Assembly (NCBI GenBank): GCA_964451305.1
Contig: CAYVHV010000007.1
Span: 20,616 to 84,615 of the forward strand
Length of the DNA stretch: 64,000 nucleotides
Reading direction: 5' to 3'
From: an uncultured Acidimicrobiales bacterium
GTDB lineage: Bacteria > Actinomycetota > Acidimicrobiia > Acidimicrobiales > SHLQ01
The position numbers and the translations under genes are program-made. A model generated the notes under the pieces. The model ran no database searches and was not told the origin of the DNA. It saw only the letters and a program-made list of their open reading frames with translations. Positions 1 to 64,000 of this stretch are shown here, piece after piece (within the stretch, counting starts at the first letter, position 1; the number at the start of each line of letters is the position of its first letter).

Positions 1-1554
1 CTCATCGAACAGCAGCACGTCGCCGGCGGGGCGTACGTCGCCGCCGATTACGTCCCAGGACGTGTACGTCAGCTCATCGCCTTCCCCGGGGCCGCCTTCG
101 AGGTTCGGCGAGCTCGGCAATCCACCGGTCGCAATCACTACGACGTCAGGATCGCCCGACGCAATCTCGCCTGCTTCGGCGAACGTGTCAGTTCGGACTT
201 CTACGCCGAGTCGGGCCAGCTCGGCATCACGCCAATCGATGATTCCCAGCAGATCGCGACGTCGAGGGTTTCGCGCAGCGAGGCGAACCTGGCCACCCGT
301 CCACGGCATTGCTTCGAGCAACAACACCGAATGCCCCCGCTCTGCGGCGACCCGGGCAGCTTCGAGACCACCGGGACCAGCGCCGACGACCACGACACGC
401 TTCGAGCCGGATGTTCGCGAAATCACGTGAGGCATCGTGGCCTCCCGACTCGTCGCAGCGTTGTGCAGGCACAGCGCCTCACCCGCTTCATAGATACGGT
501 CCAAGCAATAGGTCGCGCCGACGCACGGGCGAATCTCTGCCTCGCGTCCCTCGGTGATTTTGCGCACGATGTGTGGGTCGGCGATGTGTGCCCGGGTCAT
601 GCCGACCATGTCGAGCTTGCCCTCGACGATCGCATGTCGAGCCGTCGCAACATCATCGATCTTCGACGCGTGCAACACGGGGAGGTCGGTGGCCTCGCGG
701 ACTCGTCCTGCAAAGTCGAGGTGCGGAGCAGCGGGCATACCGTGGATCGGAATCACCTCGGTCAGGTCGACATCGCTCGCCACATAGCCACGGATCACAT
801 TGACGAAATCGATCAGGCCTTCATCCTCAAGCATCTTGACGATCTGCATGCCAGCTTCGGTGCGAATACCACCTGGCTTGGTTTCGTCGATCGCGATCCG
901 CGTGCCGACGATGAAGTCATCACCGGTGCGTTCACGAACGGCTCTGAAGATGCTCAGCGGAATCTTCATCCGGTTCTCGAGCGAACCGCCGTACTCGTCG
1001 TCTCGAATGTTGGTGATCGGGGACCAGAACTGATCGATGAAGTGGCCATAACACTCGAGCTCGACGCCATCCATGCCACCGGCTTTCATCCGTTCAGCAG
1101 CGTCGGCGTAGTCGGAGATGATCCGTTCGAGGTCCCACTCTTCGGCCTCTTTGGGCATCGCCCGATGTGCTGGTTCGGCGAGGGGAGAGGCGGCAACGAC
1201 CGGTAGCCATTCGGCTTTGCTATACGTCGTCCGGCGGCCGAGGTGAGAGAGCTGAATCATCACCGCGGTGTCGTGCTCGTGGAGCTCATCGGTCATCTCG
1301 CGAATCCACGGAACGATCGCATCGTCAAACGCGTGCAAGTTCCCAAACGCTGGTGGACTGTCGACGCTCACCGTCGCTCCGCCAGCGGTCATCGTCATTG
1401 CGACACCACCCTTGGCCTTCTCCACGTGGTAGAGCCGATAGCGCTCCTTCGGCATACCGAGCTCGCCATACGCTGGCTCGTGACTCGACGAAAAGACTCG
1501 GTTCCGCAGTTGGAGATGGCGAATGCTGAACGGTTGGAGAAGCGGATCGTTCAT
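1..1554 (-). CDS. NADH:flavin oxidoreductase (Old Yellow Enzyme barrel) fused to an FAD/NAD(P)-binding domain, 2,4-dienoyl-CoA reductase-like; 3' end runs off the left edge
   Basis: My own minus-strand translation from ATG at 1554 gives MNDPLLQPFSIRHLQLRNRVFSSSHEP..., then GMTRAHIADPHIVRKI, a Cys-rich segment RPCVGATYCLD...ALCLHN, and the Rossmann motif VVVVGAGPGGLEAA. It is absent from the ORF track because it is open at the window edge. Confidence 0.85.
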   Translation of the reverse strand, partial: MNDPLLQPFSIRHLQLRNRVFSSSHEPAYGELGMPKERYRLYHVEKAKGGVAMTMTAGGATVSVDSPPAFGNLHAFDDAIVPWIREMTDELHEHDTAVMIQLSHLGRRTTYSKAEWLPVVAASPLAEPAHRAMPKEAEEWDLERIISDYADAAERMKAGGMDGVELECYGHFIDQFWSPITNIRDDEYGGSLENRMKIPLSIFRAVRERTGDDFIVGTRIAIDETKPGGIRTEAGMQIVKMLEDEGLIDFVNVIRGYVASDVDLTEVIPIHGMPAAPHLDFAGRVREATDLPVLHASKIDDVATARHAIVEGKLDMVGMTRAHIADPHIVRKITEGREAEIRPCVGATYCLDRIYEAGEALCLHNAATSREATMPHVISRTSGSKRVVVVGAGPGGLEAARVAAERGHSVLLLEAMPWTGGQVRLAARNPRRRDLLGIIDWRDAELARLGVEVRTDTFAEAGEIASGDPDVVVIATGGLPSSPNLEGGPGEGDELTYTSWDVIGGDVRPAGDVLLFDE

Positions 1555-1654
1555 GGGTAGACAGTCAATCAGAGATTTCGCGGGGTCCTGATACTGGAAC
1601 GGCCTAGTCTGCAACCCCGAAACACACCCACGACGACACGCAAAGGACCACGCT

Positions 1655-1957
1655 ATGCATACCGATCATCCCGTTACCGACTACCAGACTGTTGTCATCG
1701 ATGGCGTGCAGTTCATCGACGTCCGCGAACCGGACGAAGTTGCAGCGGGCACACTTCCCGGCACCGTGAACATCCCCCTCGGTACGCTTCCCGACCGACT
1801 GACAGAGTTGGACTCCGAGCGGCGCGTCGTGGTGCTCTGCCGAAGTGGCGGACGCAGCACGCAAGCGGCCGAGTTCCTCACCGCGTCCGGATTCGGCGAT
1901 GTCGTGAACCTCGCAGGCGGCATGTTGGCCTGGGACGACGCCGACCAACATCGGTAA
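1655..1957 (+). CDS. single-domain rhodanese-like sulfurtransferase
   Basis: 100-aa ORF with the active-site loop CRSGGRS (Cys encoded by TGC) and C-terminal NLAGGMLAW. Confidence 0.85.
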   Translation: MHTDHPVTDYQTVVIDGVQFIDVREPDEVAAGTLPGTVNIPLGTLPDRLTELDSERRVVVLCRSGGRSTQAAEFLTASGFGDVVNLAGGMLAWDDADQHR

Positions 1958-2026
1958 GCCTGTCAGGAAGTGTTCTGACTCTGACACTCCGTTGCGCACG
2001 AAGTTGGGCTGGGCAAGACTCAGCGA

Positions 2027-2923
2027 ATGGGATCCCTCTCGAGCATGCGATACGAAAAGCGGCGGGTTGATGTCGGCGGTATTGAAATGGCGACCGTCGA
2101 TGTAGGCGAAGGTGACCCGATCGTGTTCTTGCACGGCAACCCAACGTCGTCATTTCTGTGGCGGAACGTCATTCCACATGTCGAACATCTGGGCAGGTGC
2201 ATCGCCCCTGATCTGATCGGCTTTGGCGACTCGGACAAACTCCCCGATGCCGGCCCAGGTTCGTACCGGTTCGTCGAGAACCGGGTATACCTCGATCGCC
2301 TTCTCGCATCCCTCGACGTGTCTTCCAACGTGACCTTGGTGCTTCATGATTGGGGTTCAGGGCTGGGCTTTGACTGGGCTCGCCGCCATCCCGACGCGAT
2401 CGCCGGAATTGCGTACCTCGAAGCAAACGTGGTTCCTCGGTCGTGGGAACAGCTCACACCGGACGGACGTCAATTCTTCGAACGTCTTCGCACTGACGAA
2501 GGCGAGGAAATGGCGCTCGTCGACAACGTCTTCATCGAACAGGGATTACCCGGGGGAGTGATTCGCGAGCTGACGGTCGAGGAGCACGATGAGTATCGCC
2601 GACCGTTCCGCGAGCCGGGCGAGGGGCGTCGGCCGACGCTCACGTGGCCGCGGGAGATTCCCTTCGACGGCGAACCCGCTGATGTTCACCAGATCGTCTC
2701 TGACTATTCGGCTTGGCTCGCAGCGTCTGACGTTCCGAAGTTGCTCATCAACGTGAGCGATGGCGACACGCTGGTCGGCGAGCTGCTCGACATCGCACGC
2801 GGGTTCCCAAACCAAACGGAGGTTTCGGTCGTGGGTCGACACTTCGCGCAGGAAGACAGTCCAGACGAAATTGGTCGGGCATTGGTCGACTTTCTAGGAA
2901 TCAGGGGAGATGGCTGCTCCTAG
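2027..2923 (+). CDS. haloalkane dehalogenase (HLD-II type alpha/beta hydrolase)
   Basis: Contains FLHGNPTSSFLWRN, the nucleophile elbow LVLHDWGSGLGF and C-terminal GRHFAQEDSPDEIG, all hallmarks of DhaA/LinB-type dehalogenases. Confidence 0.85.
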   Translation: MGSLSSMRYEKRRVDVGGIEMATVDVGEGDPIVFLHGNPTSSFLWRNVIPHVEHLGRCIAPDLIGFGDSDKLPDAGPGSYRFVENRVYLDRLLASLDVSSNVTLVLHDWGSGLGFDWARRHPDAIAGIAYLEANVVPRSWEQLTPDGRQFFERLRTDEGEEMALVDNVFIEQGLPGGVIRELTVEEHDEYRRPFREPGEGRRPTLTWPREIPFDGEPADVHQIVSDYSAWLAASDVPKLLINVSDGDTLVGELLDIARGFPNQTEVSVVGRHFAQEDSPDEIGRALVDFLGIRGDGCS

Positions 2924-2960
2924 CTGCTCGACGGACTCTCGAACCGCTCGTCGAGCCGCG

Positions 2961-3050
2961 CTACGTCGCCTCAACGATCATGGCGATGCCTTGGCCGACA
3001 CCGATACACATCGTCGCCATGCCATTAACGCCACCTACGAGAACTCGCAT
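2961..3050 (-). pseudogene. remnant of the C-terminus of a thiolase (acetyl-CoA acetyltransferase)
   Basis: Minus-strand translation ends ...MRVLVGGVNGMATMCIGVGQGIAMIVEAT*. This matches the conserved thiolase C-terminal signature (G-[LM]-A-T-[ML]-C-I-G-G-G-Q-G). There is no upstream thiolase body, because the Rieske oxygenase gene ends at 3109. Confidence 0.45.
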
Positions 3051-3108
3051 AGAGCAATCCATTCGAGGTCTTCGGTATGCACCGTCGAGACGATCCGCCG
3101 CTCGCCGT

Positions 3109-4350
3109 TCACCGCTGGCTCGTGAGCATTTGCGTTGTGTACCAGTCGACGAATTCGATGACACCTGCCTCATCGATGGGCGCATAGGGCCCTGGCACGA
3201 AGCTCGGCGACTGCACACCCGTCTGCACGGCTTCGATGAACGCTGCATCTTGTGCGTTCGTGATGTTCCAGACTTTGGTCAGGTTCGCCACGTCGTAGTC
3301 GACGCCTTTGACCGCACCTTCGGGCACAAGCCATGTCGTGGTGAGCTGCGTCGTCGTTGGGGAGAGCGGCATGATCCGAGCGGTCACGATGTGGTCCGCC
3401 TGAAAGTGTGACCACGACGTGGGGTAGTGGTAGAGCAACACGTCGCCAAGGTTGACGTCGGGTAGCGACCCGAACCGTTTGCTAACCGCTGGTTCACCCG
3501 TCATCGTCATTGACCGAGTGTCGCCCTTGAACGGCATGCGCATGGCACGGAACTGGTTGTCGGGCGACGCGATGTACGTGCTGGGAAGGCCATACGATTC
3601 GCCGAGCGCCACCAGACGCTCAAGAGACGCCGCATCCTCGCTCGAATGACCACCCGTGTGTAGTGGTTCCTCGGGGAAAGACACCGACAGCTCCGGATGT
3701 CCTCCCCGGCAGTGGTAGCACTCGCGATTGTTCTCCATCACGATCTTCCAATTGCCTGTCTCGACCGTCACCGACACCGCTGCGACCTGGGCCGTCTCCG
3801 GCTCGTACGGAGCCATGTACCCGTCGACCAACTCCTTCATCGGCCCAAAGCTTGGCCCGTCTTCGCCGGCCAACGATACGAACAACATGCCGGCCGTCTC
3901 CTCACACCGTGCTGTAGCGAGCCCATGAGCGTGGGGGTCGAAGTCCTCGCCGGTGGAACGAGCGTTTACGAGTGAACCATCGAGCCGGTACGACCATTGG
4001 TGGTATGGGCAAACCAAACGACGCGAATGTCCTTGGGCTTGCTGGCATATGGTCGACCCGCGATGTCGGCACACGTTGTGGAGGGCTCGCACCTGGCCGT
4101 CCTCGCCTCGCACCAGCACGATTGGGCTGTCGCCAATCGTCGTCGTGATGAAGTCGCCAACATTTGGGATCTCCGCGGCGTGCGCCACGAACAGCCATTC
4201 TCGGTACCAGATGCGCTCAAGCTCCATCCGATAGATGTCTTCGTCGAAGTAGAACCGTCCCGGCAGCATGTGCATCGACGAACGCTGCCGGAGTTCGGTT
4301 TCGACGTCATTGGCGAACGTCACGCCAGCTTCCACCGATGTGTCTTGCAA
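3109..4350 (-). CDS. Rieske [2Fe-2S] non-heme iron oxygenase, alpha subunit (GbcA/Stc2-like family)
   Basis: Rieske motif CRHRGSTIC...CPYHQWSY, followed by NNRECYHCRGGHPEL, which is typical of the glycine-betaine/stachydrine demethylase-type branch. No reductase partner lies adjacent. Confidence 0.85.
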   Translation of the reverse strand: MQDTSVEAGVTFANDVETELRQRSSMHMLPGRFYFDEDIYRMELERIWYREWLFVAHAAEIPNVGDFITTTIGDSPIVLVRGEDGQVRALHNVCRHRGSTICQQAQGHSRRLVCPYHQWSYRLDGSLVNARSTGEDFDPHAHGLATARCEETAGMLFVSLAGEDGPSFGPMKELVDGYMAPYEPETAQVAAVSVTVETGNWKIVMENNRECYHCRGGHPELSVSFPEEPLHTGGHSSEDAASLERLVALGESYGLPSTYIASPDNQFRAMRMPFKGDTRSMTMTGEPAVSKRFGSLPDVNLGDVLLYHYPTSWSHFQADHIVTARIMPLSPTTTQLTTTWLVPEGAVKGVDYDVANLTKVWNITNAQDAAFIEAVQTGVQSPSFVPGPYAPIDEAGVIEFVDWYTTQMLTSQR

Positions 4351-4546
4351 CGTCCATCCCCCCCCGGATATTCAACGGCTGTGTGGATCGTACATTCGCA
4401 AAACTTGCTGGAACAACAGCGGTACGTGGCAGCGATTCGATCGTTGCGAAGATCGCACCCATCTACGTCAAATTAGGTCGCGAACCTTGATCGAAGGCCG
4501 TCTCAGTCGATGGGTCATTCTGCCTAGGGTGAGTGAAACAACGACA

Positions 4547-6259
4547 ATGACGTCCAAGTCAACAATGCATCGCTACGCGTCCTTGTTGTGGGTCGTGGTC
4601 GTCGCGCTCGTGCTGACGTTCTCGTCATCGTTACTGCCAGCACAAGACGGCGAAGGAGAACCAACCCTCGAAGAGCTCCAAGAGGAACGCGAGCTCGCTG
4701 CTCAACAGCTCGCCGATGCTGCCGCATCGATCGACGCGGACACCGCGACCGTGGAAGAACTCGCTGCCGCGCTCGATGGGATTGGATCACTTGCGGGTAT
4801 TCATCAGCTCAGACTCGACGAGGCCATCGAACGATACGACACCGCACTCGACTGGTTGAACCAAGCCGAAGCCTCCCGCGCAGAGGTTCTCGATGAGATC
4901 GAGCTCCTCCGAGATCTCGTAGGCGACCTCGCCTTGGCGGAGTTCACCGGGGAGACCGGTAAGGCCCCGTATGAGATTGCGTTGTCGACAGATCCGGGGC
5001 AATCATCTCGACTCGCTCACCTGCTCGAACTCCAGATCGGTAGTGCTGAAGACGCGGTCGATCGATTGCGGTTGTTGGAACTTCAAGCCGAAGAGCTCAT
5101 CGCTGAGCGAGACGCGGCCGCATCACTCGCCGAACAGAGCCTCACCGACATGCAAAATCGTTCGGGCGCACTGGTTGCCGCGATCGATCAGCAAGAGCAA
5201 CTGCTTCAGTCAGCCGAGTCACGACTCGCGGCGAGTGAATCCGAGGCTCAGGCCGCCGCAGATCTGATCGAGGAAACAGAATCGCTCATCGAAGAAGCCG
5301 AACAGCGTCTCGCCGAGAGGATTCGGGCACTTGGGGCACCGGCGCCCGTCGACCGCGCTGACATCGTGACAATCTCGTTCTTCGATGGCACAGCGACGAA
5401 TCCGTTCTTCCAGATTCAGGTTCACAAGGACATCGAAGAACAAACTCGGGGACTGTACGAACTTGCCTTCTCCCAGGGGATCAATCTCGGTGGCTGGGGT
5501 TACCGGGGCACGGAGCGTCAGATCGAGCTACGACGAGCGCACTGTGGAAGTAGCAACTACGACATCTGGCTGAAGCCATCTGGCCAGTGCTCCCCTCCAA
5601 CGGCTCGGCCCGGCTTCTCAAAGCATGAACAGGGTCGAGCTATCGACTTCCAATGGAATGGCGGCAGCATCGGTCCTCGATCGGGTACACCATTCCGATG
5701 GCTGGCTGCGAACGCGCCCCAGTTCGGATTTGTGAATCTGCCGTCGGAGCCGTGGCACTGGAGCGACGGCACCGCAACCACCTTCGATCCAACCGTGCCG
5801 ATCCCCGATTTCCCAGACGACACCGTTCCTGAGGTCGAACCCGACGCGGAGACCGCCGAGCTTCTCAACGAGTCGCTCGACGACGCCGACATCGACGTCG
5901 GTGAGGAAGTCGCTGTCGACGTTGGATCAGAACCCGAGGAGCTCGGTGAGTCTGAACCCGGTGAAGATGGCGCCAGCGACGATGAGGTTGACGAGGATGG
6001 TGACGAAGTCGAAGGTGACGTTGCAACGCCATCTGAATCTGAGGAGTCTGAATCTGACGAGTCGGGATCCGGCGAGACACGTCCGCCTGAAGCGCTCGCC
6101 TCCGTCGGTGACAGCGGCGGCGACGCACCGGCAGGCACAGAGTCGGCCAACGACACTGGACCCACCGGCGGATCAGCCGAACCGAACGAGACCGGCGCAG
6201 CCGAAGCGGCTAATTCGAACGAGCAGGTCTCAAACCCCGAGGCTTCAGCCGGCGGCTAG
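4547..6259 (+). CDS. secreted or membrane-anchored coiled-coil protein with an M15B (VanY-like) D,D-carboxypeptidase domain and a long acidic tail
   Basis: The N-terminal hydrophobic segment MHRYASLLWVVVVALVLTF is followed by about 270 aa of Glu/Leu/Ala-rich coiled coil. M15 zinc motifs SKHEQGRAIDF and PSEPWHWSDG follow. The C-terminal ~150 aa are Asp/Glu/Ser-rich and low-complexity. I chose the ATG at 4547 over the ORF-track start at 4268. Confidence 0.8.
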   Translation: MTSKSTMHRYASLLWVVVVALVLTFSSSLLPAQDGEGEPTLEELQEERELAAQQLADAAASIDADTATVEELAAALDGIGSLAGIHQLRLDEAIERYDTALDWLNQAEASRAEVLDEIELLRDLVGDLALAEFTGETGKAPYEIALSTDPGQSSRLAHLLELQIGSAEDAVDRLRLLELQAEELIAERDAAASLAEQSLTDMQNRSGALVAAIDQQEQLLQSAESRLAASESEAQAAADLIEETESLIEEAEQRLAERIRALGAPAPVDRADIVTISFFDGTATNPFFQIQVHKDIEEQTRGLYELAFSQGINLGGWGYRGTERQIELRRAHCGSSNYDIWLKPSGQCSPPTARPGFSKHEQGRAIDFQWNGGSIGPRSGTPFRWLAANAPQFGFVNLPSEPWHWSDGTATTFDPTVPIPDFPDDTVPEVEPDAETAELLNESLDDADIDVGEEVAVDVGSEPEELGESEPGEDGASDDEVDEDGDEVEGDVATPSESEESESDESGSGETRPPEALASVGDSGGDAPAGTESANDTGPTGGSAEPNETGAAEAANSNEQVSNPEASAGG

Positions 6260-6266
6260 AGAAGTA

Positions 6267-7490
6267 TCACTCGCCTGGAGGAGGCCCACCTGGACCCCCA
6301 CCCTCGGCACCGCCAGGAGGTGGGCCTGCCTGGCCTCCGCCGTCCGCCTCTCCGAATGAATCGTCGGGGGTGCCTTGGAGGCACTTGATGACCCATGGAA
6401 AGGTATCCGTCACGTAGTAGCCGTACTGGCCATCGACGGTCATGCCGTTGCATTCATCGAGATCGCCGTTGCCGGTGAACTCCCAATCGTCGTTGTATTC
6501 GCCCGTGTACTCGCCGCCAGGGTTCGTGTCGGTGCGTTCACCGCGGCTGCCTTCTTTGAGCTCATAACCAGAGATCGCCTGTCGAACCTCGCCCGTCTCT
6601 GGGTCGAGGAAGTAGCTGCCGTAGACAGGGAAGCCGTCGGCGGCAAAGCCAATGACGGGTGACCCAGTAGGTCCTGGGTTGTCGTCGAACATTGCCTCGG
6701 GACCACCGTGATAGTGGTATAGGCCGCCGGGCTGGGTGTGTCCGTTGTGAAGGTCAGCTCCAAACTTCGACTCGGTCCCGAGCGGATCGAGCAACCAGTC
6801 ATCATCAGAAGCACAACCGATACCCACGTTGCCGTCCTCGCCTGCATCTTCACTAAACGGCCGGTAACAGCCAGCGGAAAGGATGTCAGCTCGCACGCCG
6901 TTCAAGAAGATCGCGTTCTTCAACGTTTGGGTGATGAAGGTTGGCTCATCGGCGAACTCCGGCGTTCGAGACACGATCGAAATGGACTCGGTCTCAGAGA
7001 TCGTAGCGCCTTCGGTTCCGCCGGCGAATGCGGCAGTGTCATCGTTGAACTCGTGATTTGGGACGCTATTCGAGACGATTGTGCACTCGCTCTCATCAGC
7101 GGTGATCGTGACAGTCGACTCGAAGATCAGGTCATTCTGCAGGTCGAGGGACTCCGATGTGTACGTGCCGACGTAGTCAGCGCAATCGGCGCTTCGATTC
7201 GTGAAGATCGCGCCACTGATGTCGATCGCATCGACATCGATGTGGTCGCCATTTTCATCGTGCTCGTGATCATCGGCGTGGTCGTCGGCTTCGGCGGTGT
7301 CGTCTACGTCATCGACCGGAACTGACGTCTCGTCCAACGATGGAGAGTCAGTGGCTACTGCCTCCGGCTCGACCGTCGATGCGGCGTCATTCGTCGTCGA
7401 TCCGCAGGCTGCACCGAGCAGCGCTACCGAAACACAAATCGTGCTTGCATGCCACCAACGGCGCTCTGAAAGGAGAGGTAATTTCAACAT
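6267..7490 (-). CDS. YHYH-domain lipoprotein
   Basis: Lipobox VALLGAACGS, an Asp/His-rich stretch DDHADDHEHDENGDH, the core motif GGLYHYHGGPE...GFAADGFPVYG and a Gly/Pro-rich C-terminus. Confidence 0.8.
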   Translation of the reverse strand: MLKLPLLSERRWWHASTICVSVALLGAACGSTTNDAASTVEPEAVATDSPSLDETSVPVDDVDDTAEADDHADDHEHDENGDHIDVDAIDISGAIFTNRSADCADYVGTYTSESLDLQNDLIFESTVTITADESECTIVSNSVPNHEFNDDTAAFAGGTEGATISETESISIVSRTPEFADEPTFITQTLKNAIFLNGVRADILSAGCYRPFSEDAGEDGNVGIGCASDDDWLLDPLGTESKFGADLHNGHTQPGGLYHYHGGPEAMFDDNPGPTGSPVIGFAADGFPVYGSYFLDPETGEVRQAISGYELKEGSRGERTDTNPGGEYTGEYNDDWEFTGNGDLDECNGMTVDGQYGYYVTDTFPWVIKCLQGTPDDSFGEADGGGQAGPPPGGAEGGGPGGPPPGE

Positions 7491-7606
7491 GGCCTCAACC
7501 TAGAACTCGACCCTGTGAGGAGACTACGAGGACATTGTGAATCGTCTGTGAAGGTCGTCGCACGAGCCGTGTTGCATCGTTGCATGGTCGAATTAAGGTG
7601 TCGACC

Positions 7607-9076
7607 ATGGCTGTTCTTGCAATCGACGCTGGTACTACCGGAGTTCGTTCAATGGCATTTAGTGATGCCGGAACGATTCTTGCATCCTCCTACCAGGAAT
7701 TCCCCCAGTACTTCCCTGAACCGGGTTGGGTCGAGCACGACATCGACGAGATATGGACCGCGGTCCGAAAAACCATGGCCGACGTGGCAGAAGCGCTCGA
7801 CGAACCCATCGCCACGATCGGCATCACCAACCAACGCGAGACCGTGGTTGTCTGGGACAAATCGACGGGTGAGGCGCTTCACCGCGCCCTCGTCTGGCAG
7901 GACAGGCGCACATCGAAACGGATCCACGAACTCGACGAGCAAGGACACCTCGCTCTCGTTCGTGGAACGACGGGCCTCGTCCTCGATCCGTACTTCTCGG
8001 CGAGCAAACTCGAATGGCTCATACGTGGCGGTCACATCACCGTCGATGCAAACACGGCGTTCGGCACGGTCGATAGCTGGCTGTTGTGGAAACTCACCGG
8101 TGGCGATGTCCATCTGACAGACACCACGAACGCGAGCCGGACGCTGCTCTTCGACATCGATGAGATGGCCTGGGCCGATGATTTGCTCGAGCTATTTGGA
8201 GTCCCCGCATCGGTCCTTCCCGAGGTTCGGCCATCGTCGGCACGCTTCGGCGTGACCGCATTGGACCTACCCGTGCCCGCGGGTATCCCGATCTCGGGTG
8301 TTGCGGGCGACCAACAGTCATCGCTTTTCGGTCAGGCATGTTTCGAACCGGGGATGGCCAAAAACACCTATGGAACTGGTTCATTTATCTTGATGAACGT
8401 CGGTTCGGACTTACCCCAGCCCGTCGACGGTCTGCTCTCCACGGTCGGGTGGACACTCGGCGATGGTTCGACGACGTACGCGCTCGAAGGCGCGGTCTTT
8501 GTCGCTGGCGCAGCGATTCAGTGGCTCCGCGACGGGCTCGGGATCATCGATGAGGCATCGGAGGTCGGTCCGCTCGCGGCATCTGTCGACAGTTCCGACG
8601 ATGTCTTCATCGTCCCCGCCTTCGCAGGGTTGGGGAGTCCGTGGTGGGATGCCGATGCTCGGGGAACGATCGTTGGTCTCACTCGCGGAACGACGCGAGC
8701 CCACATCGCCCGAGCAACCGTCGAAGCGATTGCTCTTCAAACCCGCGATGTGATCGACGCGATGGCCGATGCCGGTGGAGTGAACGTGGACAACCTTCGC
8801 GTCGATGGTGGAGCATCCGCGATGGAGCTCCTCCTACAAATTCAAGCCGACCAGCTCGGCGTTTCCGTCCATCGTTCGACGATCGGCGAAACCACGGCAC
8901 TCGGTGCGGCATACCTCGCCGGTCTGGCCGAAGGGGTTTGGGCGAACATGTCGGAAATCGCCGAAGCATGGACCTCGGATCTCTCCGTCACGGCGAGTAC
9001 CGACCGCGGCCCTGTCGATGTGCTGCATGGCCGATGGTTGCAAGCGCTCGATCGCAGTAAGGGTTGGGTTAGCTAG
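7607..9076 (+). CDS. glpK: glycerol kinase
   Basis: MAVLAIDAGTTGVRS..., ITNQRETVVVWDK, and FGGY-family sugar kinase similarity along the full length. An alternative upstream start exists at 7580. Confidence 0.93.
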   Translation: MAVLAIDAGTTGVRSMAFSDAGTILASSYQEFPQYFPEPGWVEHDIDEIWTAVRKTMADVAEALDEPIATIGITNQRETVVVWDKSTGEALHRALVWQDRRTSKRIHELDEQGHLALVRGTTGLVLDPYFSASKLEWLIRGGHITVDANTAFGTVDSWLLWKLTGGDVHLTDTTNASRTLLFDIDEMAWADDLLELFGVPASVLPEVRPSSARFGVTALDLPVPAGIPISGVAGDQQSSLFGQACFEPGMAKNTYGTGSFILMNVGSDLPQPVDGLLSTVGWTLGDGSTTYALEGAVFVAGAAIQWLRDGLGIIDEASEVGPLAASVDSSDDVFIVPAFAGLGSPWWDADARGTIVGLTRGTTRAHIARATVEAIALQTRDVIDAMADAGGVNVDNLRVDGGASAMELLLQIQADQLGVSVHRSTIGETTALGAAYLAGLAEGVWANMSEIAEAWTSDLSVTASTDRGPVDVLHGRWLQALDRSKGWVS

Positions 9077-9096
9077 GCGTCCGTCGGCGGCGACAT

Positions 9097-10803
9097 CTAC
9101 TTCGCCTCCGACCAGCGCGTGATGATCTGGGTATCGGTGACGAATCGAACCTCCGGTTCGGGAGACCAATAGTGCGCGGCTTCATGCACGGCGTTGGTAA
9201 CCATGAGCGCAGCCTCGTCTGCTCGATCCTCTGGCACATGGACGAGCAGCTCGTCGTGTAGGCAGAGCACGACCTCGGCACCGAGCGGTCGAGCGTGACG
9301 TCGGACGGTAATTGCCCACACCTTGAAGAACTCCGCTGCAGCGCCTTGGATCAGCGCATTGCGGGCGTACCGACCTCGTGCAGCCGCGACCGAAACTGCC
9401 CGGTCAAGATTGCCGTCCTGGCCGTGATCAGATGACATGTGAACCCGCCGGCCGCCGCTCGTAAAGATGTCGACGGATCGCCGTCCTGACTCCGCTGCAT
9501 CTTCGAGCAACGACATCGCTGTCGGATAGTTCTTTTGGAGACCGGCGAGGGCGCCTGCAGATTCGCCGGTTGTGGCGCCATACATCGCTCCGAGCACCGC
9601 AAGTTTCGCCAGGTCTCGGGTGATTCCGAGTCGTTGGGCGATGGGGGAGTAGAGGTCATCACCCTGGGTCGCCTCGATCAGCGCCCGATCTCCTGACACC
9701 GCTGCGAGAACCCGTGGTTCGATCTGGCCGAGGTCGGCGCGAACAAAGCGATATCCGTCCTCGGCAGAAACGACCGATCGCATCGTCAGAGGAAGGTTGT
9801 GGAGACCCGCCGACGCAGTCATGCGACCCGCCGCACCATCGGAACTCGACCACGAACCGCGAAGTCGCCCGCCATTGACATGCTCATCCAGCCACCGGTA
9901 CCCGTAGGTGGTGGCGATCCGTTCGGCCTTCCTCCAGGTGAGCAACGCGTCGATGAAGGGCTCGGTCTCACGGAGCTGCTCGAGCCGCCACGCTCTCGTG
10001 TCGGGAAGGTCGAAGCCAACCAGTTCGAGCATGCGCTTGACGTCGGAGGGATTGCGAAGGTTCACCTCGCGTCGCGGTTCGAGGAGGTCGAGCACGACCG
10101 CGTCGCGTCTCGCTCGAATCTCTTGCTCATGGGACCACGATGATGGCCGAGGGCCGGCGGACTCCACAATCAGGTCGTGGGCTGCTGCCTCGTCTATCGG
10201 GAGACCGGCTGAAGAGATCTCAGCGCACAAGAGCGCGGCGGCCGACTCGGAGCGAGCGGTGGCGCGAACACGAGCGGGATTGGGTCGGGCATCGATCAGC
10301 TGGTCCTGTCGTCGAGCAGTGTCGAGCGCGAGCGACGCCCACTCCGCAAGCCGGTCAGTTGATCGTGCGAAACCACCGTCGATCCACTCTGGCCGCAGGT
10401 GTCCATCGGGCATCACCGCCTCGGTCTGGTCGCCCTCCTCAACCGCAGCATCCAACAGCCCGAGCTGGCCCATCTTCGGAAGCGTGTCGAGTGGTAGGCC
10501 GTGCAGCGACGCCCAGGCTTCACCAATGGAGGTTCTCCACCCGCCGGCGAGCAATCGATGGACGGCTAGAATGTCCCAACAGCGATCGATCCCGATGCCC
10601 GCGCTCGCAATGAGTGTGGTGGTTTCTTCGCCCCACCACACCCAGCGGGGTCCGTTCGAGTCGACCAGTTCAGTCAGCTGGTGGAGCGGGTCGTCGGTCT
10701 CGATTGCCCAACGGTGCGAGCCCCGGGCCAATCCCAGCCCAATTCCGGGCGAGATCGCCACGCCGACGAGATCATCTCGGGCTAGATCGATCGGCCGATT
10801 CAC
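9097..10803 (-). CDS. short family-A DNA polymerase (PolA-like; no 5'-3' exonuclease domain)
   Basis: Pol A motifs are present: A (DLGQIEPRVLA), B (RDLAKLAVLGAMYGATTG) and C (CLHDELLVHV). The protein is only 568 aa, and its N-terminal ~250 aa lack clear DEDD exonuclease motifs. Confidence 0.8.
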   Translation of the reverse strand: MNRPIDLARDDLVGVAISPGIGLGLARGSHRWAIETDDPLHQLTELVDSNGPRWVWWGEETTTLIASAGIGIDRCWDILAVHRLLAGGWRTSIGEAWASLHGLPLDTLPKMGQLGLLDAAVEEGDQTEAVMPDGHLRPEWIDGGFARSTDRLAEWASLALDTARRQDQLIDARPNPARVRATARSESAAALLCAEISSAGLPIDEAAAHDLIVESAGPRPSSWSHEQEIRARRDAVVLDLLEPRREVNLRNPSDVKRMLELVGFDLPDTRAWRLEQLRETEPFIDALLTWRKAERIATTYGYRWLDEHVNGGRLRGSWSSSDGAAGRMTASAGLHNLPLTMRSVVSAEDGYRFVRADLGQIEPRVLAAVSGDRALIEATQGDDLYSPIAQRLGITRDLAKLAVLGAMYGATTGESAGALAGLQKNYPTAMSLLEDAAESGRRSVDIFTSGGRRVHMSSDHGQDGNLDRAVSVAAARGRYARNALIQGAAAEFFKVWAITVRRHARPLGAEVVLCLHDELLVHVPEDRADEAALMVTNAVHEAAHYWSPEPEVRFVTDTQIITRWSEAK

Positions 10804-10856
10804 AGAAGGTGTCTACTAGTTCTGATCCGACAGCGCTAGTGGTGCCATACTGGGGC

Positions 10857-11471
10857 ATGGACATTGATTTCTGGGTGGATCCTATTTGACCATGGTGTTG
10901 GGTGACGGCCCGTTGGGTCGTCGAAGAGGTAGCCCCGAAGCGCGATCTGAACATCACGTGGCAGCCGATCAGCCTGCTACTCAAGAACCAGATGGACGAG
11001 AGCGACGAGCCTTATCCTCGCTACCTCAGAACGCACCGAATGCTCCGGGTAATGGAGTCGGTGCGTGCTGCCGAGGGCGATGAGCCGATCGGCGATCTCT
11101 ACTGGGAGTACGGACGGCGAGTTCACCACGACAAGGATCGTGACTTCGATGTTTCCGAAGCACTCGCTGCGGTTGGACTTGATACGTCGCACGCGAGCGC
11201 AGCCGATGACGAGTCATGGGACGCGAAGATCCTCGAACGCCAAGCCGTTGGCATCGAACTCGCGGGCGAGGACATCGGCACACCGATCATTGCATTCGAC
11301 GACAAGAACGGCGATCGAAAGGCGTACTTCGGTCCGGTGATTACTCGAGTACCGCCCGGAGATGAAGCCGTGGAGATGTGGGACGCCCTAATGACGTTGA
11401 TGAACGTCAATGGTTTCTGGGAACTCAAGCGAACCCGAACCGAGCGGCCGGAGTTCGGCGAGCGCCCGTAG
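10857..11471 (+). CDS. DsbA-like mycothiol-type reductase of the Rv2466c family, predicted selenoprotein (UPWC instead of CPWC); TGA at 10887-10889 read as Sec
   Basis: Track ORFs 10614..10889 and 10902..11471 are in the same frame and separated only by one TGA. The joined product is MDIDFWVDPI-U-PWCWVTARWVVEEV...GTPIIAF...FWELKRTRTERPEF. This resembles Rv2466c end to end, as I recall its sequence. Confidence 0.7.
10904..10922 (+). promoter_or_regulatory. candidate SECIS hairpin for the 10887 UGA
   Basis: GACGGCCC-GTT-GGGTCGTC forms an 8-bp stem with one G-U wobble at pair 5. The apical loop is GUU (or CGUUG if the closing pair opens). The stem begins 17 nt after the U of UGA. Confidence 0.55.
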
Positions 11472-11495
11472 TCGGCGACGCCGGCGGGCTCGGAA

Positions 11496-12533
11496 CTACG
11501 CGTCCGAACCGCTCACCGCAAGTTCGACCCGATTCCGACCCAAACGCTTGGCGTCGTAAAGTGCAGCGTCAGAGCGTCGGAACCAGCTTCGGGCTGACTC
11601 TCCATGGCGATACATCGAGACTCCAAACGACATGGTGACCTCGACCTCGCCAGGCTGCGAGATCGCGATTCGGTCCCTGATCGACTCTGTCATGCCTTGG
11701 GCGAGCTCTGGAGATACCCCAACCATGATGAGAGCAAACTCCTCACCACCGATACGAAAGGCGGTGTCATCGCTTCGGAATGCGGCTTCGAGCTCTCGGG
11801 CGACCTCTTGAAGCACGCGGTCGCCGCCATAGTGGCCGCGCTCATCGTTGATCTTCTTGAAATGGTCGATGTCGCCGAGCACTAACGCCGCGGTTGTGTT
11901 GGTCTCGGTCAAGCTCTCTTCGAGCTCGGTGAGCGTGGCCTCGAACAAACGTCGGTTACCCAACCGGGTAAGGCCATCGATACTGGCGGCCTGTCTGTAG
12001 TGAAGGTCAGAGTTCATGAGTTCCACCGACAAGACCCGGATGATGAGGATCAAGCAGAGAAACGTTCCGAAGCGGAAGAACGACTCATAGTCGACCGACT
12101 TCGCTGGGCCCAACGCGGTGAGCGTCGAGGCGGCGATCAAGAACATGAAGCTGTGACGGAGACTGCGCCCGGTGAACAGGACGGGGAAGAGCACGGCGAA
12201 CGACGCGAGGAATGGAAAGAACGGTGAGCTGGCGCCTCCGGTGAAGAAGATCGCAACACCGAACATCGCAACGCTCGTGTACTGGTCGGCGACGTAAATG
12301 AACTCGGCGTCGTGGCCTTTGGAGACAAGTTTTCGGGCCATGGCGGCCTTCAAGGCATCGACGATCGGAGGTAATCCAGCCCACCAGCCGTAGAACGGTA
12401 TCGCTGCGAGCATCAACAGACCCGAAGCGGCGTACAGCGGTACCAATGCCGGATACATACGATCCGACATCTCCACGACGCGACTCGTCGCCCTGTGCCC
12501 AACCTCATTTTCCCGCTCCATATGCTTCACCAT
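11496..12533 (-). CDS. membrane-anchored diguanylate cyclase (GGDEF)
   Basis: The N-terminal half is multi-pass hydrophobic. The C-terminal GGDEF domain carries the active site RIGGEEF and an upstream RxxD I-site (RSDD). Confidence 0.85.
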   Translation of the reverse strand: MVKHMERENEVGHRATSRVVEMSDRMYPALVPLYAASGLLMLAAIPFYGWWAGLPPIVDALKAAMARKLVSKGHDAEFIYVADQYTSVAMFGVAIFFTGGASSPFFPFLASFAVLFPVLFTGRSLRHSFMFLIAASTLTALGPAKSVDYESFFRFGTFLCLILIIRVLSVELMNSDLHYRQAASIDGLTRLGNRRLFEATLTELEESLTETNTTAALVLGDIDHFKKINDERGHYGGDRVLQEVARELEAAFRSDDTAFRIGGEEFALIMVGVSPELAQGMTESIRDRIAISQPGEVEVTMSFGVSMYRHGESARSWFRRSDAALYDAKRLGRNRVELAVSGSDA

Positions 12534-12575
12534 CGGCAGGCGGTACAGAGATCTGAGCGCCGATGTTATGTGCGG

Positions 12576-13820
12576 CTACCTCGCCGCCTCGCGTTCGCTC
12601 CACGTGGTGATAACGCCTGCACGAGACGCGATCACCTTTGGGACTGCACGACTGCAATGGCGGGACCACAAACCAAGCGTGTTGGCCCCGGTTCCAGAAA
12701 TGACGAGCCAGTCACCCTCGGAAAGCTCGGGTAATTCGAGATCTCGTTGAAGGACATCGCCAGCAAAACAGAGCGGACCGACCACGTCATAGGTCTGTGT
12801 CGCCTCACCGGGGTCGTTGGACGTAACGACTCGTCCATCAGGCTTTACGACTGCGAAGCCGTATGTCACGGGGCCCGAGCTGTTGTAGATATCGCGCATG
12901 AAGTAGTCAGCGCCGAGATGCACGAACGCCATTGGCACCGAGCGCGCTTCGATACTCTCGACTCGGGTAGCTGCCCATCCGGCTGCGGAGTGCACCCATT
13001 GACCGAACTCGGTGCGTACGTCGTAGGTGAACAGGTCGCTGTGATCTGACTGCAGCCGTTGGCCGTACTGCGACATCAGGGCATCGCTGTCGGCTTCGGT
13101 ACGCAATCCGCCACCAATGTCGAGCGTGGTTATCCGGCGATCGTCATCACGTTCAGCTCGCGCCGTGTCGACCGCGTCCGCGATGTCGAGGAGGCGACCG
13201 ACCGCTTCGACATGGGCATCACAGGTTGGGACCTGGCTTCCAATGTGCATGTGGAGCGCAGTGACCCCGGCGTCCACGCATGCCGCAATAATGTTGGACC
13301 GATCGCTCACCGGAACGCCAAACTTGCTTCGTTCGGCGCTTACGTCGAACTCGAGTGGTGCGCCGGTGGCGACTTCTGGGTTGATCCGTAGTCCAACCTG
13401 AAACGCTGGGGACTCGGGATAGCGATGTAGTTCTGCGATGGAGTTCGCATTGAGCAGCGCTCCGGGAAGGTTGATCTGGCACCAGGAAATCTCGGCGCGG
13501 GTCTTGACGGGCGAGTCGAAGATCAGGTCCCGCGGAGCGGCCCCTGTCTGCAACGCCAAGCGCACCTCTTCAATCGATGCTGCCTCGAGTCCGAAACCAC
13601 GAGCTGTAAGATGCGCGAGCATCTTTGGGTGCGGCATGGTTTTGATAGCGATCGAATGGCGTACCGAAGACGGAAACGATGCTCGGAGCGACTCGAGCTG
13701 TGCATCGAGCACATCGAGTTCGACACCGATGAGCGCCGTGTCGTCTTCGCCGAGGTCGACAAGAGCGGTAGCGAGCGATGTCGCAGCGAGCCGTGTCAGA
13801 GGCTCACGGCGAGCATTCAT
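12576..13820 (-). CDS. type III PLP-dependent decarboxylase (Orn/DAP/Arg decarboxylase family 2)
   Basis: Alanine-racemase-fold barrel motifs are present (IAIKTMPHPKML with the PLP lysine context, HMHIGSQ, TLDIGGGL), plus a C-terminal beta domain VVGPLCFAGD. Confidence 0.8.
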   Translation of the reverse strand: MNARREPLTRLAATSLATALVDLGEDDTALIGVELDVLDAQLESLRASFPSSVRHSIAIKTMPHPKMLAHLTARGFGLEAASIEEVRLALQTGAAPRDLIFDSPVKTRAEISWCQINLPGALLNANSIAELHRYPESPAFQVGLRINPEVATGAPLEFDVSAERSKFGVPVSDRSNIIAACVDAGVTALHMHIGSQVPTCDAHVEAVGRLLDIADAVDTARAERDDDRRITTLDIGGGLRTEADSDALMSQYGQRLQSDHSDLFTYDVRTEFGQWVHSAAGWAATRVESIEARSVPMAFVHLGADYFMRDIYNSSGPVTYGFAVVKPDGRVVTSNDPGEATQTYDVVGPLCFAGDVLQRDLELPELSEGDWLVISGTGANTLGLWSRHCSRAVPKVIASRAGVITTWSEREAAR

Positions 13821-15265
13821 GCGAGTCGCTCGGCGTATTCGGCGATGATTTCCACGAGTCGTTCGTCGTCATCCATGAACAGGTCACCTCGGCGAAGCAT
13901 CCAGCGAATCGTCGGCGCCCCGATCGCAAAACGAATAAACGAGCGGTCGCCGTAGCGGACGGGTTGGCCAAAGAAGACGCGGCGAGCGCCGTCGCTGAGC
14001 CCGTCGTACTCGGTTGTGATCACGTCACGATAGAGCTGGAGAAGTTCGTCGTGAGAGAGTTCTCGACCGCCGGCGAGCACCTGTGTCGAGATGATCGAGT
14101 CGTTCGTCATGTGTTGGTCCGGCATCAACCGGAAGTTCGGATGTCCATCGATGATGTTCGACAGCTCGGTGTTCCATTTGAGGATCAGCGCATTGGTGAC
14201 ATCGAATGGCCAGCTGGCGTAGCTCTCCATCTCGTCGAGGGCGATCTGCCACCGCAGCCGCAGGCCGCGATTTTCTTCCAAAGGCAGGTGTTGGCGCACG
14301 TTGTCGAGTGCCCAGGGCACATCGTGTGCGCTGAAGATCTGTCCGAACGGAGCGACGGAGTCACCGTTGGTTTCAGCAGCGCGAAGGCGTTCGGTTATCG
14401 TGCGCGGAACGAGCAGTGCTCCACAGAATGGGGGAGTCTGAAAGAACTTGCTTCCTGTAAGCATCACGGTGGCGCCGCGATCGAGCAGGTCGTGCAAGAG
14501 CGCAGGATCTACCCGCATCTGGCAGAGATCAACAACCCACATGACGTGGTCGCCGTAATCGTCGATGACGTCGAGGTCGTCCTTGATACCGGACTTTGAA
14601 CCAAAGACGAGGCTACCGACGATGGCAGCATCAGGGTTGTCCTCGATGAGTTGCACGATCTGGTCGCGTCGGTCGAGAACGTTGCCAGCTTCATCTCGTG
14701 CATCGAGCTCGATAACCGTTGGTTCGGGCATCGTTGGATCTATTGGTGTTCCCTGTCCGATCGCTTGGCCGAATTGGTTTTGTCGACCGAACAATCGCGC
14801 TGCGGCTGCGTCTCGCGATCCGCTGCCGAGCTCTTCGGGGCATGAGATAATCTGGATGATCTCTTTGCCTGGGTGGAGAAGGCGCTGGAACAGTGTCGGG
14901 AAGTAGGCGAGGTCGGTGCCCGATGGGCCGAAGAAGACATCGAGCGGGTCGTTGTGCGCCGAACTCAACAGGTTCTTCAGCCGAAATGTTTGTTCCTCGA
15001 CCAGCGTCGCGTAATTGAGCGTGTCGTAGCGTTCGAGAAACTCGGCTGCGACGTCGCGGGACCGGCCGTTGAGCATGCCCGCGGTGCAGCTTCCACGGTT
15101 GAAGACCTCACGACTGTCGACCGGGTTGAGGTAGTAGCGGTTGAGACCCGTTGTCTCATCGAGTTCAGTGCGTTCATCGCCGCCAGCGGTAAGCGCTTCA
15201 AGCAGTTGCGAATCATCGACGTTGGTCAACGTCTGGATAGTCGATCTCTCGTCTGGGTTGCTCAC
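13817..15265 (-). CDS. hypothetical protein, probably a fold-type I (class V aminotransferase-like) PLP enzyme
   Basis: The 482-aa ORF has coding-like codon usage. The segment VMLTGSKFFQTPPFCGALLVP resembles the S-x-[HS]-K...P-x-G-x-G-x-L PLP-lysine region. Its stop overlaps the decarboxylase start by 4 nt (13817-13820). Confidence 0.5.
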   Translation of the reverse strand: MSNPDERSTIQTLTNVDDSQLLEALTAGGDERTELDETTGLNRYYLNPVDSREVFNRGSCTAGMLNGRSRDVAAEFLERYDTLNYATLVEEQTFRLKNLLSSAHNDPLDVFFGPSGTDLAYFPTLFQRLLHPGKEIIQIISCPEELGSGSRDAAAARLFGRQNQFGQAIGQGTPIDPTMPEPTVIELDARDEAGNVLDRRDQIVQLIEDNPDAAIVGSLVFGSKSGIKDDLDVIDDYGDHVMWVVDLCQMRVDPALLHDLLDRGATVMLTGSKFFQTPPFCGALLVPRTITERLRAAETNGDSVAPFGQIFSAHDVPWALDNVRQHLPLEENRGLRLRWQIALDEMESYASWPFDVTNALILKWNTELSNIIDGHPNFRLMPDQHMTNDSIISTQVLAGGRELSHDELLQLYRDVITTEYDGLSDGARRVFFGQPVRYGDRSFIRFAIGAPTIRWMLRRGDLFMDDDERLVEIIAEYAERLA

Positions 15266-15464
15266 ATGTTCTTTCTGGGGGCAGTGACGCAGTCAACGAC
15301 CCGGTGTCTCGCTGCCCGCAGGACCACGAACTCGCCGTGTTGCGCCAAGACGTAGGTTAGCGCCCCAATCGCTGGTCGAACTTCGCTGAAGCTGTTCGTT
15401 ACCAGTGTCACCCCATCACAAACATGTCGAGCGCAGCTGCCTGCTGCGGAGCTAGCGTCTCTCT

Positions 15465-15917
15465 ATGGAGTACGACGACCTTATGCGCTCAGCGCTCGCC
15501 GAAGCAGAACGTGCAATTCCTCATGGGGATGTGCCCGTTGGGGCCCTCGTCGTGGTCGACGGCGAGGTCATTGCATCGCGCCACAACGAACGAGAGCTCA
15601 CCGGCGACCCAACGGCGCACGCCGAGGTCCTCGCTATGAGAGACGCGTGCGCAAAACTCGGGACGTGGCGGCTCGACAACGCAACGCTCATCAGCACGCT
15701 CGAACCGTGTGCGATGTGCGCAGGTGCGGCGGTTAACGCCAGAGTGCACACGGTCGTCTTTGGAGCACCGGACCTCGAGGCGGGAGCGGTCGGCTCGGTC
15801 TACAACCTCGGCGTTGACTCCCGGCTACGACACACCTTTGAGATAGAGCACAACGTCCTCGGAGACGAATGCACGCAGACGCTCAAGGCGTTCTTCGCCG
15901 GCCTACGGGGGTGGTAA
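15465..15917 (+). CDS. tadA: tRNA adenosine(34) deaminase
   Basis: CDA zinc motifs HAEVLAMRDA and PCAMCAGA; 150 aa. Confidence 0.9.
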   Translation: MEYDDLMRSALAEAERAIPHGDVPVGALVVVDGEVIASRHNERELTGDPTAHAEVLAMRDACAKLGTWRLDNATLISTLEPCAMCAGAAVNARVHTVVFGAPDLEAGAVGSVYNLGVDSRLRHTFEIEHNVLGDECTQTLKAFFAGLRGW

Positions 15918-16014
15918 GTGCAAGTGGCGATCGCTCGTCGTCGAATGAAGCCGGGCGATACAGTCGTGGGCGCACGTCCTCTCAACGCAACGAAGTTAAG
16001 GAGTTGGCCAACCG

Positions 16015-17406
16015 ATGAACGTTCGAATCGAAAGTGACACGATCGGTGACATAGAAGTGCCCGACGAGCGCTACTGGGGAGCACAAACCCAACGCAGTCT
16101 CCAGAACTTCGATATCGGCGGCCAGACCATGCCTATCGAACTCATCCGAGCATTCGCACATCTGAAGAAGGCCGCAGCGCAGGTCAACACCGACCTCACC
16201 GACTTCGACAAAGAGAAAGCCGATGCCATCGCCAAGGTCTGCGATGAGATCTTGGAAGGCACGCACGACGACGAATTTCCGCTCGTGGTGTGGCAGACCG
16301 GTTCGGGCACGCAGAGCAACATGAATGTCAACGAGGTCGTTGCGAACCGCGCTACCGAACTGCTCGGCGGCGACTTCAGGACCGAGAAACTCGTCAAGGC
16401 GAACGACGACGTCAACAAGAGCCAGAGCTCAAACGACACCTTCCCGACGGCGATGCACATCGCCACCTACGAAGCTGTCGTCAACGAGATGTTGCCCAAC
16501 GTTCAGATCCTTCACGACACCCTTGCTGCGAAGTCCGCAGCCTTCTCGAAGATCATCAAGACCGGCCGAACCCATTTGATGGATGCAACGCCCATCACCC
16601 TCGGTCAAGAGTTCAGCGGCTACGCGATGCAGCTGCAGCGCGGCATGGAAGCCGTGAACGACAGCCTCGTTCGTCTTCGTGAGCTCGCGCTCGGCGGGAC
16701 AGCGGTCGGCACCGGCTTGAATACCCCAGATGGCTATGACGAAGCGGTCGCCGCGCGAATTGCCGAGCTGACCGGCCACCCCTTCGTTACCGCCGAGAAC
16801 AAGTTCGAAGCCTTGAGTGCCCACGATGCAATGGTCGAGATGAGCGGCTCGCTCAAGCGACTTGCGGTCAGCCTCATGCACATTGCCAACAATGTCCGCA
16901 TGCTCGCGAGCGGGCCGAGGACATCGATCGGCGAAATCACTATTCCGGCGAACGAACCAGGCAGTTCGATCATGCCCGGAAAGGTCAACCCAACGCAGTG
17001 TGAAGCGCTCAGCATGGTCTGCGTTCAAGTGATCGGCAACGACGCCGCGGTGGCCGTTGCCGGCAGTCAAGGCCACTACCAGTTGAATGTGTTTAAGCCT
17101 GTCATTGCCTACAACGTGCTCCACAGCACTCGCCTGATCGGCGACGCATGTAGGAGCTTCAACGACCACCTTGCGATCGGTATCGAACCCAACCAGGAAC
17201 GGATCGACGAATTGTTGGGCAAGAGCCTCATGCTCGTGACCGCACTCAACGGCACGATTGGGTACTACAAAGCTGCCGAGATCGCACAAGCCGCGCACGC
17301 CAACGGCACGACGCTTCGCGAAGAGGCGCTCGCCCTCGGGTACCTCACCGCCGAGCAGTTCGACGAGATCGTCGTTCCAGCAAAGATGGTCGGCAAGCTC
17401 GACTGA
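16015..17406 (+). CDS. fumC: class II fumarate hydratase
   Basis: Signature [16 protein letters not shown] and full-length similarity ([22 protein letters not shown]). Confidence 0.95.
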
Positions 17407-17446
17407 GACCCAAGCGATGATCAGCAGCGACGTTCGTTCGATCCGG

Positions 17447-18187
17447 CTAGGTCAGGACGTGCTGGGTCGACGAGCCGATCTCGGTACAGGACGCGACGAC
17501 CTCGCCGTCGTCGAGCGCAAGAGCGGAATGGGTGATGGGATCTTCCCCGCCTACCACGCGGCGTTCCGATGCACGGAAAAGCCATTGTGTATCGAGATCG
17601 CGCACCATCGGTGACACCGTCAGTTCAGCAACCCGTGTGTGCGGAAGCGGTGTGGACATATCCACCGGTAGCCCATGGAGTGCCGCATCCACCTGGTCGA
17701 GAACCTGGGGCCCGGCCCATGCATCGAGTGCAGTGAGGGCGCTCCAACTCTTCGCGTCGGGGCGGAGCGAGTGAACCCACGCGTCAGCGCGTCCCTTTTC
17801 GGCGTTGAACAATGGGATGGGGCGAACGCTGTATTGCTGGGCTGCGCCAGGGCTGTTTCCTGCAAAGTCTGGAATGTCGTCGGGCCGGACTGCTGGAATG
17901 GGGCACGAGTTCCGTGGCGGGACTGGCGAAGTCGATGCGGTCAAGGTTGCGTGTCCAGCTTCGCCGTCGAGAGTCGCAGAGATACCTTCGGGCGTGGTCT
18001 CGCACGTGAGTGCATATCGTCCGGCCTTCATCGGCCGTGGAGTCTCGATCCGGAGCTGAAGCGAGTCGGGCGATGCGATGGGTAGCCGGAGGGCTTTGCA
18101 AATCGTTGCGGTGAGAAAGCTCAGTGTTCCGGTCGGAACGGTGCCACCGATGAGCCAGTACTGAGAGATATCGATGAAACCGTCCAC
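17447..18187 (-). CDS. hypothetical protein, possibly a double hot-dog acyl-CoA thioesterase-like protein
   Basis: 246-aa ORF with good coding bias. The assignment rests only on a weak resemblance to the TesB-like 4HBT_3 family. Confidence 0.35.
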   Translation of the reverse strand: MDGFIDISQYWLIGGTVPTGTLSFLTATICKALRLPIASPDSLQLRIETPRPMKAGRYALTCETTPEGISATLDGEAGHATLTASTSPVPPRNSCPIPAVRPDDIPDFAGNSPGAAQQYSVRPIPLFNAEKGRADAWVHSLRPDAKSWSALTALDAWAGPQVLDQVDAALHGLPVDMSTPLPHTRVAELTVSPMVRDLDTQWLFRASERRVVGGEDPITHSALALDDGEVVASCTEIGSSTQHVLT

Positions 18188-18290
18188 AAGTGCGACTATA
18201 CGAGGTAAACATAGACCTACCGGACGTGTCTCCTATCACAGAGCACCTTTCGGCAACGCGAGAACGTACGTAGTGGTCCTTGTGGGGTTG

Positions 18291-19640
18291 CTACAGGTCG
18301 TTGAGGAAGATTCGCAATGGGCCCCGCAGATTCCCAATGACGAGATCGTTGTAGCCGCTTCCGGTCAGGTCGACGGCGAGCGGCTTGTAGCCGAAGTGGT
18401 AGTTCTCGACTCCGCTGGCGTGCTCGGCACGTACGAATACCCCGTCGACTCCTTGCAACAAGAACTTGCCGGCGGTTGGGAATTTCTCATGGAGATGCAT
18501 GGGGTACGCCAAGTAGTTCTCGGTGATGACCATGTCCACACGCCCGTTGTTGGTGAAGTCAGCAAAGATCGATCCCCACGCAAAGGCTTGGGTGACGGTG
18601 CCGGTTTCTTTGGTCGCGTCGGTGAACTGGTAGTTGCCTTCGTTGCGGAAAAGGCGCGATGCCAGGTCGCTCTTTTGGTCCTTGCGCAGGTCGCCACGGG
18701 CCAAGTGTTCGGGAACGGACTTTCCCGAGTTCGCGAGGAAGAAATCGGGGAGGCCGCTCCCGTTGGTGTCGCCCACGGCGAGTCCCATCCAGAATCCGTA
18801 CTCGCCTGGAAGGTGTTTCTCGGTGAACGTGCCGTCGCCGTTGTTGCCCCACATTCGTGGACGATCGGTGTTGAGCGCAACAACAACGTCGGGGTAGCCA
18901 TCTCCGGTGAAGTCGGTGAGCGTGGCGTCAAAGCAATTCTGTCGTAGAGACAAACCAGCGGCCTCGGTCGACTCGACGAACGTGCCATCGCCCTGGTTGA
19001 TGTAGAAGGCGTTGTCGACACTGACCTCGGGGTCGTTATACACGATCGGTGTCATCAACTTTGGCTTGATGAAGGTGCTGACATAGAGGTCGAGGTGTCC
19101 CGACTTCCGAGTATCGGCGAGGTTCATGCTCAGAGCGAGCGAACGTTCGGGGTCGGGGAGCTCGATATCGAGTCTCGTTTCCGTGTAGCTGTGAGACTCG
19201 GGGGAGCGGGAGTACAAGTAGATCCCGCTCTCCATACCGATGAGAATCTCGTCCTCGCCATCGTTATCGATATCGCCGATCGCAATGCCGTAGGCGGCCT
19301 GATCGAGCGGGCCTTCTAGGCCGTACTCGCCCGCGATATCTTTCGCCTTGCCATCCTCGATCGTGATCAGCGCGTTGTGTTGACCGAGCCCGCCTGTGAC
19401 GAGGACGGCGTTCGTTCCGTTCCGGGAGACATCGAGGGCTTTGACATCGAGCGCAGGGAAACTGTCGTGAACGTCTTCGAGAAGGTGCTCGAAATCATTG
19501 GCGAGCTCGGTGAAGGTCGGTACGACGTTGCCCTCCTGAGCGGCGAACTCTTTAATGATCTTCTCACGTCGATGCTTGCCCGGAGTTGGGATCGACGCAG
19601 CGAACGGTGCACCGCTGTCTTTGGGGTCTTCGCTGCTCAT
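18291..19640 (-). CDS. FG-GAP/VCBS repeat protein (CRTAC1/ASPIC-UnbV-like)
   Basis: Repeated calcium-binding-type motifs GDIDNDGEDEILIG, TDFTGDGYPDVVVA, VGDTNGSGLPDFFLAN, FADFTNNGRVDMVI and VDLTGSGYNDLVIGN. I see no recognisable signal peptide. Confidence 0.8.
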   Translation of the reverse strand: MSSEDPKDSGAPFAASIPTPGKHRREKIIKEFAAQEGNVVPTFTELANDFEHLLEDVHDSFPALDVKALDVSRNGTNAVLVTGGLGQHNALITIEDGKAKDIAGEYGLEGPLDQAAYGIAIGDIDNDGEDEILIGMESGIYLYSRSPESHSYTETRLDIELPDPERSLALSMNLADTRKSGHLDLYVSTFIKPKLMTPIVYNDPEVSVDNAFYINQGDGTFVESTEAAGLSLRQNCFDATLTDFTGDGYPDVVVALNTDRPRMWGNNGDGTFTEKHLPGEYGFWMGLAVGDTNGSGLPDFFLANSGKSVPEHLARGDLRKDQKSDLASRLFRNEGNYQFTDATKETGTVTQAFAWGSIFADFTNNGRVDMVITENYLAYPMHLHEKFPTAGKFLLQGVDGVFVRAEHASGVENYHFGYKPLAVDLTGSGYNDLVIGNLRGPLRIFLNDL

Positions 19641-19756
19641 CGCATACTCCTCGGTTGTGTTCCGCGGTCATCGTGGCCGAGGTCGTTCATAAAGACCCGC
19701 ACCGGGCCGTTCAAATTCCCTATGACGAGATCGTTGACCCAACAGTGCTCTGCAAA
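19640..19756 (-). pseudogene. relic 3' end of a paralogous FG-GAP gene
   Basis: The minus-strand frame reads (stop)FAEHCWVNDLVIGNLNGPVRVFMNDLGHDDRGTQPRSMR(stop). VNDLVIGNLNGPVRVFMNDL mirrors the C-terminus YNDLVIGNLRGPLRIFLNDL of the intact gene. Its TGA overlaps the ATG of the intact gene (ATGA). Confidence 0.45.
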
Positions 19757-19949
19757 CTAGTGGACGCATCTTTGGCCACGCCAGCGTGATGTGAGAGCGC
19801 CCGCAATTCGTAACACTCACGCAGCGATGCACTGGCTACAGTCAGTGGGGTCGATGGGCGCCATGGGAGCCGTACTCTCATCAGGCTCACGGCGGGCAGT
19901 ATCGGACGACCACGATGCGTTCGAGGTTGGGTAGCGAAAGGTCAGCGCG

Positions 19950-21137
19950 TTGTCAGAACATGAAATTCTTGTCGGACTCGGCATCGTCATTGTCTTTGGC
20001 GTCGCCGCACAAGTCGTCGCTAACCTTCTAAAACTACCCGCAGTCCTATTGCTGCTCGTTGCGGGCTTCGTCGCCGGCCCAGCCACCGGGCTGCTCGACC
20101 CAGACGAGCTCTTTGGCGACCTGCTCTTTCCCGGTGTGGCTCTCGCTGTTGGCATGCTGCTCTTCGACGGCGGTTTACAACTCCGTTTCCGTGAGATCCA
20201 GATGTTTGATGGAGTGGTCTTTCGCCTCGTCACTGTGGGAGTGGTCATCACGTGGCTCGTCGGTGCGGTCACGGTCGGACTCGTGACCGATCTCGACCTG
20301 CGAACGTCACTGCTCGCCGGAGCCATCCTGATCGTGTCGGGCCCGACGGTGGTCATCCCAATCCTCCGCAGAATCATGCCGGACCCGCCCTCGGGGCAGA
20401 TACTCGAGTGGGAGGGCATTCTCATCGACCCGATCGGTGCGACCATCGGCGTTGTGATGCTCGGCGTCGTCCTCGACGGCAACTCTGCGGGAGCCGCAGC
20501 GCTCACGATTTTGATCACGTTGGCTGCAGGGGTCGGCGTTGGGTTCGTCGCCGTCCTATTCGCCACAGCGATCCTGCACAAAGGAGGGCTTCCCGAGCTC
20601 TTGCGGGCCCCAATCGCCGTGGCATTCGCCATCGCTGCGTTCGTCCTGGCGAACCTGATCTCGCCAGAATCTGGCTTGTTCGCGACGACAGTTTTCGGAC
20701 TCGGACTCGCCAACCAAAGCCTGACCCCAGTTGACGACATCTCGGCGTTCGAAGAAGGGGTCGGGGTCTTGGCTGTCGGCGGCCTATTCGTCGTGCTCGG
20801 GGCGCGAATGCCGCTTCAGCCGGTGATCGACAACCTCGTACCTGGAATCCTGCTGCTCGTTGCGCTCATCGTCGTCGCTCGCCCGCTCGCGGTCATCGCA
20901 TCGGTGGCAAACGCAGACATTTCGAGGAAAGACTCACTATTTATGATGGCGCTGGCGCCACGCGGCATCGTCGCTGCCGCTTCGGCGTCGGTTTTTGCCC
21001 TCGAGCTCGAAGACCACGGCATAGAAGGCGGAGACACGCTGATTTCTCTCACCTTCATCGTCATCATCGGCGCAGGGTTGTTCTACGGACTCGGCGCCGG
21101 CCCGATAGGCAAACGTCTCGGCGTCGTCTCAAGCTAG
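19950..21137 (+). CDS. cation:proton antiporter (Na+/H+ exchanger family)
   Basis: Polytopic membrane protein of 395 aa. The N-terminus GIVIVFGVAAQVVANLLKLPAVLLLLVAGFVAGP...LLFDGGLQL is typical of the CPA1 family. It has a TTG start. Confidence 0.8.
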   Translation: MSEHEILVGLGIVIVFGVAAQVVANLLKLPAVLLLLVAGFVAGPATGLLDPDELFGDLLFPGVALAVGMLLFDGGLQLRFREIQMFDGVVFRLVTVGVVITWLVGAVTVGLVTDLDLRTSLLAGAILIVSGPTVVIPILRRIMPDPPSGQILEWEGILIDPIGATIGVVMLGVVLDGNSAGAAALTILITLAAGVGVGFVAVLFATAILHKGGLPELLRAPIAVAFAIAAFVLANLISPESGLFATTVFGLGLANQSLTPVDDISAFEEGVGVLAVGGLFVVLGARMPLQPVIDNLVPGILLLVALIVVARPLAVIASVANADISRKDSLFMMALAPRGIVAAASASVFALELEDHGIEGGDTLISLTFIVIIGAGLFYGLGAGPIGKRLGVVSS

Positions 21138-22004
21138 GAGCGTTTCGACCGCCGGCACGACGTACCAGCCGCTCCCCGTGCAGGTCGAAAAATCCGTGAC
21201 GTGATCGGTGACGCCATCCTCGAGACCAATCATGTTCTCGAGCATCTGCAACGTCCGATCGTGATCCGGGGCGAAGCCGACGAACATCAAGCCGTGTTCT
21301 TCCAAGTTCCCGAAGGGGGTCGAGCGCCGAAACATCTCCAACTCCTCGCCGTCGTCGTCTTCGATGACGACTCGCGAGATGTGGGATCGGTCGACCAGCT
21401 GGGGAGGTTCGAGTTCTTCGGACTCCACCAAGGTCCGGCCGATCACCGCTTCGAGCTCGTGCGAGCTGAGGTGTTCGAGTGTGCTCAAGTCATGAACCCA
21501 ACGTTGTACGAGAACGACCGGCGCCAGCATCGAATCGTCCGAGGAGAAGAGGTCGATCGCTTCGTGAATTGGTGGGTTCTCTGTGCCGTCTTCGAAGCCG
21601 CTCATGTCGCGGCTGTCGAGGTACGTGAACGCAGGTTGTTCGCTCGCGAGAGACGCATGGGGCGCAAGTTCAGAGACGAGCGCGCGGCTCGCATCGAAGA
21701 GCCCATCGATGCTCGACCCGTGCATCCATACCCACAGGTCGTACTGCTCAGCGGGCAGGGACACGCCATTTGCGTTCATCGCCTCGAAATCGCCTAGACC
21801 GGAAGACACGATCTCCGGGTCGAGCCGACGCGCAAGGTCGGGACGCAACCCAACGACGACGTTCACGCCCCGCACGCTCGTCACAGACCCAAACATCGAC
21901 GTGAGCGCCTCGCGAATGCCACCCTCGTCGGTCACGGTGAAGTACAGGTGTTGATGCGAGCGAGACCCGAGAGCGAAAATCCCTGGTTGCTGTGTCATGT
22001 CCAA
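21129..22004 (-). CDS. Dyp-type (dye-decolorizing) heme peroxidase
   Basis: QPGIFALGSRSHQHLYF at the N-terminus and MFRRSTPFG...LMFVGFAPD at the C-terminus are typical of the DyP/YfeX family. Confidence 0.8.
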   Translation of the reverse strand: MDMTQQPGIFALGSRSHQHLYFTVTDEGGIREALTSMFGSVTSVRGVNVVVGLRPDLARRLDPEIVSSGLGDFEAMNANGVSLPAEQYDLWVWMHGSSIDGLFDASRALVSELAPHASLASEQPAFTYLDSRDMSGFEDGTENPPIHEAIDLFSSDDSMLAPVVLVQRWVHDLSTLEHLSSHELEAVIGRTLVESEELEPPQLVDRSHISRVVIEDDDGEELEMFRRSTPFGNLEEHGLMFVGFAPDHDRTLQMLENMIGLEDGVTDHVTDFSTCTGSGWYVVPAVETLLA

Positions 22005-22042
22005 GCGTCTCCAGTTCTCACCTCAGACCAGGTGGTATCGGG

Positions 22043-22798
22043 CTAGCGGTATTCGGGGTTCGGGAAGTCGAGCGAGCAGCCAGCGTCCCAGTCGCCAGGC
22101 CGATTGCCATAGGCAGGGAATCCGCCCGCGTCCTTGAGCATCCGGGCGGTATGGAGCAAGTTCCATGTCATGAACGTCGTGTTGCGGTTCGTGAAGTCGT
22201 TCTCGGGGCCGCCAGATCCCTCGTCGAGGTATGAGGGTCCAGGGCCTACCTCGCCGAGCCATGCCGCATCGGACTGTGGCGGAATCATGAAACCGAGGTG
22301 CTGCATTGACCACAACAGGTTCATCGAGGCGTGCTTCGCCCCATCTTCATTACCGGTGATCAACGAACCCGCGGTGAGCCCGTAATACGGCAACTGGCCC
22401 TTGTCGTTGACCACACCGTGCTGGGAATAGAGACGCTCAACGAACTGGGTTGCCACCGACGACTTCTCGCCAAGCCAAATCGACGCTCCGACGACCAAGA
22501 TGTCGGCGGCGATGATCTTGCTGTATAGCTGAGGCCAATCATCGACCTCCCAACCGTGTTCGGTCATATCGGGCATAACACCGACGGCGATCTGGTAATC
22601 GATGGGCCGAATAATCTCCGTCGCGACACCATTGGCTTCCATAATCGCTTGCGACATCTTGATGAGGCCCTCCGTGTGCGAGAGCTCCGGCGAACGTTTC
22701 AACGTGCAGTTCACAAAGACGGCGCTCAGGTCGGAGTAGTCGACGGGGCTGTCTTCACACAGCTGCTTCTGGTGTTCGTTCAATGTCATCGTTTGCAA
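22043..22798 (-). CDS. flavodoxin-like NAD(P)H-dependent FMN oxidoreductase
   Basis: FVNCTLKRSPELSHTEGL, ADILVVGASIWLGEKSS and ITGNEDGAKH are motifs of the flavodoxin_2/FMN reductase fold. Confidence 0.7.
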   Translation of the reverse strand: MQTMTLNEHQKQLCEDSPVDYSDLSAVFVNCTLKRSPELSHTEGLIKMSQAIMEANGVATEIIRPIDYQIAVGVMPDMTEHGWEVDDWPQLYSKIIAADILVVGASIWLGEKSSVATQFVERLYSQHGVVNDKGQLPYYGLTAGSLITGNEDGAKHASMNLLWSMQHLGFMIPPQSDAAWLGEVGPGPSYLDEGSGGPENDFTNRNTTFMTWNLLHTARMLKDAGGFPAYGNRPGDWDAGCSLDFPNPEYR

Positions 22799-22848
22799 AT
22801 TTCCTTCATTGCGTTCGTCGCCCTGAAATGGGCGTGAGTCTTAGCGCG

Positions 22849-24117
22849 CTAGCTAAACGGCTTTTTGTTCAGCCGCCACCGAATTGGGCTCTCCGCCATG
22901 TCGCCAAGTTCGGCCATTTCTGGGCGCCCGTGCTTAGAAAACCATACCGAGTACGCCTTGGCACCCGGCGCGGCCGTGATGCCGTGCAGCACGACCGAGC
23001 AGAAGATGGTGATCGTGATAATCGTGAACAACGGGCTTTCGCCCGAGCCTTCCTCGGACACGATCAGCAACCCGAACAGCAGCGAGGCGAGGCCCCTCGG
23101 GCCGAACCAGCCGAAGAAGACCACCGTCCAGCTTTTTACTCCGGTTCCGATCAAGGAAAGAGCGACAGGCAACATACGCCCGACCGTGAGCGTCAGAATC
23201 ACAAAGATGATGATCGGCAGGGTGAGCTCGCCCAGGGCGGGCCAGACCAACTTGGCGCCGAAGACAATAAAGGTGACCTCGGCGCCGACCTGGCCGATGT
23301 TTTCGGCGAGCTCTACGTGGTCGGCCGTCGAACGTCCAATGAGGGCTCGAACCGTCAGGCCACACACAAACGCTGCGATAAAGCCGTTACCTCCAAGAGC
23401 GGTCGACGCGGTGAACGCAACGATGGCGGCGGAGAAGGCCACGAGTTGTGCTCCACCTTCGTCGGTCCACTTCTTTGCGTGCACCCAGGGGTTCACACGG
23501 CTCAAGAGGGCGCCGAGCACCCCGCCGACGGCGATACCGATACCGATCTCTGCGGCTGCTTCACCGAGGATTGCACCTCGGCTTTCCAGAACGCCACCTG
23601 CGGCAAGTGCTGCAAACACCGCTACGACCGGAACGACGAGCCCGTCGTTGAGTCCTGACTCGACGTTGAGGGTTTGTCGGACGCGCACCGGCACGCTTTT
23701 GTTCGCCACCACCGCCTGCCCGAGTGCGGCATCGGTTGGGGCGAGTACCGCTGCTACCAACGCCGCCTCGGCCCAGCTCAATTCGTCGAGTAACAACAGC
23801 GCAAAGACGGTTCCGAGGCCGATCGTCAGCGGGAGTCCGATAGAGAGAAGGCGAGCTGGCATGCTGAACGACGACCGCAGGGTTGCGCTATCGATCCGGG
23901 CAGCGTCAGAAAACAAGAGCAAGCCGAGCGTGAGTTCAGCGATGAGAACGACGCCTTCTTCCTCGAGGCCAACGTCGAAAAGGTTCAGCACGTCGGGGCT
24001 GAGCAGCATCCCGGCGCCGACGAAGATCATCGGCGCGGTGAAGGGCAGTTTCGTGATTCGAATTCGGACCACCGAGACGAGGGCGAGAACCGCTGCGAGG
24101 ATTGCGATGCTAGTCAC
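22849..24117 (-). CDS. cation:proton antiporter (Na+/H+ exchanger family)
   Basis: Polytopic 422-aa protein. TAPMIFVGAGMLLSP...LGLLLFSDAARID and ESGLNDGLVVP are typical of the family. Confidence 0.85.
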   Translation of the reverse strand: MTSIAILAAVLALVSVVRIRITKLPFTAPMIFVGAGMLLSPDVLNLFDVGLEEEGVVLIAELTLGLLLFSDAARIDSATLRSSFSMPARLLSIGLPLTIGLGTVFALLLLDELSWAEAALVAAVLAPTDAALGQAVVANKSVPVRVRQTLNVESGLNDGLVVPVVAVFAALAAGGVLESRGAILGEAAAEIGIGIAVGGVLGALLSRVNPWVHAKKWTDEGGAQLVAFSAAIVAFTASTALGGNGFIAAFVCGLTVRALIGRSTADHVELAENIGQVGAEVTFIVFGAKLVWPALGELTLPIIIFVILTLTVGRMLPVALSLIGTGVKSWTVVFFGWFGPRGLASLLFGLLIVSEEGSGESPLFTIITITIFCSVVLHGITAAPGAKAYSVWFSKHGRPEMAELGDMAESPIRWRLNKKPFS

Positions 24118-25195
24118 CGGGCATTACTACCATGTCATCGTCTGAACCCCAATAGGAGGGGAGGTCGCCGACGAGCGCCCGTAGGCCGACGATCGAACGG
24201 TCATAATTCATGCGCCAGCCAATGAAGGTCTCCCATGCAGCATCTCGCCCGTCGGGAACCGGTACCCCGGCCGACGCAATGGCGTCGACCAACATGTCGA
24301 AGTCGTCGCGGGTTATCGAGAGCGAGTCAACGCCGGTGCCAAGCCGGCTCATTTCTGGTTCGACCCGGTAAAAATCGGCAATACTGCGCAACGCAAGAGC
24401 ACCGGACCGAAGCATTAACTCAGCAGAGCCCGGCCGAGCTTCGAAGCCTAGACAGTTGACGAGCGCCGCGGTGTCGAGCGCAGTCTCTGCAGCGGTCAAC
24501 CACGATCGGTCGGGGCTTGCCGAACGGAAGTAGATGAGGGCGGGGAAGCTCGTATGGGTTTCTCCTAACTCGACGAACCAGCCCTCCCATTCGGCCCAAC
24601 CTTCTTCGATGGGATGAGCCCGGCCAATCGCATTGAGCCGGGTGAGCAAGGTGACCGGGTTTGGCGGCTCACCCGCTCGGGTCGTGAGCTTGCCAACCGC
24701 TATTTCGCGTCGGGAGAACGTTCCGTAGAGGGTCGGTAGAAAGCTGATCATCAGCGCAACGATGCCGAGGCCGAGCAGTGCTTCGATAACGGCGAGCGCT
24801 TGGGCCGCACCATTGGGCGGTGGAATGAAGCCGAGCGTCGTGATCGACGACCCGGAAAACCCGAAGCTCTCGGACCACGACCCGACGCCGACAGCCCAGT
24901 ACATGCATGCGAACGAGGCGATCAGCCCAGCCGACCAGATCAGCGGCAAGCTCAGAAGGACAGAGGGGGCGAACGCTCCAAGAATTTTGTGGCGCATCCA
25001 CGAGGGCACCTTTGCACCCAACCAATGGGCAATTCGGCGGCTGACGTTGAAGAGCGTGACGGTGAGCCAGACGCGTTCGGGTCGGGGAATGACGACGGAC
25101 CGGACGATCGAGACCAAGACCCAGACCGTGCCTATAACGCCGGCTGCGAAGACCAGCGAACGTATGAACATCTCTTTCCCCACACTTGTGGCCAA
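24110..25195 (-). CDS. membrane protein with a two-TM ion-channel-like pore region and a soluble C-terminal domain
   Basis: Pore-helix/filter-like segment SGSSITTLGFIPPPNG lies between two hydrophobic helices. The gene overlaps the downstream antiporter gene by 8 nt. Confidence 0.5.
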   Translation of the reverse strand: MATSVGKEMFIRSLVFAAGVIGTVWVLVSIVRSVVIPRPERVWLTVTLFNVSRRIAHWLGAKVPSWMRHKILGAFAPSVLLSLPLIWSAGLIASFACMYWAVGVGSWSESFGFSGSSITTLGFIPPPNGAAQALAVIEALLGLGIVALMISFLPTLYGTFSRREIAVGKLTTRAGEPPNPVTLLTRLNAIGRAHPIEEGWAEWEGWFVELGETHTSFPALIYFRSASPDRSWLTAAETALDTAALVNCLGFEARPGSAELMLRSGALALRSIADFYRVEPEMSRLGTGVDSLSITRDDFDMLVDAIASAGVPVPDGRDAAWETFIGWRMNYDRSIVGLRALVGDLPSYWGSDDDMVVMPGD

Positions 25196-25368
25196 CCTGC
25201 GCCGATGACGCTAGCAGCGTCGTTGCGAGGCAGCGTCATCGCCATGAAGTGTTCACGAGTTCAGCGACAAGGGTCTTTGCTATGGTCTGTGAACGTGCCC
25301 TCTTGGGCATGTTTCAGTTTCAAATTGCGAGCATCGGCTCGAACCAGGAACGAAGGAATTATCGCACT

Positions 25369-26082
25369 ATGGCAACGCAGTACCCCATCTTTTCCACCGA
25401 CGACCTCGGGTGGTTGACCGCTCCGCAGATGCTCGAAGTCGACCGGATCATGATGGAAGATCTTCAGATCGAACTGATCCAGATGATGGAGAACGCTGGG
25501 CGGAACCTCGCGCAGCTGATCCTCGATCGTTACCAGCCAGCATCGGTGACCGTGCTCGCAGGCTCAGGCGGCAACGGCGGGGGTGGGTTGGTGGCGGCAC
25601 GAAACCTGGCGAACCGCGGCGTCGACGTGAGTGTCACGTTGGGTCAGCCCGCCGAGAACTTGGGGCCGGTACCTGCGCACCAGCTCGACATTTTGAACCG
25701 AATGAGTGTTCCGATCGAAGACGAGCCGCGCACTTCCGACGTCGTCATCGACGCACTCATTGGATACAGCCTGAAGGGGGAGCCTCGGGGACGAATTGCC
25801 GAACTTATTGAGGCAACGGCGTCGATGGACTCGCCGATCGTGTCGCTCGACAACCCATCGGGGCTCAACGTCACCGACGGAACGGTGCCCGGCGTCGTCG
25901 TCCAGGCTGACGCGACGATGACGCTCGCTCTGCCAAAGATCGGCCTTCGCGACTCGAGCGAAGTCGGCGCGCTATTCCTCGCCGACATTTCGGTACCACC
26001 GTTCGTCTACGACTCCGTTGGGGTTACCCCGGCACCGGATTTCACGACGAGCACGCTTATCGAAGTAACGATGGGGGACTAG
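25369..26082 (+). CDS. NAD(P)H-hydrate epimerase (YjeF N-terminal domain protein)
   Basis: VTVLAGSGGNGGGGLVAARNLANRG...DALIGYSL. I chose the ATG at 25369 over the ORF-track start at 25186. Confidence 0.75.
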   Translation: MATQYPIFSTDDLGWLTAPQMLEVDRIMMEDLQIELIQMMENAGRNLAQLILDRYQPASVTVLAGSGGNGGGGLVAARNLANRGVDVSVTLGQPAENLGPVPAHQLDILNRMSVPIEDEPRTSDVVIDALIGYSLKGEPRGRIAELIEATASMDSPIVSLDNPSGLNVTDGTVPGVVVQADATMTLALPKIGLRDSSEVGALFLADISVPPFVYDSVGVTPAPDFTTSTLIEVTMGD

Positions 26083-26085
26083 CAA

Positions 26086-26877
26086 ATGATCCACGACGTC
26101 GTCCTCAGTCCATTCGGAGCCACGATGCCTGAGCTCCTCGACGCGGCCCGCTGCGCTGAAGACAGTGGCTTCGGCGGTATTTGGACCTATGACCACCTCA
26201 CCGGGGTGATGCTCGACCGTGGGGCGTCGCTCGACGCGTTCGTGTTCCTCGGAGCGGTCGCTGCGGTTACGAGCAGCGTTCGGGTCGGGCCGTTGGTCGC
26301 GAACATGATGAACCGCCACCCAGCTCGGCTGGCGTTGGCGATGTCTTCGCTGCAATCGCTCAGTTCTGGGCGCGCCGTGTTGGGGCTCGGTAGCGGCTCA
26401 GCACCCGGGTCTCGTTTCGCTGGCGAACAAGAGACCGTCGGAATTCACTTGCTCGACGGCGAAGGTCGCTCCCGTCGTCTCGAAGAGACGATTCGGCTCG
26501 TCCGCGCAACGTGGGCCGGAGCAAACGAGTTCCATGGCGAGTTCTTCGATGTGTTCGACCCGGGCCTCGGGCTGGTCGAGCCGGACCCTCCTCCTATCAT
26601 CGTCGGAGCGAGCGGACCGCGTACCATCGAAATGGCGATGGTCCACGCCGATGGGGTCAACATCACCGCAGGCAAGAAGCTCGCCGGTCTCATCGAACTG
26701 GTTCAGGGGCGCGAAGCCACCACGCCATTCGAGACATCGGTGCACATCCCCGTCGACCTCGAACACGAGATGGGCGGCTCGCTGCCAGATGGACAGCTCG
26801 CTCGACGGGTACTCGCTTGGAATGCCCCGTTCGATCTCGACGCGATGACGAAGATCGGAAACGCGCTACATCGATAG
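26086..26877 (+). CDS. LLM-class (luciferase-like) flavin/F420-dependent oxidoreductase
   Basis: GFGGIWTYDHL...RVGPLVANMMNRHPARLALAMSSLQSLSSGRAVLGLGSG. Confidence 0.75.
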   Translation: MIHDVVLSPFGATMPELLDAARCAEDSGFGGIWTYDHLTGVMLDRGASLDAFVFLGAVAAVTSSVRVGPLVANMMNRHPARLALAMSSLQSLSSGRAVLGLGSGSAPGSRFAGEQETVGIHLLDGEGRSRRLEETIRLVRATWAGANEFHGEFFDVFDPGLGLVEPDPPPIIVGASGPRTIEMAMVHADGVNITAGKKLAGLIELVQGREATTPFETSVHIPVDLEHEMGGSLPDGQLARRVLAWNAPFDLDAMTKIGNALHR

Positions 26878-26935
26878 ACTCGAATCGCATAACGTACGAG
26901 AAATCCGCAAAACGCTGGAAATTTTGGGGGGAACC

Positions 26936-27931
26936 ATGACCGACGGGCAACTTTTTGCGCCGACCGCGCAACATCTGGCGATGCCAGAGGAGACACGAGT
27001 AGTCCTTGCACACCAATGGGAACAACTCGCTCAGGCCGGTACCTGGTGGAGCGGAGAACAACGAGTAGATATCGCCAGCGTTGGACGAGCGGCGAGCCGA
27101 GGTCTTCCAGAACCTGATGCATCGTCCATTAGCGACGTCGCTCGCCGAGCAGCCACGGCGGTCGCTACCGCTGCCGGCAGCATCACCAAGGAAACTGTCG
27201 AGGGCTATGTCGCCGACGGTTTGAGCCCGCTTCACTACGTCGAGCTCGTGAGCATCATCGCTCGCACGACAGCGATCGATACGGCGACCGTCGGCCTCGG
27301 GAACGGACTCGAACCATACCTTCCGCCAGTCCCAGGAGCGCCGAGCAACGCAGAGGTGCCGGGCGCCAAACGACGGTCAGCGTGGGTGCCGATGGTTGGA
27401 GCCGCGGGAGCAACGTCGGCTCTGTCGGCGGTCACCGCCGAAGACCGGGCACAAGAACAACTCCATGGAGCGCTGTACCTGAGTTACTTCGAGATGGGGA
27501 ATTTCGGCATCGAGAAGGGGCTCAACCGACCCCAGATGGAGCTCCTGGCAGCCAGAACATCTCTGGTAAACGATTGCTATTTTTGACTGTTTGCACACTC
27601 CGGCATGCTCCGTGCGAGCGCCCATATGTCTCACCAAGACATCAACCTGAAAGCCGTCGGCGATAGCACGCTCGACCCGAACCTACCGGCAGGTCCACAG
27701 CTGCTGGCCTTTGCTGACGCACTCCTCGGAAGCGACGACGATGCGCTCGACAGTGCTCGCTCGGCGCTCACCGATGTCGCTGGCTCGGACTCGACGGCGC
27801 GGGCCGCCCTCGTCGTCGGCAACTTTGAAATGATGAATCGACTGCTCGACGCAACCGGGGTGCCGGTGCCGATCAGCATGGGATCGATTACCTCCGAGCT
27901 CGGACTCCCAGCCTTCACCGGGCGTCACTGA
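26936..27931 (+). CDS. AhpD/carboxymuconolactone-decarboxylase (CMD)-family protein, predicted selenoprotein (CYFU instead of CxxC); TGA at 27584-27586 read as Sec
   Basis: Track ORFs 26924..27586 and 27605..27931 share one frame. Read-through gives ...ELLAARTSLVNDCYF-U-LFAHSGMLRAS..., which matches the AhpD-core motif N-x-C-x-[YF]-C-x-x-x-H with the second Cys replaced by UGA. The ATG at 26936 is preceded by GGGGGGA. Confidence 0.65.
27602..27622 (+). promoter_or_regulatory. candidate SECIS hairpin for the 27584 UGA
   Basis: GGC-(AU bulge)-GCTC-CGTGC-GAGC-GCC gives 7 bp in total with a 2-nt bulge and the apical loop CGUGC. The stem starts 18 nt after the U of UGA. Confidence 0.45.
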
Positions 27932-27977
27932 CCCTGCACAAACGAATGCTCTTGAATTGCAATGAAAGGAACGGCAT

Positions 27978-28541
27978 ATGTCCCAAGAACCAACAGTAAA
28001 CATCCTCGCGCTCGCGGGAAGCTACCGATCGGGCTCGTTTAACCAAGCGCTGCTTCGTGCAGCGCGAGAAGTCGCACCCGATGGCGTCGAAATTTCCGAC
28101 TTCGACCTCCGGACGGTGCCGCACTTTGATGAAGACTTGGAGTCGAGCGGCCCGCCGCAGCCGGTCGTCGACCTCAAGGCTGCTGTCGTGGCTGCTGACG
28201 CGTTGCTCTTCGTGTCGCCCGAATACAACCACGGCATACCGGGCGTGCTTAAGAACGGACTCGACTGGTCATCGCGCATCTACCCAGATGCGCCACTCGG
28301 AGGCAAGCTCGCAGCGGTTATCGGCGCAACACCAGGACGCAGTGGAACCTCGTTCGCCCAAGCAAACCTGCGTGAGTCCCTGGGTGTGGCAGGCGCTGAG
28401 CTCGTCGAAGGGGAGCTGATGCTCGCGCGCGCCGGCGATGCGATCGAAGACGGTGTTGTCACCTCTGAAGACGTCAAGGCCCAGCTGCGTGCAGTGCTCG
28501 ATGCGATCGTTGCTGCCGTTGCTACCCAGGGGGCCGAATGA
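27978..28541 (+). CDS. NADPH-dependent FMN reductase
   Basis: ILALAGSYRSGSFNQALL and FVSPEYNHGIPGVLKNGLDW. Confidence 0.85.
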   Translation: MSQEPTVNILALAGSYRSGSFNQALLRAAREVAPDGVEISDFDLRTVPHFDEDLESSGPPQPVVDLKAAVVAADALLFVSPEYNHGIPGVLKNGLDWSSRIYPDAPLGGKLAAVIGATPGRSGTSFAQANLRESLGVAGAELVEGELMLARAGDAIEDGVVTSEDVKAQLRAVLDAIVAAVATQGAE

Positions 28542-28638
28542 GGCGTCCTCACATGCAGAATCGCAGTCGCGCTCGCACCGCGACGCCCATCGGCGCGAAG
28601 TTGCTTGCGACTAGCTCCCAGCTGCAATACTCGCCGTT

Positions 28639-29280
28639 GTGACACACGATCGACTCCATGTTCTAAACACCATTGCTCAGGAACAGATCATGCATTTGTT
28701 CCATCACCCCGATCCGACGGTCGCGACCCAGATCATCGACGCGATCGCAGCCGGTGGTGGAGTGGTGGTCGAGTTCCCCAATCGGGTCAAGTTCGCTCCC
28801 GCGGCATTCGAGGCTTTGAGGCGACACGTCGACGCGAACCACCCAGAGATGGTGCTCGGTGTCGGCTCGGTAGAAGACGCCGCGACCGCTGCACTGTTCA
28901 TATCGCTCGGAGCCGAATTCATCGTCTCGCCAATCTTTCTCGCAGAGACCGCCGAGCTGTGCAACCGGCACAAGGTTCCGTACCTGCCGGGCGCGATGAC
29001 CATCACCGAAATTGCTGAGGCCGAGCGTTATGGAGTCGAGTTCGTGAAGCTCTACCCAGCGATGAACCCGATGTTCATCCAGGCGGTACAGATGCCACGC
29101 CCGTGGAGCCGGCTCATCGCCAACGGTCCGATCGGTCCCGACGACGTTCGGACATGGCTCGATGCGGGTGCAACCGCGATCGGCACGATGGCATCGGTTC
29201 CGCCCGGAGCTGTCGAGTCAGGAAATTTCGACGAGATAACGGCTGCGGTTTCAGCACTGTCCGCAGCGAGAGGAAAGTAA
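28639..29280 (+). CDS. eda: KDPG/KHG-type class I aldolase
   Basis: VVVEFPNR, GVGSVEDA, FIVSP, PYLPGAMTITEI and VKLYPA match the Eda family along the full length. Confidence 0.75.
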   Translation: MTHDRLHVLNTIAQEQIMHLFHHPDPTVATQIIDAIAAGGGVVVEFPNRVKFAPAAFEALRRHVDANHPEMVLGVGSVEDAATAALFISLGAEFIVSPIFLAETAELCNRHKVPYLPGAMTITEIAEAERYGVEFVKLYPAMNPMFIQAVQMPRPWSRLIANGPIGPDDVRTWLDAGATAIGTMASVPPGAVESGNFDEITAAVSALSAARGK

Positions 29281-29283
29281 CTC

Positions 29284-29958
29284 ATGGCTGCTGATGTTCT
29301 CCTGTTCGACGTCAACGAAACGTTGCTCGATGTTAAAGCGTTAGGTTCGGCGTTCTCGGCAACCTTTGGCGACAGCGAGCTGTTACCGGAGTGGTTCGGT
29401 CTCCTATTGCGCTATTCGCTCGAAGTGAGCGTCACCGGCGACTACCGATCCTTCGATGAACTCGCCGTGGCTGCGCTCATGACCGCCGCGAACCGGGCCG
29501 AGAAACCGATCGATCACGACGAGGCCGCGGGCCTTGTGGATGCAATGTCACAGTTACCAGCGCACCCCGATGTTGCCGATGGGCTCGCTGCACTCTCCGC
29601 ATACGGATTTCGGCTCGCCACGCTGACCAATTCGCGACTCGAGGTTGCACACCAACAGCTCGAATCGGCTGGACTCACCTCACACTTCGACAAGGTGATG
29701 TCGGTCGAGAGCGTGAAGCGCTTCAAGCCTCACGCCGACACCTATCGGTACGCCGCCGAACAGCTCGATGTTCCCATCGGAGCGATCACGATGGTCGCTG
29801 CGCACGACTGGGATGTAAACGGAGCGCTGCTCGCCGGAGCAAACGCGGCGTTTATCGAACGGCCCGGCGCAGCTCGCGCCGCACACGACCGTATTCCCGA
29901 ACTCGTCGCACCCGATATTGGGGCGCTCGCAACGCTGCTTACCCAAGGAACCGAATAG
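29284..29958 (+). CDS. haloacid dehalogenase type II (HAD superfamily)
   Basis: N-terminal nucleophile motif LLFDVNETLLD, LATLTNS, KRFKPHADTY and AAHDWDVNGA. Confidence 0.8.
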   Translation: MAADVLLFDVNETLLDVKALGSAFSATFGDSELLPEWFGLLLRYSLEVSVTGDYRSFDELAVAALMTAANRAEKPIDHDEAAGLVDAMSQLPAHPDVADGLAALSAYGFRLATLTNSRLEVAHQQLESAGLTSHFDKVMSVESVKRFKPHADTYRYAAEQLDVPIGAITMVAAHDWDVNGALLAGANAAFIERPGAARAAHDRIPELVAPDIGALATLLTQGTE

Positions 29959-29960
29959 CA

Positions 29961-32033
29961 ATGGACGTTTCCCACGCTGAAGACCTCGACGCGCTCGCGA
30001 TCACGACGCTTCGAACCCTCGCCATCGATGCCGTTGAAGAGGCAGGCTCTGGGTATCCGGGCACCGCAATGGCGTTGGCGCCGGTGGTCTACACGATCTA
30101 CTCCGAACATCTTCGCTACGACCCTGACGATCCAACGTGGGAGAACCGCGATCGGTTCGTTCTTTCGGTCGGGCATGCGAGTAACCTGTTGTACGGCATG
30201 TTGCATCTCTCGGGTGTGAAGTCGGTGGATCCATCGACCGGTCCGGTCGGTGAGCCTGCGATGACCGTGGACGACATTCGCGGTTATCGATCGGGTACAA
30301 CACGGGCGACTGGACACCCCGAATACGGCGTGGTCGCCGGCGTTGAAACATCGACCGGCCCGCTTGGGCAAGGACTCGCAAACTCCGTCGGTATGGCGAT
30401 AGCGCAGCGCTTCAAAGCTGCAACCTTCGATGTCGATGGCCAAGGGTTGTTCGATCACGAGGTGATCGCCGTCGGGGGAGACGGCGATGTCATGCAGGGC
30501 ATTGCCTACGAGGCAGCGTCCTATGCGGGCCATCAGCGTCTGTCGAACCTGTGCTGGATCTACGACAACAACAACATCACGATCGAAGGCTCGACCGAGC
30601 TTGCGTTCACCGAAGATGTCGCTGGTCGTTTCACGGCGCTTGGCTGGTCGGTGATCGAAGTCGCAGATGCGAACGACCGAGACGCGATCCGCGCCGCGCT
30701 GGCAGCGTTTCGCGCCGAACAGCACCAACCGACCATGATCATCGTGACCAGCGAGATCGGCTGGGGCTCGCCGAACTTCCAGGGCCAGCAGCGAATGCAC
30801 GGGATTCCACTTGGTCCCGAAGAAACCAAGCTCACCAAAGCTGCATACGGCTGGCCAGAAGACAGCAACTTCTTGGTGCCAGACGAAGTTCTCGAACATG
30901 TCCAGGCAACGTTCTGCGCCCGAGGACGAGCCGCCCGAGATGCATGGAACGAGCAATGGGCGACCTTTGCCGATGCTCACCCAGAGGCGGCTCGGAGCAT
31001 CGAACAGATGCGAAACAACGAACTCCCAGACGGCTGGGATGCCGATATGCCTCGCTGGGATGACCCAACGGAGATGGTGGCGGTACGAGAGGCCTCCTTC
31101 GCATCGATCAACGCGTTCGCCCCGAATATCCCGTGGCTCGTCGGCGGGGCATCGGACACCGCGATGAAGTCGATGACGCTGATGTGGTTTCCTGAGGCCG
31201 GAGGTGCACAACCCGGTAGTCCGGCAGGGCGGAACATGCACTACGGCACTCGCGAACACGGTATGGCCGGAATCGCGAACGGACTCGCGCTGTCGGGTGT
31301 CCGTAACTACGACTCTGCCTACCTCGTGTTTAGCGAATACGCCCGCGGCGCGATTCGTCTCTCGGCGCTCATGGGAGTGCCGGTGATTCACGTCCTCACG
31401 AACGACTCGTTCCAAGTCGGCCCCGACGGGCCTACCCATCAGCCGATCGGGCATCTTGCGACGTATCGGGCAATGCCGAACATCACGATCATTCGCCCAG
31501 CCGACGCGAACGAAACCGCGGTCGCGTGGCGAACGGCCTTGGCTCGGACCGATGGCCCGACGATCCTGTCGATCGCTCACCAGAAGGTTCCCGTTATCGA
31601 TCGCTCGGTCTTCGGGTCGGCCGATGGTGTGGCGCGAGGCGGCTATGTGCTCGCCGATCCACCCGACGGCGCCGAGATCGATGCGATCATCATCGCCACG
31701 GGCGCAGAGGTTCACCTCGCGATCGAGACCCGAGCGCTACTGGCCGAAGACGGCGTAAATGTCCGAATCGTGAACCTCGCATCGTGGGAGATATTCGAAG
31801 CACAATCCAGCGACTACCGCGAATCGGTCTTGCCCGCAGCGATCCGTGCTCGTGTCACTGTGGAGGAAGCAGCGACCATTGGATGGCACCGTTACGCGGG
31901 CGATGCGGGAGAGGTGCTCGGAATCGATACCTTTGGGCTATCGGCTCCTGCGCCAGTGCTCCAGCAGCGATTCGGATTCACTCCAGACGATGTTGCCGCA
32001 GCGACCAAACGCGTTATCGCGAACGCCAGCTGA
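29961..32033 (+). CDS. tkt: transketolase
   Basis: GHPE...TGPLGQGLANSVGMA, GDGDVMQGIAYEA, the GPTHQPI motif (GPDGPTHQPIGHL) and RPADANE; 690 aa. Confidence 0.93.
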   Translation: MDVSHAEDLDALAITTLRTLAIDAVEEAGSGYPGTAMALAPVVYTIYSEHLRYDPDDPTWENRDRFVLSVGHASNLLYGMLHLSGVKSVDPSTGPVGEPAMTVDDIRGYRSGTTRATGHPEYGVVAGVETSTGPLGQGLANSVGMAIAQRFKAATFDVDGQGLFDHEVIAVGGDGDVMQGIAYEAASYAGHQRLSNLCWIYDNNNITIEGSTELAFTEDVAGRFTALGWSVIEVADANDRDAIRAALAAFRAEQHQPTMIIVTSEIGWGSPNFQGQQRMHGIPLGPEETKLTKAAYGWPEDSNFLVPDEVLEHVQATFCARGRAARDAWNEQWATFADAHPEAARSIEQMRNNELPDGWDADMPRWDDPTEMVAVREASFASINAFAPNIPWLVGGASDTAMKSMTLMWFPEAGGAQPGSPAGRNMHYGTREHGMAGIANGLALSGVRNYDSAYLVFSEYARGAIRLSALMGVPVIHVLTNDSFQVGPDGPTHQPIGHLATYRAMPNITIIRPADANETAVAWRTALARTDGPTILSIAHQKVPVIDRSVFGSADGVARGGYVLADPPDGAEIDAIIIATGAEVHLAIETRALLAEDGVNVRIVNLASWEIFEAQSSDYRESVLPAAIRARVTVEEAATIGWHRYAGDAGEVLGIDTFGLSAPAPVLQQRFGFTPDDVAAATKRVIANAS

Positions 32034-32105
32034 CGAGCAAACGAAGAACCCACGTATGACAAACGCCGCACGCTCGCTCGAGTGGGCGTGCCTAGGAGAA
32101 CCTCC

Positions 32106-32774
32106 ATGCCCGACATTCCAGATCGTTCGCTCATCGACGGGCTCGCAACCGCCGACATCGTCGATGCCCTCGCGAAGAGTTTCAAACACCGCACCCACAT
32201 CATCGATGTCGTCTCACCAGATCCGTCCAAGGTGTTATTTGGGCCGGCGGTAACGGTCGGCTTTGTTCCGGTCCGCGAAGACCTGATGGATGTACACAAA
32301 CACAGTCTCGGCCCAGCCATTTATCGTGCCTTGGGAGATCGCGAGAAGGAGGGGCGCGTCCTCGTCATGTCGTCTGGCGGCAACCCCGATATCTCGCTCG
32401 GTGGGTCCACGAAACTCTCACGGGTTACCAACCACGGCCTTGCCGGTGTGCTGTGCGACGGACGGCTACGAGACTTCGATGAGCTCAAAGACTTCCCGGG
32501 AGCGTTCTACTGCTCGGGTGAAGCAGTACGCGGAGGGGGCAACCTCATTCAGCCGTACCTCGCCGACACCGCAATACAGGTCGGTGAAGTCACCGTCGTG
32601 CCTGGTGACATCATCTTTGCTGACTCCACGGGGGCGGCGGTTATTCCCGCAGCACACGCAGAGAACGTCCTCGAAACCGCTCAGATGATCAAACAGATGG
32701 CTGGCGACATGGCCGGCAAAATTAAGGGCGAGGACCCCGAAGACGTTCTCGAGAACGGCAGCATGGAGGCGTGA
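32106..32774 (+). CDS. RraA-family protein (4-hydroxy-4-methyl-2-oxoglutarate/oxaloacetate-decarboxylating aldolase-like)
   Basis: GLAGVLCDGRLRDFDEL...VVPGDIIFADSTGAAVIP. AGGAGA lies upstream of the ATG at 32106. Confidence 0.75.
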   Translation: MPDIPDRSLIDGLATADIVDALAKSFKHRTHIIDVVSPDPSKVLFGPAVTVGFVPVREDLMDVHKHSLGPAIYRALGDREKEGRVLVMSSGGNPDISLGGSTKLSRVTNHGLAGVLCDGRLRDFDELKDFPGAFYCSGEAVRGGGNLIQPYLADTAIQVGEVTVVPGDIIFADSTGAAVIPAAHAENVLETAQMIKQMAGDMAGKIKGEDPEDVLENGSMEA

Positions 32775-32779
32775 AAACG

Positions 32780-34441
32780 ATGAATGCAGCAGAACAATTG
32801 GTGGACGCCCTCGTGGCCGAGGGAGTTTCGCTCGTCTTTGGGATTCCTGGAGACGAGAACCTCCCGTTTGTTGAAGCGGTATCGGCCTCAGATGACATCA
32901 CCTTCGTCCTCACCCGACACGAGGCCGCGGCGGGCTTCATGGCCGCCGCACATGGACACCTCACCGGACGGTTAGCCGTTGCGATGTCGACGCTCGGCGC
33001 GGGGGCGACGAACTTGATGACGTCGGTCGCCCACGCATGGCTCGCGGAGTCACCAATGATCGTCCTTACGGGGCAAAAGCCCGTGTTGGACAACACGCAA
33101 GGGCGGTACCAACTCTTGGACGTCGTCGAGTTGATGACGCCGATCACCAAGTCGGCAACGTCGGTGCCGTCCGCGGCCGCTCTACCGGGCATCATTGCCG
33201 AGGCCATCCATGTCGCACTCGAATATCCGCAAGGCCCCGTCCATATCGAACTACCGCTCGATGTCGCATCCGAACCCATTGGACCACATCCTCTTCTCCC
33301 GATCGGCCGAGCCGAGCAGCCGGTCGCGTCCAACGCTGCGATCGAGAACGCTGCCACGGTCCTATCGAACGCCGACCGTCCGCTGATCCTCCTCGGAGGC
33401 AGCGCCAATGCTCGAGACGGTGTGCCCGACGCGGTTCGCAATCTGATCGCCACGACCGGGATTCCGTTTATCTGCACGATGATGGGCAAGGGCGTGGGCG
33501 ACGAAACGAGCGACCAGTTCTTGGGCTCTGCTGGCATGCCCGGCATGGGATTCCCGCACTGCGCCGTGCAGCACAGCGATGTCGTTCTCGCCGTTGGCCA
33601 CAACGTCATGGAGAAGGCGCCGTTCATTATGGACCCAGCCGATGAGCGAACGGTGATCCACCTCCACGACTCCGAAGCCACAGCCGACACGATCTGGTTC
33701 CCGCAGCACCAAGTCGTTGGAGACATGGCACACACCCTCACCGAGTTGTCCGCCCGTCTGGCGAACGCTTCGTGGCACCTCGACGGATTCGAGAAGTTGC
33801 GCGGGGCTGCAGTGGCGGCGCTGATGGCAGAACCCTCCGACCCAATCGAGGGCGTTCTCAAGCCGCAGCATGTCGCGAGGACCGTGCGTGGTTTCATGGC
33901 CCCCGAAGACATCATCAGCCTCGACAATGGCATCCACAAACTCTGGATGACCCGGAACTACCCGGCGCTGGCGCCTCGAACAATCCTCGTGGACTCTGCC
34001 CTCGGTTCGATGGGCACGGGCGTGCCGGCCGCGATCGCTGCAAAGCTCGTCTACCCCGAACGCAAGGTCGTTGCCGTGATCGGCGACGGTGGGTTCTTGA
34101 TGAGCGGTCAGGAGATCGAGACAGCGGTACGTCTTGGGCTCGACCTCACGGTCGTGATCTTCAACGATGGAGGCCTCGGCATGATCCGCCTGAAACAACA
34201 GATGCTCGGCAACGCCGTTCACGGCGTCGAGTTCGGCTCGGTCGAAGTGTCGTCCTACGCCGCAGGGTTTGGCGCGAGCGGAGTGTCGGTTGCGAGCCCT
34301 GACGAACTGGCCGACGCCCTCTCGAACGCAGCGACGAGCGGCGGTGTCCACGTCATCGACGTTCCGGTCGATTACGGCGAGAACGCAAAGCTGATGGCGT
34401 CGATGAAGATGCTCGACTGCGCTGCGATTGTGAGCGCATAG
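32780..34441 (+). CDS. thiamine-diphosphate-dependent enzyme of the acetolactate synthase large-subunit family
   Basis: AAEQLVDALVAEGVSLVFGIPGDENL at the N-terminus and the TPP-binding motif GDGGFLMSGQEIETAVR...VVIFNDGG. GGAGG lies 10 nt upstream of the ATG at 32780, and an alternative GTG exists at 32771. Confidence 0.85.
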   Translation: MNAAEQLVDALVAEGVSLVFGIPGDENLPFVEAVSASDDITFVLTRHEAAAGFMAAAHGHLTGRLAVAMSTLGAGATNLMTSVAHAWLAESPMIVLTGQKPVLDNTQGRYQLLDVVELMTPITKSATSVPSAAALPGIIAEAIHVALEYPQGPVHIELPLDVASEPIGPHPLLPIGRAEQPVASNAAIENAATVLSNADRPLILLGGSANARDGVPDAVRNLIATTGIPFICTMMGKGVGDETSDQFLGSAGMPGMGFPHCAVQHSDVVLAVGHNVMEKAPFIMDPADERTVIHLHDSEATADTIWFPQHQVVGDMAHTLTELSARLANASWHLDGFEKLRGAAVAALMAEPSDPIEGVLKPQHVARTVRGFMAPEDIISLDNGIHKLWMTRNYPALAPRTILVDSALGSMGTGVPAAIAAKLVYPERKVVAVIGDGGFLMSGQEIETAVRLGLDLTVVIFNDGGLGMIRLKQQMLGNAVHGVEFGSVEVSSYAAGFGASGVSVASPDELADALSNAATSGGVHVIDVPVDYGENAKLMASMKMLDCAAIVSA

Positions 34442-35797
34442 ATGAGCCACTACCACCGCCAAGCACTATCTGCGCTCGACTCGGACGTATCTGGAGTCCT
34501 GCACACCTCTGATGAACTCCGTGTTGTCTTGGGTGAGCGCAGCCTCATCGAGCGATACCTCGAAGTCGAGTCGGCACTAGCAATGGTGCAGGCAGAAGCC
34601 GAGATGATCCCGGTCGAGGCCGCAGTGGCCATCGGAAAGATACGAGTCGACGATCTCGACTTCGCCGTTCTGGCTGAAAAGATGGCGCTCGTCGGGTATC
34701 CGGTCGTCGGCCTTGTCGAACAAATCGTTTCGATCGTTCCGAACGGCCTTGGCCAATACGCCCATTGGGGAGCAACGACCCAAGACATCATGGACACCGC
34801 GCTGATCCTCCAAATTCGGGCTGCGTTCGATGAGATCATGCTCGACCTTGCAATGCTCGTTCGGGTGTTGAGCGAGTTGGCCGACAAGCATCGGCACACT
34901 CCCGTCGCCGGCCGAAGCCAAATGCAGCAGGCGGTCCCGATCACCTTTGGGTATCGCGTTGCGGGCTGGCTATCGCCGATCTTGCGCCATATCGAACGAC
35001 TCGTGCAGCTGCGGCCGAGAGTCGAAGTCGTGCAGTTCGGCGGAGCCGTCGGAACGCTGGCGTCCATTGCCCCCGATGGGATGAAGATCAGGGCACGTCT
35101 AGCCGAAGTGCTCGGCCTTGGAGACCCCGACGTCAGCTGGCACTCCGGCCGAGACCGGATCGTCGAGGTTGTCTCGTGGACCGCCCAGTTGTCCTCATCT
35201 ATCTCAAAGATCGGGCACGATATTGCGTTGAGTGCTCAGACCGAACTTGGCGAGCTCGCGGAAGGCACTGCGGTCGGCGGGGGTACGTCGAGCACGATGC
35301 CCCAAAAACGCAACCCGATCCTGTCTCAACAGCTCATGAGATCCGGTCGGCTCACCCGTTCCTACCTGGATCTTGCGCTCGATGGAGCGATGGCCGATCA
35401 CGATCGTGCCACCGCAGCGTGGGCGCTCGAGTGGAATTCGGTCGCTCCGTCGATCGCTGTTGCTGGGGGAGCAGTGGATGCAGCGCGTCGACTGATCGCC
35501 GACCTCGAAGTTAATTCGGCTGCAATGACGAGGAACTTGGGCGAAACCGGTGGAGCGATCATGGCCGAAGCGGTCATGATGACGCTCGCCAACGAGCGCG
35601 GCCGTCAAGCGGCCCATGACGAGGTGGCCGAAATGGTTCGTGAGGCCTCCGCGTCGAGAAAGACCTTTGCCGAGGTGGTCGAGGTGCGTGCGCCCGAGGC
35701 CGTGAGCGCTCTCGATCCGCTGAACTACCTCGGTCATGCCGATGATCAGATCAATGCGGTCCTTTTGGAAGCCGACCGCGTGCTCGCAAGCTTGTGA
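34442..35797 (+). CDS. fumarate-lyase superfamily enzyme (3-carboxy-cis,cis-muconate cycloisomerase/adenylosuccinate lyase-like)
   Basis: Signature GGTSSTMPQKRNPILSQ, and HWGATTQDIMDT. Confidence 0.8.
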   Translation: MSHYHRQALSALDSDVSGVLHTSDELRVVLGERSLIERYLEVESALAMVQAEAEMIPVEAAVAIGKIRVDDLDFAVLAEKMALVGYPVVGLVEQIVSIVPNGLGQYAHWGATTQDIMDTALILQIRAAFDEIMLDLAMLVRVLSELADKHRHTPVAGRSQMQQAVPITFGYRVAGWLSPILRHIERLVQLRPRVEVVQFGGAVGTLASIAPDGMKIRARLAEVLGLGDPDVSWHSGRDRIVEVVSWTAQLSSSISKIGHDIALSAQTELGELAEGTAVGGGTSSTMPQKRNPILSQQLMRSGRLTRSYLDLALDGAMADHDRATAAWALEWNSVAPSIAVAGGAVDAARRLIADLEVNSAAMTRNLGETGGAIMAEAVMMTLANERGRQAAHDEVAEMVREASASRKTFAEVVEVRAPEAVSALDPLNYLGHADDQINAVLLEADRVLASL

Positions 35798-35909
35798 GGC
35801 TGCCAGCCGCTGCGTTCTAGCGAGTTCTTTTGGCGCGGACGCGAGTCGCCGGCAGTAGGTTAGAAATGAGCGGAAGTGCCGCCTTCAGTACCTAGTGAAA
35901 GAACATTAA

Positions 35910-36197
35910 ATGTCAGACACTTTGACCGTCGATACGCTCGCCGAACTTCTGAACACCGCAGCGCACAAACACCACGAGGTGTTCATGGAGGCAGATGGCA
36001 TCGATCCAGATTGGGCCATGTGGTACGCGGGATTCCTGCAAGCTCATTTGTTCGATCACGTCGAGAAGATTCCCGCTCGCAGCTCGTTAATCCACATGCT
36101 TATCCAAGCAGATATGGATCACCCAGCAATGGGCGGACCTGCCGAATGGACTCCCGTGTATGCAGCCGACATGCTGCCGAAAATCCTCGGGGCATAA
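35910..36197 (+). CDS. hypothetical small protein (95 aa)
   Basis: The ORF has coding-like third-position GC, but I recognise no family. Confidence 0.4.
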   Translation: MSDTLTVDTLAELLNTAAHKHHEVFMEADGIDPDWAMWYAGFLQAHLFDHVEKIPARSSLIHMLIQADMDHPAMGGPAEWTPVYAADMLPKILGA

Positions 36198-36260
36198 GGT
36201 TTCGAGCGAACCCCGGCTCGCCTCGCGTACTTCGGAGCGTTCTCTACTATTCTGCGCAGA

Positions 36261-36770
36261 ATGGTTGAGAGTCAATGGAACGCAACGATCGACGAACTAC
36301 GTGAGGCGCTGGTCGCTGGAACAGCTCCGGGTGATGTGGAGCTCACCGGCGAAACCACCGCACAGTTCGGTGCTGCCGAGCTGGTCACGGTGGTTGAAGC
36401 ATCGGGGGGAGACGTCGAGACACAAACAGCGGCGTATGCGGACCTCTGTGCGGTTCTCGATGCACGTTTGAAGGTCGGAGCGAGCCAAGTCCTCGGGTGT
36501 CTGGTGATCGAAGGATCGCCAGACCCCGATGCCTTTCTCACCGGACTTGATCACATGCTGCGAGCCGACGGCACATTCACGCCGGTGCTGCCACTGTCGA
36601 TCGACCAAGCAGCACAAATCGTGAACTCGGGGAGCACGCTGCTCGACGTCGTCGACCCTGCCACCGCGCTGATCGAGGTTGCAGCCTCTCGGAAACCGCC
36701 GACCCACGATGCGGCAACGACCGCGCTCGAGGAGATCGAAGAACTCATCTCACGCGAAACGGAGGCGTAA
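36261..36770 (+). CDS. hypothetical protein (169 aa)
   Basis: Coding-like composition, and its stop overlaps the next start (ATGA at 36767-36770). I recognise no family. Confidence 0.5.
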   Translation: MVESQWNATIDELREALVAGTAPGDVELTGETTAQFGAAELVTVVEASGGDVETQTAAYADLCAVLDARLKVGASQVLGCLVIEGSPDPDAFLTGLDHMLRADGTFTPVLPLSIDQAAQIVNSGSTLLDVVDPATALIEVAASRKPPTHDAATTALEEIEELISRETEA

Positions 36771-37408
36771 TGATATCGGACGCGCTCGAACTCGTCGACT
36801 ATCGACGCCGAGTTGCCACGCTGTATAGCGATATCCAACGCAGCGGCGTCGGGCCCGACAGCTGGCTGGTATGGCGCCGCGCCCGTACCGAGCTGCTGCT
36901 GACACACCCGCAGAGCCCGATCGTCAATCGCAACGAGTTCTCAGAGGAATCGCTCTCATACTTCGAGTACGACCCATCATGGAACGTCATCGGTACGGTC
37001 GAACCGCTCGCTGATGACGAAGAGCCAGCAAAGGTTGCTGGCGGACCGTCGACGTTCACACAGATTGGCTCGGTGCTCTTCGAGCGCAACGGTGAGAGCC
37101 ATTCACTTGCGCTCTTTTGGCTCGATGCCTACGGCGGTGGCTTGCTCGTCCCGTTTCGCGACAAGACCAATGGCACCTCGACCTACGGAGCGGGTCGGTA
37201 CATCCTCGACGGGGCGAAGTCGGCCGATCTCGGTGCGGCTGGCCAAAATGAACTCGTCCTCGACTTCAACTTCTCGTATCACCCGTCATGCATGTGGGAC
37301 CCACAGTGGCCGTGTCCACTCGCCCCGCCAACAAGCCATCTTGCCGTTGAAGTCGCTGCGGGCGAGAAAATGCCCGAGCAACTCATGGCACCGGTGGAGT
37401 CCTCGTAG
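36770..37408 (+). CDS. DUF1684 domain protein
   Basis: [33 protein letters not shown]...[21 protein letters not shown]. Confidence 0.8.
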
Positions 37409-39396
37409 TGGTCAACCGCTTGGCCACCGAGTCGAGCCCGTATCTTCAACAACACGCGGAGAACCCGGTCAACTGGTACCCGTGGGGACAAGGGGCGCTC
37501 GACCTCGCGGCTGAACAGGACAAGCCAATCTTGTTATCGGTTGGATACTCGGCGTGCCACTGGTGTCACGTAATGGCTCACGAATCCTTCGAGGACGAGC
37601 GAACCGCAGCGATCATGAACAGATCGTTCGTCAACGTCAAAGTCGATCGAGAAGAACGCCCCGATATCGATGCGTTGTACATGGAAGCCGTACAAGCGTT
37701 GTCTGGCCAGGGCGGATGGCCAATGACGGTGGTCATGACCCCGTCGGGAGAGCCCTTCTTCGCTGGTACCTACTTTCCACCGACGCCACGACACGGCCTT
37801 CCAGCCTTTGGCGACATGCTGGACGCCATTTCGTATGCATGGGAACACGAAAAGGAAGGGCTGGTCGAGCGAGCAACCCAGGTCACCAGCGCGCTGCGAG
37901 AGTGGGCACAGGTCACCCCGGGTCATGAGGCGCTCGATCGGGACCTGGTGTCTACCGCCGTCGAGGAGTTGCTCCGCAGCTTCGACCCGGTGAACGGCGG
38001 CTTCGGCTCCGCACCGAAGTTTCCATCGGCGGTCATCATCGATGTGTTGTTCCGCCATCACATCGCTACTGGCGACACGGCGTCGCTCGACGCTGCGGTA
38101 TCGACGCTCGACCACATGGCCGCTGGCGGGATCTTCGACCACCTCGGCGGTGGTTTTGCGCGGTACTCCACCGACGACAGGTGGTTGGTCCCGCACTTCG
38201 AGAAGATGCTCTATGACAACGCACAGTTGATCACGGCCTATGTGCACGGCTGGCAGCTGACCGGCTCGCGCTCGCATCTCCGCGTCGTCGACGAGACGGT
38301 CACCTACGTTCTCCGTGACCTGCGGCTCGATGGGGGAGGTTTTGCCTCGGCCGAAGACGCCGACACCGAAGGCGAAGAAGGCCGCTTCTATGTTTGGACC
38401 GAAGACGAACTCGCTGACGTTCTCACTCCGGATGAACTGGACGCTGCCAGGGGTTGGTATGGCGTCACCGATGGCGGAAATTTCGGGAATCGCTCGAATG
38501 TGTTGTTCCGACCTGACGTTGCCGTGTGGGAGCGCCCGAAGGCTATAGAGGCAATTCGCGAGAAGCTGTTCAACGCTCGGCTGGGGCGCGAACGGCCCGG
38601 AGTAGACGACAAAGTTCTGACCGAATGGAACGCGTTGATGATTGCAGCGCTCGCCGAGGCGGGAGCGGCCGCAGGGCGAACGGATTGGGTCGACGCTGCG
38701 GTCGAGGCGATGGAGTTTCTTGAAGCCCACCTGCTCGACGATGATCGGTGGTATCGAAGCTGGCAGCAGGCCAGCGGGCGTAAACACCGCTCCTACTCGG
38801 CGGACTATGCAGCGCTCATCGACGCATACACGCGCCTCGGCGAAGCGACCGGTCAGAAACGCTGGCACCTCGCTGCGTTGCGGACGTCAGAACAGATGCT
38901 GGACCTGTTTTGGGACACCGATCACAGCGGATTGTTCACCACTGGTCGAGACGGCGAGGAGCTGCTCGTCCAACGCAAGGAATTCTTCGATAGCCCGGTG
39001 CCCTCGTCGAACGCGAACGCTGCGGTCGTGCTTCAACGTGTCGGCATTATTCATGGGCGAGATGACATCGCCGGACGGGGGCGCGAACTCATGACGCTTC
39101 TGACGAGCGCTTCGTGGGAAAATCCGGCTGCCCACGCTCGGATGCTGGCGGCTGTCGACCTCGCGTTCGGCCCGACGAGCGAGATCGTCGTCGCGGGCGA
39201 TTCGCCGGACCTTCTCGCCACCGTTCGCCAGACGTATCTGCCGAACTCGGTGATCCTTCATGGCGAACGCTTTGAAAGCCCGCTGTGGAACGGTCGAGAG
39301 GACGGTCGGGCATATGTGTGCAAGAACTACACATGCACGCTACCGGCGGCCGATGTCGACGAACTCGGCGTGCAGCTCGCACGCCTCGCAGGGTAA
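37408..39396 (+). CDS. thioredoxin-domain protein (DUF255/YyaL family, thioredoxin fold plus six-hairpin glycosidase-like domain)
   Basis: [18 protein letters not shown]...[22 protein letters not shown]...[14 protein letters not shown] start at 37408. Confidence 0.88.
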
Positions 39397-39434
39397 GTTC
39401 ATGCCCGCAATGTCTCTTCGAGGAGTTCAGCACA

Positions 39435-41765
39435 ATGGATGAGCTCACGGGGCTGACGAAAAGCGAGGTTGCTGACCGCGTCAGCGCTGGCCAGACGAAC
39501 GTGTCCAGTGAGCCAGAAGGTCGCTCGTTAGCTCACATCATCGAGGCGAACGTCCTCACGCCGGTGAACGCGATCATGATCGTTCTTTTCATCCTTGTGG
39601 TGATCTCGGGCAACATCGGCGACGGCTTGTTCGTCGGTGTCGTCTTTTCGAACAGTGTCCTCGGCATTGCCCAAGAGGTGAAGGCCCGGCGCGAGCTCGC
39701 TCGGCTCCAAGTGCTGACCGAACCTGAAGCGATCGTCATTCGAGATGGGAGCCGTGAAACCGTCGACGTTGACGAGATCGTCCTCGATGACCTGATCGTG
39801 CTCAACTCCGGTTCACAACTGCCGGTCGACGGGACGGTGGTTGCGGTGACCGGGTTGCGCCTCGACGAGTCACAACTGACCGGCGAGTCGTTGCCGGTTC
39901 GCAAAGAGCTCGGCGATGACGCGCTCTCGGGCAGCTTCGTTGTTGCTGGCAGCGGCGTCATGCGGGCAACCGCGGTCGGGCTCGATAGCTTTGCCGCTGG
40001 ACTCACCAACGAAGCAAAGACATTCCGGGCCGCAGAGTCCGAGCTCCGCCGAGCGGTCAACGTGATCCTGCGATGGCTGACGGTGATCATCCCGATCAGT
40101 TCCATCCTGCTGCTCGTCGTCTTGCTCGATATCGAGGATCGTTGGCAGGACGCGCTACAAGGCACTGTCGCCGCAGCGGTTGCGATGGTGCCCGACGGTC
40201 TGGTGCTCTTGACGAGCCTCGCCTTCGTCGCAGGGTTGCTCGAACTTACCCGTCGAAACGCATTGGCATCGGAGCTGTCGACCGTCGAAGTGCTCGCCCG
40301 CGTCGACACGCTGTTCCTCGATAAGACCGGCACGATCACGACCGGCGAGATCACCTATGGAGCGACCCATGTGTCGTCGGACTGGTCAGAAGCCGACGTT
40401 CATCGCGTGTTAGCGGCGATGATCGCGAGCGACGACGATCCCAATGCCACTGCCTTGGCCCTCGCCGCCGCGGTCGGAGCGGATCCGGGATGGACGACGC
40501 GGTCGATCGAGCCCTTCTCGAGCGCCCGGAAGTGGTCGGCGATCGAATTCGCGGAACGTGGATGGTTCTATTTCGGGGCGCCTGACGTGCTGTTGTCAGA
40601 GGACGATCCAGCCAAGTCGATCGTGCGTGAGCGAAGCGCTGCAGGGAAGCGGTTGATCGCCCTCACCTCGGCTACGGCCGGGCCGAGCGGAGATGCTGCA
40701 CCCTCGGACCTGAGTACCCTGGCGATCATCGAGCTCGAAGACGAGATTCGACCCGACGCGCTAGACACGCTCCAGTACTTCGCCGACCAGGACGTGGCCA
40801 TCAAGGTGATCTCTGGCGATAACCCCGACACGGTGGCTGCGATTGCCGAGCGTGCAGGAGTGACGTTGCTCGGGCCATCGACCGATGCTCGGACCTTGAG
40901 CGACACGCGCAGCCTGATCGGAGAGTCGCTCGAAGCGGGAACCGTCTTTGGGCGGGTAGCACCACGACAAAAACAAGAGATGGTCAAGGCCATGCAAGAG
41001 CGTGGTCACGTGGTGGCGATGACCGGGGACGGAGTGAACGACGTGCTTGCCCTCAAGGACGCCGACCTTGGTATCGCAATGGGATCGGGAAGCGCTGCAA
41101 GTCGAACCGCTGCTGACCTCGTGCTCACCGACAACGCGTTCTCCACCTTGCCCGTCGTGGTGAGCGAAGGCCGAAAGGTCATCAACAACGTCGAGCGAGT
41201 GGCGAATCTGTTCGTGACAAAGGCGGTGTACGCCGTGCTGTTGACCGTGCTCGTCGGTGTTGCGGGTACGCCGTTTCCGTTCCTCCCACGCCAACTCACC
41301 CTGATCGGAACGTTCAGCATCGGGCTCCCCGGATTCTTCCTCGCGCTCGCGCCTGAGGTCGAACGAGTTCGAGCAGGATTCCTCTACCGAGTTCTGCAAT
41401 TCTCGATACCGGCCGGAATTACTGCGGGTGCGGCATCGTTTTCGGCCTACCAGTTCGCGCAGCGTGTTATGAACGTCGACCTTGGACAGGAACGCACCTT
41501 GGCCACCGTGACGCTTCTCGGGATTGGACTCGTAATTCTCCTCGTCGCCAGCCGACCGCTTCGAGTCTGGAAACTCGGACTCGTCGCCGCAATGGCCGGC
41601 GGGTATGTAGTGGTGTTTCTGGTCGCACCACTTCGAGAGTTCTTCCAGCTCGAATCGTTGAGCGCCGAACTATGGTCGATCGCAGCGATCGCCAGTACGA
41701 CGGCGAGCATCGTCATCGCGATGATCGCGTTTGTCTGCAACAAAATTGGCTCGCGTCGTAGCTAG
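39435..41765 (+). CDS. cation-translocating P-type ATPase (HAD-IC, P2/CtpE-like)
   Basis: Phosphorylation motif DKTGTITTGE, hinge TGDGVNDVLALKDADLGIAMG, and TM4 motif VPDGL. I chose the ATG at 39435 because the track start at 39285 overlaps the previous gene. Confidence 0.88.
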   Translation: MDELTGLTKSEVADRVSAGQTNVSSEPEGRSLAHIIEANVLTPVNAIMIVLFILVVISGNIGDGLFVGVVFSNSVLGIAQEVKARRELARLQVLTEPEAIVIRDGSRETVDVDEIVLDDLIVLNSGSQLPVDGTVVAVTGLRLDESQLTGESLPVRKELGDDALSGSFVVAGSGVMRATAVGLDSFAAGLTNEAKTFRAAESELRRAVNVILRWLTVIIPISSILLLVVLLDIEDRWQDALQGTVAAAVAMVPDGLVLLTSLAFVAGLLELTRRNALASELSTVEVLARVDTLFLDKTGTITTGEITYGATHVSSDWSEADVHRVLAAMIASDDDPNATALALAAAVGADPGWTTRSIEPFSSARKWSAIEFAERGWFYFGAPDVLLSEDDPAKSIVRERSAAGKRLIALTSATAGPSGDAAPSDLSTLAIIELEDEIRPDALDTLQYFADQDVAIKVISGDNPDTVAAIAERAGVTLLGPSTDARTLSDTRSLIGESLEAGTVFGRVAPRQKQEMVKAMQERGHVVAMTGDGVNDVLALKDADLGIAMGSGSAASRTAADLVLTDNAFSTLPVVVSEGRKVINNVERVANLFVTKAVYAVLLTVLVGVAGTPFPFLPRQLTLIGTFSIGLPGFFLALAPEVERVRAGFLYRVLQFSIPAGITAGAASFSAYQFAQRVMNVDLGQERTLATVTLLGIGLVILLVASRPLRVWKLGLVAAMAGGYVVVFLVAPLREFFQLESLSAELWSIAAIASTTASIVIAMIAFVCNKIGSRRS

Positions 41766-41796
41766 TTCACCGCCGCGGTTCAGATACTGCCTCGGC

Positions 41797-43308
41797 TCAC
41801 GTTCCACAGAACGTCTGGTAGCGGTTCGTGAACCCTGCTGGCGCCGGCTCGGCGTAGAGCTCCATATCGTCGCGTTCTGTGAAGGGCGACGTGGTCACGT
41901 CCAACAGGAGATGGAACGGTTCGAGGTTTCCTGACCTCGCGGCCGCAAGCGCTTCTTCGACGAGGTGATTGCGAGGAATATAGATCGGATTTACCAGGTC
42001 CATCGCCGCAGCGACCTCGTCACGGTCAGCGGTGCCGAGAACATCGAGCCATTGTTGATACCAGACATCCCAGGCCTGATCTGAGGCGAGCGAGTAGTCG
42101 GTCGCGTCTTGGCTCCGGAGCACCGAAGAGAGCGCGCGGAACGCCACCGTGTGATCCGCTCCGACCCGAGCGAGCATCTCGACGAAGCCGTCGGTGAGCG
42201 CCGCTACTTCAGCGTCGTTTGATCGCTCCGCCAGCCCGATCTTGGCCGCCATGTGTGCAACCCAATGACCTCTGAACTGCTCGGGAAACGCTTCGAGAAC
42301 CTCCGTTGCTTGCGCAACGGCCTCTTCGGGTTGCTCAGAGAACAATGGGAGAAGTGTTTCGGCGAGTCGGGCAAGATTCCACTGTCCAAGCTTGGCTTGG
42401 TTGCCAAACGCGTACCGGCCCTGACGGTCGATCGAACTAAACACCGTCGATGGATCGTACGTCTCGAGGAAGGCACATGGCCCGTAGTCGATCGTCTCTC
42501 CGGAGATGAGGACGTTGTCGGTGTTCATCACACCGTGAATGAACCCGTTGACCATCCATCGGGCGATGAGGAACGCCTGAGCGTTCGTGACCGCCTTCAG
42601 CAGCTCAAGTGCGGGAACTTCTGCATCACGTAGCTCGGGGTAGTGACGTTCGATCGAGTAGTCGACGAGCTCGCGTACAAGATCAGGGTCCTTTCGTGCG
42701 GCGTACTCGAAGGTCCCGACGCGAAGATGGCTCGCCGCAACGCGGCCGAGGACCGCTCCCGGCTCCATCTGTTCTCGGCGGACGCTCGCACCGGTCGTGA
42801 CGACTCCGAGCGCCCGAGACGTCGGTACGTCGAGAGCGTGCATCGCTTCGGCCATCAGGTACTCGCGGAGCATCGCTGACAACGTGGCGAAGCCATCGCC
42901 TCCTCGTGAATACGGTGTGCGTCCCGAACCCTTGAGGTGGAGGTCGGCCAACGTCCCGTCGCTCGATGTCAGTTCGCCGAGGAGGAGTGCCCGACCGTCG
43001 CCGAGCAGAGGGGAGTAGCCACCGAACTGATGACCGGCGTAGGCCATAGCGATCGGCTTGGCCCCGTCGGGCACGTTGGTGCCGGCGAGGAAGGCTGTGC
43101 CATCCTCGCCGTGCAACCATCCAACATCGACACCGAGGTCTTCAGCGAGCTCGTCGTTGATCACGACGGCCTCTGGAGACGGAGCATCATCTGCTTTCCA
43201 CTCGGTACCGAGCGCAGGGAAACGCGTGGCGAAGAGCGAGGAAAGCTCCGGTGCGCCGTCAGGATTCGCCGAAGCGTTCTCCTCGGCATCGATGGTGTTG
43301 GAACTCAT
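41797..43308 (-). CDS. selO: protein adenylyltransferase SelO (YdiU/UPF0061)
   Basis: YAGHQFGGYSPLLGDGRALLLGE, HLKGSGRTPYSRGGDG and GFIHGVMNTDNVLISGETIDYGP. The C-terminus ...YQTFCGT carries a Cys, and the TGA after it is a genuine stop. Confidence 0.92.
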   Translation of the reverse strand: MSSNTIDAEENASANPDGAPELSSLFATRFPALGTEWKADDAPSPEAVVINDELAEDLGVDVGWLHGEDGTAFLAGTNVPDGAKPIAMAYAGHQFGGYSPLLGDGRALLLGELTSSDGTLADLHLKGSGRTPYSRGGDGFATLSAMLREYLMAEAMHALDVPTSRALGVVTTGASVRREQMEPGAVLGRVAASHLRVGTFEYAARKDPDLVRELVDYSIERHYPELRDAEVPALELLKAVTNAQAFLIARWMVNGFIHGVMNTDNVLISGETIDYGPCAFLETYDPSTVFSSIDRQGRYAFGNQAKLGQWNLARLAETLLPLFSEQPEEAVAQATEVLEAFPEQFRGHWVAHMAAKIGLAERSNDAEVAALTDGFVEMLARVGADHTVAFRALSSVLRSQDATDYSLASDQAWDVWYQQWLDVLGTADRDEVAAAMDLVNPIYIPRNHLVEEALAAARSGNLEPFHLLLDVTTSPFTERDDMELYAEPAPAGFTNRYQTFCGT

Positions 43309-43310
43309 TG

Positions 43311-43853
43311 TTATGCGTCTGCTTTCTCGGCTGGAGCTGTCGTGGAATCGTTCGTTGTGTCACCGGTGATCTCATCGATGATCTCGATGACCTTGGTCGG
43401 ATCAGCCTGGAAACCCTGGCCGATGATCTCACGATCTGGCCCGATAAGGACGGTCCACGGGGTACCGCCGGTGCGGTAGTCGGCCATGGTCTTTGGCGGG
43501 TGGCCGCTGTCGTGCCCGAGTGCAATGTCCTCGAGACCGTGCTCCTTAACCGACTTCAGCGCAGCTTCGGCGGTGTTGGTTTCGTGTCCCTCAAAGACGG
43601 TCTGGATCGCAATGAACTCGACCAGATCTGCCTTGCCGGCCTTCTCGTAGTGCTCCTTGACCGCTGCCAATGTCGGGAAACCGTGGGAGTGACAGCCCGG
43701 GCACCACGACTGGAAGGCGTAGAGGTAGATGATCGGTGCATCGATGTCGGCGATGCGCCGCGGCAGGTCATTTCCGTCGAGCCATTCGTCGACGCGAAGC
43801 TCTGGTGCGGGTCCGCCCGTAAGTCCGTAATTCTCTGCCATGTCGTTCTCCAT
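43311..43853 (-). CDS. TlpA/AhpC-TSA-like thioredoxin-fold redoxin (CPGC)
   Basis: YLYAFQSWCPGCHSHGFP...GGTPWTVLIGPD. It ends 2 nt before the selO start. Confidence 0.8.
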   Translation of the reverse strand: MENDMAENYGLTGGPAPELRVDEWLDGNDLPRRIADIDAPIIYLYAFQSWCPGCHSHGFPTLAAVKEHYEKAGKADLVEFIAIQTVFEGHETNTAEAALKSVKEHGLEDIALGHDSGHPPKTMADYRTGGTPWTVLIGPDREIIGQGFQADPTKVIEIIDEITGDTTNDSTTAPAEKADA

Positions 43854-43910
43854 TCCGTGCCAGCGGTACCCGATTTGGTTTTGCCGCTATGTGATAGACA
43901 AGCGAGATAC

Positions 43911-44567
43911 ATGATTGTTACACCGAAGTCGGAAAAAAATTTGCCGAGCGCGGATTCCGGGATATTGGACGCAATTCGAGCGGGGGATACCGAGGCTTTT
44001 GAGGCGCTCGTGACCGAACTGACCCCAGGGCTTCGAGGACTTGCTCGAACGTATGTGAGTAACGCTCTTGCAGAAGAGGTGGTTCAAGAAACTTGGGCGG
44101 CGGTGGTTCGCTCACTCGATTCGTTCGAAGGTCGGTCCTCGTTGAGGACGTGGATCTATCGAATCTTGCTAAACAAGGTCCGTACGCTCGCCGGCCGAGA
44201 GGCTCGAATCGTGCCATTCGCTTCGCTGGGCCTCGGCGAAGATGGTGTGTCACCGTCGGTTGAGCCGGAGCGTTTCGGCGACCGGCTCCTCCAGGACGGT
44301 GATTGGGTGGTGCCGCCAACCGAGTGGAGTGATGCCCCCGCCGAAGAGCTCGAGAATGACGAGGTGCTCGACCTTGTTCGCCATGCCATCGATGAGCTGC
44401 CTGAATCCCAGCGCGAGGTCATGCAGCTGCGAGATGTCGAGCAATGGCGCGCCGATGATGTTTGCGAAGCGCTCGGTATTTCGTCGGTGAACCAACGGGT
44501 CTTGTTGCACCGGGGTCGAGCCGCTGTTCGATCAAAGTTGGAGGACTACTATGCCGTCGCCGCATGA
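43911..44567 (+). CDS. ECF-type RNA polymerase sigma-70 factor
   Basis: Region 2 reads EEVVQETWAAVVRSLDSFEGRSSLRTWIYRILLNK and region 4 reads LPESQREVMQLRDVEQWRADDVCEALGISSVNQRVLLHRGR. I chose the ATG at 43911 because the track ORF start at 43251 lies antisense to the redoxin gene. Confidence 0.88.
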   Translation: MIVTPKSEKNLPSADSGILDAIRAGDTEAFEALVTELTPGLRGLARTYVSNALAEEVVQETWAAVVRSLDSFEGRSSLRTWIYRILLNKVRTLAGREARIVPFASLGLGEDGVSPSVEPERFGDRLLQDGDWVVPPTEWSDAPAEELENDEVLDLVRHAIDELPESQREVMQLRDVEQWRADDVCEALGISSVNQRVLLHRGRAAVRSKLEDYYAVAA

Positions 44568-44859
44568 GGAACGCTCCCGTGACGCCGACTTCGTAACGAA
44601 CCCGTTGGTGCTTCGCTGCGTCGAAGTTGTTGAGCTCATCACCTTCTACCTCGATGATGCATTGGACGTCAACGATCGTCGGGCCGTCGACACCCACCTC
44701 CGTGGCTGCGAAAACTGCACCGTGTTCGTCACCCAGATCCGCCAGACGATTCAGCTAGCGGCCGCGGTCGGACAGCGCGAAGCCGTCGAGCCGCCAGCGA
44801 ATTTCGCCGAGTTGTCGGCGCTCGTGGCGCAACGAAACGACCCGTCGACGCAGACATAA
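44551..44859 (+). CDS. soluble zinc-binding (ZAS, zf-HC2) anti-sigma factor, RsrA/RshA-like
   Basis: 102 aa with no TM segment. The ligand pattern is C23-x25-H49-x3-C53-x2-C56 (...THLRGCENC...). It overlaps the end of the sigma gene by 17 nt. Confidence 0.8.
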   Translation: MPSPHEERSRDADFVTNPLVLRCVEVVELITFYLDDALDVNDRRAVDTHLRGCENCTVFVTQIRQTIQLAAAVGQREAVEPPANFAELSALVAQRNDPSTQT

Positions 44860-44887
44860 CCCGGTCCATGACCGAATCGGTCGTGCC

Positions 44888-44913
44888 GGAATTTCTCTCT
44901 CGGACCTATGGTT
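44888..44913 (+). promoter_or_regulatory. candidate SigR/SigH-type ECF promoter (GGAAT-N18-GTT)
   Basis: GGAAT at 44888-44892, exactly 18 nt of spacer, then GTT at 44911-44913. The element lies 44 nt upstream of the ATG at 44957. Confidence 0.55.
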
Positions 44914-44956
44914 ACTGAGGTAGCAGCGAGGACTTTCTTCGCGAATGGGAGTGCAA

Positions 44957-45589
44957 ATGAGACCGGTAAAGATCACTGTCTATTCGGACTTTATTTGACC
45001 ATGGTGTTGGGTCGGGACCGTGCGTCTCGACAGGTTGAAGGAAAAGTACGGCGATCGCGTCGACATCGAGTGGAAAGCATTCTTGCTTCGCACTGGACCT
45101 CGTGATTGGCAGCGCGCAGACTTCTTGCACTACACCCGTTCGTGGATGCGTCCAAAGGAAGCCGAACCCGAGCTGGACTTCACCATCTGGGCGACCGATG
45201 ACCCCCAGCCGCATTCCAGCATCGAGGCTCAGGTCGCCTTCAAAGTGCTTGAAGAACTGGCGCCGGAAAATGCGAAGGCGTATCACGACCGGATCATGAA
45301 GGCGTACTTCGTGGAGAACCGCGACATCAGCAACGCAGACATCCTCACCGGCCTCGCCGTCGACGTAGGCGTCGATGCAGCGGCGTTCCAAGCAGCGATT
45401 GAAACTCGTAGCGAAGTGATGGTCGAGCGGGTATTCGAGGAATACAACAGCGCAATTTCACAGAACGTCACGGGCATCCCAACCGTGGTGTTCGAAGACC
45501 AGTTTCCAGTCGTCGGTGCTCAGCCGCTCGAAACCTATGAAGACATCGTCGAGCAGATCGAGAAGCAGCTCGAGTCGATGGCCGATTGA
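44957..45589 (+). CDS. DsbA-family (FrnE-like) thiol:disulfide oxidoreductase, predicted selenoprotein (UPWC); TGA at 44996-44998 read as Sec
   Basis: The ATG at 44957 (GGGAG 7 nt upstream) gives MRPVKITVYSDFI-U-PWCWVGTVRLDRLKEKYGDR... in frame with track ORF 45020..45589. The N-terminal beta-strand plus [CU]PWC is the canonical DsbA/FrnE start, and GIPTVVF is the cis-Pro loop. Confidence 0.7.
45011..45031 (+). promoter_or_regulatory. candidate SECIS hairpin for the 44996 UGA
   Basis: GTCGGGAC-CGTGC-GTCTCGAC forms an 8-bp stem with a G-U wobble at pair 5 and the apical loop CGUGC. The stem starts 15 nt after the U of UGA. Confidence 0.55.
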
Positions 45590-45591
45590 CC

Positions 45592-46248
45592 ATGACAACG
45601 CCGATCGAACTCAACCCAGACTTTCTCGTCAGTAGCGAAGAAGCCCTCAGCCAGATGTTTCATCCGGCCAACGACTTCGTGACCGACAAGTGTTTGGACT
45701 ACGTCCACGAACATGCGCGGGTCTTTATCGAACGCTCGCCGTTCATGCTGATCGGCTCGCAGTCAGCCGATGGGCACGCCGATGTTACGCCGCGCGGTGA
45801 CCCACCCGGGTTCGTCAAAGTGCTCGATGATGACAAGACACTCCTGATTCCCGACCGTCCTGGGAACAACCGAATCGACACGTTGCGGAACCTCGTGTCG
45901 AACCCTCGTATCGGGCTCATCTTCCTGATCCCAGGTTTCGAAGAGACCATGCGCGTCAACGGTGCAGCTCAGCTCACCCGAGATCCAGAGCTTCTCGAGA
46001 CGATGGCCGTAAAGGGCCGCGTCCCGAAGATCGCAATCGCGGTGCGCGTCGATGAGGTCTACATCCACTGCGCCAAGGCCATTCGGCGGGCAAATCTGTG
46101 GGATGAAAGCGAGCATCAGGATCGGAGCGAGTACCCGACCATGGCCAAGGTGATGCTCGATCACACCTACGGTGCTCCCGATGATCCCGAGGTGATGAAA
46201 GAGATCGACGACAACATGGATAACTTCTATCGCACGTCGTTGTACTAG
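45592..46248 (+). CDS. pyridoxamine 5'-phosphate oxidase-family FMN-binding protein
   Basis: ADVTPRGDPPGFVKVLDDKTLLIPDRPGNNRIDTLRNL...RIGLIFLIPG..ETMRVNG. An alternative TTG start at 45586 overlaps the previous stop. Confidence 0.75.
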   Translation: MTTPIELNPDFLVSSEEALSQMFHPANDFVTDKCLDYVHEHARVFIERSPFMLIGSQSADGHADVTPRGDPPGFVKVLDDDKTLLIPDRPGNNRIDTLRNLVSNPRIGLIFLIPGFEETMRVNGAAQLTRDPELLETMAVKGRVPKIAIAVRVDEVYIHCAKAIRRANLWDESEHQDRSEYPTMAKVMLDHTYGAPDDPEVMKEIDDNMDNFYRTSLY

Positions 46249-46254
46249 TTGCTG

Positions 46255-47271
46255 ATGGCCAGTTCGAATGGTGTAGACGCCGATGTTCTCGACGGCGTCC
46301 GCCGTGCTGTCGGCGATCGCACGATTTCTGCCATCGAGATCGTGCAAGCACTCTGGGGCGGTTACGGACAGATCGTTCGCTGCGCCCTCGATGGTGGGGG
46401 ACCGCCGAGTGTGCCATCGAGTGTGCCATCGAGTGTGATTGTGAAACATGTTCGCGCTCCTGACGAGCGCGACCACCCGTACGGCTGGACCTCTGATCGG
46501 TCACACGAACGAAAGCTGAAGTCCTATCAGGTCGAGACGGCGTGGTACGAGCACTTTGCTTCCTTGAGCGATGAGCAATGGCGGGTCCCTCGGTGTCTTG
46601 CCTTGGAAACCCGACCCGATGGTGTGGTTCTCGTCCTGGAGGACCTCGACGCCGCAGGCTTCGACAAGAGACATCACAGGCTCGATGCAGCGGGACTCGA
46701 CGCCTGCCTGTCTTGGTTAGCGAACTTCCACGCGACCTTCATGGGGCGATCACCAGAGAGGTTGTGGGAGACGGGTACGTACTGGCACCTCGAAACCAGG
46801 CCCGATGAACTGGATGCACTCGACGATGGTCCGCTCAAGGCTGCCGCACACCTGATCGACCGACAGCTATCGGACAGCCCGTTCCAGACCTTCGTGCACG
46901 GCGACGCCAAACTAGCCAACTTCTGCTTCAACGCGGAGGGTGATCAGGTCGCAGCGGTCGACTTCCAATATGTGGGTGGTGGCTGCGGTATGAAAGATGT
47001 GGCGTACTTCATCAGTAGTTGCTTTGACGAGGATGAGAGCGAAATCCACGCTCCAGCGCTGCTCGACCGGTATTTCCAGTTGCTCGGTGAGGCCCTGTCA
47101 CGTCGTCGTAGTGGTGTTGACATCGTGGCACTCGAGGCCGATTGGCGGGCGTTGTATCCGGTGGCGTGGACCGACTTCATCCGCTTCTTGAAGGGGTGGA
47201 GCCCCGGCCATTGGAAGCTCCACGGTTACAGCGAGCGGCTCGCTCGCGACGTGCTCGACGCGCTGAGCTGA
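46255..47271 (+). CDS. protein-kinase-like phosphotransferase (APH/choline-kinase/EcKL-type)
   Basis: Catalytic loop [13 protein letters not shown] and [18 protein letters not shown]. Confidence 0.7.
46407..46437 (+). repeat. perfect 12-nt tandem repeat (2.6 copies of GAGTGTGCCATC) inside the phosphotransferase gene
   Basis: Read directly from the sequence as gagtgtgccatc gagtgtgccatc gagtgtg. It encodes [11 protein letters not shown]. Confidence 0.9.
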
Positions 47272-47279
47272 GCTCGCGG

Positions 47280-49412
47280 TTACGCGCCGGAGGAGCGACT
47301 GTCGGCAGGTTCGGCGGTGCTTTCTCGAAGGTCGAGAGCCTCGGTGCCAGCAATACGAACCGGCGTGTACTTGAACCCGGGGATTTTCGAGGCCGGATCG
47401 AGGTTCGCAGCGACGAGTGTGTTGCATTCCTCCCAGTGGTAGGGCATGAACAACGTATCGTGTCGCAATCCCTTCTGCGGACGCCACGGAACCCACACCG
47501 AACCCTGTCTCGACGTCACGAGGACCTTTGCGTCTCGCTCGATCTGATACGCGGCGGCGGTCGACGGATGGATCTCGACGTAGGGGCCGGGGGCGAGTCG
47601 TTGCTGACGTTCGATTCGACCCGTTTGGTTTCCAGAGAGGAACTGCGCGAGCAGACGCCCTGTCGTGAGTACGAGAGGGAATTCAGCATTGGTTTCATGG
47701 GGTAGCTGGCGGGGGACGACCGGGTGGAAGCGGGCGTTGCCATCGGGATGAGCAAAGCGTTCGGTGTAAAGCTGGGGTGTGCCCGGGTGGTCCGTCGATG
47801 GACATGGCCAGAACACACCGTCCTCATCGCGAATCCGGTCGTAAGTGATGCCGGAATAGTCGATCGGCCCTCCTTTTGAGACAGCCCGCATCTCTTCGAA
47901 AATGTCCTCTTCAGACTCGAATCGAAAACTCACAGGGCTCTCGAGGCCCTCCGCCAGGTCTGCGAGAATGTCCAGATCGTTGCGGCCCGCAATCGGCTCG
48001 ATCGCTTGGTCGATTCGAACGACCCGGCCTTCGATCGTCGTGATGGTTCCCGATTCCTCAGCGAAGGACGAACCCGGGAGGATCACGTTGGCGAAACGAG
48101 CCGATTCGCTCATGAACGGATCGATGACGACGTGGTGCTCGAGCGCCCCGAGCTGGCGACGCACCGAGGTCAGATCGGGAGATGACACGGCCATGTTCGT
48201 GCATATGGTCAGCAAGCCTCGGGTCTCGCCCGAATCGACGCCGTCGAGTATCTCGACGTACGAGGAGCCCGCTGACGGCAGTAACGCCTCATCGATTCCC
48301 CAGCGGTCAGCGACCAACGAACGATCGTCGGGCGAAAGGATAGAGCGGCCGGCAGGGAGTTGATCGCAACGCTGGCCCCATTCCCGTCCACCTTGCCCGT
48401 TTCGCTGTCCGGTCAACATATTGATTCCCGCCCCGGGGCGGCCAACGTGGCCGCACGCGAGACCGACATTGATGATCGACTGCACGTTTTGGGTTCCGTC
48501 GGTCTGCTGTTCTGGCCCGCGTCCATGCAGGAACATGCATTTCGTTGTCCCGCCGATCAACGAGGCGACCTTCTCTAGCAACCGTCGTGGAACGTCGGCG
48601 ACCAACTCCACGAACTCGGGGTCGTACTCCATCGCTGCACTGAGCGCATCGGAGAAACCAACGGTGCGGTTCTCGAGGAAGTCTCGGTCGACGAGACCTT
48701 GACGAACGATCTCGCGAAGCAGACCGTTGAACAGGACGGCGTCCGAGCCGGGCTCGAGGGCCACATGGATGTCTCCGTCTTTCACGAACCTTCCCGCCCG
48801 TGGATCGATCACGATGACGGTCCCGCCCCGTTTGCGAACATGATTGAGGAGGGTTGGAAGCGCAACGGGGAAGGCGGCCGATATGTGTGCTCCGATGACC
48901 ACGACCACCTCGGCAACTCTGAGCTCATCGAGCGGGGTCATCATCCGGTCGGCGCCGAAGGCCAACATGTTGGCCTTTCCAGCGGCTGCCATGCAGAACC
49001 GGCCGTTGTAGTCGACGTTGGGTGTCCCGAGCGCGAGCCTCGCAAACTTACCGAGCAGGTACACCTTCTCGTTCGTCAACGACCCACCGGACAAGAGCGC
49101 GTTCGCCGGCGCCCCGTGCTCGGACCGGATCTTGGCGAACCCGTCGATCGCAGCATCGAGGCCTTCGTTCCAGGACACTTCGTGAAACTCGGTTCCTCGA
49201 CGGATGAGCGGAGCCGTCAGCCGGTCTTTGTGGTGAATCTGCTCAAACGCTGAGGCGCCTTTTGAACACAAGGACCCCGTTGTGAGGGGCGAGCCTTTCC
49301 AACGGGACAGCCCGACGACCGTCCCATCGGCGACGTTCAAATCCATCCCACAGTTCAGTGAGCAATATGGGCAGTGGGTTCTCGCCGTCGAGTTCGAGCG
49401 TCCGGTGCTCAT
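47280..49412 (-). CDS. nasA: assimilatory nitrate reductase, molybdopterin catalytic subunit
   Basis: N-terminal 4Fe-4S motif HCPYCSLNCG...C and full-length MopB family similarity. It is the last gene of the nitrate/nitrite operon. Confidence 0.88.
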   Translation of the reverse strand: MSTGRSNSTARTHCPYCSLNCGMDLNVADGTVVGLSRWKGSPLTTGSLCSKGASAFEQIHHKDRLTAPLIRRGTEFHEVSWNEGLDAAIDGFAKIRSEHGAPANALLSGGSLTNEKVYLLGKFARLALGTPNVDYNGRFCMAAAGKANMLAFGADRMMTPLDELRVAEVVVVIGAHISAAFPVALPTLLNHVRKRGGTVIVIDPRAGRFVKDGDIHVALEPGSDAVLFNGLLREIVRQGLVDRDFLENRTVGFSDALSAAMEYDPEFVELVADVPRRLLEKVASLIGGTTKCMFLHGRGPEQQTDGTQNVQSIINVGLACGHVGRPGAGINMLTGQRNGQGGREWGQRCDQLPAGRSILSPDDRSLVADRWGIDEALLPSAGSSYVEILDGVDSGETRGLLTICTNMAVSSPDLTSVRRQLGALEHHVVIDPFMSESARFANVILPGSSFAEESGTITTIEGRVVRIDQAIEPIAGRNDLDILADLAEGLESPVSFRFESEEDIFEEMRAVSKGGPIDYSGITYDRIRDEDGVFWPCPSTDHPGTPQLYTERFAHPDGNARFHPVVPRQLPHETNAEFPLVLTTGRLLAQFLSGNQTGRIERQQRLAPGPYVEIHPSTAAAYQIERDAKVLVTSRQGSVWVPWRPQKGLRHDTLFMPYHWEECNTLVAANLDPASKIPGFKYTPVRIAGTEALDLRESTAEPADSRSSGA

Positions 49413-50536
49413 GTGGCACTCAGTCGATAGCCGCGACGTTTGACGGTCTGTATGCCCTTGCCAGCAACGCCGAGCCGCTTTCTGAGTCGGCCGACGGTGA
49501 CCTCGACGACGTGTTCGTCGGTCGAATTCCCCTGCCAGACCTCCGAGAGCAGGTTCTTCTTTGAGAAGACGACGCCAGGGCGGCTGGACAGAATCGAGAG
49601 CAAGCGTTTCTCACGCCGACTCAGTATCTGGGGGTCTTGTGAGCCGACCCGTAGCTCACTTCCACGTAGCACCACCCGGTGACCAGCGAGGTCGACTTCT
49701 GTCGCCGACTGGTAAAGCTGTTCGGTCAGGTGCCGGACCATCGTCCCGAGTTGGGGACGGTCCGGGAAGGTCGGTCGGCCCAAGCCGGATTCGGTGACAA
49801 CGGATGCGGTTCGTTCGCCGACGCACACGACGAGTGTCGTCCATCTCGTCGCTTCGCAGATCGCCGGGAAAACACCTTGTTCTCGAGCGCATCGCACGAA
49901 GTTCTCGACCGCTGGACGCGCGGTGAACGTGAGTGCGTCGACCTCGTGTTGTGCTACAGCGGTGACGAGGCGGACCAACGCTGTGCTATCGACTGGGGGA
50001 GTCCAGCGATAGACGGGCACCGGGATGACCGTCGCTCCGAGCGACTCTATGCGTTCGATGACGGTGCATTCGGGGTCGCCGTCGAGTTGGATCGCCACCG
50101 TCGTCCCCTGAAGGCAACGTTCGCCAAGCGCCGACACGATGTCGTCGAAGGTGTCCACTGTGGCTGATGAAATATCAAGACCAGCGGTTATGGCCGCGCC
50201 TCGTGCCTTGGCTCCTCGGGCGATGACCTCCGACCGGTCGATCGCGTCTCGTAGCCGGTCTCCTTCGAGACGCGTGTCCGCCGACGAGAACCATCCCCGT
50301 ACGCCGATGCCCGTGGTGAGCACCGTGATATCCGGCGGGGTCGCGATCAGCTGACCGGTTGCCTCGGCAGTTTCGGCTTCTGGCAGCAGGGGCAGCGTCT
50401 GGAGTGCAGGACCGTGGAGGCATGTTGCACCTCGTCCCGCGAGCATCTTGATTTGCTCGTCGCTGCGTCGATCCGCAGTGACTCCGATTGTGAAACCATC
50501 GAGGTCGCCATGCACACCTTCAGTTTGGGAGGTCAA
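49409..50536 (-). CDS. nnaR: uroporphyrinogen-III synthase (HemD)-like domain fused to an OmpR-type winged-helix DNA-binding domain (NnaR/Rv0260c-type regulator)
   Basis: The N-terminal ~250 aa are HemD-like. The C-terminus LSRREKRLLSILSSRPGVVFSKKNLLSEVW...VEVTVGRLRKRL...IQTVKRRGYRL is a trans_reg_C wHTH. It overlaps nasA by 4 nt. Confidence 0.8.
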   Translation of the reverse strand: MTSQTEGVHGDLDGFTIGVTADRRSDEQIKMLAGRGATCLHGPALQTLPLLPEAETAEATGQLIATPPDITVLTTGIGVRGWFSSADTRLEGDRLRDAIDRSEVIARGAKARGAAITAGLDISSATVDTFDDIVSALGERCLQGTTVAIQLDGDPECTVIERIESLGATVIPVPVYRWTPPVDSTALVRLVTAVAQHEVDALTFTARPAVENFVRCAREQGVFPAICEATRWTTLVVCVGERTASVVTESGLGRPTFPDRPQLGTMVRHLTEQLYQSATEVDLAGHRVVLRGSELRVGSQDPQILSRREKRLLSILSSRPGVVFSKKNLLSEVWQGNSTDEHVVEVTVGRLRKRLGVAGKGIQTVKRRGYRLSAT

Positions 50537-50540
50537 TGTT

Positions 50541-50954
50541 TCAGACGTGTTTCTCGCCCGTGACGTTCCGTCGCAACGAGACCACTTCGCCGACGGTGCG
50601 GGCCTCGAAAATTTCGAGCGAGAGGTCGTCGTTGGTGAGGCAACGACCGGTGATCAGGCTGAAACGGTCTTTTAGCAAAGGGGAGATCACGATGGGTTCG
50701 TCCGCGGTCGATCCGATGAGACCTCGTGCGATCGTGGGCGTTCCTGTGCGCGGGTCGATATGTCCTACGGCGTGCAACGACTCGGTGTCGCCGACGCTGA
50801 AGCGAAAGAGGGCGACGGGCCGCCCTTCGACCAGCACGGCGATACCGCGCCCGTGTTCGAGCTGGTCAACGTTGCACACCTCATGCCACCGTCGGTCGCC
50901 GTCCGGCTCGAGGTCGATTTGTACGGTTTCGGAAATGACAGCCTTTGGGTTCAT
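50541..50954 (-). CDS. nirD: nitrite reductase [NAD(P)H] small subunit
   Basis: Rieske-like fold without the cluster ligands (RPVALFR...HAVGHIDP...ISPLLKDRFSL). It overlaps nirB by 4 nt. Confidence 0.85.
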   Translation of the reverse strand: MNPKAVISETVQIDLEPDGDRRWHEVCNVDQLEHGRGIAVLVEGRPVALFRFSVGDTESLHAVGHIDPRTGTPTIARGLIGSTADEPIVISPLLKDRFSLITGRCLTNDDLSLEIFEARTVGEVVSLRRNVTGEKHV

Positions 50955-53443
50955 GATGCGGGCACCCGCTGTCCACGTTCACGAATCCAGACCGGCGATG
51001 AGTTTGCGTCCGGCGCATTTACGAACTCGACAAAGTGCTCGAGCTTGTCCGGGTTGTTGAGCGTTGCGGTCCACTCGCACTCATAGGTTTCGACGTGGGT
51101 GGCCATCGCGGCCTCCAACTCCTCACAAATACCGAGAGTGTCATCGACGATGACTGATCGCAGATAGTCGACACCACCTTCGAGCCGCTCGAACCACGTC
51201 GAGGTTCGTTCGAGCTTGTCCGCCGTACGGATGTAGAACATCAAGAATCGATCGATCAGTGTGATCAGCTCGTCATCGCTGAGATCGATAGCGAAGAGAT
51301 CGCCGTGGCGGGGGACACGACCACCGTTGCCGCACAGGTACAGATTCCAACCGGTCTCTGTCGCGACGATCCCAAAGTCTTTACTTTGGGCTTCCGCGCA
51401 TTCTCGCGTGCATCCAGACACACCCGATTTGAGCTTGTGCGGTGCGCGCAAGCCTCGATATCTCCGTTCGATTTGAATGGCCATACCCACCGCGTCTTGG
51501 ACGCCGTAGCGACACCACGTTGAGCCAACGCAAGACTTCACGGTGCGAAGCGCCTTCCCATAGGCTTGGCCAGATTCGAGACCAGCGTCGATGACCCGCT
51601 GCCAGATGTCTGGGAGTTCGTGCAGCTGCGCTCCGAAGAGATCGATGCGTTGTGCGCCAGTGATCTTTGCGTAGAGGTCATAGTCTCGGCCGACCTCGCC
51701 GAGAGCGATGAGCTGTTGCGGCGTGATCTCTCCGCCCGGTACCCGTGGGACGACCGAGTAGGTGCCGTTCTTTTGCATGTTTGCAAGGGAACGATCGTTG
51801 GTGTCCTGGAGCGGGGCCTGATCCTGGCTCAGAACGTACCCGTTGCTCTGCGACGCCAGAATCGATGCGACGGTCGGACGGCAGATCTCACACCCCAGTC
51901 CAGAGCCGTACGTCGATACGATCTCGGACCACGTGGTCAAACCATCGAGGCGGACCAGATCGAACAGTTCTTGTCGGCTGTACGCGAAGTGTTCACAGAG
52001 CGATGTGTCGATGCTGACGCCGATGTCGACGAGCGTCTCGTTCATCAGCGATGTCATCCCCGGGATGCAGCCACCGCAACCGGTTCCGCAGTTCGTCGAC
52101 TCCTTCAGGCGTGCAATGCTGTGGTCGCCATCTTGGACCGCGTCCTTGAGCTCGCCACGGGTCACGTTGTTGCAGCTGCACAAGATTGCCGAGTCTGGCA
52201 GTGCGAGGGAGGGCTGTTCTGTAGAGGATCCCGGAGCGATGAGCGAGCCGAGCGCCGAGGTCTCCATCGCCCCGGTCGACATGGCGTGGAAGAGGTCGTA
52301 GTTGGAGGCGTCTCCTACCAGCACGCCGCCGGTTACGACGCCGTTGTCGACCGACACGCTCCGGTAGATCTTCTCCGAAGGGTCGGAGAAGGTCACTGCG
52401 TTCGTTCCCGTGTGATGTCCAAAGCTTGCGACCTCGACACCGAAGAGCTTCAGCTTCGTCGAGAGGTCTGCACCGGTGAACGTTCTATCTCCACCAGTGA
52501 GCTGAGATGCGAGTGCGGATGCCATTGCGTAGCCAGGTCCCACCAACCCATATGTCATGTCGCCGTGAGCGGCGACCTCGCCGATGGCGAAGATGTGTGG
52601 ATCTGAGGTCTGCAGCATGTCATCGACGACGACACCGCCGCGCGTACCGATCGTCAGGCCTGCGTTGCGGGCAAGCTCGTCTCGAGGTCGGATGCCAGCG
52701 GAAAAGACGACGATGTCGGTATCGACGACACCACCCGAACCGAGCAGACTGGAAACATCATCTTCGCCGTTGCCCGAGCCTGCGATCTCCGAGGTCTGGT
52801 AGCCGAGGTGGCAGGTGATGTCGAGATCGTCGACCCAGCGTTTCAGGGTCGCGGATCCGGCTTCGTCGAGTTGTTGTGGCATCAACCGGTCGGACATCTC
52901 GACCACATGCGTGTCCAGCCCGAGGTTCTTGAGTGCGTTCGCTGCTTCGAGGCCGAGGAGTCCTCCACCGATCACCACGCCCGTCGTCTTTCCTTCGGCC
53001 CAATTTTGGATTTGCTCGAGATCTTCCAGCGTGCGGTAGACGAAGCACCCCGGGCGATCGTGGCCAGGAATTGGAGGCACGAAGGGGAAGGAACCGGTTG
53101 CGAGCACGAGCGTGTCGTACGCCAGAACATCGCCGTTCTCGAGCGAGATGGCCTGTTCCACGGTGTCGATGTTCGAGACCAGCGAGCCAAATCGAAACGT
53201 GACGCCGGCTGCGCTCTGAGCGTCGACGTCACCGAGCAAGAGGTCGCTCGTCGACGCTCCATCGAACCAGCTCGAAAGGGCCACACGGTCATATGCCGGC
53301 GTTGGTTCGTCACCAATGACGGTCACGCTGTATGTGTCGAGTCCTCCGTTCGCAATGAGGTCGTCGACAAATCGTTGACCGACCATGCCGTTGCCGACAA
53401 CGATGAGACGCTGCTTGCCGGGTGAATTTGTGAGAGTGCTCAT
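50951..53443 (-). CDS. nirB: nitrite reductase [NAD(P)H] large subunit (siroheme/4Fe-4S)
   Basis: N-terminal FAD motif LIVVGNGMVG, BFD-like [2Fe-2S] motif CSCNNVT...CGTGCGGC and siroheme-binding region VSGCTRECAEAQ.KDFG; 830 aa. Confidence 0.93.
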   Translation of the reverse strand: MSTLTNSPGKQRLIVVGNGMVGQRFVDDLIANGGLDTYSVTVIGDEPTPAYDRVALSSWFDGASTSDLLLGDVDAQSAAGVTFRFGSLVSNIDTVEQAISLENGDVLAYDTLVLATGSFPFVPPIPGHDRPGCFVYRTLEDLEQIQNWAEGKTTGVVIGGGLLGLEAANALKNLGLDTHVVEMSDRLMPQQLDEAGSATLKRWVDDLDITCHLGYQTSEIAGSGNGEDDVSSLLGSGGVVDTDIVVFSAGIRPRDELARNAGLTIGTRGGVVVDDMLQTSDPHIFAIGEVAAHGDMTYGLVGPGYAMASALASQLTGGDRTFTGADLSTKLKLFGVEVASFGHHTGTNAVTFSDPSEKIYRSVSVDNGVVTGGVLVGDASNYDLFHAMSTGAMETSALGSLIAPGSSTEQPSLALPDSAILCSCNNVTRGELKDAVQDGDHSIARLKESTNCGTGCGGCIPGMTSLMNETLVDIGVSIDTSLCEHFAYSRQELFDLVRLDGLTTWSEIVSTYGSGLGCEICRPTVASILASQSNGYVLSQDQAPLQDTNDRSLANMQKNGTYSVVPRVPGGEITPQQLIALGEVGRDYDLYAKITGAQRIDLFGAQLHELPDIWQRVIDAGLESGQAYGKALRTVKSCVGSTWCRYGVQDAVGMAIQIERRYRGLRAPHKLKSGVSGCTRECAEAQSKDFGIVATETGWNLYLCGNGGRVPRHGDLFAIDLSDDELITLIDRFLMFYIRTADKLERTSTWFERLEGGVDYLRSVIVDDTLGICEELEAAMATHVETYECEWTATLNNPDKLEHFVEFVNAPDANSSPVWIRERGQRVPAS

Positions 53444-55137
53444 GCTGGTTGGTGTGCTCCGTGTTCGTAATCGGCGAGAAACTGAAGGACTTCCTGGCGA
53501 TAGGCGTAGAACTTTGGGTCATCGAGCAGCACGTGCCGATCCCGTGGTCGTGGGAGGTCGACCTCGAGGATCTTGCCGATCCGAGCGTCGGGGCCGTTCG
53601 TCATCATGACGACACGATCGGCGAGCAGGATTGCCTCGTCGACGTCGTGAGTCACCATGATCGTGGTCACCGCACTGCGATTCCAAACCTCGAGGAGAAC
53701 GTCTTGTAGATCCCATCGAGTCAGGCTGTCCAACATCCCGAATGGCTCGTCGAGCAGCAACAGCTTGGGGCTGAGTGCGAAGGCTCGAGCGAGTCCCACC
53801 CGCTGTTTCATGCCATTGGACAGGCTGTTCGCGCGCTTGTCGAGCGCTCCACCGAGCCCGACGCGCTCCAAGTAGTAGTCGACGATTTCGCGTCGTTCCT
53901 TCGCTGTCGCGTGGGGGTACACGCGATCCACGCCCAGTTCCACGTTCTCACGCGCGGTCAGCCAGGGGAGCAGCGATGGGGCTTGGAAGACGACGGCCTT
54001 GTCGGGGCCCGCCTCGCGGACCTCCTTGCCATCGAGCATGATCTTGCCGCCGGTGATCTCGTTGAGGCCCGCCGCCATCGTGAGCGCGGTCGACTTGCCG
54101 CAACCGGAATGGCCGATCAACGAAACGAAGTCACCCTTGTCGAGAACCAAGTTGATGTCGTCGATGACGGTGAGCGGTCCATCGGCGGTCGGATAGACCT
54201 TCTTGGCTTTGTAGAACTCGAGGTATCGACTTGTCCGGTTCGAGACCGACGCCTCGACAACCGCGCTCGGTAGACCCGAGATGTCCTTGGGTTCGACCTC
54301 GGGAAGAGACGTTGCGGCGTTGGCCGACGTGAGCGATTCGTCCGTCATGTTCATCGAATCGAGCTGCGAGACAATCTCGTGACGCAATGCCATGTACGCC
54401 TCGTCATTGTTCACCTCGGTGCGATCTCGTGGACGTTCGATCGTCACGTCATAGATAGTGGAGATTTTCGCAGCAGGGCCGACGTCGAGAATCGCAACGC
54501 GGTCGGCGAGCAGCAGCGCTTCGTCGACATCGTTGGTGATCAGGACGATGGTGCGCTTCTCTTGGCGACGAATTCGTTCGATCTCGTCTTGCAACTTTGC
54601 TCGGGTGAGCGCATCGAGTGCGGAGAGCGGCTCGTCCAGCAGGAGGATTTCGGGTCGTCCCGAGAGCGCTCGAGCGACGGCCACACGTTGTTTCATGCCG
54701 CCCGAAAGTGCCGCGATCTTTCGATCACTTGCATGGCTCAAGCCGACCAGTTCGATGGTGTCGTCGATGATCTTGCGTCGCTCTGCCTTGGACTTGTCCT
54801 CGTGGACTGCGTCGACGGCGAGGGCCACGTTGCCCTCGACCGTCAACCAGGGCAACAACGAGTACGACTGGAAGACGACCCCTCGGTCTCGGCCGGGACC
54901 GACCGAGGTCTCACCATGAACTCGAACGTCGCCAGCGTCGAGATCGATGAGTCCGGCGATAGCCGAGATGAGGGTCGTCTTCCCCGAGCCCGAGAAGCCA
55001 AGGATGGCCACGAACTCGCCGTCGTAAACATCGAGGTCGAGTTGGGAGAGGACCTCGGTTGTGCCACCTGCGCCGTCGTCATAGGACTTTGTGACGTTCC
55101 GGAGTGAGAGAATAGGTTGGGTTGTCATGTTGCTCAC
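53440..55137 (-). CDS. nitrate/nitrite ABC transporter ATP-binding protein, two fused ATPase cassettes (NrtC-NrtD-like)
   Basis: Two complete cassettes are present. The first has GFSGSGKTT...LSGGMKQRVAVARAL...LLLDEPLSALD. The second has GHSGCGKST...LSNGMKQRVGLARAF...LLLDEPFGMLD. Confidence 0.88.
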   Translation of the reverse strand: MSNMTTQPILSLRNVTKSYDDGAGGTTEVLSQLDLDVYDGEFVAILGFSGSGKTTLISAIAGLIDLDAGDVRVHGETSVGPGRDRGVVFQSYSLLPWLTVEGNVALAVDAVHEDKSKAERRKIIDDTIELVGLSHASDRKIAALSGGMKQRVAVARALSGRPEILLLDEPLSALDALTRAKLQDEIERIRRQEKRTIVLITNDVDEALLLADRVAILDVGPAAKISTIYDVTIERPRDRTEVNNDEAYMALRHEIVSQLDSMNMTDESLTSANAATSLPEVEPKDISGLPSAVVEASVSNRTSRYLEFYKAKKVYPTADGPLTVIDDINLVLDKGDFVSLIGHSGCGKSTALTMAAGLNEITGGKIMLDGKEVREAGPDKAVVFQAPSLLPWLTARENVELGVDRVYPHATAKERREIVDYYLERVGLGGALDKRANSLSNGMKQRVGLARAFALSPKLLLLDEPFGMLDSLTRWDLQDVLLEVWNRSAVTTIMVTHDVDEAILLADRVVMMTNGPDARIGKILEVDLPRPRDRHVLLDDPKFYAYRQEVLQFLADYEHGAHQPA

Positions 55138-56177
55138 GCGTGGTTCCGGCTGACGAACGACTCGGCCATGCTCATCAAACGATCGAGCAAGAAGCCAATG
55201 AAGCCAATGACAAAGACGGCGAACATGATGCGAGCGAGCGATTGGGAGCTCCCGTTCTGGAACTCATCCCAGACGAACTTTCCAAGCCCAGGGTTCTGGG
55301 CGAGCATCTCCGCTGCGATCAACACCATCCAGCCCACGCCGAGGGAGAGGCGGAGTCCGGTGAATATGTACGGAAGCGCCGACGGAAGCACCAGTTTGCG
55401 CAGGCGAGCAAACCACCCGAGCTTCAGCACCTTGCCCACGTTCAGTAGGTCTTCGTCGACCGATGATGCGCCGACGGCGGTGTTGATGAGCGTTGGCCAT
55501 AGCGAGTTGAGCGTCACGACGAGCGCCGAGATCACAAACGCTGGTGCAAAGTACGAGTCGGGGTCGAGAGCGGTCGCGGCGATCACGATCTGGACGATCG
55601 GCAACCACGCCAACGGGCTAACTGGCTTAAAGATCGACACCAACGGGTTAATAGCTTTCATAAACGACGGCGACAGTCCGCTCAAAAGCCCGACCGGGAT
55701 CGCCACGACGGAGCCGATGAGGAAGCCGAGCGCCACGGTTTGCAGCGACGTCCAAATCTGCTGCGGGAAACTCGGTGGCCCATTGAACTCGAAGTTCTGC
55801 ACGAGTTCTGGAGTGCCCGCAGCGACCGCCGCAGCGTTGTTGGCATCCTGATTCGCAAAGAACTCCGCTCGTGCTTCCCGGGTAGCCATCCACTCATCGA
55901 ACAGATCGCGCCCGGCATCAAAGACCTCAACAGGGCCCGGCAGGGATCCCACTCGAGTGTTGATGCGAGGCGCAATGATGGCCCAGACCAACAAGAAACC
56001 AGCGATGCCCAACAGTGGGAGTATCAGGTTGCCGAGGCGCTTTTTCGCAGCGGCGAACGACCGCTGGTGCGATTCGCCCGAGGGAGTCTCCTCGGGAGCC
56101 AACAGGTCATTTGCTAGCGGTTCTGTTGGTTCCAGGATTTGGATCTCATCGACGATGAGTCCGGAGTCGGGTGACAT
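55134..56177 (-). CDS. nrtB: nitrate/nitrite ABC transporter permease
   Basis: Polytopic BPD-transporter fold with the EAA-like loop region ...DEDLLNVGKVLKLGWF.RLRKLVLP.ALPYIFTGLR. It overlaps the ATPase gene by 4 nt. Confidence 0.85.
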   Translation of the reverse strand: MSPDSGLIVDEIQILEPTEPLANDLLAPEETPSGESHQRSFAAAKKRLGNLILPLLGIAGFLLVWAIIAPRINTRVGSLPGPVEVFDAGRDLFDEWMATREARAEFFANQDANNAAAVAAGTPELVQNFEFNGPPSFPQQIWTSLQTVALGFLIGSVVAIPVGLLSGLSPSFMKAINPLVSIFKPVSPLAWLPIVQIVIAATALDPDSYFAPAFVISALVVTLNSLWPTLINTAVGASSVDEDLLNVGKVLKLGWFARLRKLVLPSALPYIFTGLRLSLGVGWMVLIAAEMLAQNPGLGKFVWDEFQNGSSQSLARIMFAVFVIGFIGFLLDRLMSMAESFVSRNHA

Positions 56178-56239
56178 GGGTATTGTCCTCTCGGTTCAGG
56201 TACGTAGTAGGTGTGTTGGAAAGGTGGGTCGGGGACGGG

Positions 56240-57694
56240 CTATCCGTCGATGCCCGCGCTGGTTACGGTCTGTCCGGCTTTGAGACCGATGTCGAGTGAC
56301 TCGAGGTAGGCGTTCGGCGTCGTGCCATCGAATGGGATTGCGTCGATGAAGTCGTCTTCGACACCACGGAAACCATCGGTCTCAGGAACGTCGGATGCTT
56401 CAATATCGCCGGAGTCGACGAGGTCGGTTGCGGCCTCGAGGTAGAGGTCGGGGCGATACACGGCCTCGGCCTGCTCGACGAACCAGTCATCGCTTTGTGC
56501 AGTGTCGATCTGGCCCCAGCGACGCATCTGAGAGAGGTACCAGACCGCGTCGGAGTAGTACGGGTAACCCGCAAAGTTACGGAAGAAGATGTTGAAGTCG
56601 GGAGCGGGCCGGGTATCTCCCTGCTCGAAGGTGAACAGGCCGGTCATCGACGCAGCGATGACCTCTCGGTCGGCGCCGACGTACTGAGACTGCGACAAGA
56701 TGTCGACAGCTTCCTCGCGGTTGGCGTTGTCGTTCTCGTCGAGCCACTTCTGCGCCTTGATGATCGCCCGCAACATAGCGCGTGTGGTGTTCGGATTCGT
56801 GGAAGCAAAGTCGTCGCGGAGGCCAAAGACCTTCTCCGGGTTCGACGTCTTGATGTGCTGATCGGTCGCGATGGGCACGCCGATGTTCTGAAATACCGCA
56901 GCTTGGTTCCACGGTTCGCCGACGCAGTACCCGTCGATCGTTCCCGCCTCCATCGTCGCTGGCATTTGGGGAGGTGGCGTGACCGACAGCGGCACATCGG
57001 CCGCAACGGTTCCGACCGCATCGCCGGGGGTGTAGAAGCCCGGTCCGATCCCGCCAGCGGCGAGCCAGTAGCGGAGTTCGTAGTTGTGGGTGGAGACAGG
57101 AAAGACCATTCCCATGTTGAATTGTTTGCCTTCGCCAGCGAACTGATCGATCGCTGCCTGCAAGTAGGAGGCGGAGATGGGGTGCTCTGGATTGCCGTCG
57201 GCGTTCTCTGGCAGGTTCGGCCGGACGATGTCCCAGACCTCGTTGGACACCGTGATGCCATTGCCGTTCAAATCGAGACTGAGCGGAGCGATCAGATTGG
57301 CAGCGGTGCCGTAACCAATCGTTGCAGCAAGGGGCTGGCCAGCGAGCATGTGCGCACCATCGAGCGCCCCGCCGATGACGCCGTCGAGGAGCACCCGCCA
57401 GTTCGCCTGCGCCTCGAGCGAGACGTTCAATCCTTCTTCGCTGAAGTATCCGTTCTCCAATGCGATCGCAAGTGGAGCCATATCGGTCAGCTTGATGAAA
57501 CCGAGGGTGAGGTTCGGCTTCTCGATCGACCCACTGGATGCTGAGGCAGCGACGGCTGTCGTCTCGGTCGCTCCCTCTACCTGTGTTGTTGTCGTGCTGG
57601 TGGAACCACCGCATGCGGCCAAAACTGCGGCGCTCGCGGTCATCGATCCTGCTCCGATGACGAAACGTCGGCGTGAGAATTGCTTGTCGGTCAC
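56240..57694 (-). CDS. nrtA: nitrate/nitrite ABC transporter substrate-binding lipoprotein (NrtA/NMT1-like) with Tat signal
   Basis: Twin-arginine plus lipobox signal FSRRRFVIGAGSMTASAAVLAACGG, and an NMT1/THI5-like body. Confidence 0.82.
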   Translation of the reverse strand: MTDKQFSRRRFVIGAGSMTASAAVLAACGGSTSTTTTQVEGATETTAVAASASSGSIEKPNLTLGFIKLTDMAPLAIALENGYFSEEGLNVSLEAQANWRVLLDGVIGGALDGAHMLAGQPLAATIGYGTAANLIAPLSLDLNGNGITVSNEVWDIVRPNLPENADGNPEHPISASYLQAAIDQFAGEGKQFNMGMVFPVSTHNYELRYWLAAGGIGPGFYTPGDAVGTVAADVPLSVTPPPQMPATMEAGTIDGYCVGEPWNQAAVFQNIGVPIATDQHIKTSNPEKVFGLRDDFASTNPNTTRAMLRAIIKAQKWLDENDNANREEAVDILSQSQYVGADREVIAASMTGLFTFEQGDTRPAPDFNIFFRNFAGYPYYSDAVWYLSQMRRWGQIDTAQSDDWFVEQAEAVYRPDLYLEAATDLVDSGDIEASDVPETDGFRGVEDDFIDAIPFDGTTPNAYLESLDIGLKAGQTVTSAGIDG

Positions 57695-57731
57695 TAGAAG
57701 TCCTCGCTTGGTAGGGGGATGGACTTCAGCT

Positions 57732-57758
57732 AATCAGGACGAAGTTTCAGTCCTGATT
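57732..57758. promoter_or_regulatory. perfect 9-bp inverted repeat AATCAGGAC-N9-GTCCTGATT upstream of nrtA (candidate operator)
   Basis: Read directly from the sequence. It lies 38-64 nt upstream of the nrtA start codon (57694), in the 137-nt gap between hemD and nrtA. Confidence 0.4.
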
Positions 57759-57809
57759 CGTGCGCGTGAGCGGTCGGTGACGCCTACCCGTGATCGCGAA
57801 GTCGTTCTG

Positions 57810-57825
57810 GTGACGCGGGCGAAAC
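57810..57825 (+). promoter_or_regulatory. candidate GlnR box (GTGAC-N6-GAAAC)
   Basis: GTGAC at 57810-14, GCGGGC as spacer and GAAAC at 57821-25 match the actinobacterial GlnR a-site/b-site consensus gTnAc-n6-GaAAc. The site is ~120 nt upstream of nrtA. Confidence 0.3.
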
Positions 57826-57831
57826 AGTCCG

Positions 57832-58737
57832 TTAACGCGTTGGTCCGCGTGTGCTGCTCGGCGCTCCCAGGGCTGCAGTGAGCGCGTCGAGCATCGGGAT
57901 CAATCGGGCAACGTCGGGTTCGATGATCCCGGTCCATCCAGCGTCGACTGCCGTTGCGGCACAAACCGGTCCCACGACGACCGGGACGCATGCGGACCGG
58001 AGGGCATTGTCCAAATCGCCGATCAGTCCAGCACGGGAGGCGATCTCTCGAAGGTGGCTGATCGCCGGCGAGGCGGTAAAGGTGATCGCATCGATGTCAC
58101 CAGTGATCGTTGCGTCGATCAGCTCCAGCGCTGCGCTCGTGTCCGCCGGGATTCGATATCGATAGATGCGCATGTATTCGATATCTGCGTCCACCGCCTC
58201 GAGGGCATCGACGATGACATCGTGAACGGTTCCGACGAGCTGAACAGCGACACGGGTACCAGGCGTGAGCGACCGGCAACGCTCCGCAACCTCTCGGGCC
58301 GTCTCGTCCGGGGCCTGCCAGGACACGTCGAGGCCGAGGGACCGGCACCGGCTCGTCGACTTCGCGCCACGACTCCATACCGTGGAGGTACATAGCGAGG
58401 TCGTCAACCGGTCTTGCTGGTCTTGAGTGAGACGTTCCATCCACCAGGAGATTCCCTGGCCCGTCTGGACGATGAAGATCTCGGGAGGTCGATCGATGAG
58501 TCGTTCGCTGACCGCGCCGACATCGGTACAACCGGTGTCGTCGACGGTTTCCATCAACGGAGCCATCAGGACGGTCGCCCCACGAGCATCGAGGTAGCGC
58601 TTCTGATGGCCAGCTCGCCGTTCCGCCGTGACCCAAATGCGGCGCCCGGTCAAGATATCTGCGTTGTTCACCCGTTGATCCTGCATGGTTCTTTTGCGGT
58701 TCACGAGCGCAGGGCGGTCGCGTGAGTTGTTGTTCAC
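57832..58737 (-). CDS. hemD: uroporphyrinogen-III synthase
   Basis: HemD fold similarity (LTGRRIWVTAER...GATVLMAPLMETV...). An alternative ATG at 58686 would leave a 107-nt divergent promoter region with cysG. Confidence 0.75.
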   Translation of the reverse strand: MNNNSRDRPALVNRKRTMQDQRVNNADILTGRRIWVTAERRAGHQKRYLDARGATVLMAPLMETVDDTGCTDVGAVSERLIDRPPEIFIVQTGQGISWWMERLTQDQQDRLTTSLCTSTVWSRGAKSTSRCRSLGLDVSWQAPDETAREVAERCRSLTPGTRVAVQLVGTVHDVIVDALEAVDADIEYMRIYRYRIPADTSAALELIDATITGDIDAITFTASPAISHLREIASRAGLIGDLDNALRSACVPVVVGPVCAATAVDAGWTGIIEPDVARLIPMLDALTAALGAPSSTRGPTR

Positions 58738-58793
58738 GACAACGAAACAGTTGGTTCATCGAGCCGAATTATCGTCCCGGTACGGTCTGCTGC

Positions 58794-60236
58794 ATGAAGA
58801 TTTCGCGGTTTCGGCGCACGAGAGTTCCAGCTCAGAACAACGCCAGGCCGTACATGGTTGCCTGGCGGCTTGCGAAGAAGAAGGTCGTCGTCGTCGGCGC
58901 TGGCTCGATCGGCGAAGCGAAGATCGAGACGTTGTTGCCAGCCGAGCCTGCGCTCCTCGCCATCGACCCGTCGCCCTCTCCACGAGTTCTCGAACTCGAA
59001 GCCGAGGGACGTCTCGAGCTGCTCCAGCGTCGAGTGTGCCCGCTCGATCTGCGCGGCGCCGAGCTCGTCGTGATCGCCACTGGCGATCACGAGGCCAACA
59101 TCAGAATTGCTCGATGGGCGCGGCTCGCCGGAGCGACCGTCAACGCCGTCGATGACCCCGACCTGTGCGATGTAACGATTCCGGCGGTGATCGAACGTGG
59201 CCCTGCGACGATTGCGGTAACCACCAATGGTGCCACTCCGGCCGGAGCTCGCTTCTTGCGAGAGAAACTCAGCGAGCTTCTCGATGCCGATATTGCGGTG
59301 ATGTTCGAACATGGACGACTTGCGAGGAACGAGCTTCGTTCCTCCGGACGTTATCGCTATGACTATCACGCGTGGCGAGACCGCTTCTTCTCACCTGCGT
59401 GGGACGCTGTCGAGAGCGGCTCAGCGAGTGAGATTTCGCGCATACGGACGACGTTCGTCGACGGGTTCACCAACCAGATCCCGGGTGCCGCCGGTCGAAT
59501 CTCGCTCGTCGGCGCTGGACCTGGGGGAGTGGATCTCATAACCGTGCGAGGAGCGAGAGCACTCGCCGCCGCGGATGTTGTTTTGTACGACCGTCTCGCC
59601 GACCCTGCCTTGCCGGATCTCGCGCCTCGGGCAGCTCTACGCATACCGGTGGGTAAGGGAAAGGGCTTTGGGTATGCCCAATCTTCGATCGAACAGCAAC
59701 TGATTTCGCATGCGTCGAATGGCGCACATGTTGTTCGACTGAAGGGCGGCGACCCGTTTGTCTTTGGTCGGGGGTGTGAAGAGGTCGACGCAGCACATGC
59801 TCATGGCATTCCAGTCGAGGTGATTCCGGGTCTGAGCTCAGCCTTGAGCGCACCCGCACTCGCTGGATTGTCGATCACCGATCGGCGTCTGTCGTCTGGC
59901 TTTGTCGTTATCAGCGGTCATCGAGCGGGTGCTGAAAGCTACGACTGGGACGCGCTGGCGCGCTTGGAACTGACGGTCGTCGCATTGATGGCCGCCGCCA
60001 CCGCAAGTCAGGTGGCGAGACGCTTGATCGATGCGGGTGCCGATGGGCGGACCGGCGTTGCGTTCATCCACGCTGCAGGTACCGCTGAAGAAACCCAGGT
60101 TCGGCGGTCACTCAACGAAGTGGCACTCGAGGGATGCCCCTTGGGGTCTCCAACGGTCATGGTGATCGGAGCGGTCGTCGATGGAAGAGCCGTCGAAGTC
60201 GCCGCCGAACCGAGGAGCGTTAGCGCCGTCTCGTAA
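58794..60236 (+). CDS. cysG: siroheme synthase (precorrin-2 dehydrogenase/ferrochelatase plus uroporphyrinogen-III C-methyltransferase)
   Basis: N-terminal Rossmann motif KKVVVVGAGSIGEAK and SUMT motifs ISLVGAGPGGVDLITVRG...VVLYDRL and VVRLKGGDPFVFGRG. I chose the ATG at 58794. Confidence 0.88.
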   Translation: MKISRFRRTRVPAQNNARPYMVAWRLAKKKVVVVGAGSIGEAKIETLLPAEPALLAIDPSPSPRVLELEAEGRLELLQRRVCPLDLRGAELVVIATGDHEANIRIARWARLAGATVNAVDDPDLCDVTIPAVIERGPATIAVTTNGATPAGARFLREKLSELLDADIAVMFEHGRLARNELRSSGRYRYDYHAWRDRFFSPAWDAVESGSASEISRIRTTFVDGFTNQIPGAAGRISLVGAGPGGVDLITVRGARALAAADVVLYDRLADPALPDLAPRAALRIPVGKGKGFGYAQSSIEQQLISHASNGAHVVRLKGGDPFVFGRGCEEVDAAHAHGIPVEVIPGLSSALSAPALAGLSITDRRLSSGFVVISGHRAGAESYDWDALARLELTVVALMAAATASQVARRLIDAGADGRTGVAFIHAAGTAEETQVRRSLNEVALEGCPLGSPTVMVIGAVVDGRAVEVAAEPRSVSAVS

Positions 60237-60286
60237 ACTCGACTCGTGATCAAGGGCTGCGAGCGAACCGAAATTCGAGCGTTGTC

Positions 60287-61156
60287 GTGAAGCTCTCAGC
60301 GACGGACCTGGGCGAACTCGCCGCACTCGCCATCGACGTCGCGGCCGAGGCGGGCGAGATGGTCGGCGCATCGCGCCCCGTTGAGATCGAGAGAAAAAAT
60401 GGTGGCGAGAGTCTTGCGTCGCAAGTTGTCACCGAGATCGACCGGCGCGCCGAAGAGATCATCATCGAGGGACTCGCCTCGACTCGGAGTTCTTTTGCTC
60501 TTGGCCTTTTGTCCGAAGAAGTCGGTGATGACGGCAGCCGTCTGACGGCCGAACACTTCTGGTGCATCGACCCGCTCGACGGAACGTTGCCCTTCATCGA
60601 GGGCGTGCCCGGCTACGCGGTTTCCGTTGCCCTGGTTCGCAGCGACGGAACGCCGTTGATCGGCGTTATCTACGACCCAATCGATAGATCCGTGCTCCAC
60701 GCGATTCGCGGGGCTGGAGCATTTCGTGACGGCCAGCCGTGGCTCCCGAGCCACACCTCTTCGGCCGAAACCCTTTCCGTATTCGCAGATCGAAGTTTTC
60801 TCAGCGCCCCCGAATATGACCGTGTCGTCGATGGACTCGACCGGATCGCCCTCGACCGCGATCTCCAAGGAGTCCATATACGCGCAACCGCAGGCGCGGT
60901 AATGAACGCATCTGGGGTCCTGGGCAACGACCCCGCTTGTTACTTCAAGACGCCGAATCCGAGCGGGGGTGGAAGTCTGTGGGACTTTGCTGCGACGGCC
61001 TGTCTGTTCAACGAGGCGGGAGCCGTCGCTACCGATATGTACGGCGATTCGCTCGACCTCAATCGGGCCGACTCGACGAGTATGGGGCACCGCGGGGTGC
61101 TGTATGCGAGTGATGCTGATCTCGCCGCGCAGATTCGCCGGTTGTGGGGCGGGTAG
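60287..61156 (+). CDS. inositol monophosphatase/CysQ-family phosphatase
   Basis: Metal-binding motifs LLSEE, WCIDPLDGTLPFIEG and WDFAATA. Confidence 0.8.
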   Translation: MKLSATDLGELAALAIDVAAEAGEMVGASRPVEIERKNGGESLASQVVTEIDRRAEEIIIEGLASTRSSFALGLLSEEVGDDGSRLTAEHFWCIDPLDGTLPFIEGVPGYAVSVALVRSDGTPLIGVIYDPIDRSVLHAIRGAGAFRDGQPWLPSHTSSAETLSVFADRSFLSAPEYDRVVDGLDRIALDRDLQGVHIRATAGAVMNASGVLGNDPACYFKTPNPSGGGSLWDFAATACLFNEAGAVATDMYGDSLDLNRADSTSMGHRGVLYASDADLAAQIRRLWGG

Positions 61157-61883
61157 TCCCGTCGAACAGGGTCTTGACCGCCGGGTCTTGCAGCGCCGTC
61201 TCGGTTGGAGCGCAACACACACACGTGAGATCGAGAGCCACGACGGTGTCGGCGTGGTTGACATCGTTCATGTGGTGAGTGGAAAACAAGACGGTTCGTC
61301 CGGTATCTGCCTCGGTCCGCATGACCTCGAGGATGCGTTGCTGCGAAGCGACATCGAGGCCGGCCGACGGCTCGTCGAGCAGCAACACCGGTGCTTCCTG
61401 GGCGAGTCCTTGGGCGACGAGAGCCCGTTGGCGTTGTCCTCCCGATAGTTCGTTGATGGGTGTGGAACGCAGGCGAAGAAGGTCCACTCGGTCGAGCGCT
61501 TCGTCGCACGCTCGGTGGTCGGATCGACGCATTGCGCCGAAGAGGCCACGGGAGGGGTAGCGGCCCATCCGGACGACGTCGTTGACCGTGAGCCGTAGTT
61601 GCGGATCGATGCTCGTTGCTTGCAGCACGTCGGCGACTCGTCCTGAGATTGAGACCGTGCCGGTCGACGGGTGCAATCGGCCGCTGATGAGGGCGAACAT
61701 GGTGGACTTGCCAGCACCGTTTGGGCCGATGACGGCGGTTACCGATCCGCTGTCGATCGACAAGCTCACTTCGGATAGGGCCAGCGTGGCGGTGTTGTGG
61801 GCGTCGACATTGCGAAACTCGACCGCAGATGTTCTGGCGTGGTCCCGACGCGTTACGGTCGATTGTGGATGCATGCTTCGCAT
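61059..61883 (-). CDS. ABC transporter ATP-binding protein (metal-uptake ZnuC/MntA-like), without adjacent permease or binding protein
   Basis: Walker A GPNGAGKST, signature LSGGQRQRALVAQGL and Walker B VLLLDEPSAGLD. Confidence 0.8.
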   Translation of the reverse strand: MRSMHPQSTVTRRDHARTSAVEFRNVDAHNTATLALSEVSLSIDSGSVTAVIGPNGAGKSTMFALISGRLHPSTGTVSISGRVADVLQATSIDPQLRLTVNDVVRMGRYPSRGLFGAMRRSDHRACDEALDRVDLLRLRSTPINELSGGQRQRALVAQGLAQEAPVLLLDEPSAGLDVASQQRILEVMRTEADTGRTVLFSTHHMNDVNHADTVVALDLTCVCCAPTETALQDPAVKTLFDGTTRPTTGESARRDQHHSHTAPRGAPYSSSRPD

Positions 61884-62041
61884 GGGCGCAAGAGTATCAG
61901 AATGAGAACCAGTCTCAACTAAGGCTGAGATTGGATGTCAAAAGTCGGGCGCTGAGGTTCATTGTCCTGGGGGAGCGCCATCGCCCCCGTGGTCCGCTGG
62001 TTAGGATTGGCGCATGGAGAGGGTCAAGGCAGCCGATCGCC

Positions 62042-62941
62042 GTGTTTGACCCAGAGCAGTACCAACTTCTTGACTTTGGTGCGGGCCGCAAGCTTGAACG
62101 CTTCGGGCATGAAATCCTGGACCGTCCCAGCCCGGCGGCGGAGGGCGCGGCCGTTGCCGACCCTGCGGCGTGGCGTTACGCGACCGCTCGCTTCGATCTC
62201 GTATCTGGCGGCACGGGGGAATGGGACGACGCTGCGCTGTCGTTGCCGGATGGAGAACAGGAGCCATGGTCTGTCCGTCACGCGGACAGTCGCCTCGTGA
62301 TGCAGCTCAACACTGCGGGTAACGTCGGACTCTTCCCGGAGCAGGCCAGCAACTGGGATTGGATTGCTGAGCAGGTGGAGCTGTCCCGTCAAGACGTGAC
62401 CACTCGCGCGCCCCGAGTATTGAATTTGTTCGCATATACCGGTGGAGCGAGCCTCGCTGCAGCTGCTGCAGGCGCCGAGGTTACCCACGTCGATGCCTCG
62501 GGGCCGACGGTCTCGGCGGCGAAGCGTAACGCCGAGGTTTCCGGCCTTGCGGACGCGCCGATCCGGTGGCTCATCGACGACGCCATCAAGTTTGTTGCTC
62601 GAGAGTGTCGGCGGGCCAAGCGCTACGACGGCGTTATTCTCGACCCTCCGACATACGGCAAAGGGCCGAAGGGTAAACCGTTCAAGTTCGCGCAGCACCT
62701 CACCGAGTTGATGGAGCACTGTGGTGAGTTGCTCGAAGATGATGCGGATAGCAACAGGTTCTTGCTCTTTAGCTGTCATGCTCCCGGGTTCGGTATCGAC
62801 GACGCACGGGTAACGGTGGAGAGCGTGCTGCCTCGGGGGAGCAGCGAGGGGGTAGTGAGTCGACCGCTGTCGCTCGAATCCACTGACGGTCGGACGCTGA
62901 AGGCTGGCGTGTCCGCACACTGGAGTTCGACGGCGAGCTAG
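62042..62941 (+). CDS. class I SAM-dependent methyltransferase (RlmI/RlmK-like)
   Basis: YQLLDFGAGRKLERFG at the N-terminus, VLNLFAYTGGASLAAA (motif I) and GVILDPPTYG (motif IV). The start is uncertain: I took the GTG at 62042, and the track start at 61829 overlaps the ABC gene. Confidence 0.7.
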   Translation: MFDPEQYQLLDFGAGRKLERFGHEILDRPSPAAEGAAVADPAAWRYATARFDLVSGGTGEWDDAALSLPDGEQEPWSVRHADSRLVMQLNTAGNVGLFPEQASNWDWIAEQVELSRQDVTTRAPRVLNLFAYTGGASLAAAAAGAEVTHVDASGPTVSAAKRNAEVSGLADAPIRWLIDDAIKFVARECRRAKRYDGVILDPPTYGKGPKGKPFKFAQHLTELMEHCGELLEDDADSNRFLLFSCHAPGFGIDDARVTVESVLPRGSSEGVVSRPLSLESTDGRTLKAGVSAHWSSTAS

Positions 62942-63001
62942 GTCCTACATTGAGTCTCGGTTCTTCGGCCTCGGCTGGCCGGGCTGATCTACGATCCGTA
63001 C

Positions 63002-64000
63002 ATGGACGAGGGCAAGAAGAGCCCCGAGATCGGTGTTGGCTCAGCAGCGTCGATCGGTATTGGGGGAATGGTTGGGGCGGGAATCTTTGCGATTCTCGGA
63101 CTGGCAGCGACGACGACCCAAGGTGCAGTCCCGATCGCCTTTGTCATCGGCGGTGTCATCGCCCTCGTGACGGCGCATTGCTACGGCAAGCTATCGGTTG
63201 CCTACCCCGATAAGGGCGGCACGGTTGCCTACCTCGACCGAGCGTATGGGGCGACGGCGTTCACGGGCATTCTCAACGTCCTGCTCGTCCTCAGCTACGT
63301 CGTGATGATCGGATTCTACGCGTCGGCCTTCGGACGGTTTGGGGCCACATTCTTCAACGACTCGGAGCTGTCACGGCATGTCTTGATCACCGGCGTGGTC
63401 TTCGCTCTAGCGTTCGTCAACGTGGTCGGAACCGGGCTCGTCGTCAAGTACGGCAATTTCGCGAACGCCGTCAAGCTCTTGCTGCTCGCAGGATTTGTCG
63501 TGATTGGCCTCGTTGGTGGCGACGTGGATTTTGGCCGCTTTGCGGTGAGCGAATGGGTGGGCCCGGTCCCGTTGATCGCCGGCGCCATGGTCATCTTCTT
63601 GAACTACGAGGGCTTCGAGATGATCGCCAACGTGTCGAGCGATGTGCCGGAAGAGAAGCGGGCGAAGGTCATGCCCCAAGCGTTCTATGGCTCGGTTCTG
63701 ATCGTGATCGCTCTGTACGTGTTGATCTCGATCGTGGCGGTGGGTTCCCTGTCGACCGCGGCGATCGAGAGCGCTGGCGAATTCGCGCTGGCCGAGGCCG
63801 CCGAATCGATGATCGGGAGCGCAGGCTTCACGATCATCGTCGTCGCAGCGCTCCTCGCTACGTCATCGGCGATTAATGCAACCCTGTTCTCGTCGGCTCG
63901 TATCACGTTCGCTCTCGCGAGCGAACGTGAGATGCCAAAAGAGCTCGGCACGCTCGTGCGCGAGCAGCCACTTCCGGCGCTCGCCTTTGTGTGCGTAACC
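63002..64000 (+). CDS. APC-family amino acid permease; 3' end runs off the right edge
   Basis: My own translation from the ATG at 63002 gives MDEGKKSPEIGVGSAASIGIGGMVGAGIFAILG...FLNYEGFEMIAN...ATSSAINATLFS. It is not in the ORF track because it is open at the edge. Confidence 0.8.
   Translation, partial: MDEGKKSPEIGVGSAASIGIGGMVGAGIFAILGLAATTTQGAVPIAFVIGGVIALVTAHCYGKLSVAYPDKGGTVAYLDRAYGATAFTGILNVLLVLSYVVMIGFYASAFGRFGATFFNDSELSRHVLITGVVFALAFVNVVGTGLVVKYGNFANAVKLLLLAGFVVIGLVGGDVDFGRFAVSEWVGPVPLIAGAMVIFLNYEGFEMIANVSSDVPEEKRAKVMPQAFYGSVLIVIALYVLISIVAVGSLSTAAIESAGEFALAEAAESMIGSAGFTIIVVAALLATSSAINATLFSSARITFALASEREMPKELGTLVREQPLPALAFVCVT

Follow-up and report, generated by a model that had tools for sequence, protein, structure and literature searches.

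An ECF sigma/anti-sigma pair between a redoxin-SelO operon and a selenoprotein FrnE gene in an Acidimicrobiales genome, and its proposed wiring as two stress circuits

Genes and features of the locus

The window analyzed here is a stretch of 64,000 nucleotides from the genome of an uncultured Acidimicrobiales bacterium, and within it an ECF sigma factor gene is flanked by redox-related genes on both strands. The features are as follows:

41797..43308, minus strand: SelO/YdiU protein adenylyltransferase, second gene of its operon (Pfam SelO, 5.8e-108)
43311..43841, minus strand: cytoplasmic thioredoxin-fold redoxin with a WCPGC motif (translation; structure matches)
43895..43922, minus strand: predicted ECF-type promoter of the redoxin-SelO operon, TGTAAC-N16-TGTCTA (conservation; extra genomic copies)
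43911..44567, plus strand: ECF sigma factor of 218 aa, outside the SigR/SigH type (Pfam Sigma70_r2 and r4_2)
44551..44859, plus strand: soluble ZAS anti-sigma factor, 102 aa (Pfam zf-HC2, E = 1.6e-9)
44870..44889, plus strand: weakly terminator-like element of short hairpins and a T-rich tail behind them, situated after the anti-sigma gene and ahead of the frnE promoter (consensus scan)
44888..44913, plus strand: very probable SigH/SigR-type promoter before Sec-frnE, GGAAT-N18-GTT (genome-wide motif enrichment)
44957..45589, plus strand: Sec-containing FrnE/DsbA-family oxidoreductase (Pfam DSBA, 2e-26)
45011..45031, plus strand: SECIS hairpin with an 8-bp stem and a CGUGC loop, starting 12 nt past the UGA (covariation)
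45586..46248, plus strand: FMN-dependent PPOX-type flavoprotein of the MSMEG_1061 family (TIGR04025, 244 bits against a cutoff of 170)

The anti-sigma gene overlaps the sigma stop by 17 nt, and the ECF sigma/ZAS anti-sigma pair that the initial annotation had placed within a thiol/oxidative-stress gene cluster is real. Its description of a soluble anti-sigma factor carrying C23, H49, C53, and C56 is likewise confirmed by the sequence, the zf-HC2 match, and hydropathy, as no 19-aa window reaches a transmembrane value (maximum 1.42). The spacing of these residues (26/4/3) equals that of the RsrA ligands C11, H37, C41, and C44 (as quoted in PMC2893595), as had been claimed; MseR shares this spacing, which is a general feature of ZAS proteins.

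On the minus strand, the redoxin stop lies 2 nt from the SelO gene, whose product scores 497.6 bits on NCBIfam YdiU (cutoff 431). A longer form of the redoxin reading frame starts at 43853, while the start used is probably the ATG at 43841, and the ortholog in L001 aligns from the second Met. Neither a signal nor a membrane segment is predicted for the redoxin, and its closest solved structures, 3EYT (1e-14) and 3LOR (2e-12), are both uncharacterized. It passes no Pfam model at all (best Thioredoxin_8, E = 0.025), including those for redoxins and TlpA—i.e. the divergent operon of a CPGC redoxin and SelO described earlier stands, but its TlpA label is loose.

The Sec-FrnE active site reads U-P-W-C, with the UGA at 44996-44998. 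Each of 24 Acidimicrobiales orthologs has exactly one in-frame TGA, always at the identical aligned active-site position, and across these 24 genes 91% of the SECIS cells are paired and 13 show compensatory changes, a level reached by none of 500 shuffles. The family was already known in 2005 (PMC1088965), and the protein shows no essential difference from the marine-bacterial DsbA-like (COG2761/FrnE) selenoproteins reported then: it shares their U-x-x-C redox motif, a bacterial SECIS hairpin behind the UGA whose loop contains GU, and a marine metagenome source (Zhang, Fomenko, Gladyshev 2005, PMC1088965). The start of the PPOX flavoprotein gene overlaps the frnE stop, so the two genes are probably co-transcribed.

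The GGAAT-type site before Sec-frnE

The element GGAAT-N18-GTT is present before the UGA-containing FrnE gene where the initial annotation had located it, with GGAAT at 44888-44892, an 18-nt spacer, and GTT at 44911-44913. It sits 43 nt ahead of the ATG at 44957, which is preceded by a ribosome-binding site (GGGAG), and it fits the GGAAT-N18-19-GTT consensus of SigR/SigH (PMC10012870).

The bare motif occurs twice in the window against 1.44 copies expected from shuffles, which is not above chance, so the weight falls on where it stands. Of the 48 N18 copies in the genome, 9 are in non-coding DNA and precede a gene on the same strand (1.4 expected, P = 1e-5). For spacers N17-19 the corresponding figure is 21 of 165 (4.9 expected, P = 2e-8), while all other spacers remain at background level across the genome. 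The genes behind these sites encode thioredoxin (trxA), a disulfide reductase, AhpD/CMD, a redoxin, DnaK, Hsp20, HtpX, FtsH, Pup, and a group-2-like sigma factor.

The same genome encodes a canonical SigH/RshA pair on contig C9. Specifically, the C9 sigma passes the curated SigH model (255 bits against 251.55), its partner is RshA-like and matches RsrA best, and GGAAT-N18-GTT lies 65 nt before the anti-sigma gene; the SigH promoter of C. glutamicum rshA is found at 63 nt (PMC10012870). Because GGAAT-N17-19-GTT is enriched before classic SigH targets, the Sec-frnE promoter most likely belongs to the predicted regulon of this SigH.

A chance match, with frnE depending on read-through of the sigma/anti-sigma operon or on a housekeeping promoter that escaped recognition, is improbable. 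The near-random frequency of the motif in the window would suit such a reading, as would the roughly 1 in 6 (16%) upstream N18 sites that chance alone should produce and the lack of a GGAAT-type promoter before any of the 23 other Sec-FrnE genes examined. The hairpin between the anti-sigma gene and the promoter is only weakly terminator-like; the consensus scan finds such sites no more often than in shuffles, and the element at 44870..44889 is suggestive only. Against this, placement of N18 copies in upstream non-coding DNA is six-fold enriched, the site stands at a typical distance from a start codon that has a ribosome-binding site, and thiol-disulfide oxidoreductases are the most typical class in SigH/SigR regulons. 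We thus regard the site as very probably a genuine SigR/SigH-type promoter, in which case Sec-FrnE would be encoded by a stress-induced selenoprotein gene. A stress-type promoter before one copy is a new element for the DsbA-like FrnE selenoproteins.

The TGTAAC box and the adjacent sigma factor

A second motif faces the redoxin-SelO operon, with a -35 element TGTAAC at 43922-43917 and a -10 element GTCTA at 43899-43895. The first codons of the sigma gene lie within it on the opposite strand, and transcription of the operon would start near 43887 on the minus strand. Among related loci, a box beside the sigma gene and directed away from it occurs at spacer 17 in 11 cases and at spacer 18 in 2, compared with 0-1 loci at every other spacer and on the other strand. 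Extra copies of the box also make sense in the sigma-averse orientation only. Of 26 strict copies in eight related genomes, 14 directly precede genes or operons for SelO, the same CPGC redoxin, or MsrA (including Sec-MsrA), several of them far from the sigma gene, where by our own estimate about 0.004 such placements would be expected by chance. In L006, L031, and the Sec-MsrA gene of L003, the distance from GTC to the start codon is exactly 10 nt, as would suit leaderless transcripts. The genome of the window itself has no other convincing copy, and both its MsrA genes lack the box.

On this comparative evidence, the divergent redoxin-SelO operon is most likely the direct target of the adjacent sigma factor, a target that the initial annotation missed; the pairing of sigma and box is drawn from their co-occurrence only. 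This leaves some room, though not much, for a real box read by another sigma factor or a DNA-binding regulator, the adjacency to the sigma gene being coincidental or due to co-regulation. The genome offers about 20 sigma-70-family genes, and the sigma operon itself yielded no such box. However, the box accompanies the sigma family even in distantly related lineages and subclades, and it is rare elsewhere (about 0.2 copies per genome across 200 further genomes from the order). Its two elements with a fixed spacer have the form of an ECF promoter, and they match the consensus of a characterized ECF/ZAS system, that of Neisseria sigmaE (GTMAGBWTT-N12-13-CGTCTAAH), which has a small cytoplasmic ZAS anti-sigma factor and msrAB as its target (PMC2893595).

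The family to which the adjacent pair belongs is also informative. The sigma factor reaches 46.6 bits on TIGR02947 SigH_actino, the curated SigH/SigR model with a cutoff of 251.55, and is 28% identical to the SigH of the same genome; the aligned recognition-helix regions of domain 4 read VNQRVLLHRGR and GTVMSRIHRGR, respectively. Its nearest solved structures are 7QH5 and E. coli RpoE. The anti-sigma factor scores 24.4 bits on the RsrA model (cutoff 62.5), and its top solved-structure match is RsiW, with RsrA not matched. Residues R51, G52, T57, and V58, reported as conferring redox sensitivity on RsrA, are all missing from it (0/4), yet they are a weak indicator here because the genome's RshA-like protein also has none (0/4). 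By these comparisons, the pair is outside the SigR/RsrA and SigH/RshA (ECF12) family, and the sigma factor belongs to a group with another promoter consensus. While sigma and anti-sigma remain paired in most of 80 related loci, FrnE adjoins the sigma gene in none of the 80, the loci have no associated GGAAT-type promoter, and no such sigma lies near any of the 23 other Sec-FrnE loci—i.e. the adjacency of FrnE and sigma is limited to the window's lineage.

The wiring first proposed, in which a SigR-like adjacent sigma and an RsrA-type ZAS thiol sensor drive Sec-frnE from GGAAT-N18-GTT, is therefore very unlikely: the three genes are adjacent on one strand, the ZAS ligands are spaced as in RsrA, and GTTAC in the frnE -10 region is, as it happens, the GTAAC box of the sigma family in reverse complement, but both proteins fail the respective models, neither FrnE nor the promoter recurs at related sigma loci, and a canonical SigH/RshA pair is encoded elsewhere in the genome.

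Putative circuits and related systems

From the gene identities, motifs, motif enrichment, conservation, and synteny observed, we infer sigma-promoter assignments, an inducing signal, and transcription starts that would together form two separate stress circuits side by side, with the adjacent sigma acting on redoxin-SelO and SigH acting on Sec-frnE. We consider this arrangement reasonably probable. The locus is not represented in the metatranscriptomes of the same study.

In the first circuit, the co-translated cytoplasmic zinc-finger anti-sigma factor would keep the ECF sigma inactive until it is itself inactivated, presumably by an oxidant at its Zn-Cys site. The freed sigma would then direct RNA polymerase to TGTAAC-N16-TGTCTA (43922-43895, on the strand opposite to the sigma gene), and the CPGC redoxin and AMPylating SelO would be transcribed together as an operon. 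In related genomes the same box would drive MsrA, Sec-MsrA, and MsrB too. That would make the circuit a small regulon for the repair of oxidized proteins, resembling Neisseria sigmaE/MseR or Haemophilus RpoE2/HrsE.

In N. meningitidis these are NMB2144 (sigmaE) and NMB2145 (MseR; PMC2893595), while in H. influenzae HrsE, the partner of RpoE2, has been described as resembling ECF group 13 anti-sigma factors (PMC7907618). The likenesses include a small cytoplasmic ZAS anti-sigma factor encoded directly after the sigma, a Cys...H-x3-C-x2-C spacing of 26/4/3, a very small regulon centered on methionine sulfoxide reductase, and a promoter of the form GTAAG/C, ~17-18 nt, GTCTA (PMC2893595; PMC7907618). 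By contrast, the host here is an actinobacterium (Acidimicrobiales), and the predicted targets are cytoplasmic (SelO, the uncharacterized CPGC redoxin, and Cys- or Sec-MsrA) rather than the envelope MsrAB of Neisseria and Haemophilus. In addition, an autoregulatory copy of the box was not found, in contrast to the autoregulated Neisseria system, and in the window's genome MsrA falls outside the predicted regulon.

In the second circuit, Sec-frnE, probably together with the PPOX flavoprotein gene, would be transcribed from its own GGAAT-N18-GTT promoter by the canonical SigH/RshA system of the other contig, and would thereby join the general thiol/heat-stress regulon. Here the resemblance is to SigR/RsrA of Streptomyces coelicolor and SigH/RshA of Mycobacterium and Corynebacterium (ECF12). 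Unlike in those systems, the sigma and anti-sigma encoded next to the promoter are not family members, and the SigH that would act on it lies on a different contig; like them, the genome combines a SigH ortholog accepted by the curated model (C9) with a classical regulon behind the motif (trxA, dnaK, hsp20, and others).

Genes of the locus and class of the sigma/anti-sigma pair

The evidence from this locus points to two putative circuits: SigH, encoded elsewhere in the genome, would drive Sec-frnE and probably the PPOX gene that follows it, and the neighboring ECF/ZAS pair would drive the divergent redoxin-SelO operon. The window (C7:20616–84615) belongs to a genome of 3.56 Mb in 88 contigs (60% G+C) from a marine metagenome, with relatives among the Acidimicrobiales. 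The locus contains the following features.

41797–43308, minus strand: SelO (PF02696, 5.8e-108; NF000658, 497.6 bits vs a cutoff of 431)
43311–43853, minus strand: WCPGC protein of 180 aa, the redoxin (translation)
43911–44567, plus strand: ECF sigma factor (domain matches)
44551–44859, plus strand: ZAS anti-sigma factor of 102 aa, overlapping the sigma stop (zf-HC2, 1.6e-9)
44888–44913, plus strand: GGAAT-N18-GTT inside a 97-nt spacer (sequence)
44957–45589, plus strand: FrnE/DsbA gene with an in-frame UGA (U-P-W-C; sequence and domain match)
45586–46248, plus strand: PPOX-type flavoprotein, its start overlapping the frnE stop (family match)

As a whole, the sequence observation made in the initial annotation is confirmed, including the 2-nt gap between redoxin and SelO, and SelO passes the SelO/YdiU adenylyltransferase family models (PF02696 and NF000658). 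The redoxin had been labeled TlpA; it does carry the WCPGC motif, and the label itself is loose, as no Pfam model is passed (Redoxin and AhpC-TSA included). Among solved structures, E exceeds 0.05 for both ResA and tryparedoxin, and the only clear relatives are 3EYT and 3LOR, two uncharacterised thioredoxin-fold proteins. The redoxin has no membrane anchor or signal peptide, with no hydrophobic segment found, and neither it, the anti-sigma factor, nor FrnE has a hydrophobic segment of membrane-spanning strength. Between the anti-sigma gene and frnE, a terminator search returns only a weak candidate, no better than those in shuffled sequence.

The proposal that the pair is of SigR/RsrA type is not borne out. 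Specifically, the sigma factor scores 46.6 bits with the SigH/SigR model TIGR02947 (cutoff 251.55), and among solved structures it comes closest to 7QH5 and E. coli RpoE, with far lower scores for M. tuberculosis SigH and S. coelicolor SigR. Judged by these comparisons, the neighboring sigma is not SigR-like. The anti-sigma factor reaches 24.4 bits with TIGR03988 (cutoff 62.5), and its solved-structure matches are RsiW, RslA, and DdvA, with RsrA absent at E <= 1. Its putative ligands C23, H49, C53, and C56 are nonetheless present as annotated; it is soluble, having no transmembrane segment, and it shows the features of the ZAS class (H-x3-C-x2-C plus an upstream Cys, zf-HC2, and conserved adjacency to an ECF sigma). 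The ligand spacing is indeed shared with RsrA, but it is not diagnostic of RsrA because Neisseria MseR has the same Cys...H-x3-C-x2-C spacing. The redox determinants reported for RsrA are the flanking residues E39, E40, L45, and E46 (PMC3177212). The window protein has R51, G52, T57, and V58 at the equivalent positions and so matches 0 of 4, a weak test here because the genome's own RshA-like protein also has 0 of 4.

Sec-FrnE and the GGAAT regulon

The selenoprotein reading of FrnE holds, and the family is already known: a 2005 study reported DsbA-like (COG2761) selenoproteins with U-x-x-C from the Sargasso Sea (PMC1088965). The active site is UPWC, with UGA at the first active-site Cys position, and the genome has Sec machinery, including a tRNA-Sec and selB (277 bits vs a cutoff of 242). 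A search of 201 Acidimicrobiales genomes recovers 24 FrnE orthologs with exactly one in-frame TGA, located at the same active-site position throughout the alignment. A conserved 8-bp hairpin (SECIS) begins 12 nt past the UGA and shows covariation, with 91% of cells paired, 13 with compensatory changes, and 0 of 500 shuffles reaching this level. The genome also carries a second Sec-FrnE paralog (C12:40327–40938; 59% identical, one TGA) and a Cys-type paralog on the same contig just upstream of the window (C7:16153–16782; 29% identical), and neither has a GGAAT-type site.

The GGAAT-N18-GTT element annotated ahead of Sec-FrnE is present, and the genome encodes a canonical SigH that could read it. 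This sigma, on contig C9, passes TIGR02947 with 255 bits (cutoff 251.55) and shares 28% identity with the window sigma; the gene after it encodes a ZAS protein that matches the RsrA family best. A further GGAAT-N18-GTT lies inside the 3' end of sigH, 65 nt before the start of the RshA-like gene; C. glutamicum rshA is described as arranged in the same way (PMC10012870). The SigH and RshA-like pair occupies C9:52822–53858 on the minus strand, and the RshA-like anti-sigma has a 50-residue, Pro/Ser/Ala-rich N-terminal extension.

GGAAT-Nx-GTT was counted over the whole genome for spacers of 10 to 26 nt, using a rough whole-genome gene call. Totals are flat over these spacers, and enrichment is confined to N17, N18, and N19 in non-coding sites within ~175 nt upstream of a same-strand gene. 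Combined, these 3 spacers give 21 upstream sites vs 4.9 expected (P = 2e-8), and N18 alone gives 9 vs 1.4 genome-wide; of the upstream N18 sites, roughly one in six should arise by chance. The initial annotation had proposed a genome scan for the motif ahead of trx and similar genes, and thioredoxin is among the genes behind the sites. Together these genes form a textbook SigH/SigR regulon: thioredoxin, an AhpD/CMD protein, a pyridine-nucleotide disulfide oxidoreductase, a lipoprotein redoxin, DnaK, Hsp20, HtpX, FtsH, Pup, a group-2-like sigma, DUF302, DUF427, and Sec-FrnE. The pup gene (C23:34783–35057), whose product ends in GGQ, has its GGAAT-N18-GTT 21 nt upstream, and pupylation may be part of the SigH regulon in this genome.

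The frnE site fits this regulon in sequence, in start-codon distance, and in gene function. It is a GGAAT-N17-19-GTT suitably spaced from its gene, and the genome has both a SigH ortholog and a regulon that can be recognised. The bare motif occurs twice in the window vs 1.44 expected, which is not above chance; the other copy (41415–41440), inside the coding sequence of the P-type ATPase, is probably a chance match.

The initial annotation had the adjacent pair reading the frnE promoter, and the comparative evidence argues against it. The sigma/anti-sigma pair is kept in most of 80 related loci, none of which has FrnE beside the sigma, and none of the 23 other Sec-FrnE loci has a window-type sigma or a GGAAT-type site beyond those explained by coding sequence. 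FrnE and the window sigma adjoin only here. Nor do the 80 sigma loci contain a plausible GGAAT-N18-GTT site, the sole match being at -193 in two loci of identical sequence there (L006/L007). Three metatranscriptomes from the same study yield no contigs or RNA reads from the locus, and DNA sequencing runs of a related strain, which span the intergenic region, show few differences there and give no useful conservation signal. Of the original interpretation, the redox-stress neighborhood stands, and Sec-FrnE is probably stress-induced to judge from its promoter; reading of that promoter by the adjacent pair does not stand. Gene adjacency can thus mislead, as a stress promoter beside a sigma/anti-sigma pair appears to serve another sigma encoded elsewhere. 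Taken alone, a SigH-type promoter ahead of a Sec-FrnE gene extends known families in an ordinary way.

A TGTAAC box facing the redoxin-SelO operon

By aligning divergent intergenic regions, we find a conserved two-box element, which overlaps the start of the sigma coding sequence and reads TGTAAC(A/G)-N15-(T/G)GTCT(A/G) on the minus strand (43895–43922 in the window). GTAAC-N17-GTC is present on the strand that points away from the sigma in 11 of 81 loci and GTAAC-N18-GTC on the same strand in 2, while other spacers (12 to 22) or the other strand give 0–1 of 81; with a relaxed -10 box, the element is found in 24 loci. K-mer-pair counting upstream of 80 sigma genes returned GC-rich noise only.

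The closest relatives keep a divergent redox gene beside the sigma. For example, among the related loci (L-numbers), the divergent or nearby gene is the same CPGC redoxin in L001 and L004, SelO in L002, MsrA plus redoxin in L003, and MsrA in L008 and L009 (with MsrB next in L009), while L005 has SelO slightly downstream. Extra copies of the box within loci are all upstream of a gene and co-directional with it, namely Sec-MsrA in L003, whose ATG comes 6 nt after the matched box; SelO in L005, at 58 nt; a DUF4383-like gene in L006; and, in L055, a detached ZAS gene. The start codon begins exactly 10 nt past the C of GTC in L006, L031, and the L003 Sec-MsrA, the geometry expected of leaderless transcripts from an ECF -10 element. 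The opposite, plus-strand reading, AGAC-N16-GTTACA as an autoregulatory sigma promoter, is rejected because it would overlap the only available start codon of L002 and its extra copies in L003, L005, L006, and L055 face no gene, while the minus-strand reading sets every copy upstream of one.

We also searched the strict box in the whole genomes behind eight close loci (G-numbers) and identified the genes downstream. SelO, CPGC redoxin, or MsrA operons come immediately after 14 of the 26 sites, a placement for which our estimate of the chance expectation is about 0.004. Several of the 14 are far from the sigma: in G201 a boxed redoxin lies 28 kb away, in G202 a boxed ABM-domain gene with SelO lies at 9 kb, in G203 both a boxed SelO and a boxed Sec-MsrA are on other contigs, and in G204 two tandem boxes precede MsrA-redoxin. 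Overall, a box is ahead of MsrA, Sec-MsrA, or MsrA-MsrB in G202, G203, G204, G206, and G207. Across 200 other genomes of the order, box counts average ~0.2 per genome, no higher than those of a reversed control pattern; 2 further sigma-bearing genomes (G200 and G063) have slight box variants beside the sigma operon.

In the window's own genome, a GTAAC-N17-GTC scan shows no enrichment, both MsrA genes lack the box, and the other strict sites, ahead of TrpB2 and an SDR gene, do not convince. With no other convincing copy, the predicted regulon there is redoxin-SelO alone. The redoxin is rare (2 of 201 genomes of the order), and the idea that it always accompanies the sigma was rejected, as in G107 it lies apart from any sigma.

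Some boxed genes have further features. The MsrA genes of L003 (6511–7168, plus strand) and L134 (G203:C182) have TGA where the active-site Cys codon would stand (G-U-FWG) and are therefore probable Sec-MsrA genes, each with TGTAAC-N16-TGTCT 6–10 nt before the ATG, a leaderless-transcript geometry. The tandem TGTAAC-N16-TGTCT boxes of L118/L126 (G204:C232) are 107 nt apart, with a second SelO gene immediately upstream on the same strand. In L003 (5609–5650), a perfect 15-bp inverted repeat (GTGCACTGCAGAACC...GGTTCTGCAGTGCAC) follows directly after a box, in the predicted 5' leader.

Comparison with msr-controlling systems and significance

By analogy, the window system may work like two characterised ECF/ZAS pairs. 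In Neisseria meningitidis, sigmaE is paired with MseR, a ZAS anti-sigma that is small and cytoplasmic and spaces its ligands as the window protein does; its regulon consists of its own operon plus msrA/msrB, and its consensus is GTMAGBWTT-N12-13-CGTCTAAH, with ~17–18 nt from GTMAG to GTC (PMC2893595). In Haemophilus influenzae, RpoE2/HrsE responds to HOCl and H2O2, and HrsE resembles ECF group 13 anti-sigma factors according to its authors (PMC7907618). As in ECF13-type systems, the window has a small cytoplasmic ZAS anti-sigma (102 aa) directly downstream of the sigma and overlapping its stop. The TGTAAC-N16-TGTCTA layout is the same as the Neisseria -35 GTMAG and -10 CGTCTAA, a likeness of consensus sequences only. 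In relatives the box precedes msr genes, the kind of target known from Neisseria and Haemophilus, but in the window's genome neither MsrA gene has it. The targets differ from those of both systems and, unlike for Neisseria sigmaE, no autoregulatory copy of the box was found for the window sigma.

All assignments of promoters to sigma factors are inferred from sequence, enrichment, and comparative genomics. On this basis, we consider it quite possible, if somewhat short of probable, that the pair defines an uncharacterised actinobacterial stress regulon with promoter TGTAAC-N16-TGTCTA, whose recurring targets would be SelO, an unstudied cytoplasmic CPGC redoxin, and Cys- or Sec-type MsrA. If true, AMPylation by SelO would belong to a dedicated response, under sigma control, for the repair of oxidised proteins, and the co-transcribed redoxin would become a candidate for SelO's partner or substrate. 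How this conserved AMPylating pseudokinase is regulated physiologically in bacteria is poorly understood, and a full-text literature search found no paper linking SelO to an ECF sigma. A conserved, sigma-specific promoter common to SelO, CPGC redoxin, and MsrA offers a concrete and cheaply testable hypothesis as to when SelO is made and with which partner.

Related loci also differ in gene order. In L002 (4641–7276), the anti-sigma gene and a P-type ATPase gene share 4 nt, while the orthologous ATPase in the window (39285–41765) lies on the other side of SelO; the position of the SelO/sigma/anti-sigma cassette therefore varies relative to the DUF255 and ATPase genes. A sigma subclade (L006/L007, L169 from G200, and L170 from G063) has another fixed context, which from sequence reading consists of a cytochrome-b/SdhC-like membrane protein divergent from the sigma, and of the anti-sigma followed by a box-preceded DUF4383-like membrane protein. 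Distant sigma homologs (~50% identical; 24 of 81 loci) usually lie behind a same-strand protein of ~370 aa (e.g. L030:2868–3983) that, judged from its sequence, looks like a GT4 glycosyltransferase.

What the first reader, a model, noticed from the sequence alone, without database searches (positions are those of the whole stretch)
44957..45589. Second UPWC gene: FrnE-type DsbA oxidoreductase with UGA at the first active-site Cys
- **Read-through product:** starting at ATG 44957, with a GGGAG ribosome-binding site, the frame reads MRPVKITVYSDFI-TGA-PWCWVGTVRLDRLKEKYGDR.... It runs straight into track ORF 45020..45589.
- **Family match:** 'x-I-x-V-Y-S-D-F-I-[C]-P-W-C' is the canonical start of FrnE/DsbA-family proteins.
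- **Shared nucleotides with the first gene:** the 18 nt beginning one base before the UGA (TTGACCATGGTGTTGGGT) are identical to those in the 10887 gene. Both encode U-P-W-C-W-V.
- **Hairpin:** an 8-bp hairpin with loop CGUGC (45011-45031) follows 15 nt after the UGA.

This is an independent second instance of the same recoding at the same catalytic position in a different DsbA subfamily.
Basis: partly seen in the sequence, partly recalled or inferred. Interest (0 to 1): 0.82.

Follow-up and report, generated by a model that had tools for sequence, protein, structure and literature searches.

The report
Selenocysteine DsbA/FrnE-like oxidoreductase gene
This is a real but ordinary selenoprotein gene: a cytoplasmic DsbA/FrnE-type thiol oxidoreductase with a UGA-encoded selenocysteine in its active site, from a family first described in ocean metagenomes in 2005 and routinely mis-annotated as a truncated protein.

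Summary
ATG 44957 opens a 210-codon DSBA-domain gene (PF01323; closest solved structure is Deinococcus FrnE). It has one in-frame TGA (44996-44998) where Cys homologues carry the first Cys of CPWC.

- **Conservation of the TGA:** 57 orthologous genome loci, nearly all Acidimicrobiales/Acidimicrobiia MAGs, carry TGA at this codon. The next 23 relatives, mostly Myxococcota, carry TGC/TGT.
- **Translation through the TGA:** the ten codons upstream vary mainly at third positions.
- **Hairpin:** the 8-bp hairpin at 45011-45031 is 91.5% paired in TGA forms and 39% in Cys forms. It shows compensatory changes, an invariant G-U in the loop, and constrained synonymous sites in TGA forms only.
- **Not an artefact:** six independent assemblies carry the same TGA, and TGA is a normal stop for 22 of 56 window genes.

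It is not new. The gene is an orthologue (39% identity, gapless, same hairpin) of the Sargasso Sea "DsbA-like" (COG2761, UxxC) selenoprotein AACY01178397 published in 2005, a family still catalogued in 2026.

No selA, selB, selC or selD lies in the window, so the decoding machinery is untested.

The sister gene at 10857-11471 (Rv2466c-like, UPWC) is also a genuine Sec/Cys family and looks less well documented.

The parts
44947..44951 (+). Shine-Dalgarno-like GGGAG, 5 nt upstream of the start codon
   Evidence: Read directly from the sequence.
44957..45589 (+). Full coding sequence of the selenoprotein: 210 codons including Sec14, DSBA domain, FrnE-like, no signal peptide, ending at TGA 45587-45589
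   Evidence: Translation. Pfam PF01323 at E=2e-26, covering residues 6-197. PDB FrnE 5CNW at E=7e-17, covering residues 4-201. All 57 TGA orthologues have an in-frame start 6-24 codons upstream of the TGA with no intervening stop.
44996..44998 (+). In-frame TGA read as selenocysteine (residue 14), replacing the N-terminal nucleophilic Cys of the CxxC motif
   Evidence: Aligned to Cys in full-length homologues. TGA in 57 of 80 related genome loci and TGC/TGT in 23. The same TGA is present in six independent assemblies.
44996..45007 (+). Redox motif U-P-W-C (Sec14...Cys17). Cys17 is the only cysteine in the protein.
   Evidence: P, W and C are 95-100% conserved among the Sec forms.
45011..45031 (+). 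SECIS-type hairpin. The stem is 45011-45018 paired with 45024-45031 (8 bp, one G-U). The apical loop CGUGC is 45019-45023, starting 20 nt after the UGA.
   Evidence: Single-sequence fold. Across 56 distinct TGA sequences, 91.5% of cells are paired, against 30-45% when the partner is slid; 16 cells have changes on both sides, and 0 of 500 shuffles reach that value. Loop G and U are invariant. Cys forms are only 39% paired at the same columns, and synonymous sites are constrained in Sec forms only: GGG in 37 of 43 Gly codons and CGT in 41 of 56 Arg codons, against 16% each for these codons in a sample of window genes.
45020..45022 (+). GTG (Val22) that gene callers wrongly take as the start codon, giving the truncated 189-aa product held in databases
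   Evidence: All 38 close database homologues begin at or after this point, most of them at MRLD.
45479..45481 (+). Conserved proline (Pro175 in T-G-I-P-T), corresponding to the cis-Pro loop that faces the CxxC in thioredoxin-fold proteins
   Evidence: P175 is invariant in alignment A1. Position computed. The cis-Pro role is inferred from general knowledge of the fold.
45592..46248 (+). Adjacent PNPOx-family (FMN-binding split-barrel) gene, starting 3 nt after the stop. Possibly co-transcribed and a possible partner.
   Evidence: Pfam PF01243. The adjacency is kept in the closest relatives: downstream in L001-L003 and upstream in the UEWC paralogues L004/L005/L010. It is not kept in more distant loci.
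10857..11471 (+). Sister selenoprotein gene in the same window: Rv2466c-like, with TGA 10887-10889 at the first Cys of CPWC and hairpin 10904-10922. It shows that this genome decodes UGA as Sec at more than one gene.
   Evidence: Pfam PF22234 at E=3e-42. PDB Rv2466c at E=1e-41. 32 metagenome contigs carry TGA and 37 carry Cys. The hairpin is 98% paired in Sec forms and 54% in Cys forms, with compensatory changes.

Best explanation
The gene 44957-45589 encodes a cytoplasmic, FrnE-type member of the DsbA superfamily. The N-terminal, nucleophilic cysteine of its CPWC redox motif is replaced by selenocysteine, giving U14-P-W-C17.

During translation the UGA at 44996 is not read as stop. The mRNA hairpin 12 nt downstream (45011-45031, apical loop CGUGC) acts as a bacterial SECIS element. 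It recruits SelB·GTP·Sec-tRNA(Sec) to the ribosome so that Sec is inserted.

The mature 210-residue protein cycles between a selenolate/thiol state and a Sec14-Cys17 selenenylsulfide, and catalyses thiol-disulfide exchange (reduction or isomerisation of disulfides or mixed disulfides) in the cytoplasm.

**Shown here:**
- the reading frame is continuous through the UGA;
- the UGA pairs with Cys in homologues;
- the UGA is conserved across a whole order;
- the sequence upstream of the UGA evolves as coding sequence;
- a conserved, covarying hairpin is specific to the UGA forms.

**Inferred:**
- SelB-dependent insertion of Sec;
- cytoplasmic location, from the absence of a signal peptide;
- the chemistry and the substrates.
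For: - **Domain and alignment:** the PF01323 DSBA match covers residues 6-197 and begins at profile position 2, so it spans the UGA. The best solved structure is Deinococcus FrnE, whose SDIACPWCYIG aligns to SDFI[U]PWCWVG.
- **Sec/Cys pairing:** the closest 38 database proteins are N-truncated at or after the hairpin (at the GTG in most), while more distant ones are full length with CPWC. At DNA level 57 loci have TGA and 23 have TGC/TGT at the same codon.
- **Translation through the site:** in the ten codons before the TGA, variation is concentrated at third positions and the amino acids are conserved. Asp-3 is 100% conserved and Ser-4 is 95%.
- **Hairpin:** it is 91.5% paired against 30-45% for slid controls. 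Pairs 22:30 (AU/GC/UA) and 21:31 (GC/CG) covary, and the loop G-U is invariant. It is 39% paired in Cys forms, and rare GGG and CGT codons are selected only in Sec forms.
- **Not a reassigned code:** TGA ends 22 of 56 window genes, including this one.
- **Not an error:** the TGA is identical in six assemblies from different samples.
- **Second case in the same window:** a second gene shows the same signature.
- **Published orthologue:** Sargasso Sea AACY01178397, labelled DsbA-like, UxxC, COG2761. It has the same motif and hairpin and aligns at 39% identity, gapless, E=5e-58.
- **Machinery in the class:** Sec machinery is documented in class Acidimicrobiia (Actinomarina, bioRxiv 10.64898/2026.04.03.716425).
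Against: - No tRNA-Sec, selA, selB or selD is present in the 64-kb window or in about 700 kb of related loci. The decoding machinery of this genome is therefore unverified.
- No Rfam family matches. Rfam has little coverage of bacterial SECIS elements.
- The single-sequence fold is not more stable than shuffles (z = -0.24).
- Pair 20:32 is a C·U mismatch in 13 of 56 sequences.
- There is no experimental evidence of selenium incorporation for any member of this family (review PMC13188914: functions "largely uncharacterized").
Confidence: 0.93

Rival explanations
1. UGA 44996 is a real stop. The functional product starts at GTG 45020 and is a 189-residue DsbA-fold protein without a CxxC motif, as annotated in every database. 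The 13 upstream codons are then a leftover or a short leader peptide.
For: Gene callers give this model for all close homologues. The GTG is conserved, because it encodes the invariant Val of V-R-L.
Against: - The upstream 10-13 codons are conserved as protein, with third-position variation, across 57 genomes down to 40% overall identity.
- They supply beta-strand 1 and the catalytic motif that the Pfam and FrnE alignments require.
- The truncated form would lack the first strand of the thioredoxin fold.
- A hairpin specific to TGA forms has no role in this model.
Confidence: 0.02
2. The UGA is read through, but not as selenocysteine. It might be read by near-cognate Trp or Cys tRNA, with the hairpin only stimulating the read-through and giving a Cys/Trp-PWC protein.
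For: Sec machinery was not found in the window. Sequence alone cannot identify the inserted residue.
Against: - The position is the catalytic Cys of a CxxC redox motif, the classic Sec/Cys exchange site.
- The hairpin has the position and the small G-U-containing apical loop of bacterial SECIS elements (criteria in PMC1088965).
- The family is catalogued as a selenoprotein.
- Relatives in the same class carry selA, selB, selC and selD.
- Inefficient read-through to Cys would be pointless when TGC is one mutation away, yet TGA is kept in 57 genomes.
Confidence: 0.04
3. The TGA is a sequencing or assembly error, or the gene is a recent pseudogene.
For: None beyond the bare presence of an in-frame stop.
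Against: The same TGA is present in six independent assemblies. It is also present in 57 other species-level genomes, with purifying selection on both sides of it.
Confidence: 0.01

Closest known systems
"DsbA-like protein" selenoprotein family (form 1; COG2761/PF01323; UxxC). Sources: Zhang, Fomenko & Gladyshev 2005, Sargasso Sea (PMC1088965); Zhang et al. 2006 (PMC1794560); Peng et al. 2016 (PMC5029168; 41/45 entries in its selenoprotein table); 2026 review (PMC13188914).
   Same: - Same domain, and the same UxxC motif with Sec as the first residue.
- Same placement of the stem-loop immediately after the UGA.
- The published member AACY01178397 (MDSPISIVVWSDFLuPWCYVGTVRLEDV...) is 39% identical over 205 residues without gaps.
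- That member carries the same hairpin sequence, GTCGGGAC-AGTTC-GTCTTGAG.
   Different: Nothing of kind. This is another orthologue, from an Acidimicrobiales genome of 61% G+C. What this analysis adds is that the Sec form is fixed across at least 50 Acidimicrobiales/Acidimicrobiia species-level genomes, with a U-E-W-C paralogue in some of them.
Deinococcus radiodurans FrnE (PDB 5CNW/5CP1), a cytoplasmic DsbA-fold disulfide oxidoreductase/isomerase
   Same: It is the best solved-structure match (E=7e-17, residues 4-201). The CPWC motif is in the same place, there is no signal peptide, and the DSBA helical insertion is present.
   Different: FrnE has Cys, not Sec. The FrnE chain is 260 residues and extends about 40 residues beyond the aligned region. 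From my own knowledge, that tail carries a second CX4C motif. The window protein ends at residue 210 and has no cysteine other than Cys17.
Escherichia coli fdhF SECIS / SelB-dependent UGA recoding (the bacterial paradigm)
   Same: A stem-loop lies inside the coding sequence directly 3' of the UGA. It has a small apical loop with G-U, and the loop starts about 20 nt after the UGA.
   Different: The stem sequence is different, and this copy has no bulged U, although the Pseudomonadales orthologue L065 appears to have one. Binding to SelB has not been tested here.
Mycobacterium tuberculosis Rv2466c (mycothiol-dependent reductase, PDB 4ZIL/5XUR). This is the family of the sister gene at 10857-11471.
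   Same: Both are cytoplasmic DsbA-fold proteins with CPWC. The sister gene aligns end to end at E=1e-41 and has Sec at the same catalytic position.
   Different: The gene under review is not in this family. The two window proteins share only a 16-residue N-terminal similarity.

Membership tests
DsbA-like selenoprotein family (form 1, UxxC) | DSBA-like thioredoxin domain (PF01323 / COG2761) | tested here: met
   PF01323 at E=2e-26, 93.4 bits against a cut-off of 25.6, residues 6-197.
DsbA-like selenoprotein family (form 1, UxxC) | In-frame TGA aligned with the first Cys of CxxC in at least two Cys-containing homologues | tested here: met
   23 genome loci have TGC/TGT at the aligned codon. Full-length CPWC proteins P0039-P0052 align at the same position, as does FrnE.
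DsbA-like selenoprotein family (form 1, UxxC) | TGA conserved in at least two different sequences (the criterion of PMC1088965) | tested here: met
   57 loci, giving 56 distinct 45-nt sequences including the window.
DsbA-like selenoprotein family (form 1, UxxC) | Bacterial SECIS-like stem-loop immediately downstream of the UGA, with a small apical loop containing G | tested here: met
   An 8-bp stem at 45011-45031 with loop CGUGC. It is 91.5% paired with covariation, and the loop G and U are invariant. It is absent from Cys forms.
DsbA-like selenoprotein family (form 1, UxxC) | Homology to a published member | tested here: met
   39% identity, no gaps, E=5e-58 to AACY01178397.
DsbA-like selenoprotein family (form 1, UxxC) | [quoted passage not shown] | not testable with these tools
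   None is present in the 64-kb window or in the fetched loci. The machinery is documented in another order of the same class.
DsbA-like selenoprotein family (form 1, UxxC) | Selenium actually incorporated at the UGA | not testable with these tools
   This needs 75Se labelling or mass spectrometry.
FrnE (Deinococcus type) | Cytoplasmic DsbA fold with an N-terminal CPWC motif | tested here: met
   Alignment to 5CNW, with Sec in place of the first Cys. There is no N-terminal signal sequence; strand 1 starts at residue 4.
FrnE (Deinococcus type) | C-terminal tail with a second Cys pair (CX4C; known from memory) | tested here: not met
   The protein ends at residue 210 and has only Sec14 and Cys17. 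The FrnE chain extends about 40 residues beyond the aligned part.
Periplasmic DsbA oxidase | Signal peptide and a CPHC-type motif | tested here: not met
   There is no signal peptide and the motif is UPWC.

The most novel reading that the evidence does not exclude
Acidimicrobiales genomes may have moved a whole set of cytoplasmic DsbA-fold CPWC enzymes to selenocysteine. The set comprises this FrnE-like protein, a U-E-W-C paralogue linked to a PNPOx gene, and the Rv2466c-like reductase at 10857-11471.

I could not find the Rv2466c-like Sec form or the UEWC form named in the selenoprotein catalogues available to me. This lineage might therefore hold an undescribed selenium-based cytoplasmic thiol-redox system, possibly linked to mycothiol.
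Probability: 0.25. Interest if true: 0.45.

Novelty: new member of a known kind. Interest (0 to 1): 0.2.

Why it matters
It matters mainly for annotation.

- **Mis-annotation:** every close homologue in a 5.8-billion-protein database is called from an internal GTG or a later start. Each therefore lacks its catalytic motif and first beta-strand. Proteomes of Acidimicrobiales under-report selenoproteins as a result.
- **Distribution:** the Sec form is fixed across an abundant marine and soil actinobacterial order, and one 64-kb window holds two unrelated Sec-DsbA genes.
- **What it does not do:** it opens no new mechanism, because UxxC DsbA-like selenoproteins with this SECIS were published in 2005.

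Tried and rejected
- **Rfam:** a gathering-threshold search of the whole window and a permissive search of 44940-45100 found no SECIS or other relevant family.
- **Single-sequence folding statistics:** not significant. Only the comparative test is informative.
- **Sec machinery:**
  - ARAGORN on the window and on 80 loci.
  - Motif scans for SelD (GxGC/UK), SelA (SGDKLLGG) and SelB (GHVDHGK).
  - Pfam on about 30 window proteins.
  - Nothing was found. Walking the contig in 10-kb steps was judged not worth the look-ups.
- **Conserved operon with the upstream genes:** the ECF sigma factor, the zf-HC2 anti-sigma factor and the thioredoxin-like gene are not conserved neighbours outside this species. 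I did not build a regulatory story on them.
- **SelO homologue at 41797-43308 as a possible third selenoprotein:** rejected. It ends ...TFCGT-TGA, so a Cys sits third from the end, which I recall is the position of Sec in eukaryotic SelO. The nine codons after the TGA show no coding signal.
- **Window-wide scan for other in-frame TGA genes with coding signal on both sides:** no further candidate had a Cys or redox context.
- **18-nt identity as a sign of gene conversion or a shared signal:** rejected. It is explained by the shared peptide.
- **NCBIfam:** no specific model matches. There is only a sub-threshold hit to a thioredoxin-like selenolipoprotein family.

Full report
**1. What is in the sequence**

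- GGGAG lies at 44947-44951 and ATG at 44957.
- The frame is MRPVKITVYSDFI-TGA-PWCWVGTVRLDRL..., and it runs to a terminal TGA at 45587-45589.
- The mechanical ORF list starts only at GTG 45020.
- The 18-mer TTGACCATGGTGTTGGGT occurs at 10886 and 44995 and nowhere else; shuffles give none.
- An 8-bp hairpin, GUCGGGAC-CGUGC-GUCUCGAC, occupies 45011-45031. It begins 12 nt after the A of UGA.
- On its own the hairpin is not more stable than shuffled sequence (z = -0.24).

**2. What the protein is**

- With Cys written in for the UGA, the 210-residue product matches the Pfam DSBA domain PF01323. The match has E = 2e-26, covers residues 6-197 and starts at profile position 2, so it spans the UGA.
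- The best solved structure is Deinococcus radiodurans FrnE (5CNW/5CP1, E = 7e-17). Its SDIACPWCYIG aligns with SDFI[U]PWCWVG.
- There is no signal peptide. Sec14 and Cys17 are the only Sec or Cys residues.
- Pro175, in T-G-I-P-T, is invariant.

**3. Is the UGA conserved, and does it pair with Cys?**

- A search of 5.8 billion proteins returned 82 homologues. The 38 closest (50-99% identity) are 175-192 residues long and all start at or after the hairpin, most at MRLD. From 42% identity downward the proteins are full length and carry SDYLCPWC.
- At DNA level, a scan of one genome per species returned 80 loci.
- 57 loci have TGA at the aligned codon. Of these, 54 read U-P-W-C and three (L004, L005, L010) read U-E-W-C.
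- 23 loci have TGC or TGT.
- The TGA loci are almost all Acidimicrobiales/Acidimicrobiia MAGs, including MedAcidi-G3, Microthrix-labelled bins and closed chromosomes. There are single cases labelled Rubrobacter, delta-proteobacterium and Pseudomonadales, plus a few probably mis-binned short contigs.
- The Cys loci are mostly Myxococcota.

**4. Is the part upstream of the UGA translated?**

- Across 57 distinct sequences, variation in the ten codons before the TGA is concentrated at third positions. Entropy is 1.0-2.0 bits at position 3 in nine of the ten codons, and mostly below 1 bit at positions 1 and 2.
- The amino acids are conserved: Asp-3 100%, Ser-4 95%, Thr-7 86%.
- Every locus has an in-frame start 6-24 codons upstream with no stop in between.
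- This contradicts a start at GTG 45020.

**5. Is the hairpin real?**

- On a gapless alignment of 56 distinct TGA sequences, the eight proposed pairs are formed in 91.5% of cells. When the 3' partner is slid by 1-3 columns the figure is 30-45%.
- Sixteen cells carry changes on both sides, and 0 of 500 column shuffles reach that value. Pair 22:30 is AU in 34, GC in 10, GU in 7 and UA in 1. Pair 21:31 is GC in 48 and CG in 3.
- The loop G25, U26 and C28 are invariant.
- The control that matters is the Cys homologues. They encode a similar peptide (xVRLxxL) but pair at only 39% of the same cells.
- The Cys forms also show free third-position variation (1.2-1.9 bits) where the Sec forms show 0.6-1.1 bits.
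- Sec forms use GGG for 37 of 43 Gly codons and CGT for 41 of 56 Arg codons in the stem. Each of these codons makes up 16% of its family in a sample of window genes.
- The weak point is pair 20:32, a C·U mismatch in 13 of 56 sequences.

**6. Trivial explanations excluded**

- TGA terminates 22 of 56 probable genes in the window, including this one, so the code is standard.
- Six assemblies from different samples carry the identical TGA, with 0-1 mismatches over the gene.

**7. The sister gene**

- The gene at 10857-11471 is Rv2466c-like. It matches PF22234 at E = 3e-42 and PDB 4ZIL/5XUR at E = 1e-41, with FWFDPLCPWCWITSRW aligned to FWVDPI[U]PWCWVTARW.
- It shares only a 16-residue similarity with the FrnE-like protein.
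- Many database homologues are again 189-residue truncations mixed with full-length Cys forms.
- In a metagenome scan, 32 contigs have TGA and 37 have Cys.
- Its own, different hairpin (GACGGCCC-GUU-GGGUCGUC, 10904-10922) is 98% paired in Sec forms and 54% in Cys forms. Compensatory changes occur at three pairs.
- Two unrelated genes with the same signature in one window are indirect evidence that this organism decodes Sec.
- The 18-nt identity between the two genes follows from the shared peptide. Fifteen bases are fixed by U-P-W-C-W-V, and the three free sites vary among orthologues.

**8. Machinery**

- No tRNA-Sec, selA, selB or selD lies in the window or in the fetched loci.
- A 2026 preprint reports selC, selA, selD and a divergent selB in all 84 complete Actinomarina genomes, which belong to the same class.

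**9. Comparison with what is known**

- The Sargasso Sea study of 2005 defined a "DsbA-like protein" selenoprotein family: nine sequences, COG2761, motif UxxC.
- Its supplement gives AACY01178397 as MDSPISIVVWSDFLuPWCYVGTVRLEDV..., with the DNA TGACCATGGTGTTACGTCGGGACAGTTCGTCTTGAG. That is the same hairpin, and the sequence served as the paper's example SECIS for the family.
- It is 39% identical to the window protein over 205 residues without a gap (E = 5e-58).
- Later work counts the family again: 4 genes in 2006, 41/45 entries in 2016, and "DsbA-like protein form 1, PF01323, UxxC" in a 2026 review.
- The criteria those authors used are all met here: TGA/Cys pairing with at least two Cys homologues, TGA conserved in at least two sequences, and a stem-loop with a small G-containing apical loop directly after the TGA.
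- The window gene is therefore a new member of a known selenoprotein family, not a new kind.
- Relative to Deinococcus FrnE it lacks the C-terminal extension. From memory, that extension carries a second Cys pair.

**10. Mechanism**

- Shown: an uninterrupted, selected reading frame through a UGA at the catalytic Cys position, with a UGA-specific conserved hairpin.
- Inferred from the established bacterial pathway (SelA, SelB, SelC, SelD; SECIS within the coding sequence): SelB binds the hairpin loop and delivers Sec-tRNA(Sec) to the UGA.
- Inferred from the fold: Sec14 is the attacking nucleophile, and it forms a selenenylsulfide with Cys17 during thiol-disulfide exchange in the cytoplasm.
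- The adjacent PNPOx-family gene keeps its adjacency in the closest relatives only. It is a weak candidate partner.
- The upstream ECF sigma and zf-HC2 anti-sigma pair and the nearby thioredoxin-like genes are not conserved neighbours.

**11. Verdict**

- Novelty is low, because the family and its SECIS were published in 2005.
- The remaining value lies in three points. The gene is systematically mis-annotated. The Sec form is fixed across the order. The Rv2466c-like and U-E-W-C forms were not named in the catalogues I could read.

Noticed in passing
window 10857-11471 (+); TGA 10887-10889; hairpin 10904-10922: An Rv2466c-like (PF22234) DsbA-fold gene with UGA at the first Cys of CPWC. 32 metagenome contigs share the TGA and 37 have Cys. 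Its hairpin is 98% paired in TGA forms and 54% in Cys forms, with compensatory changes. I found no paper that links Rv2466c with selenocysteine. It is absent from the 2005 Sargasso list and not named in the 2026 review, so this subfamily may be under-described.
   Followed up: yes
L004:1654, L005:5040, L010:5040 (Acidimicrobiales MAG contigs): A paralogous clade of the FrnE-like selenoprotein has U-E-W-C instead of U-P-W-C, with the same hairpin and a PNPOx-family gene directly upstream. Single MAGs hold two Sec paralogues (CAZBTI01: L006 and L010; CAZTDG01: L001 and L029).
   Followed up: partly
L058:5040, L065:5040, L053:1211: TGA forms also occur outside Acidimicrobiia, in bins labelled delta-proteobacterium, Pseudomonadales and Rubrobacter. 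They sit among Cys-form relatives and have differently sequenced hairpins that keep the CGUGC/GUGC loop. L065 seems to have a bulged U, as in E. coli fdhF. This suggests repeated Cys/Sec switches or transfer.
   Followed up: partly
window 45020-45589 and database proteins P0001-P0038: All close homologues in the 5.8-billion-protein collection are called from the internal GTG (MRLD...) or later. They therefore lack strand 1 and the catalytic motif. NCBI names the equally truncated Rv2466c-like proteins 'disulfide bond formation protein DsbA'.
   Followed up: yes
window 41797-43308 (-): A SelO (protein adenylyltransferase, PF02696) homologue ends ...TFCGT followed by TGA. A Cys sits third from the end, which I recall is the position of Sec in eukaryotic SelO, and the nine codons after the TGA show no coding signal. 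This is a Cys form, not a third selenoprotein.
   Followed up: yes
window 43311-44859: Directly upstream of the selenoprotein gene lie an ECF sigma factor (43902-44567) and an overlapping zf-HC2 anti-sigma factor with HxxxCxxC (44551-44859). A divergent 180-aa ORF with a WCPGC motif and no Pfam match (43311-43853, minus strand) is also there. The layout looks like a thiol-stress module, but the linkage is not conserved in other species' loci.
   Followed up: partly
window about 37408-39394 (+) and 39285-41765 (+): A Thioredox_DsbH (PF03190) gene, called in the sister contigs L081-L085, and an E1-E2 P-type ATPase lie nearby. E1-E2 ATPases are listed as a selenoprotein family in Peng et al. 2016. 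I did not check this copy for an in-frame UGA extension.
   Followed up: no
window 47280-57694 (-): A nitrate/nitrite assimilation cluster. It comprises a molybdopterin oxidoreductase with Cys (not Sec) at the ...GRFCMAAAG... site, a HemD-OmpR fusion, a Rieske_2 (NirD-like) protein, an 830-aa NirB-like reductase and ABC transporter genes with an NMT1_2 binding protein.
   Followed up: no
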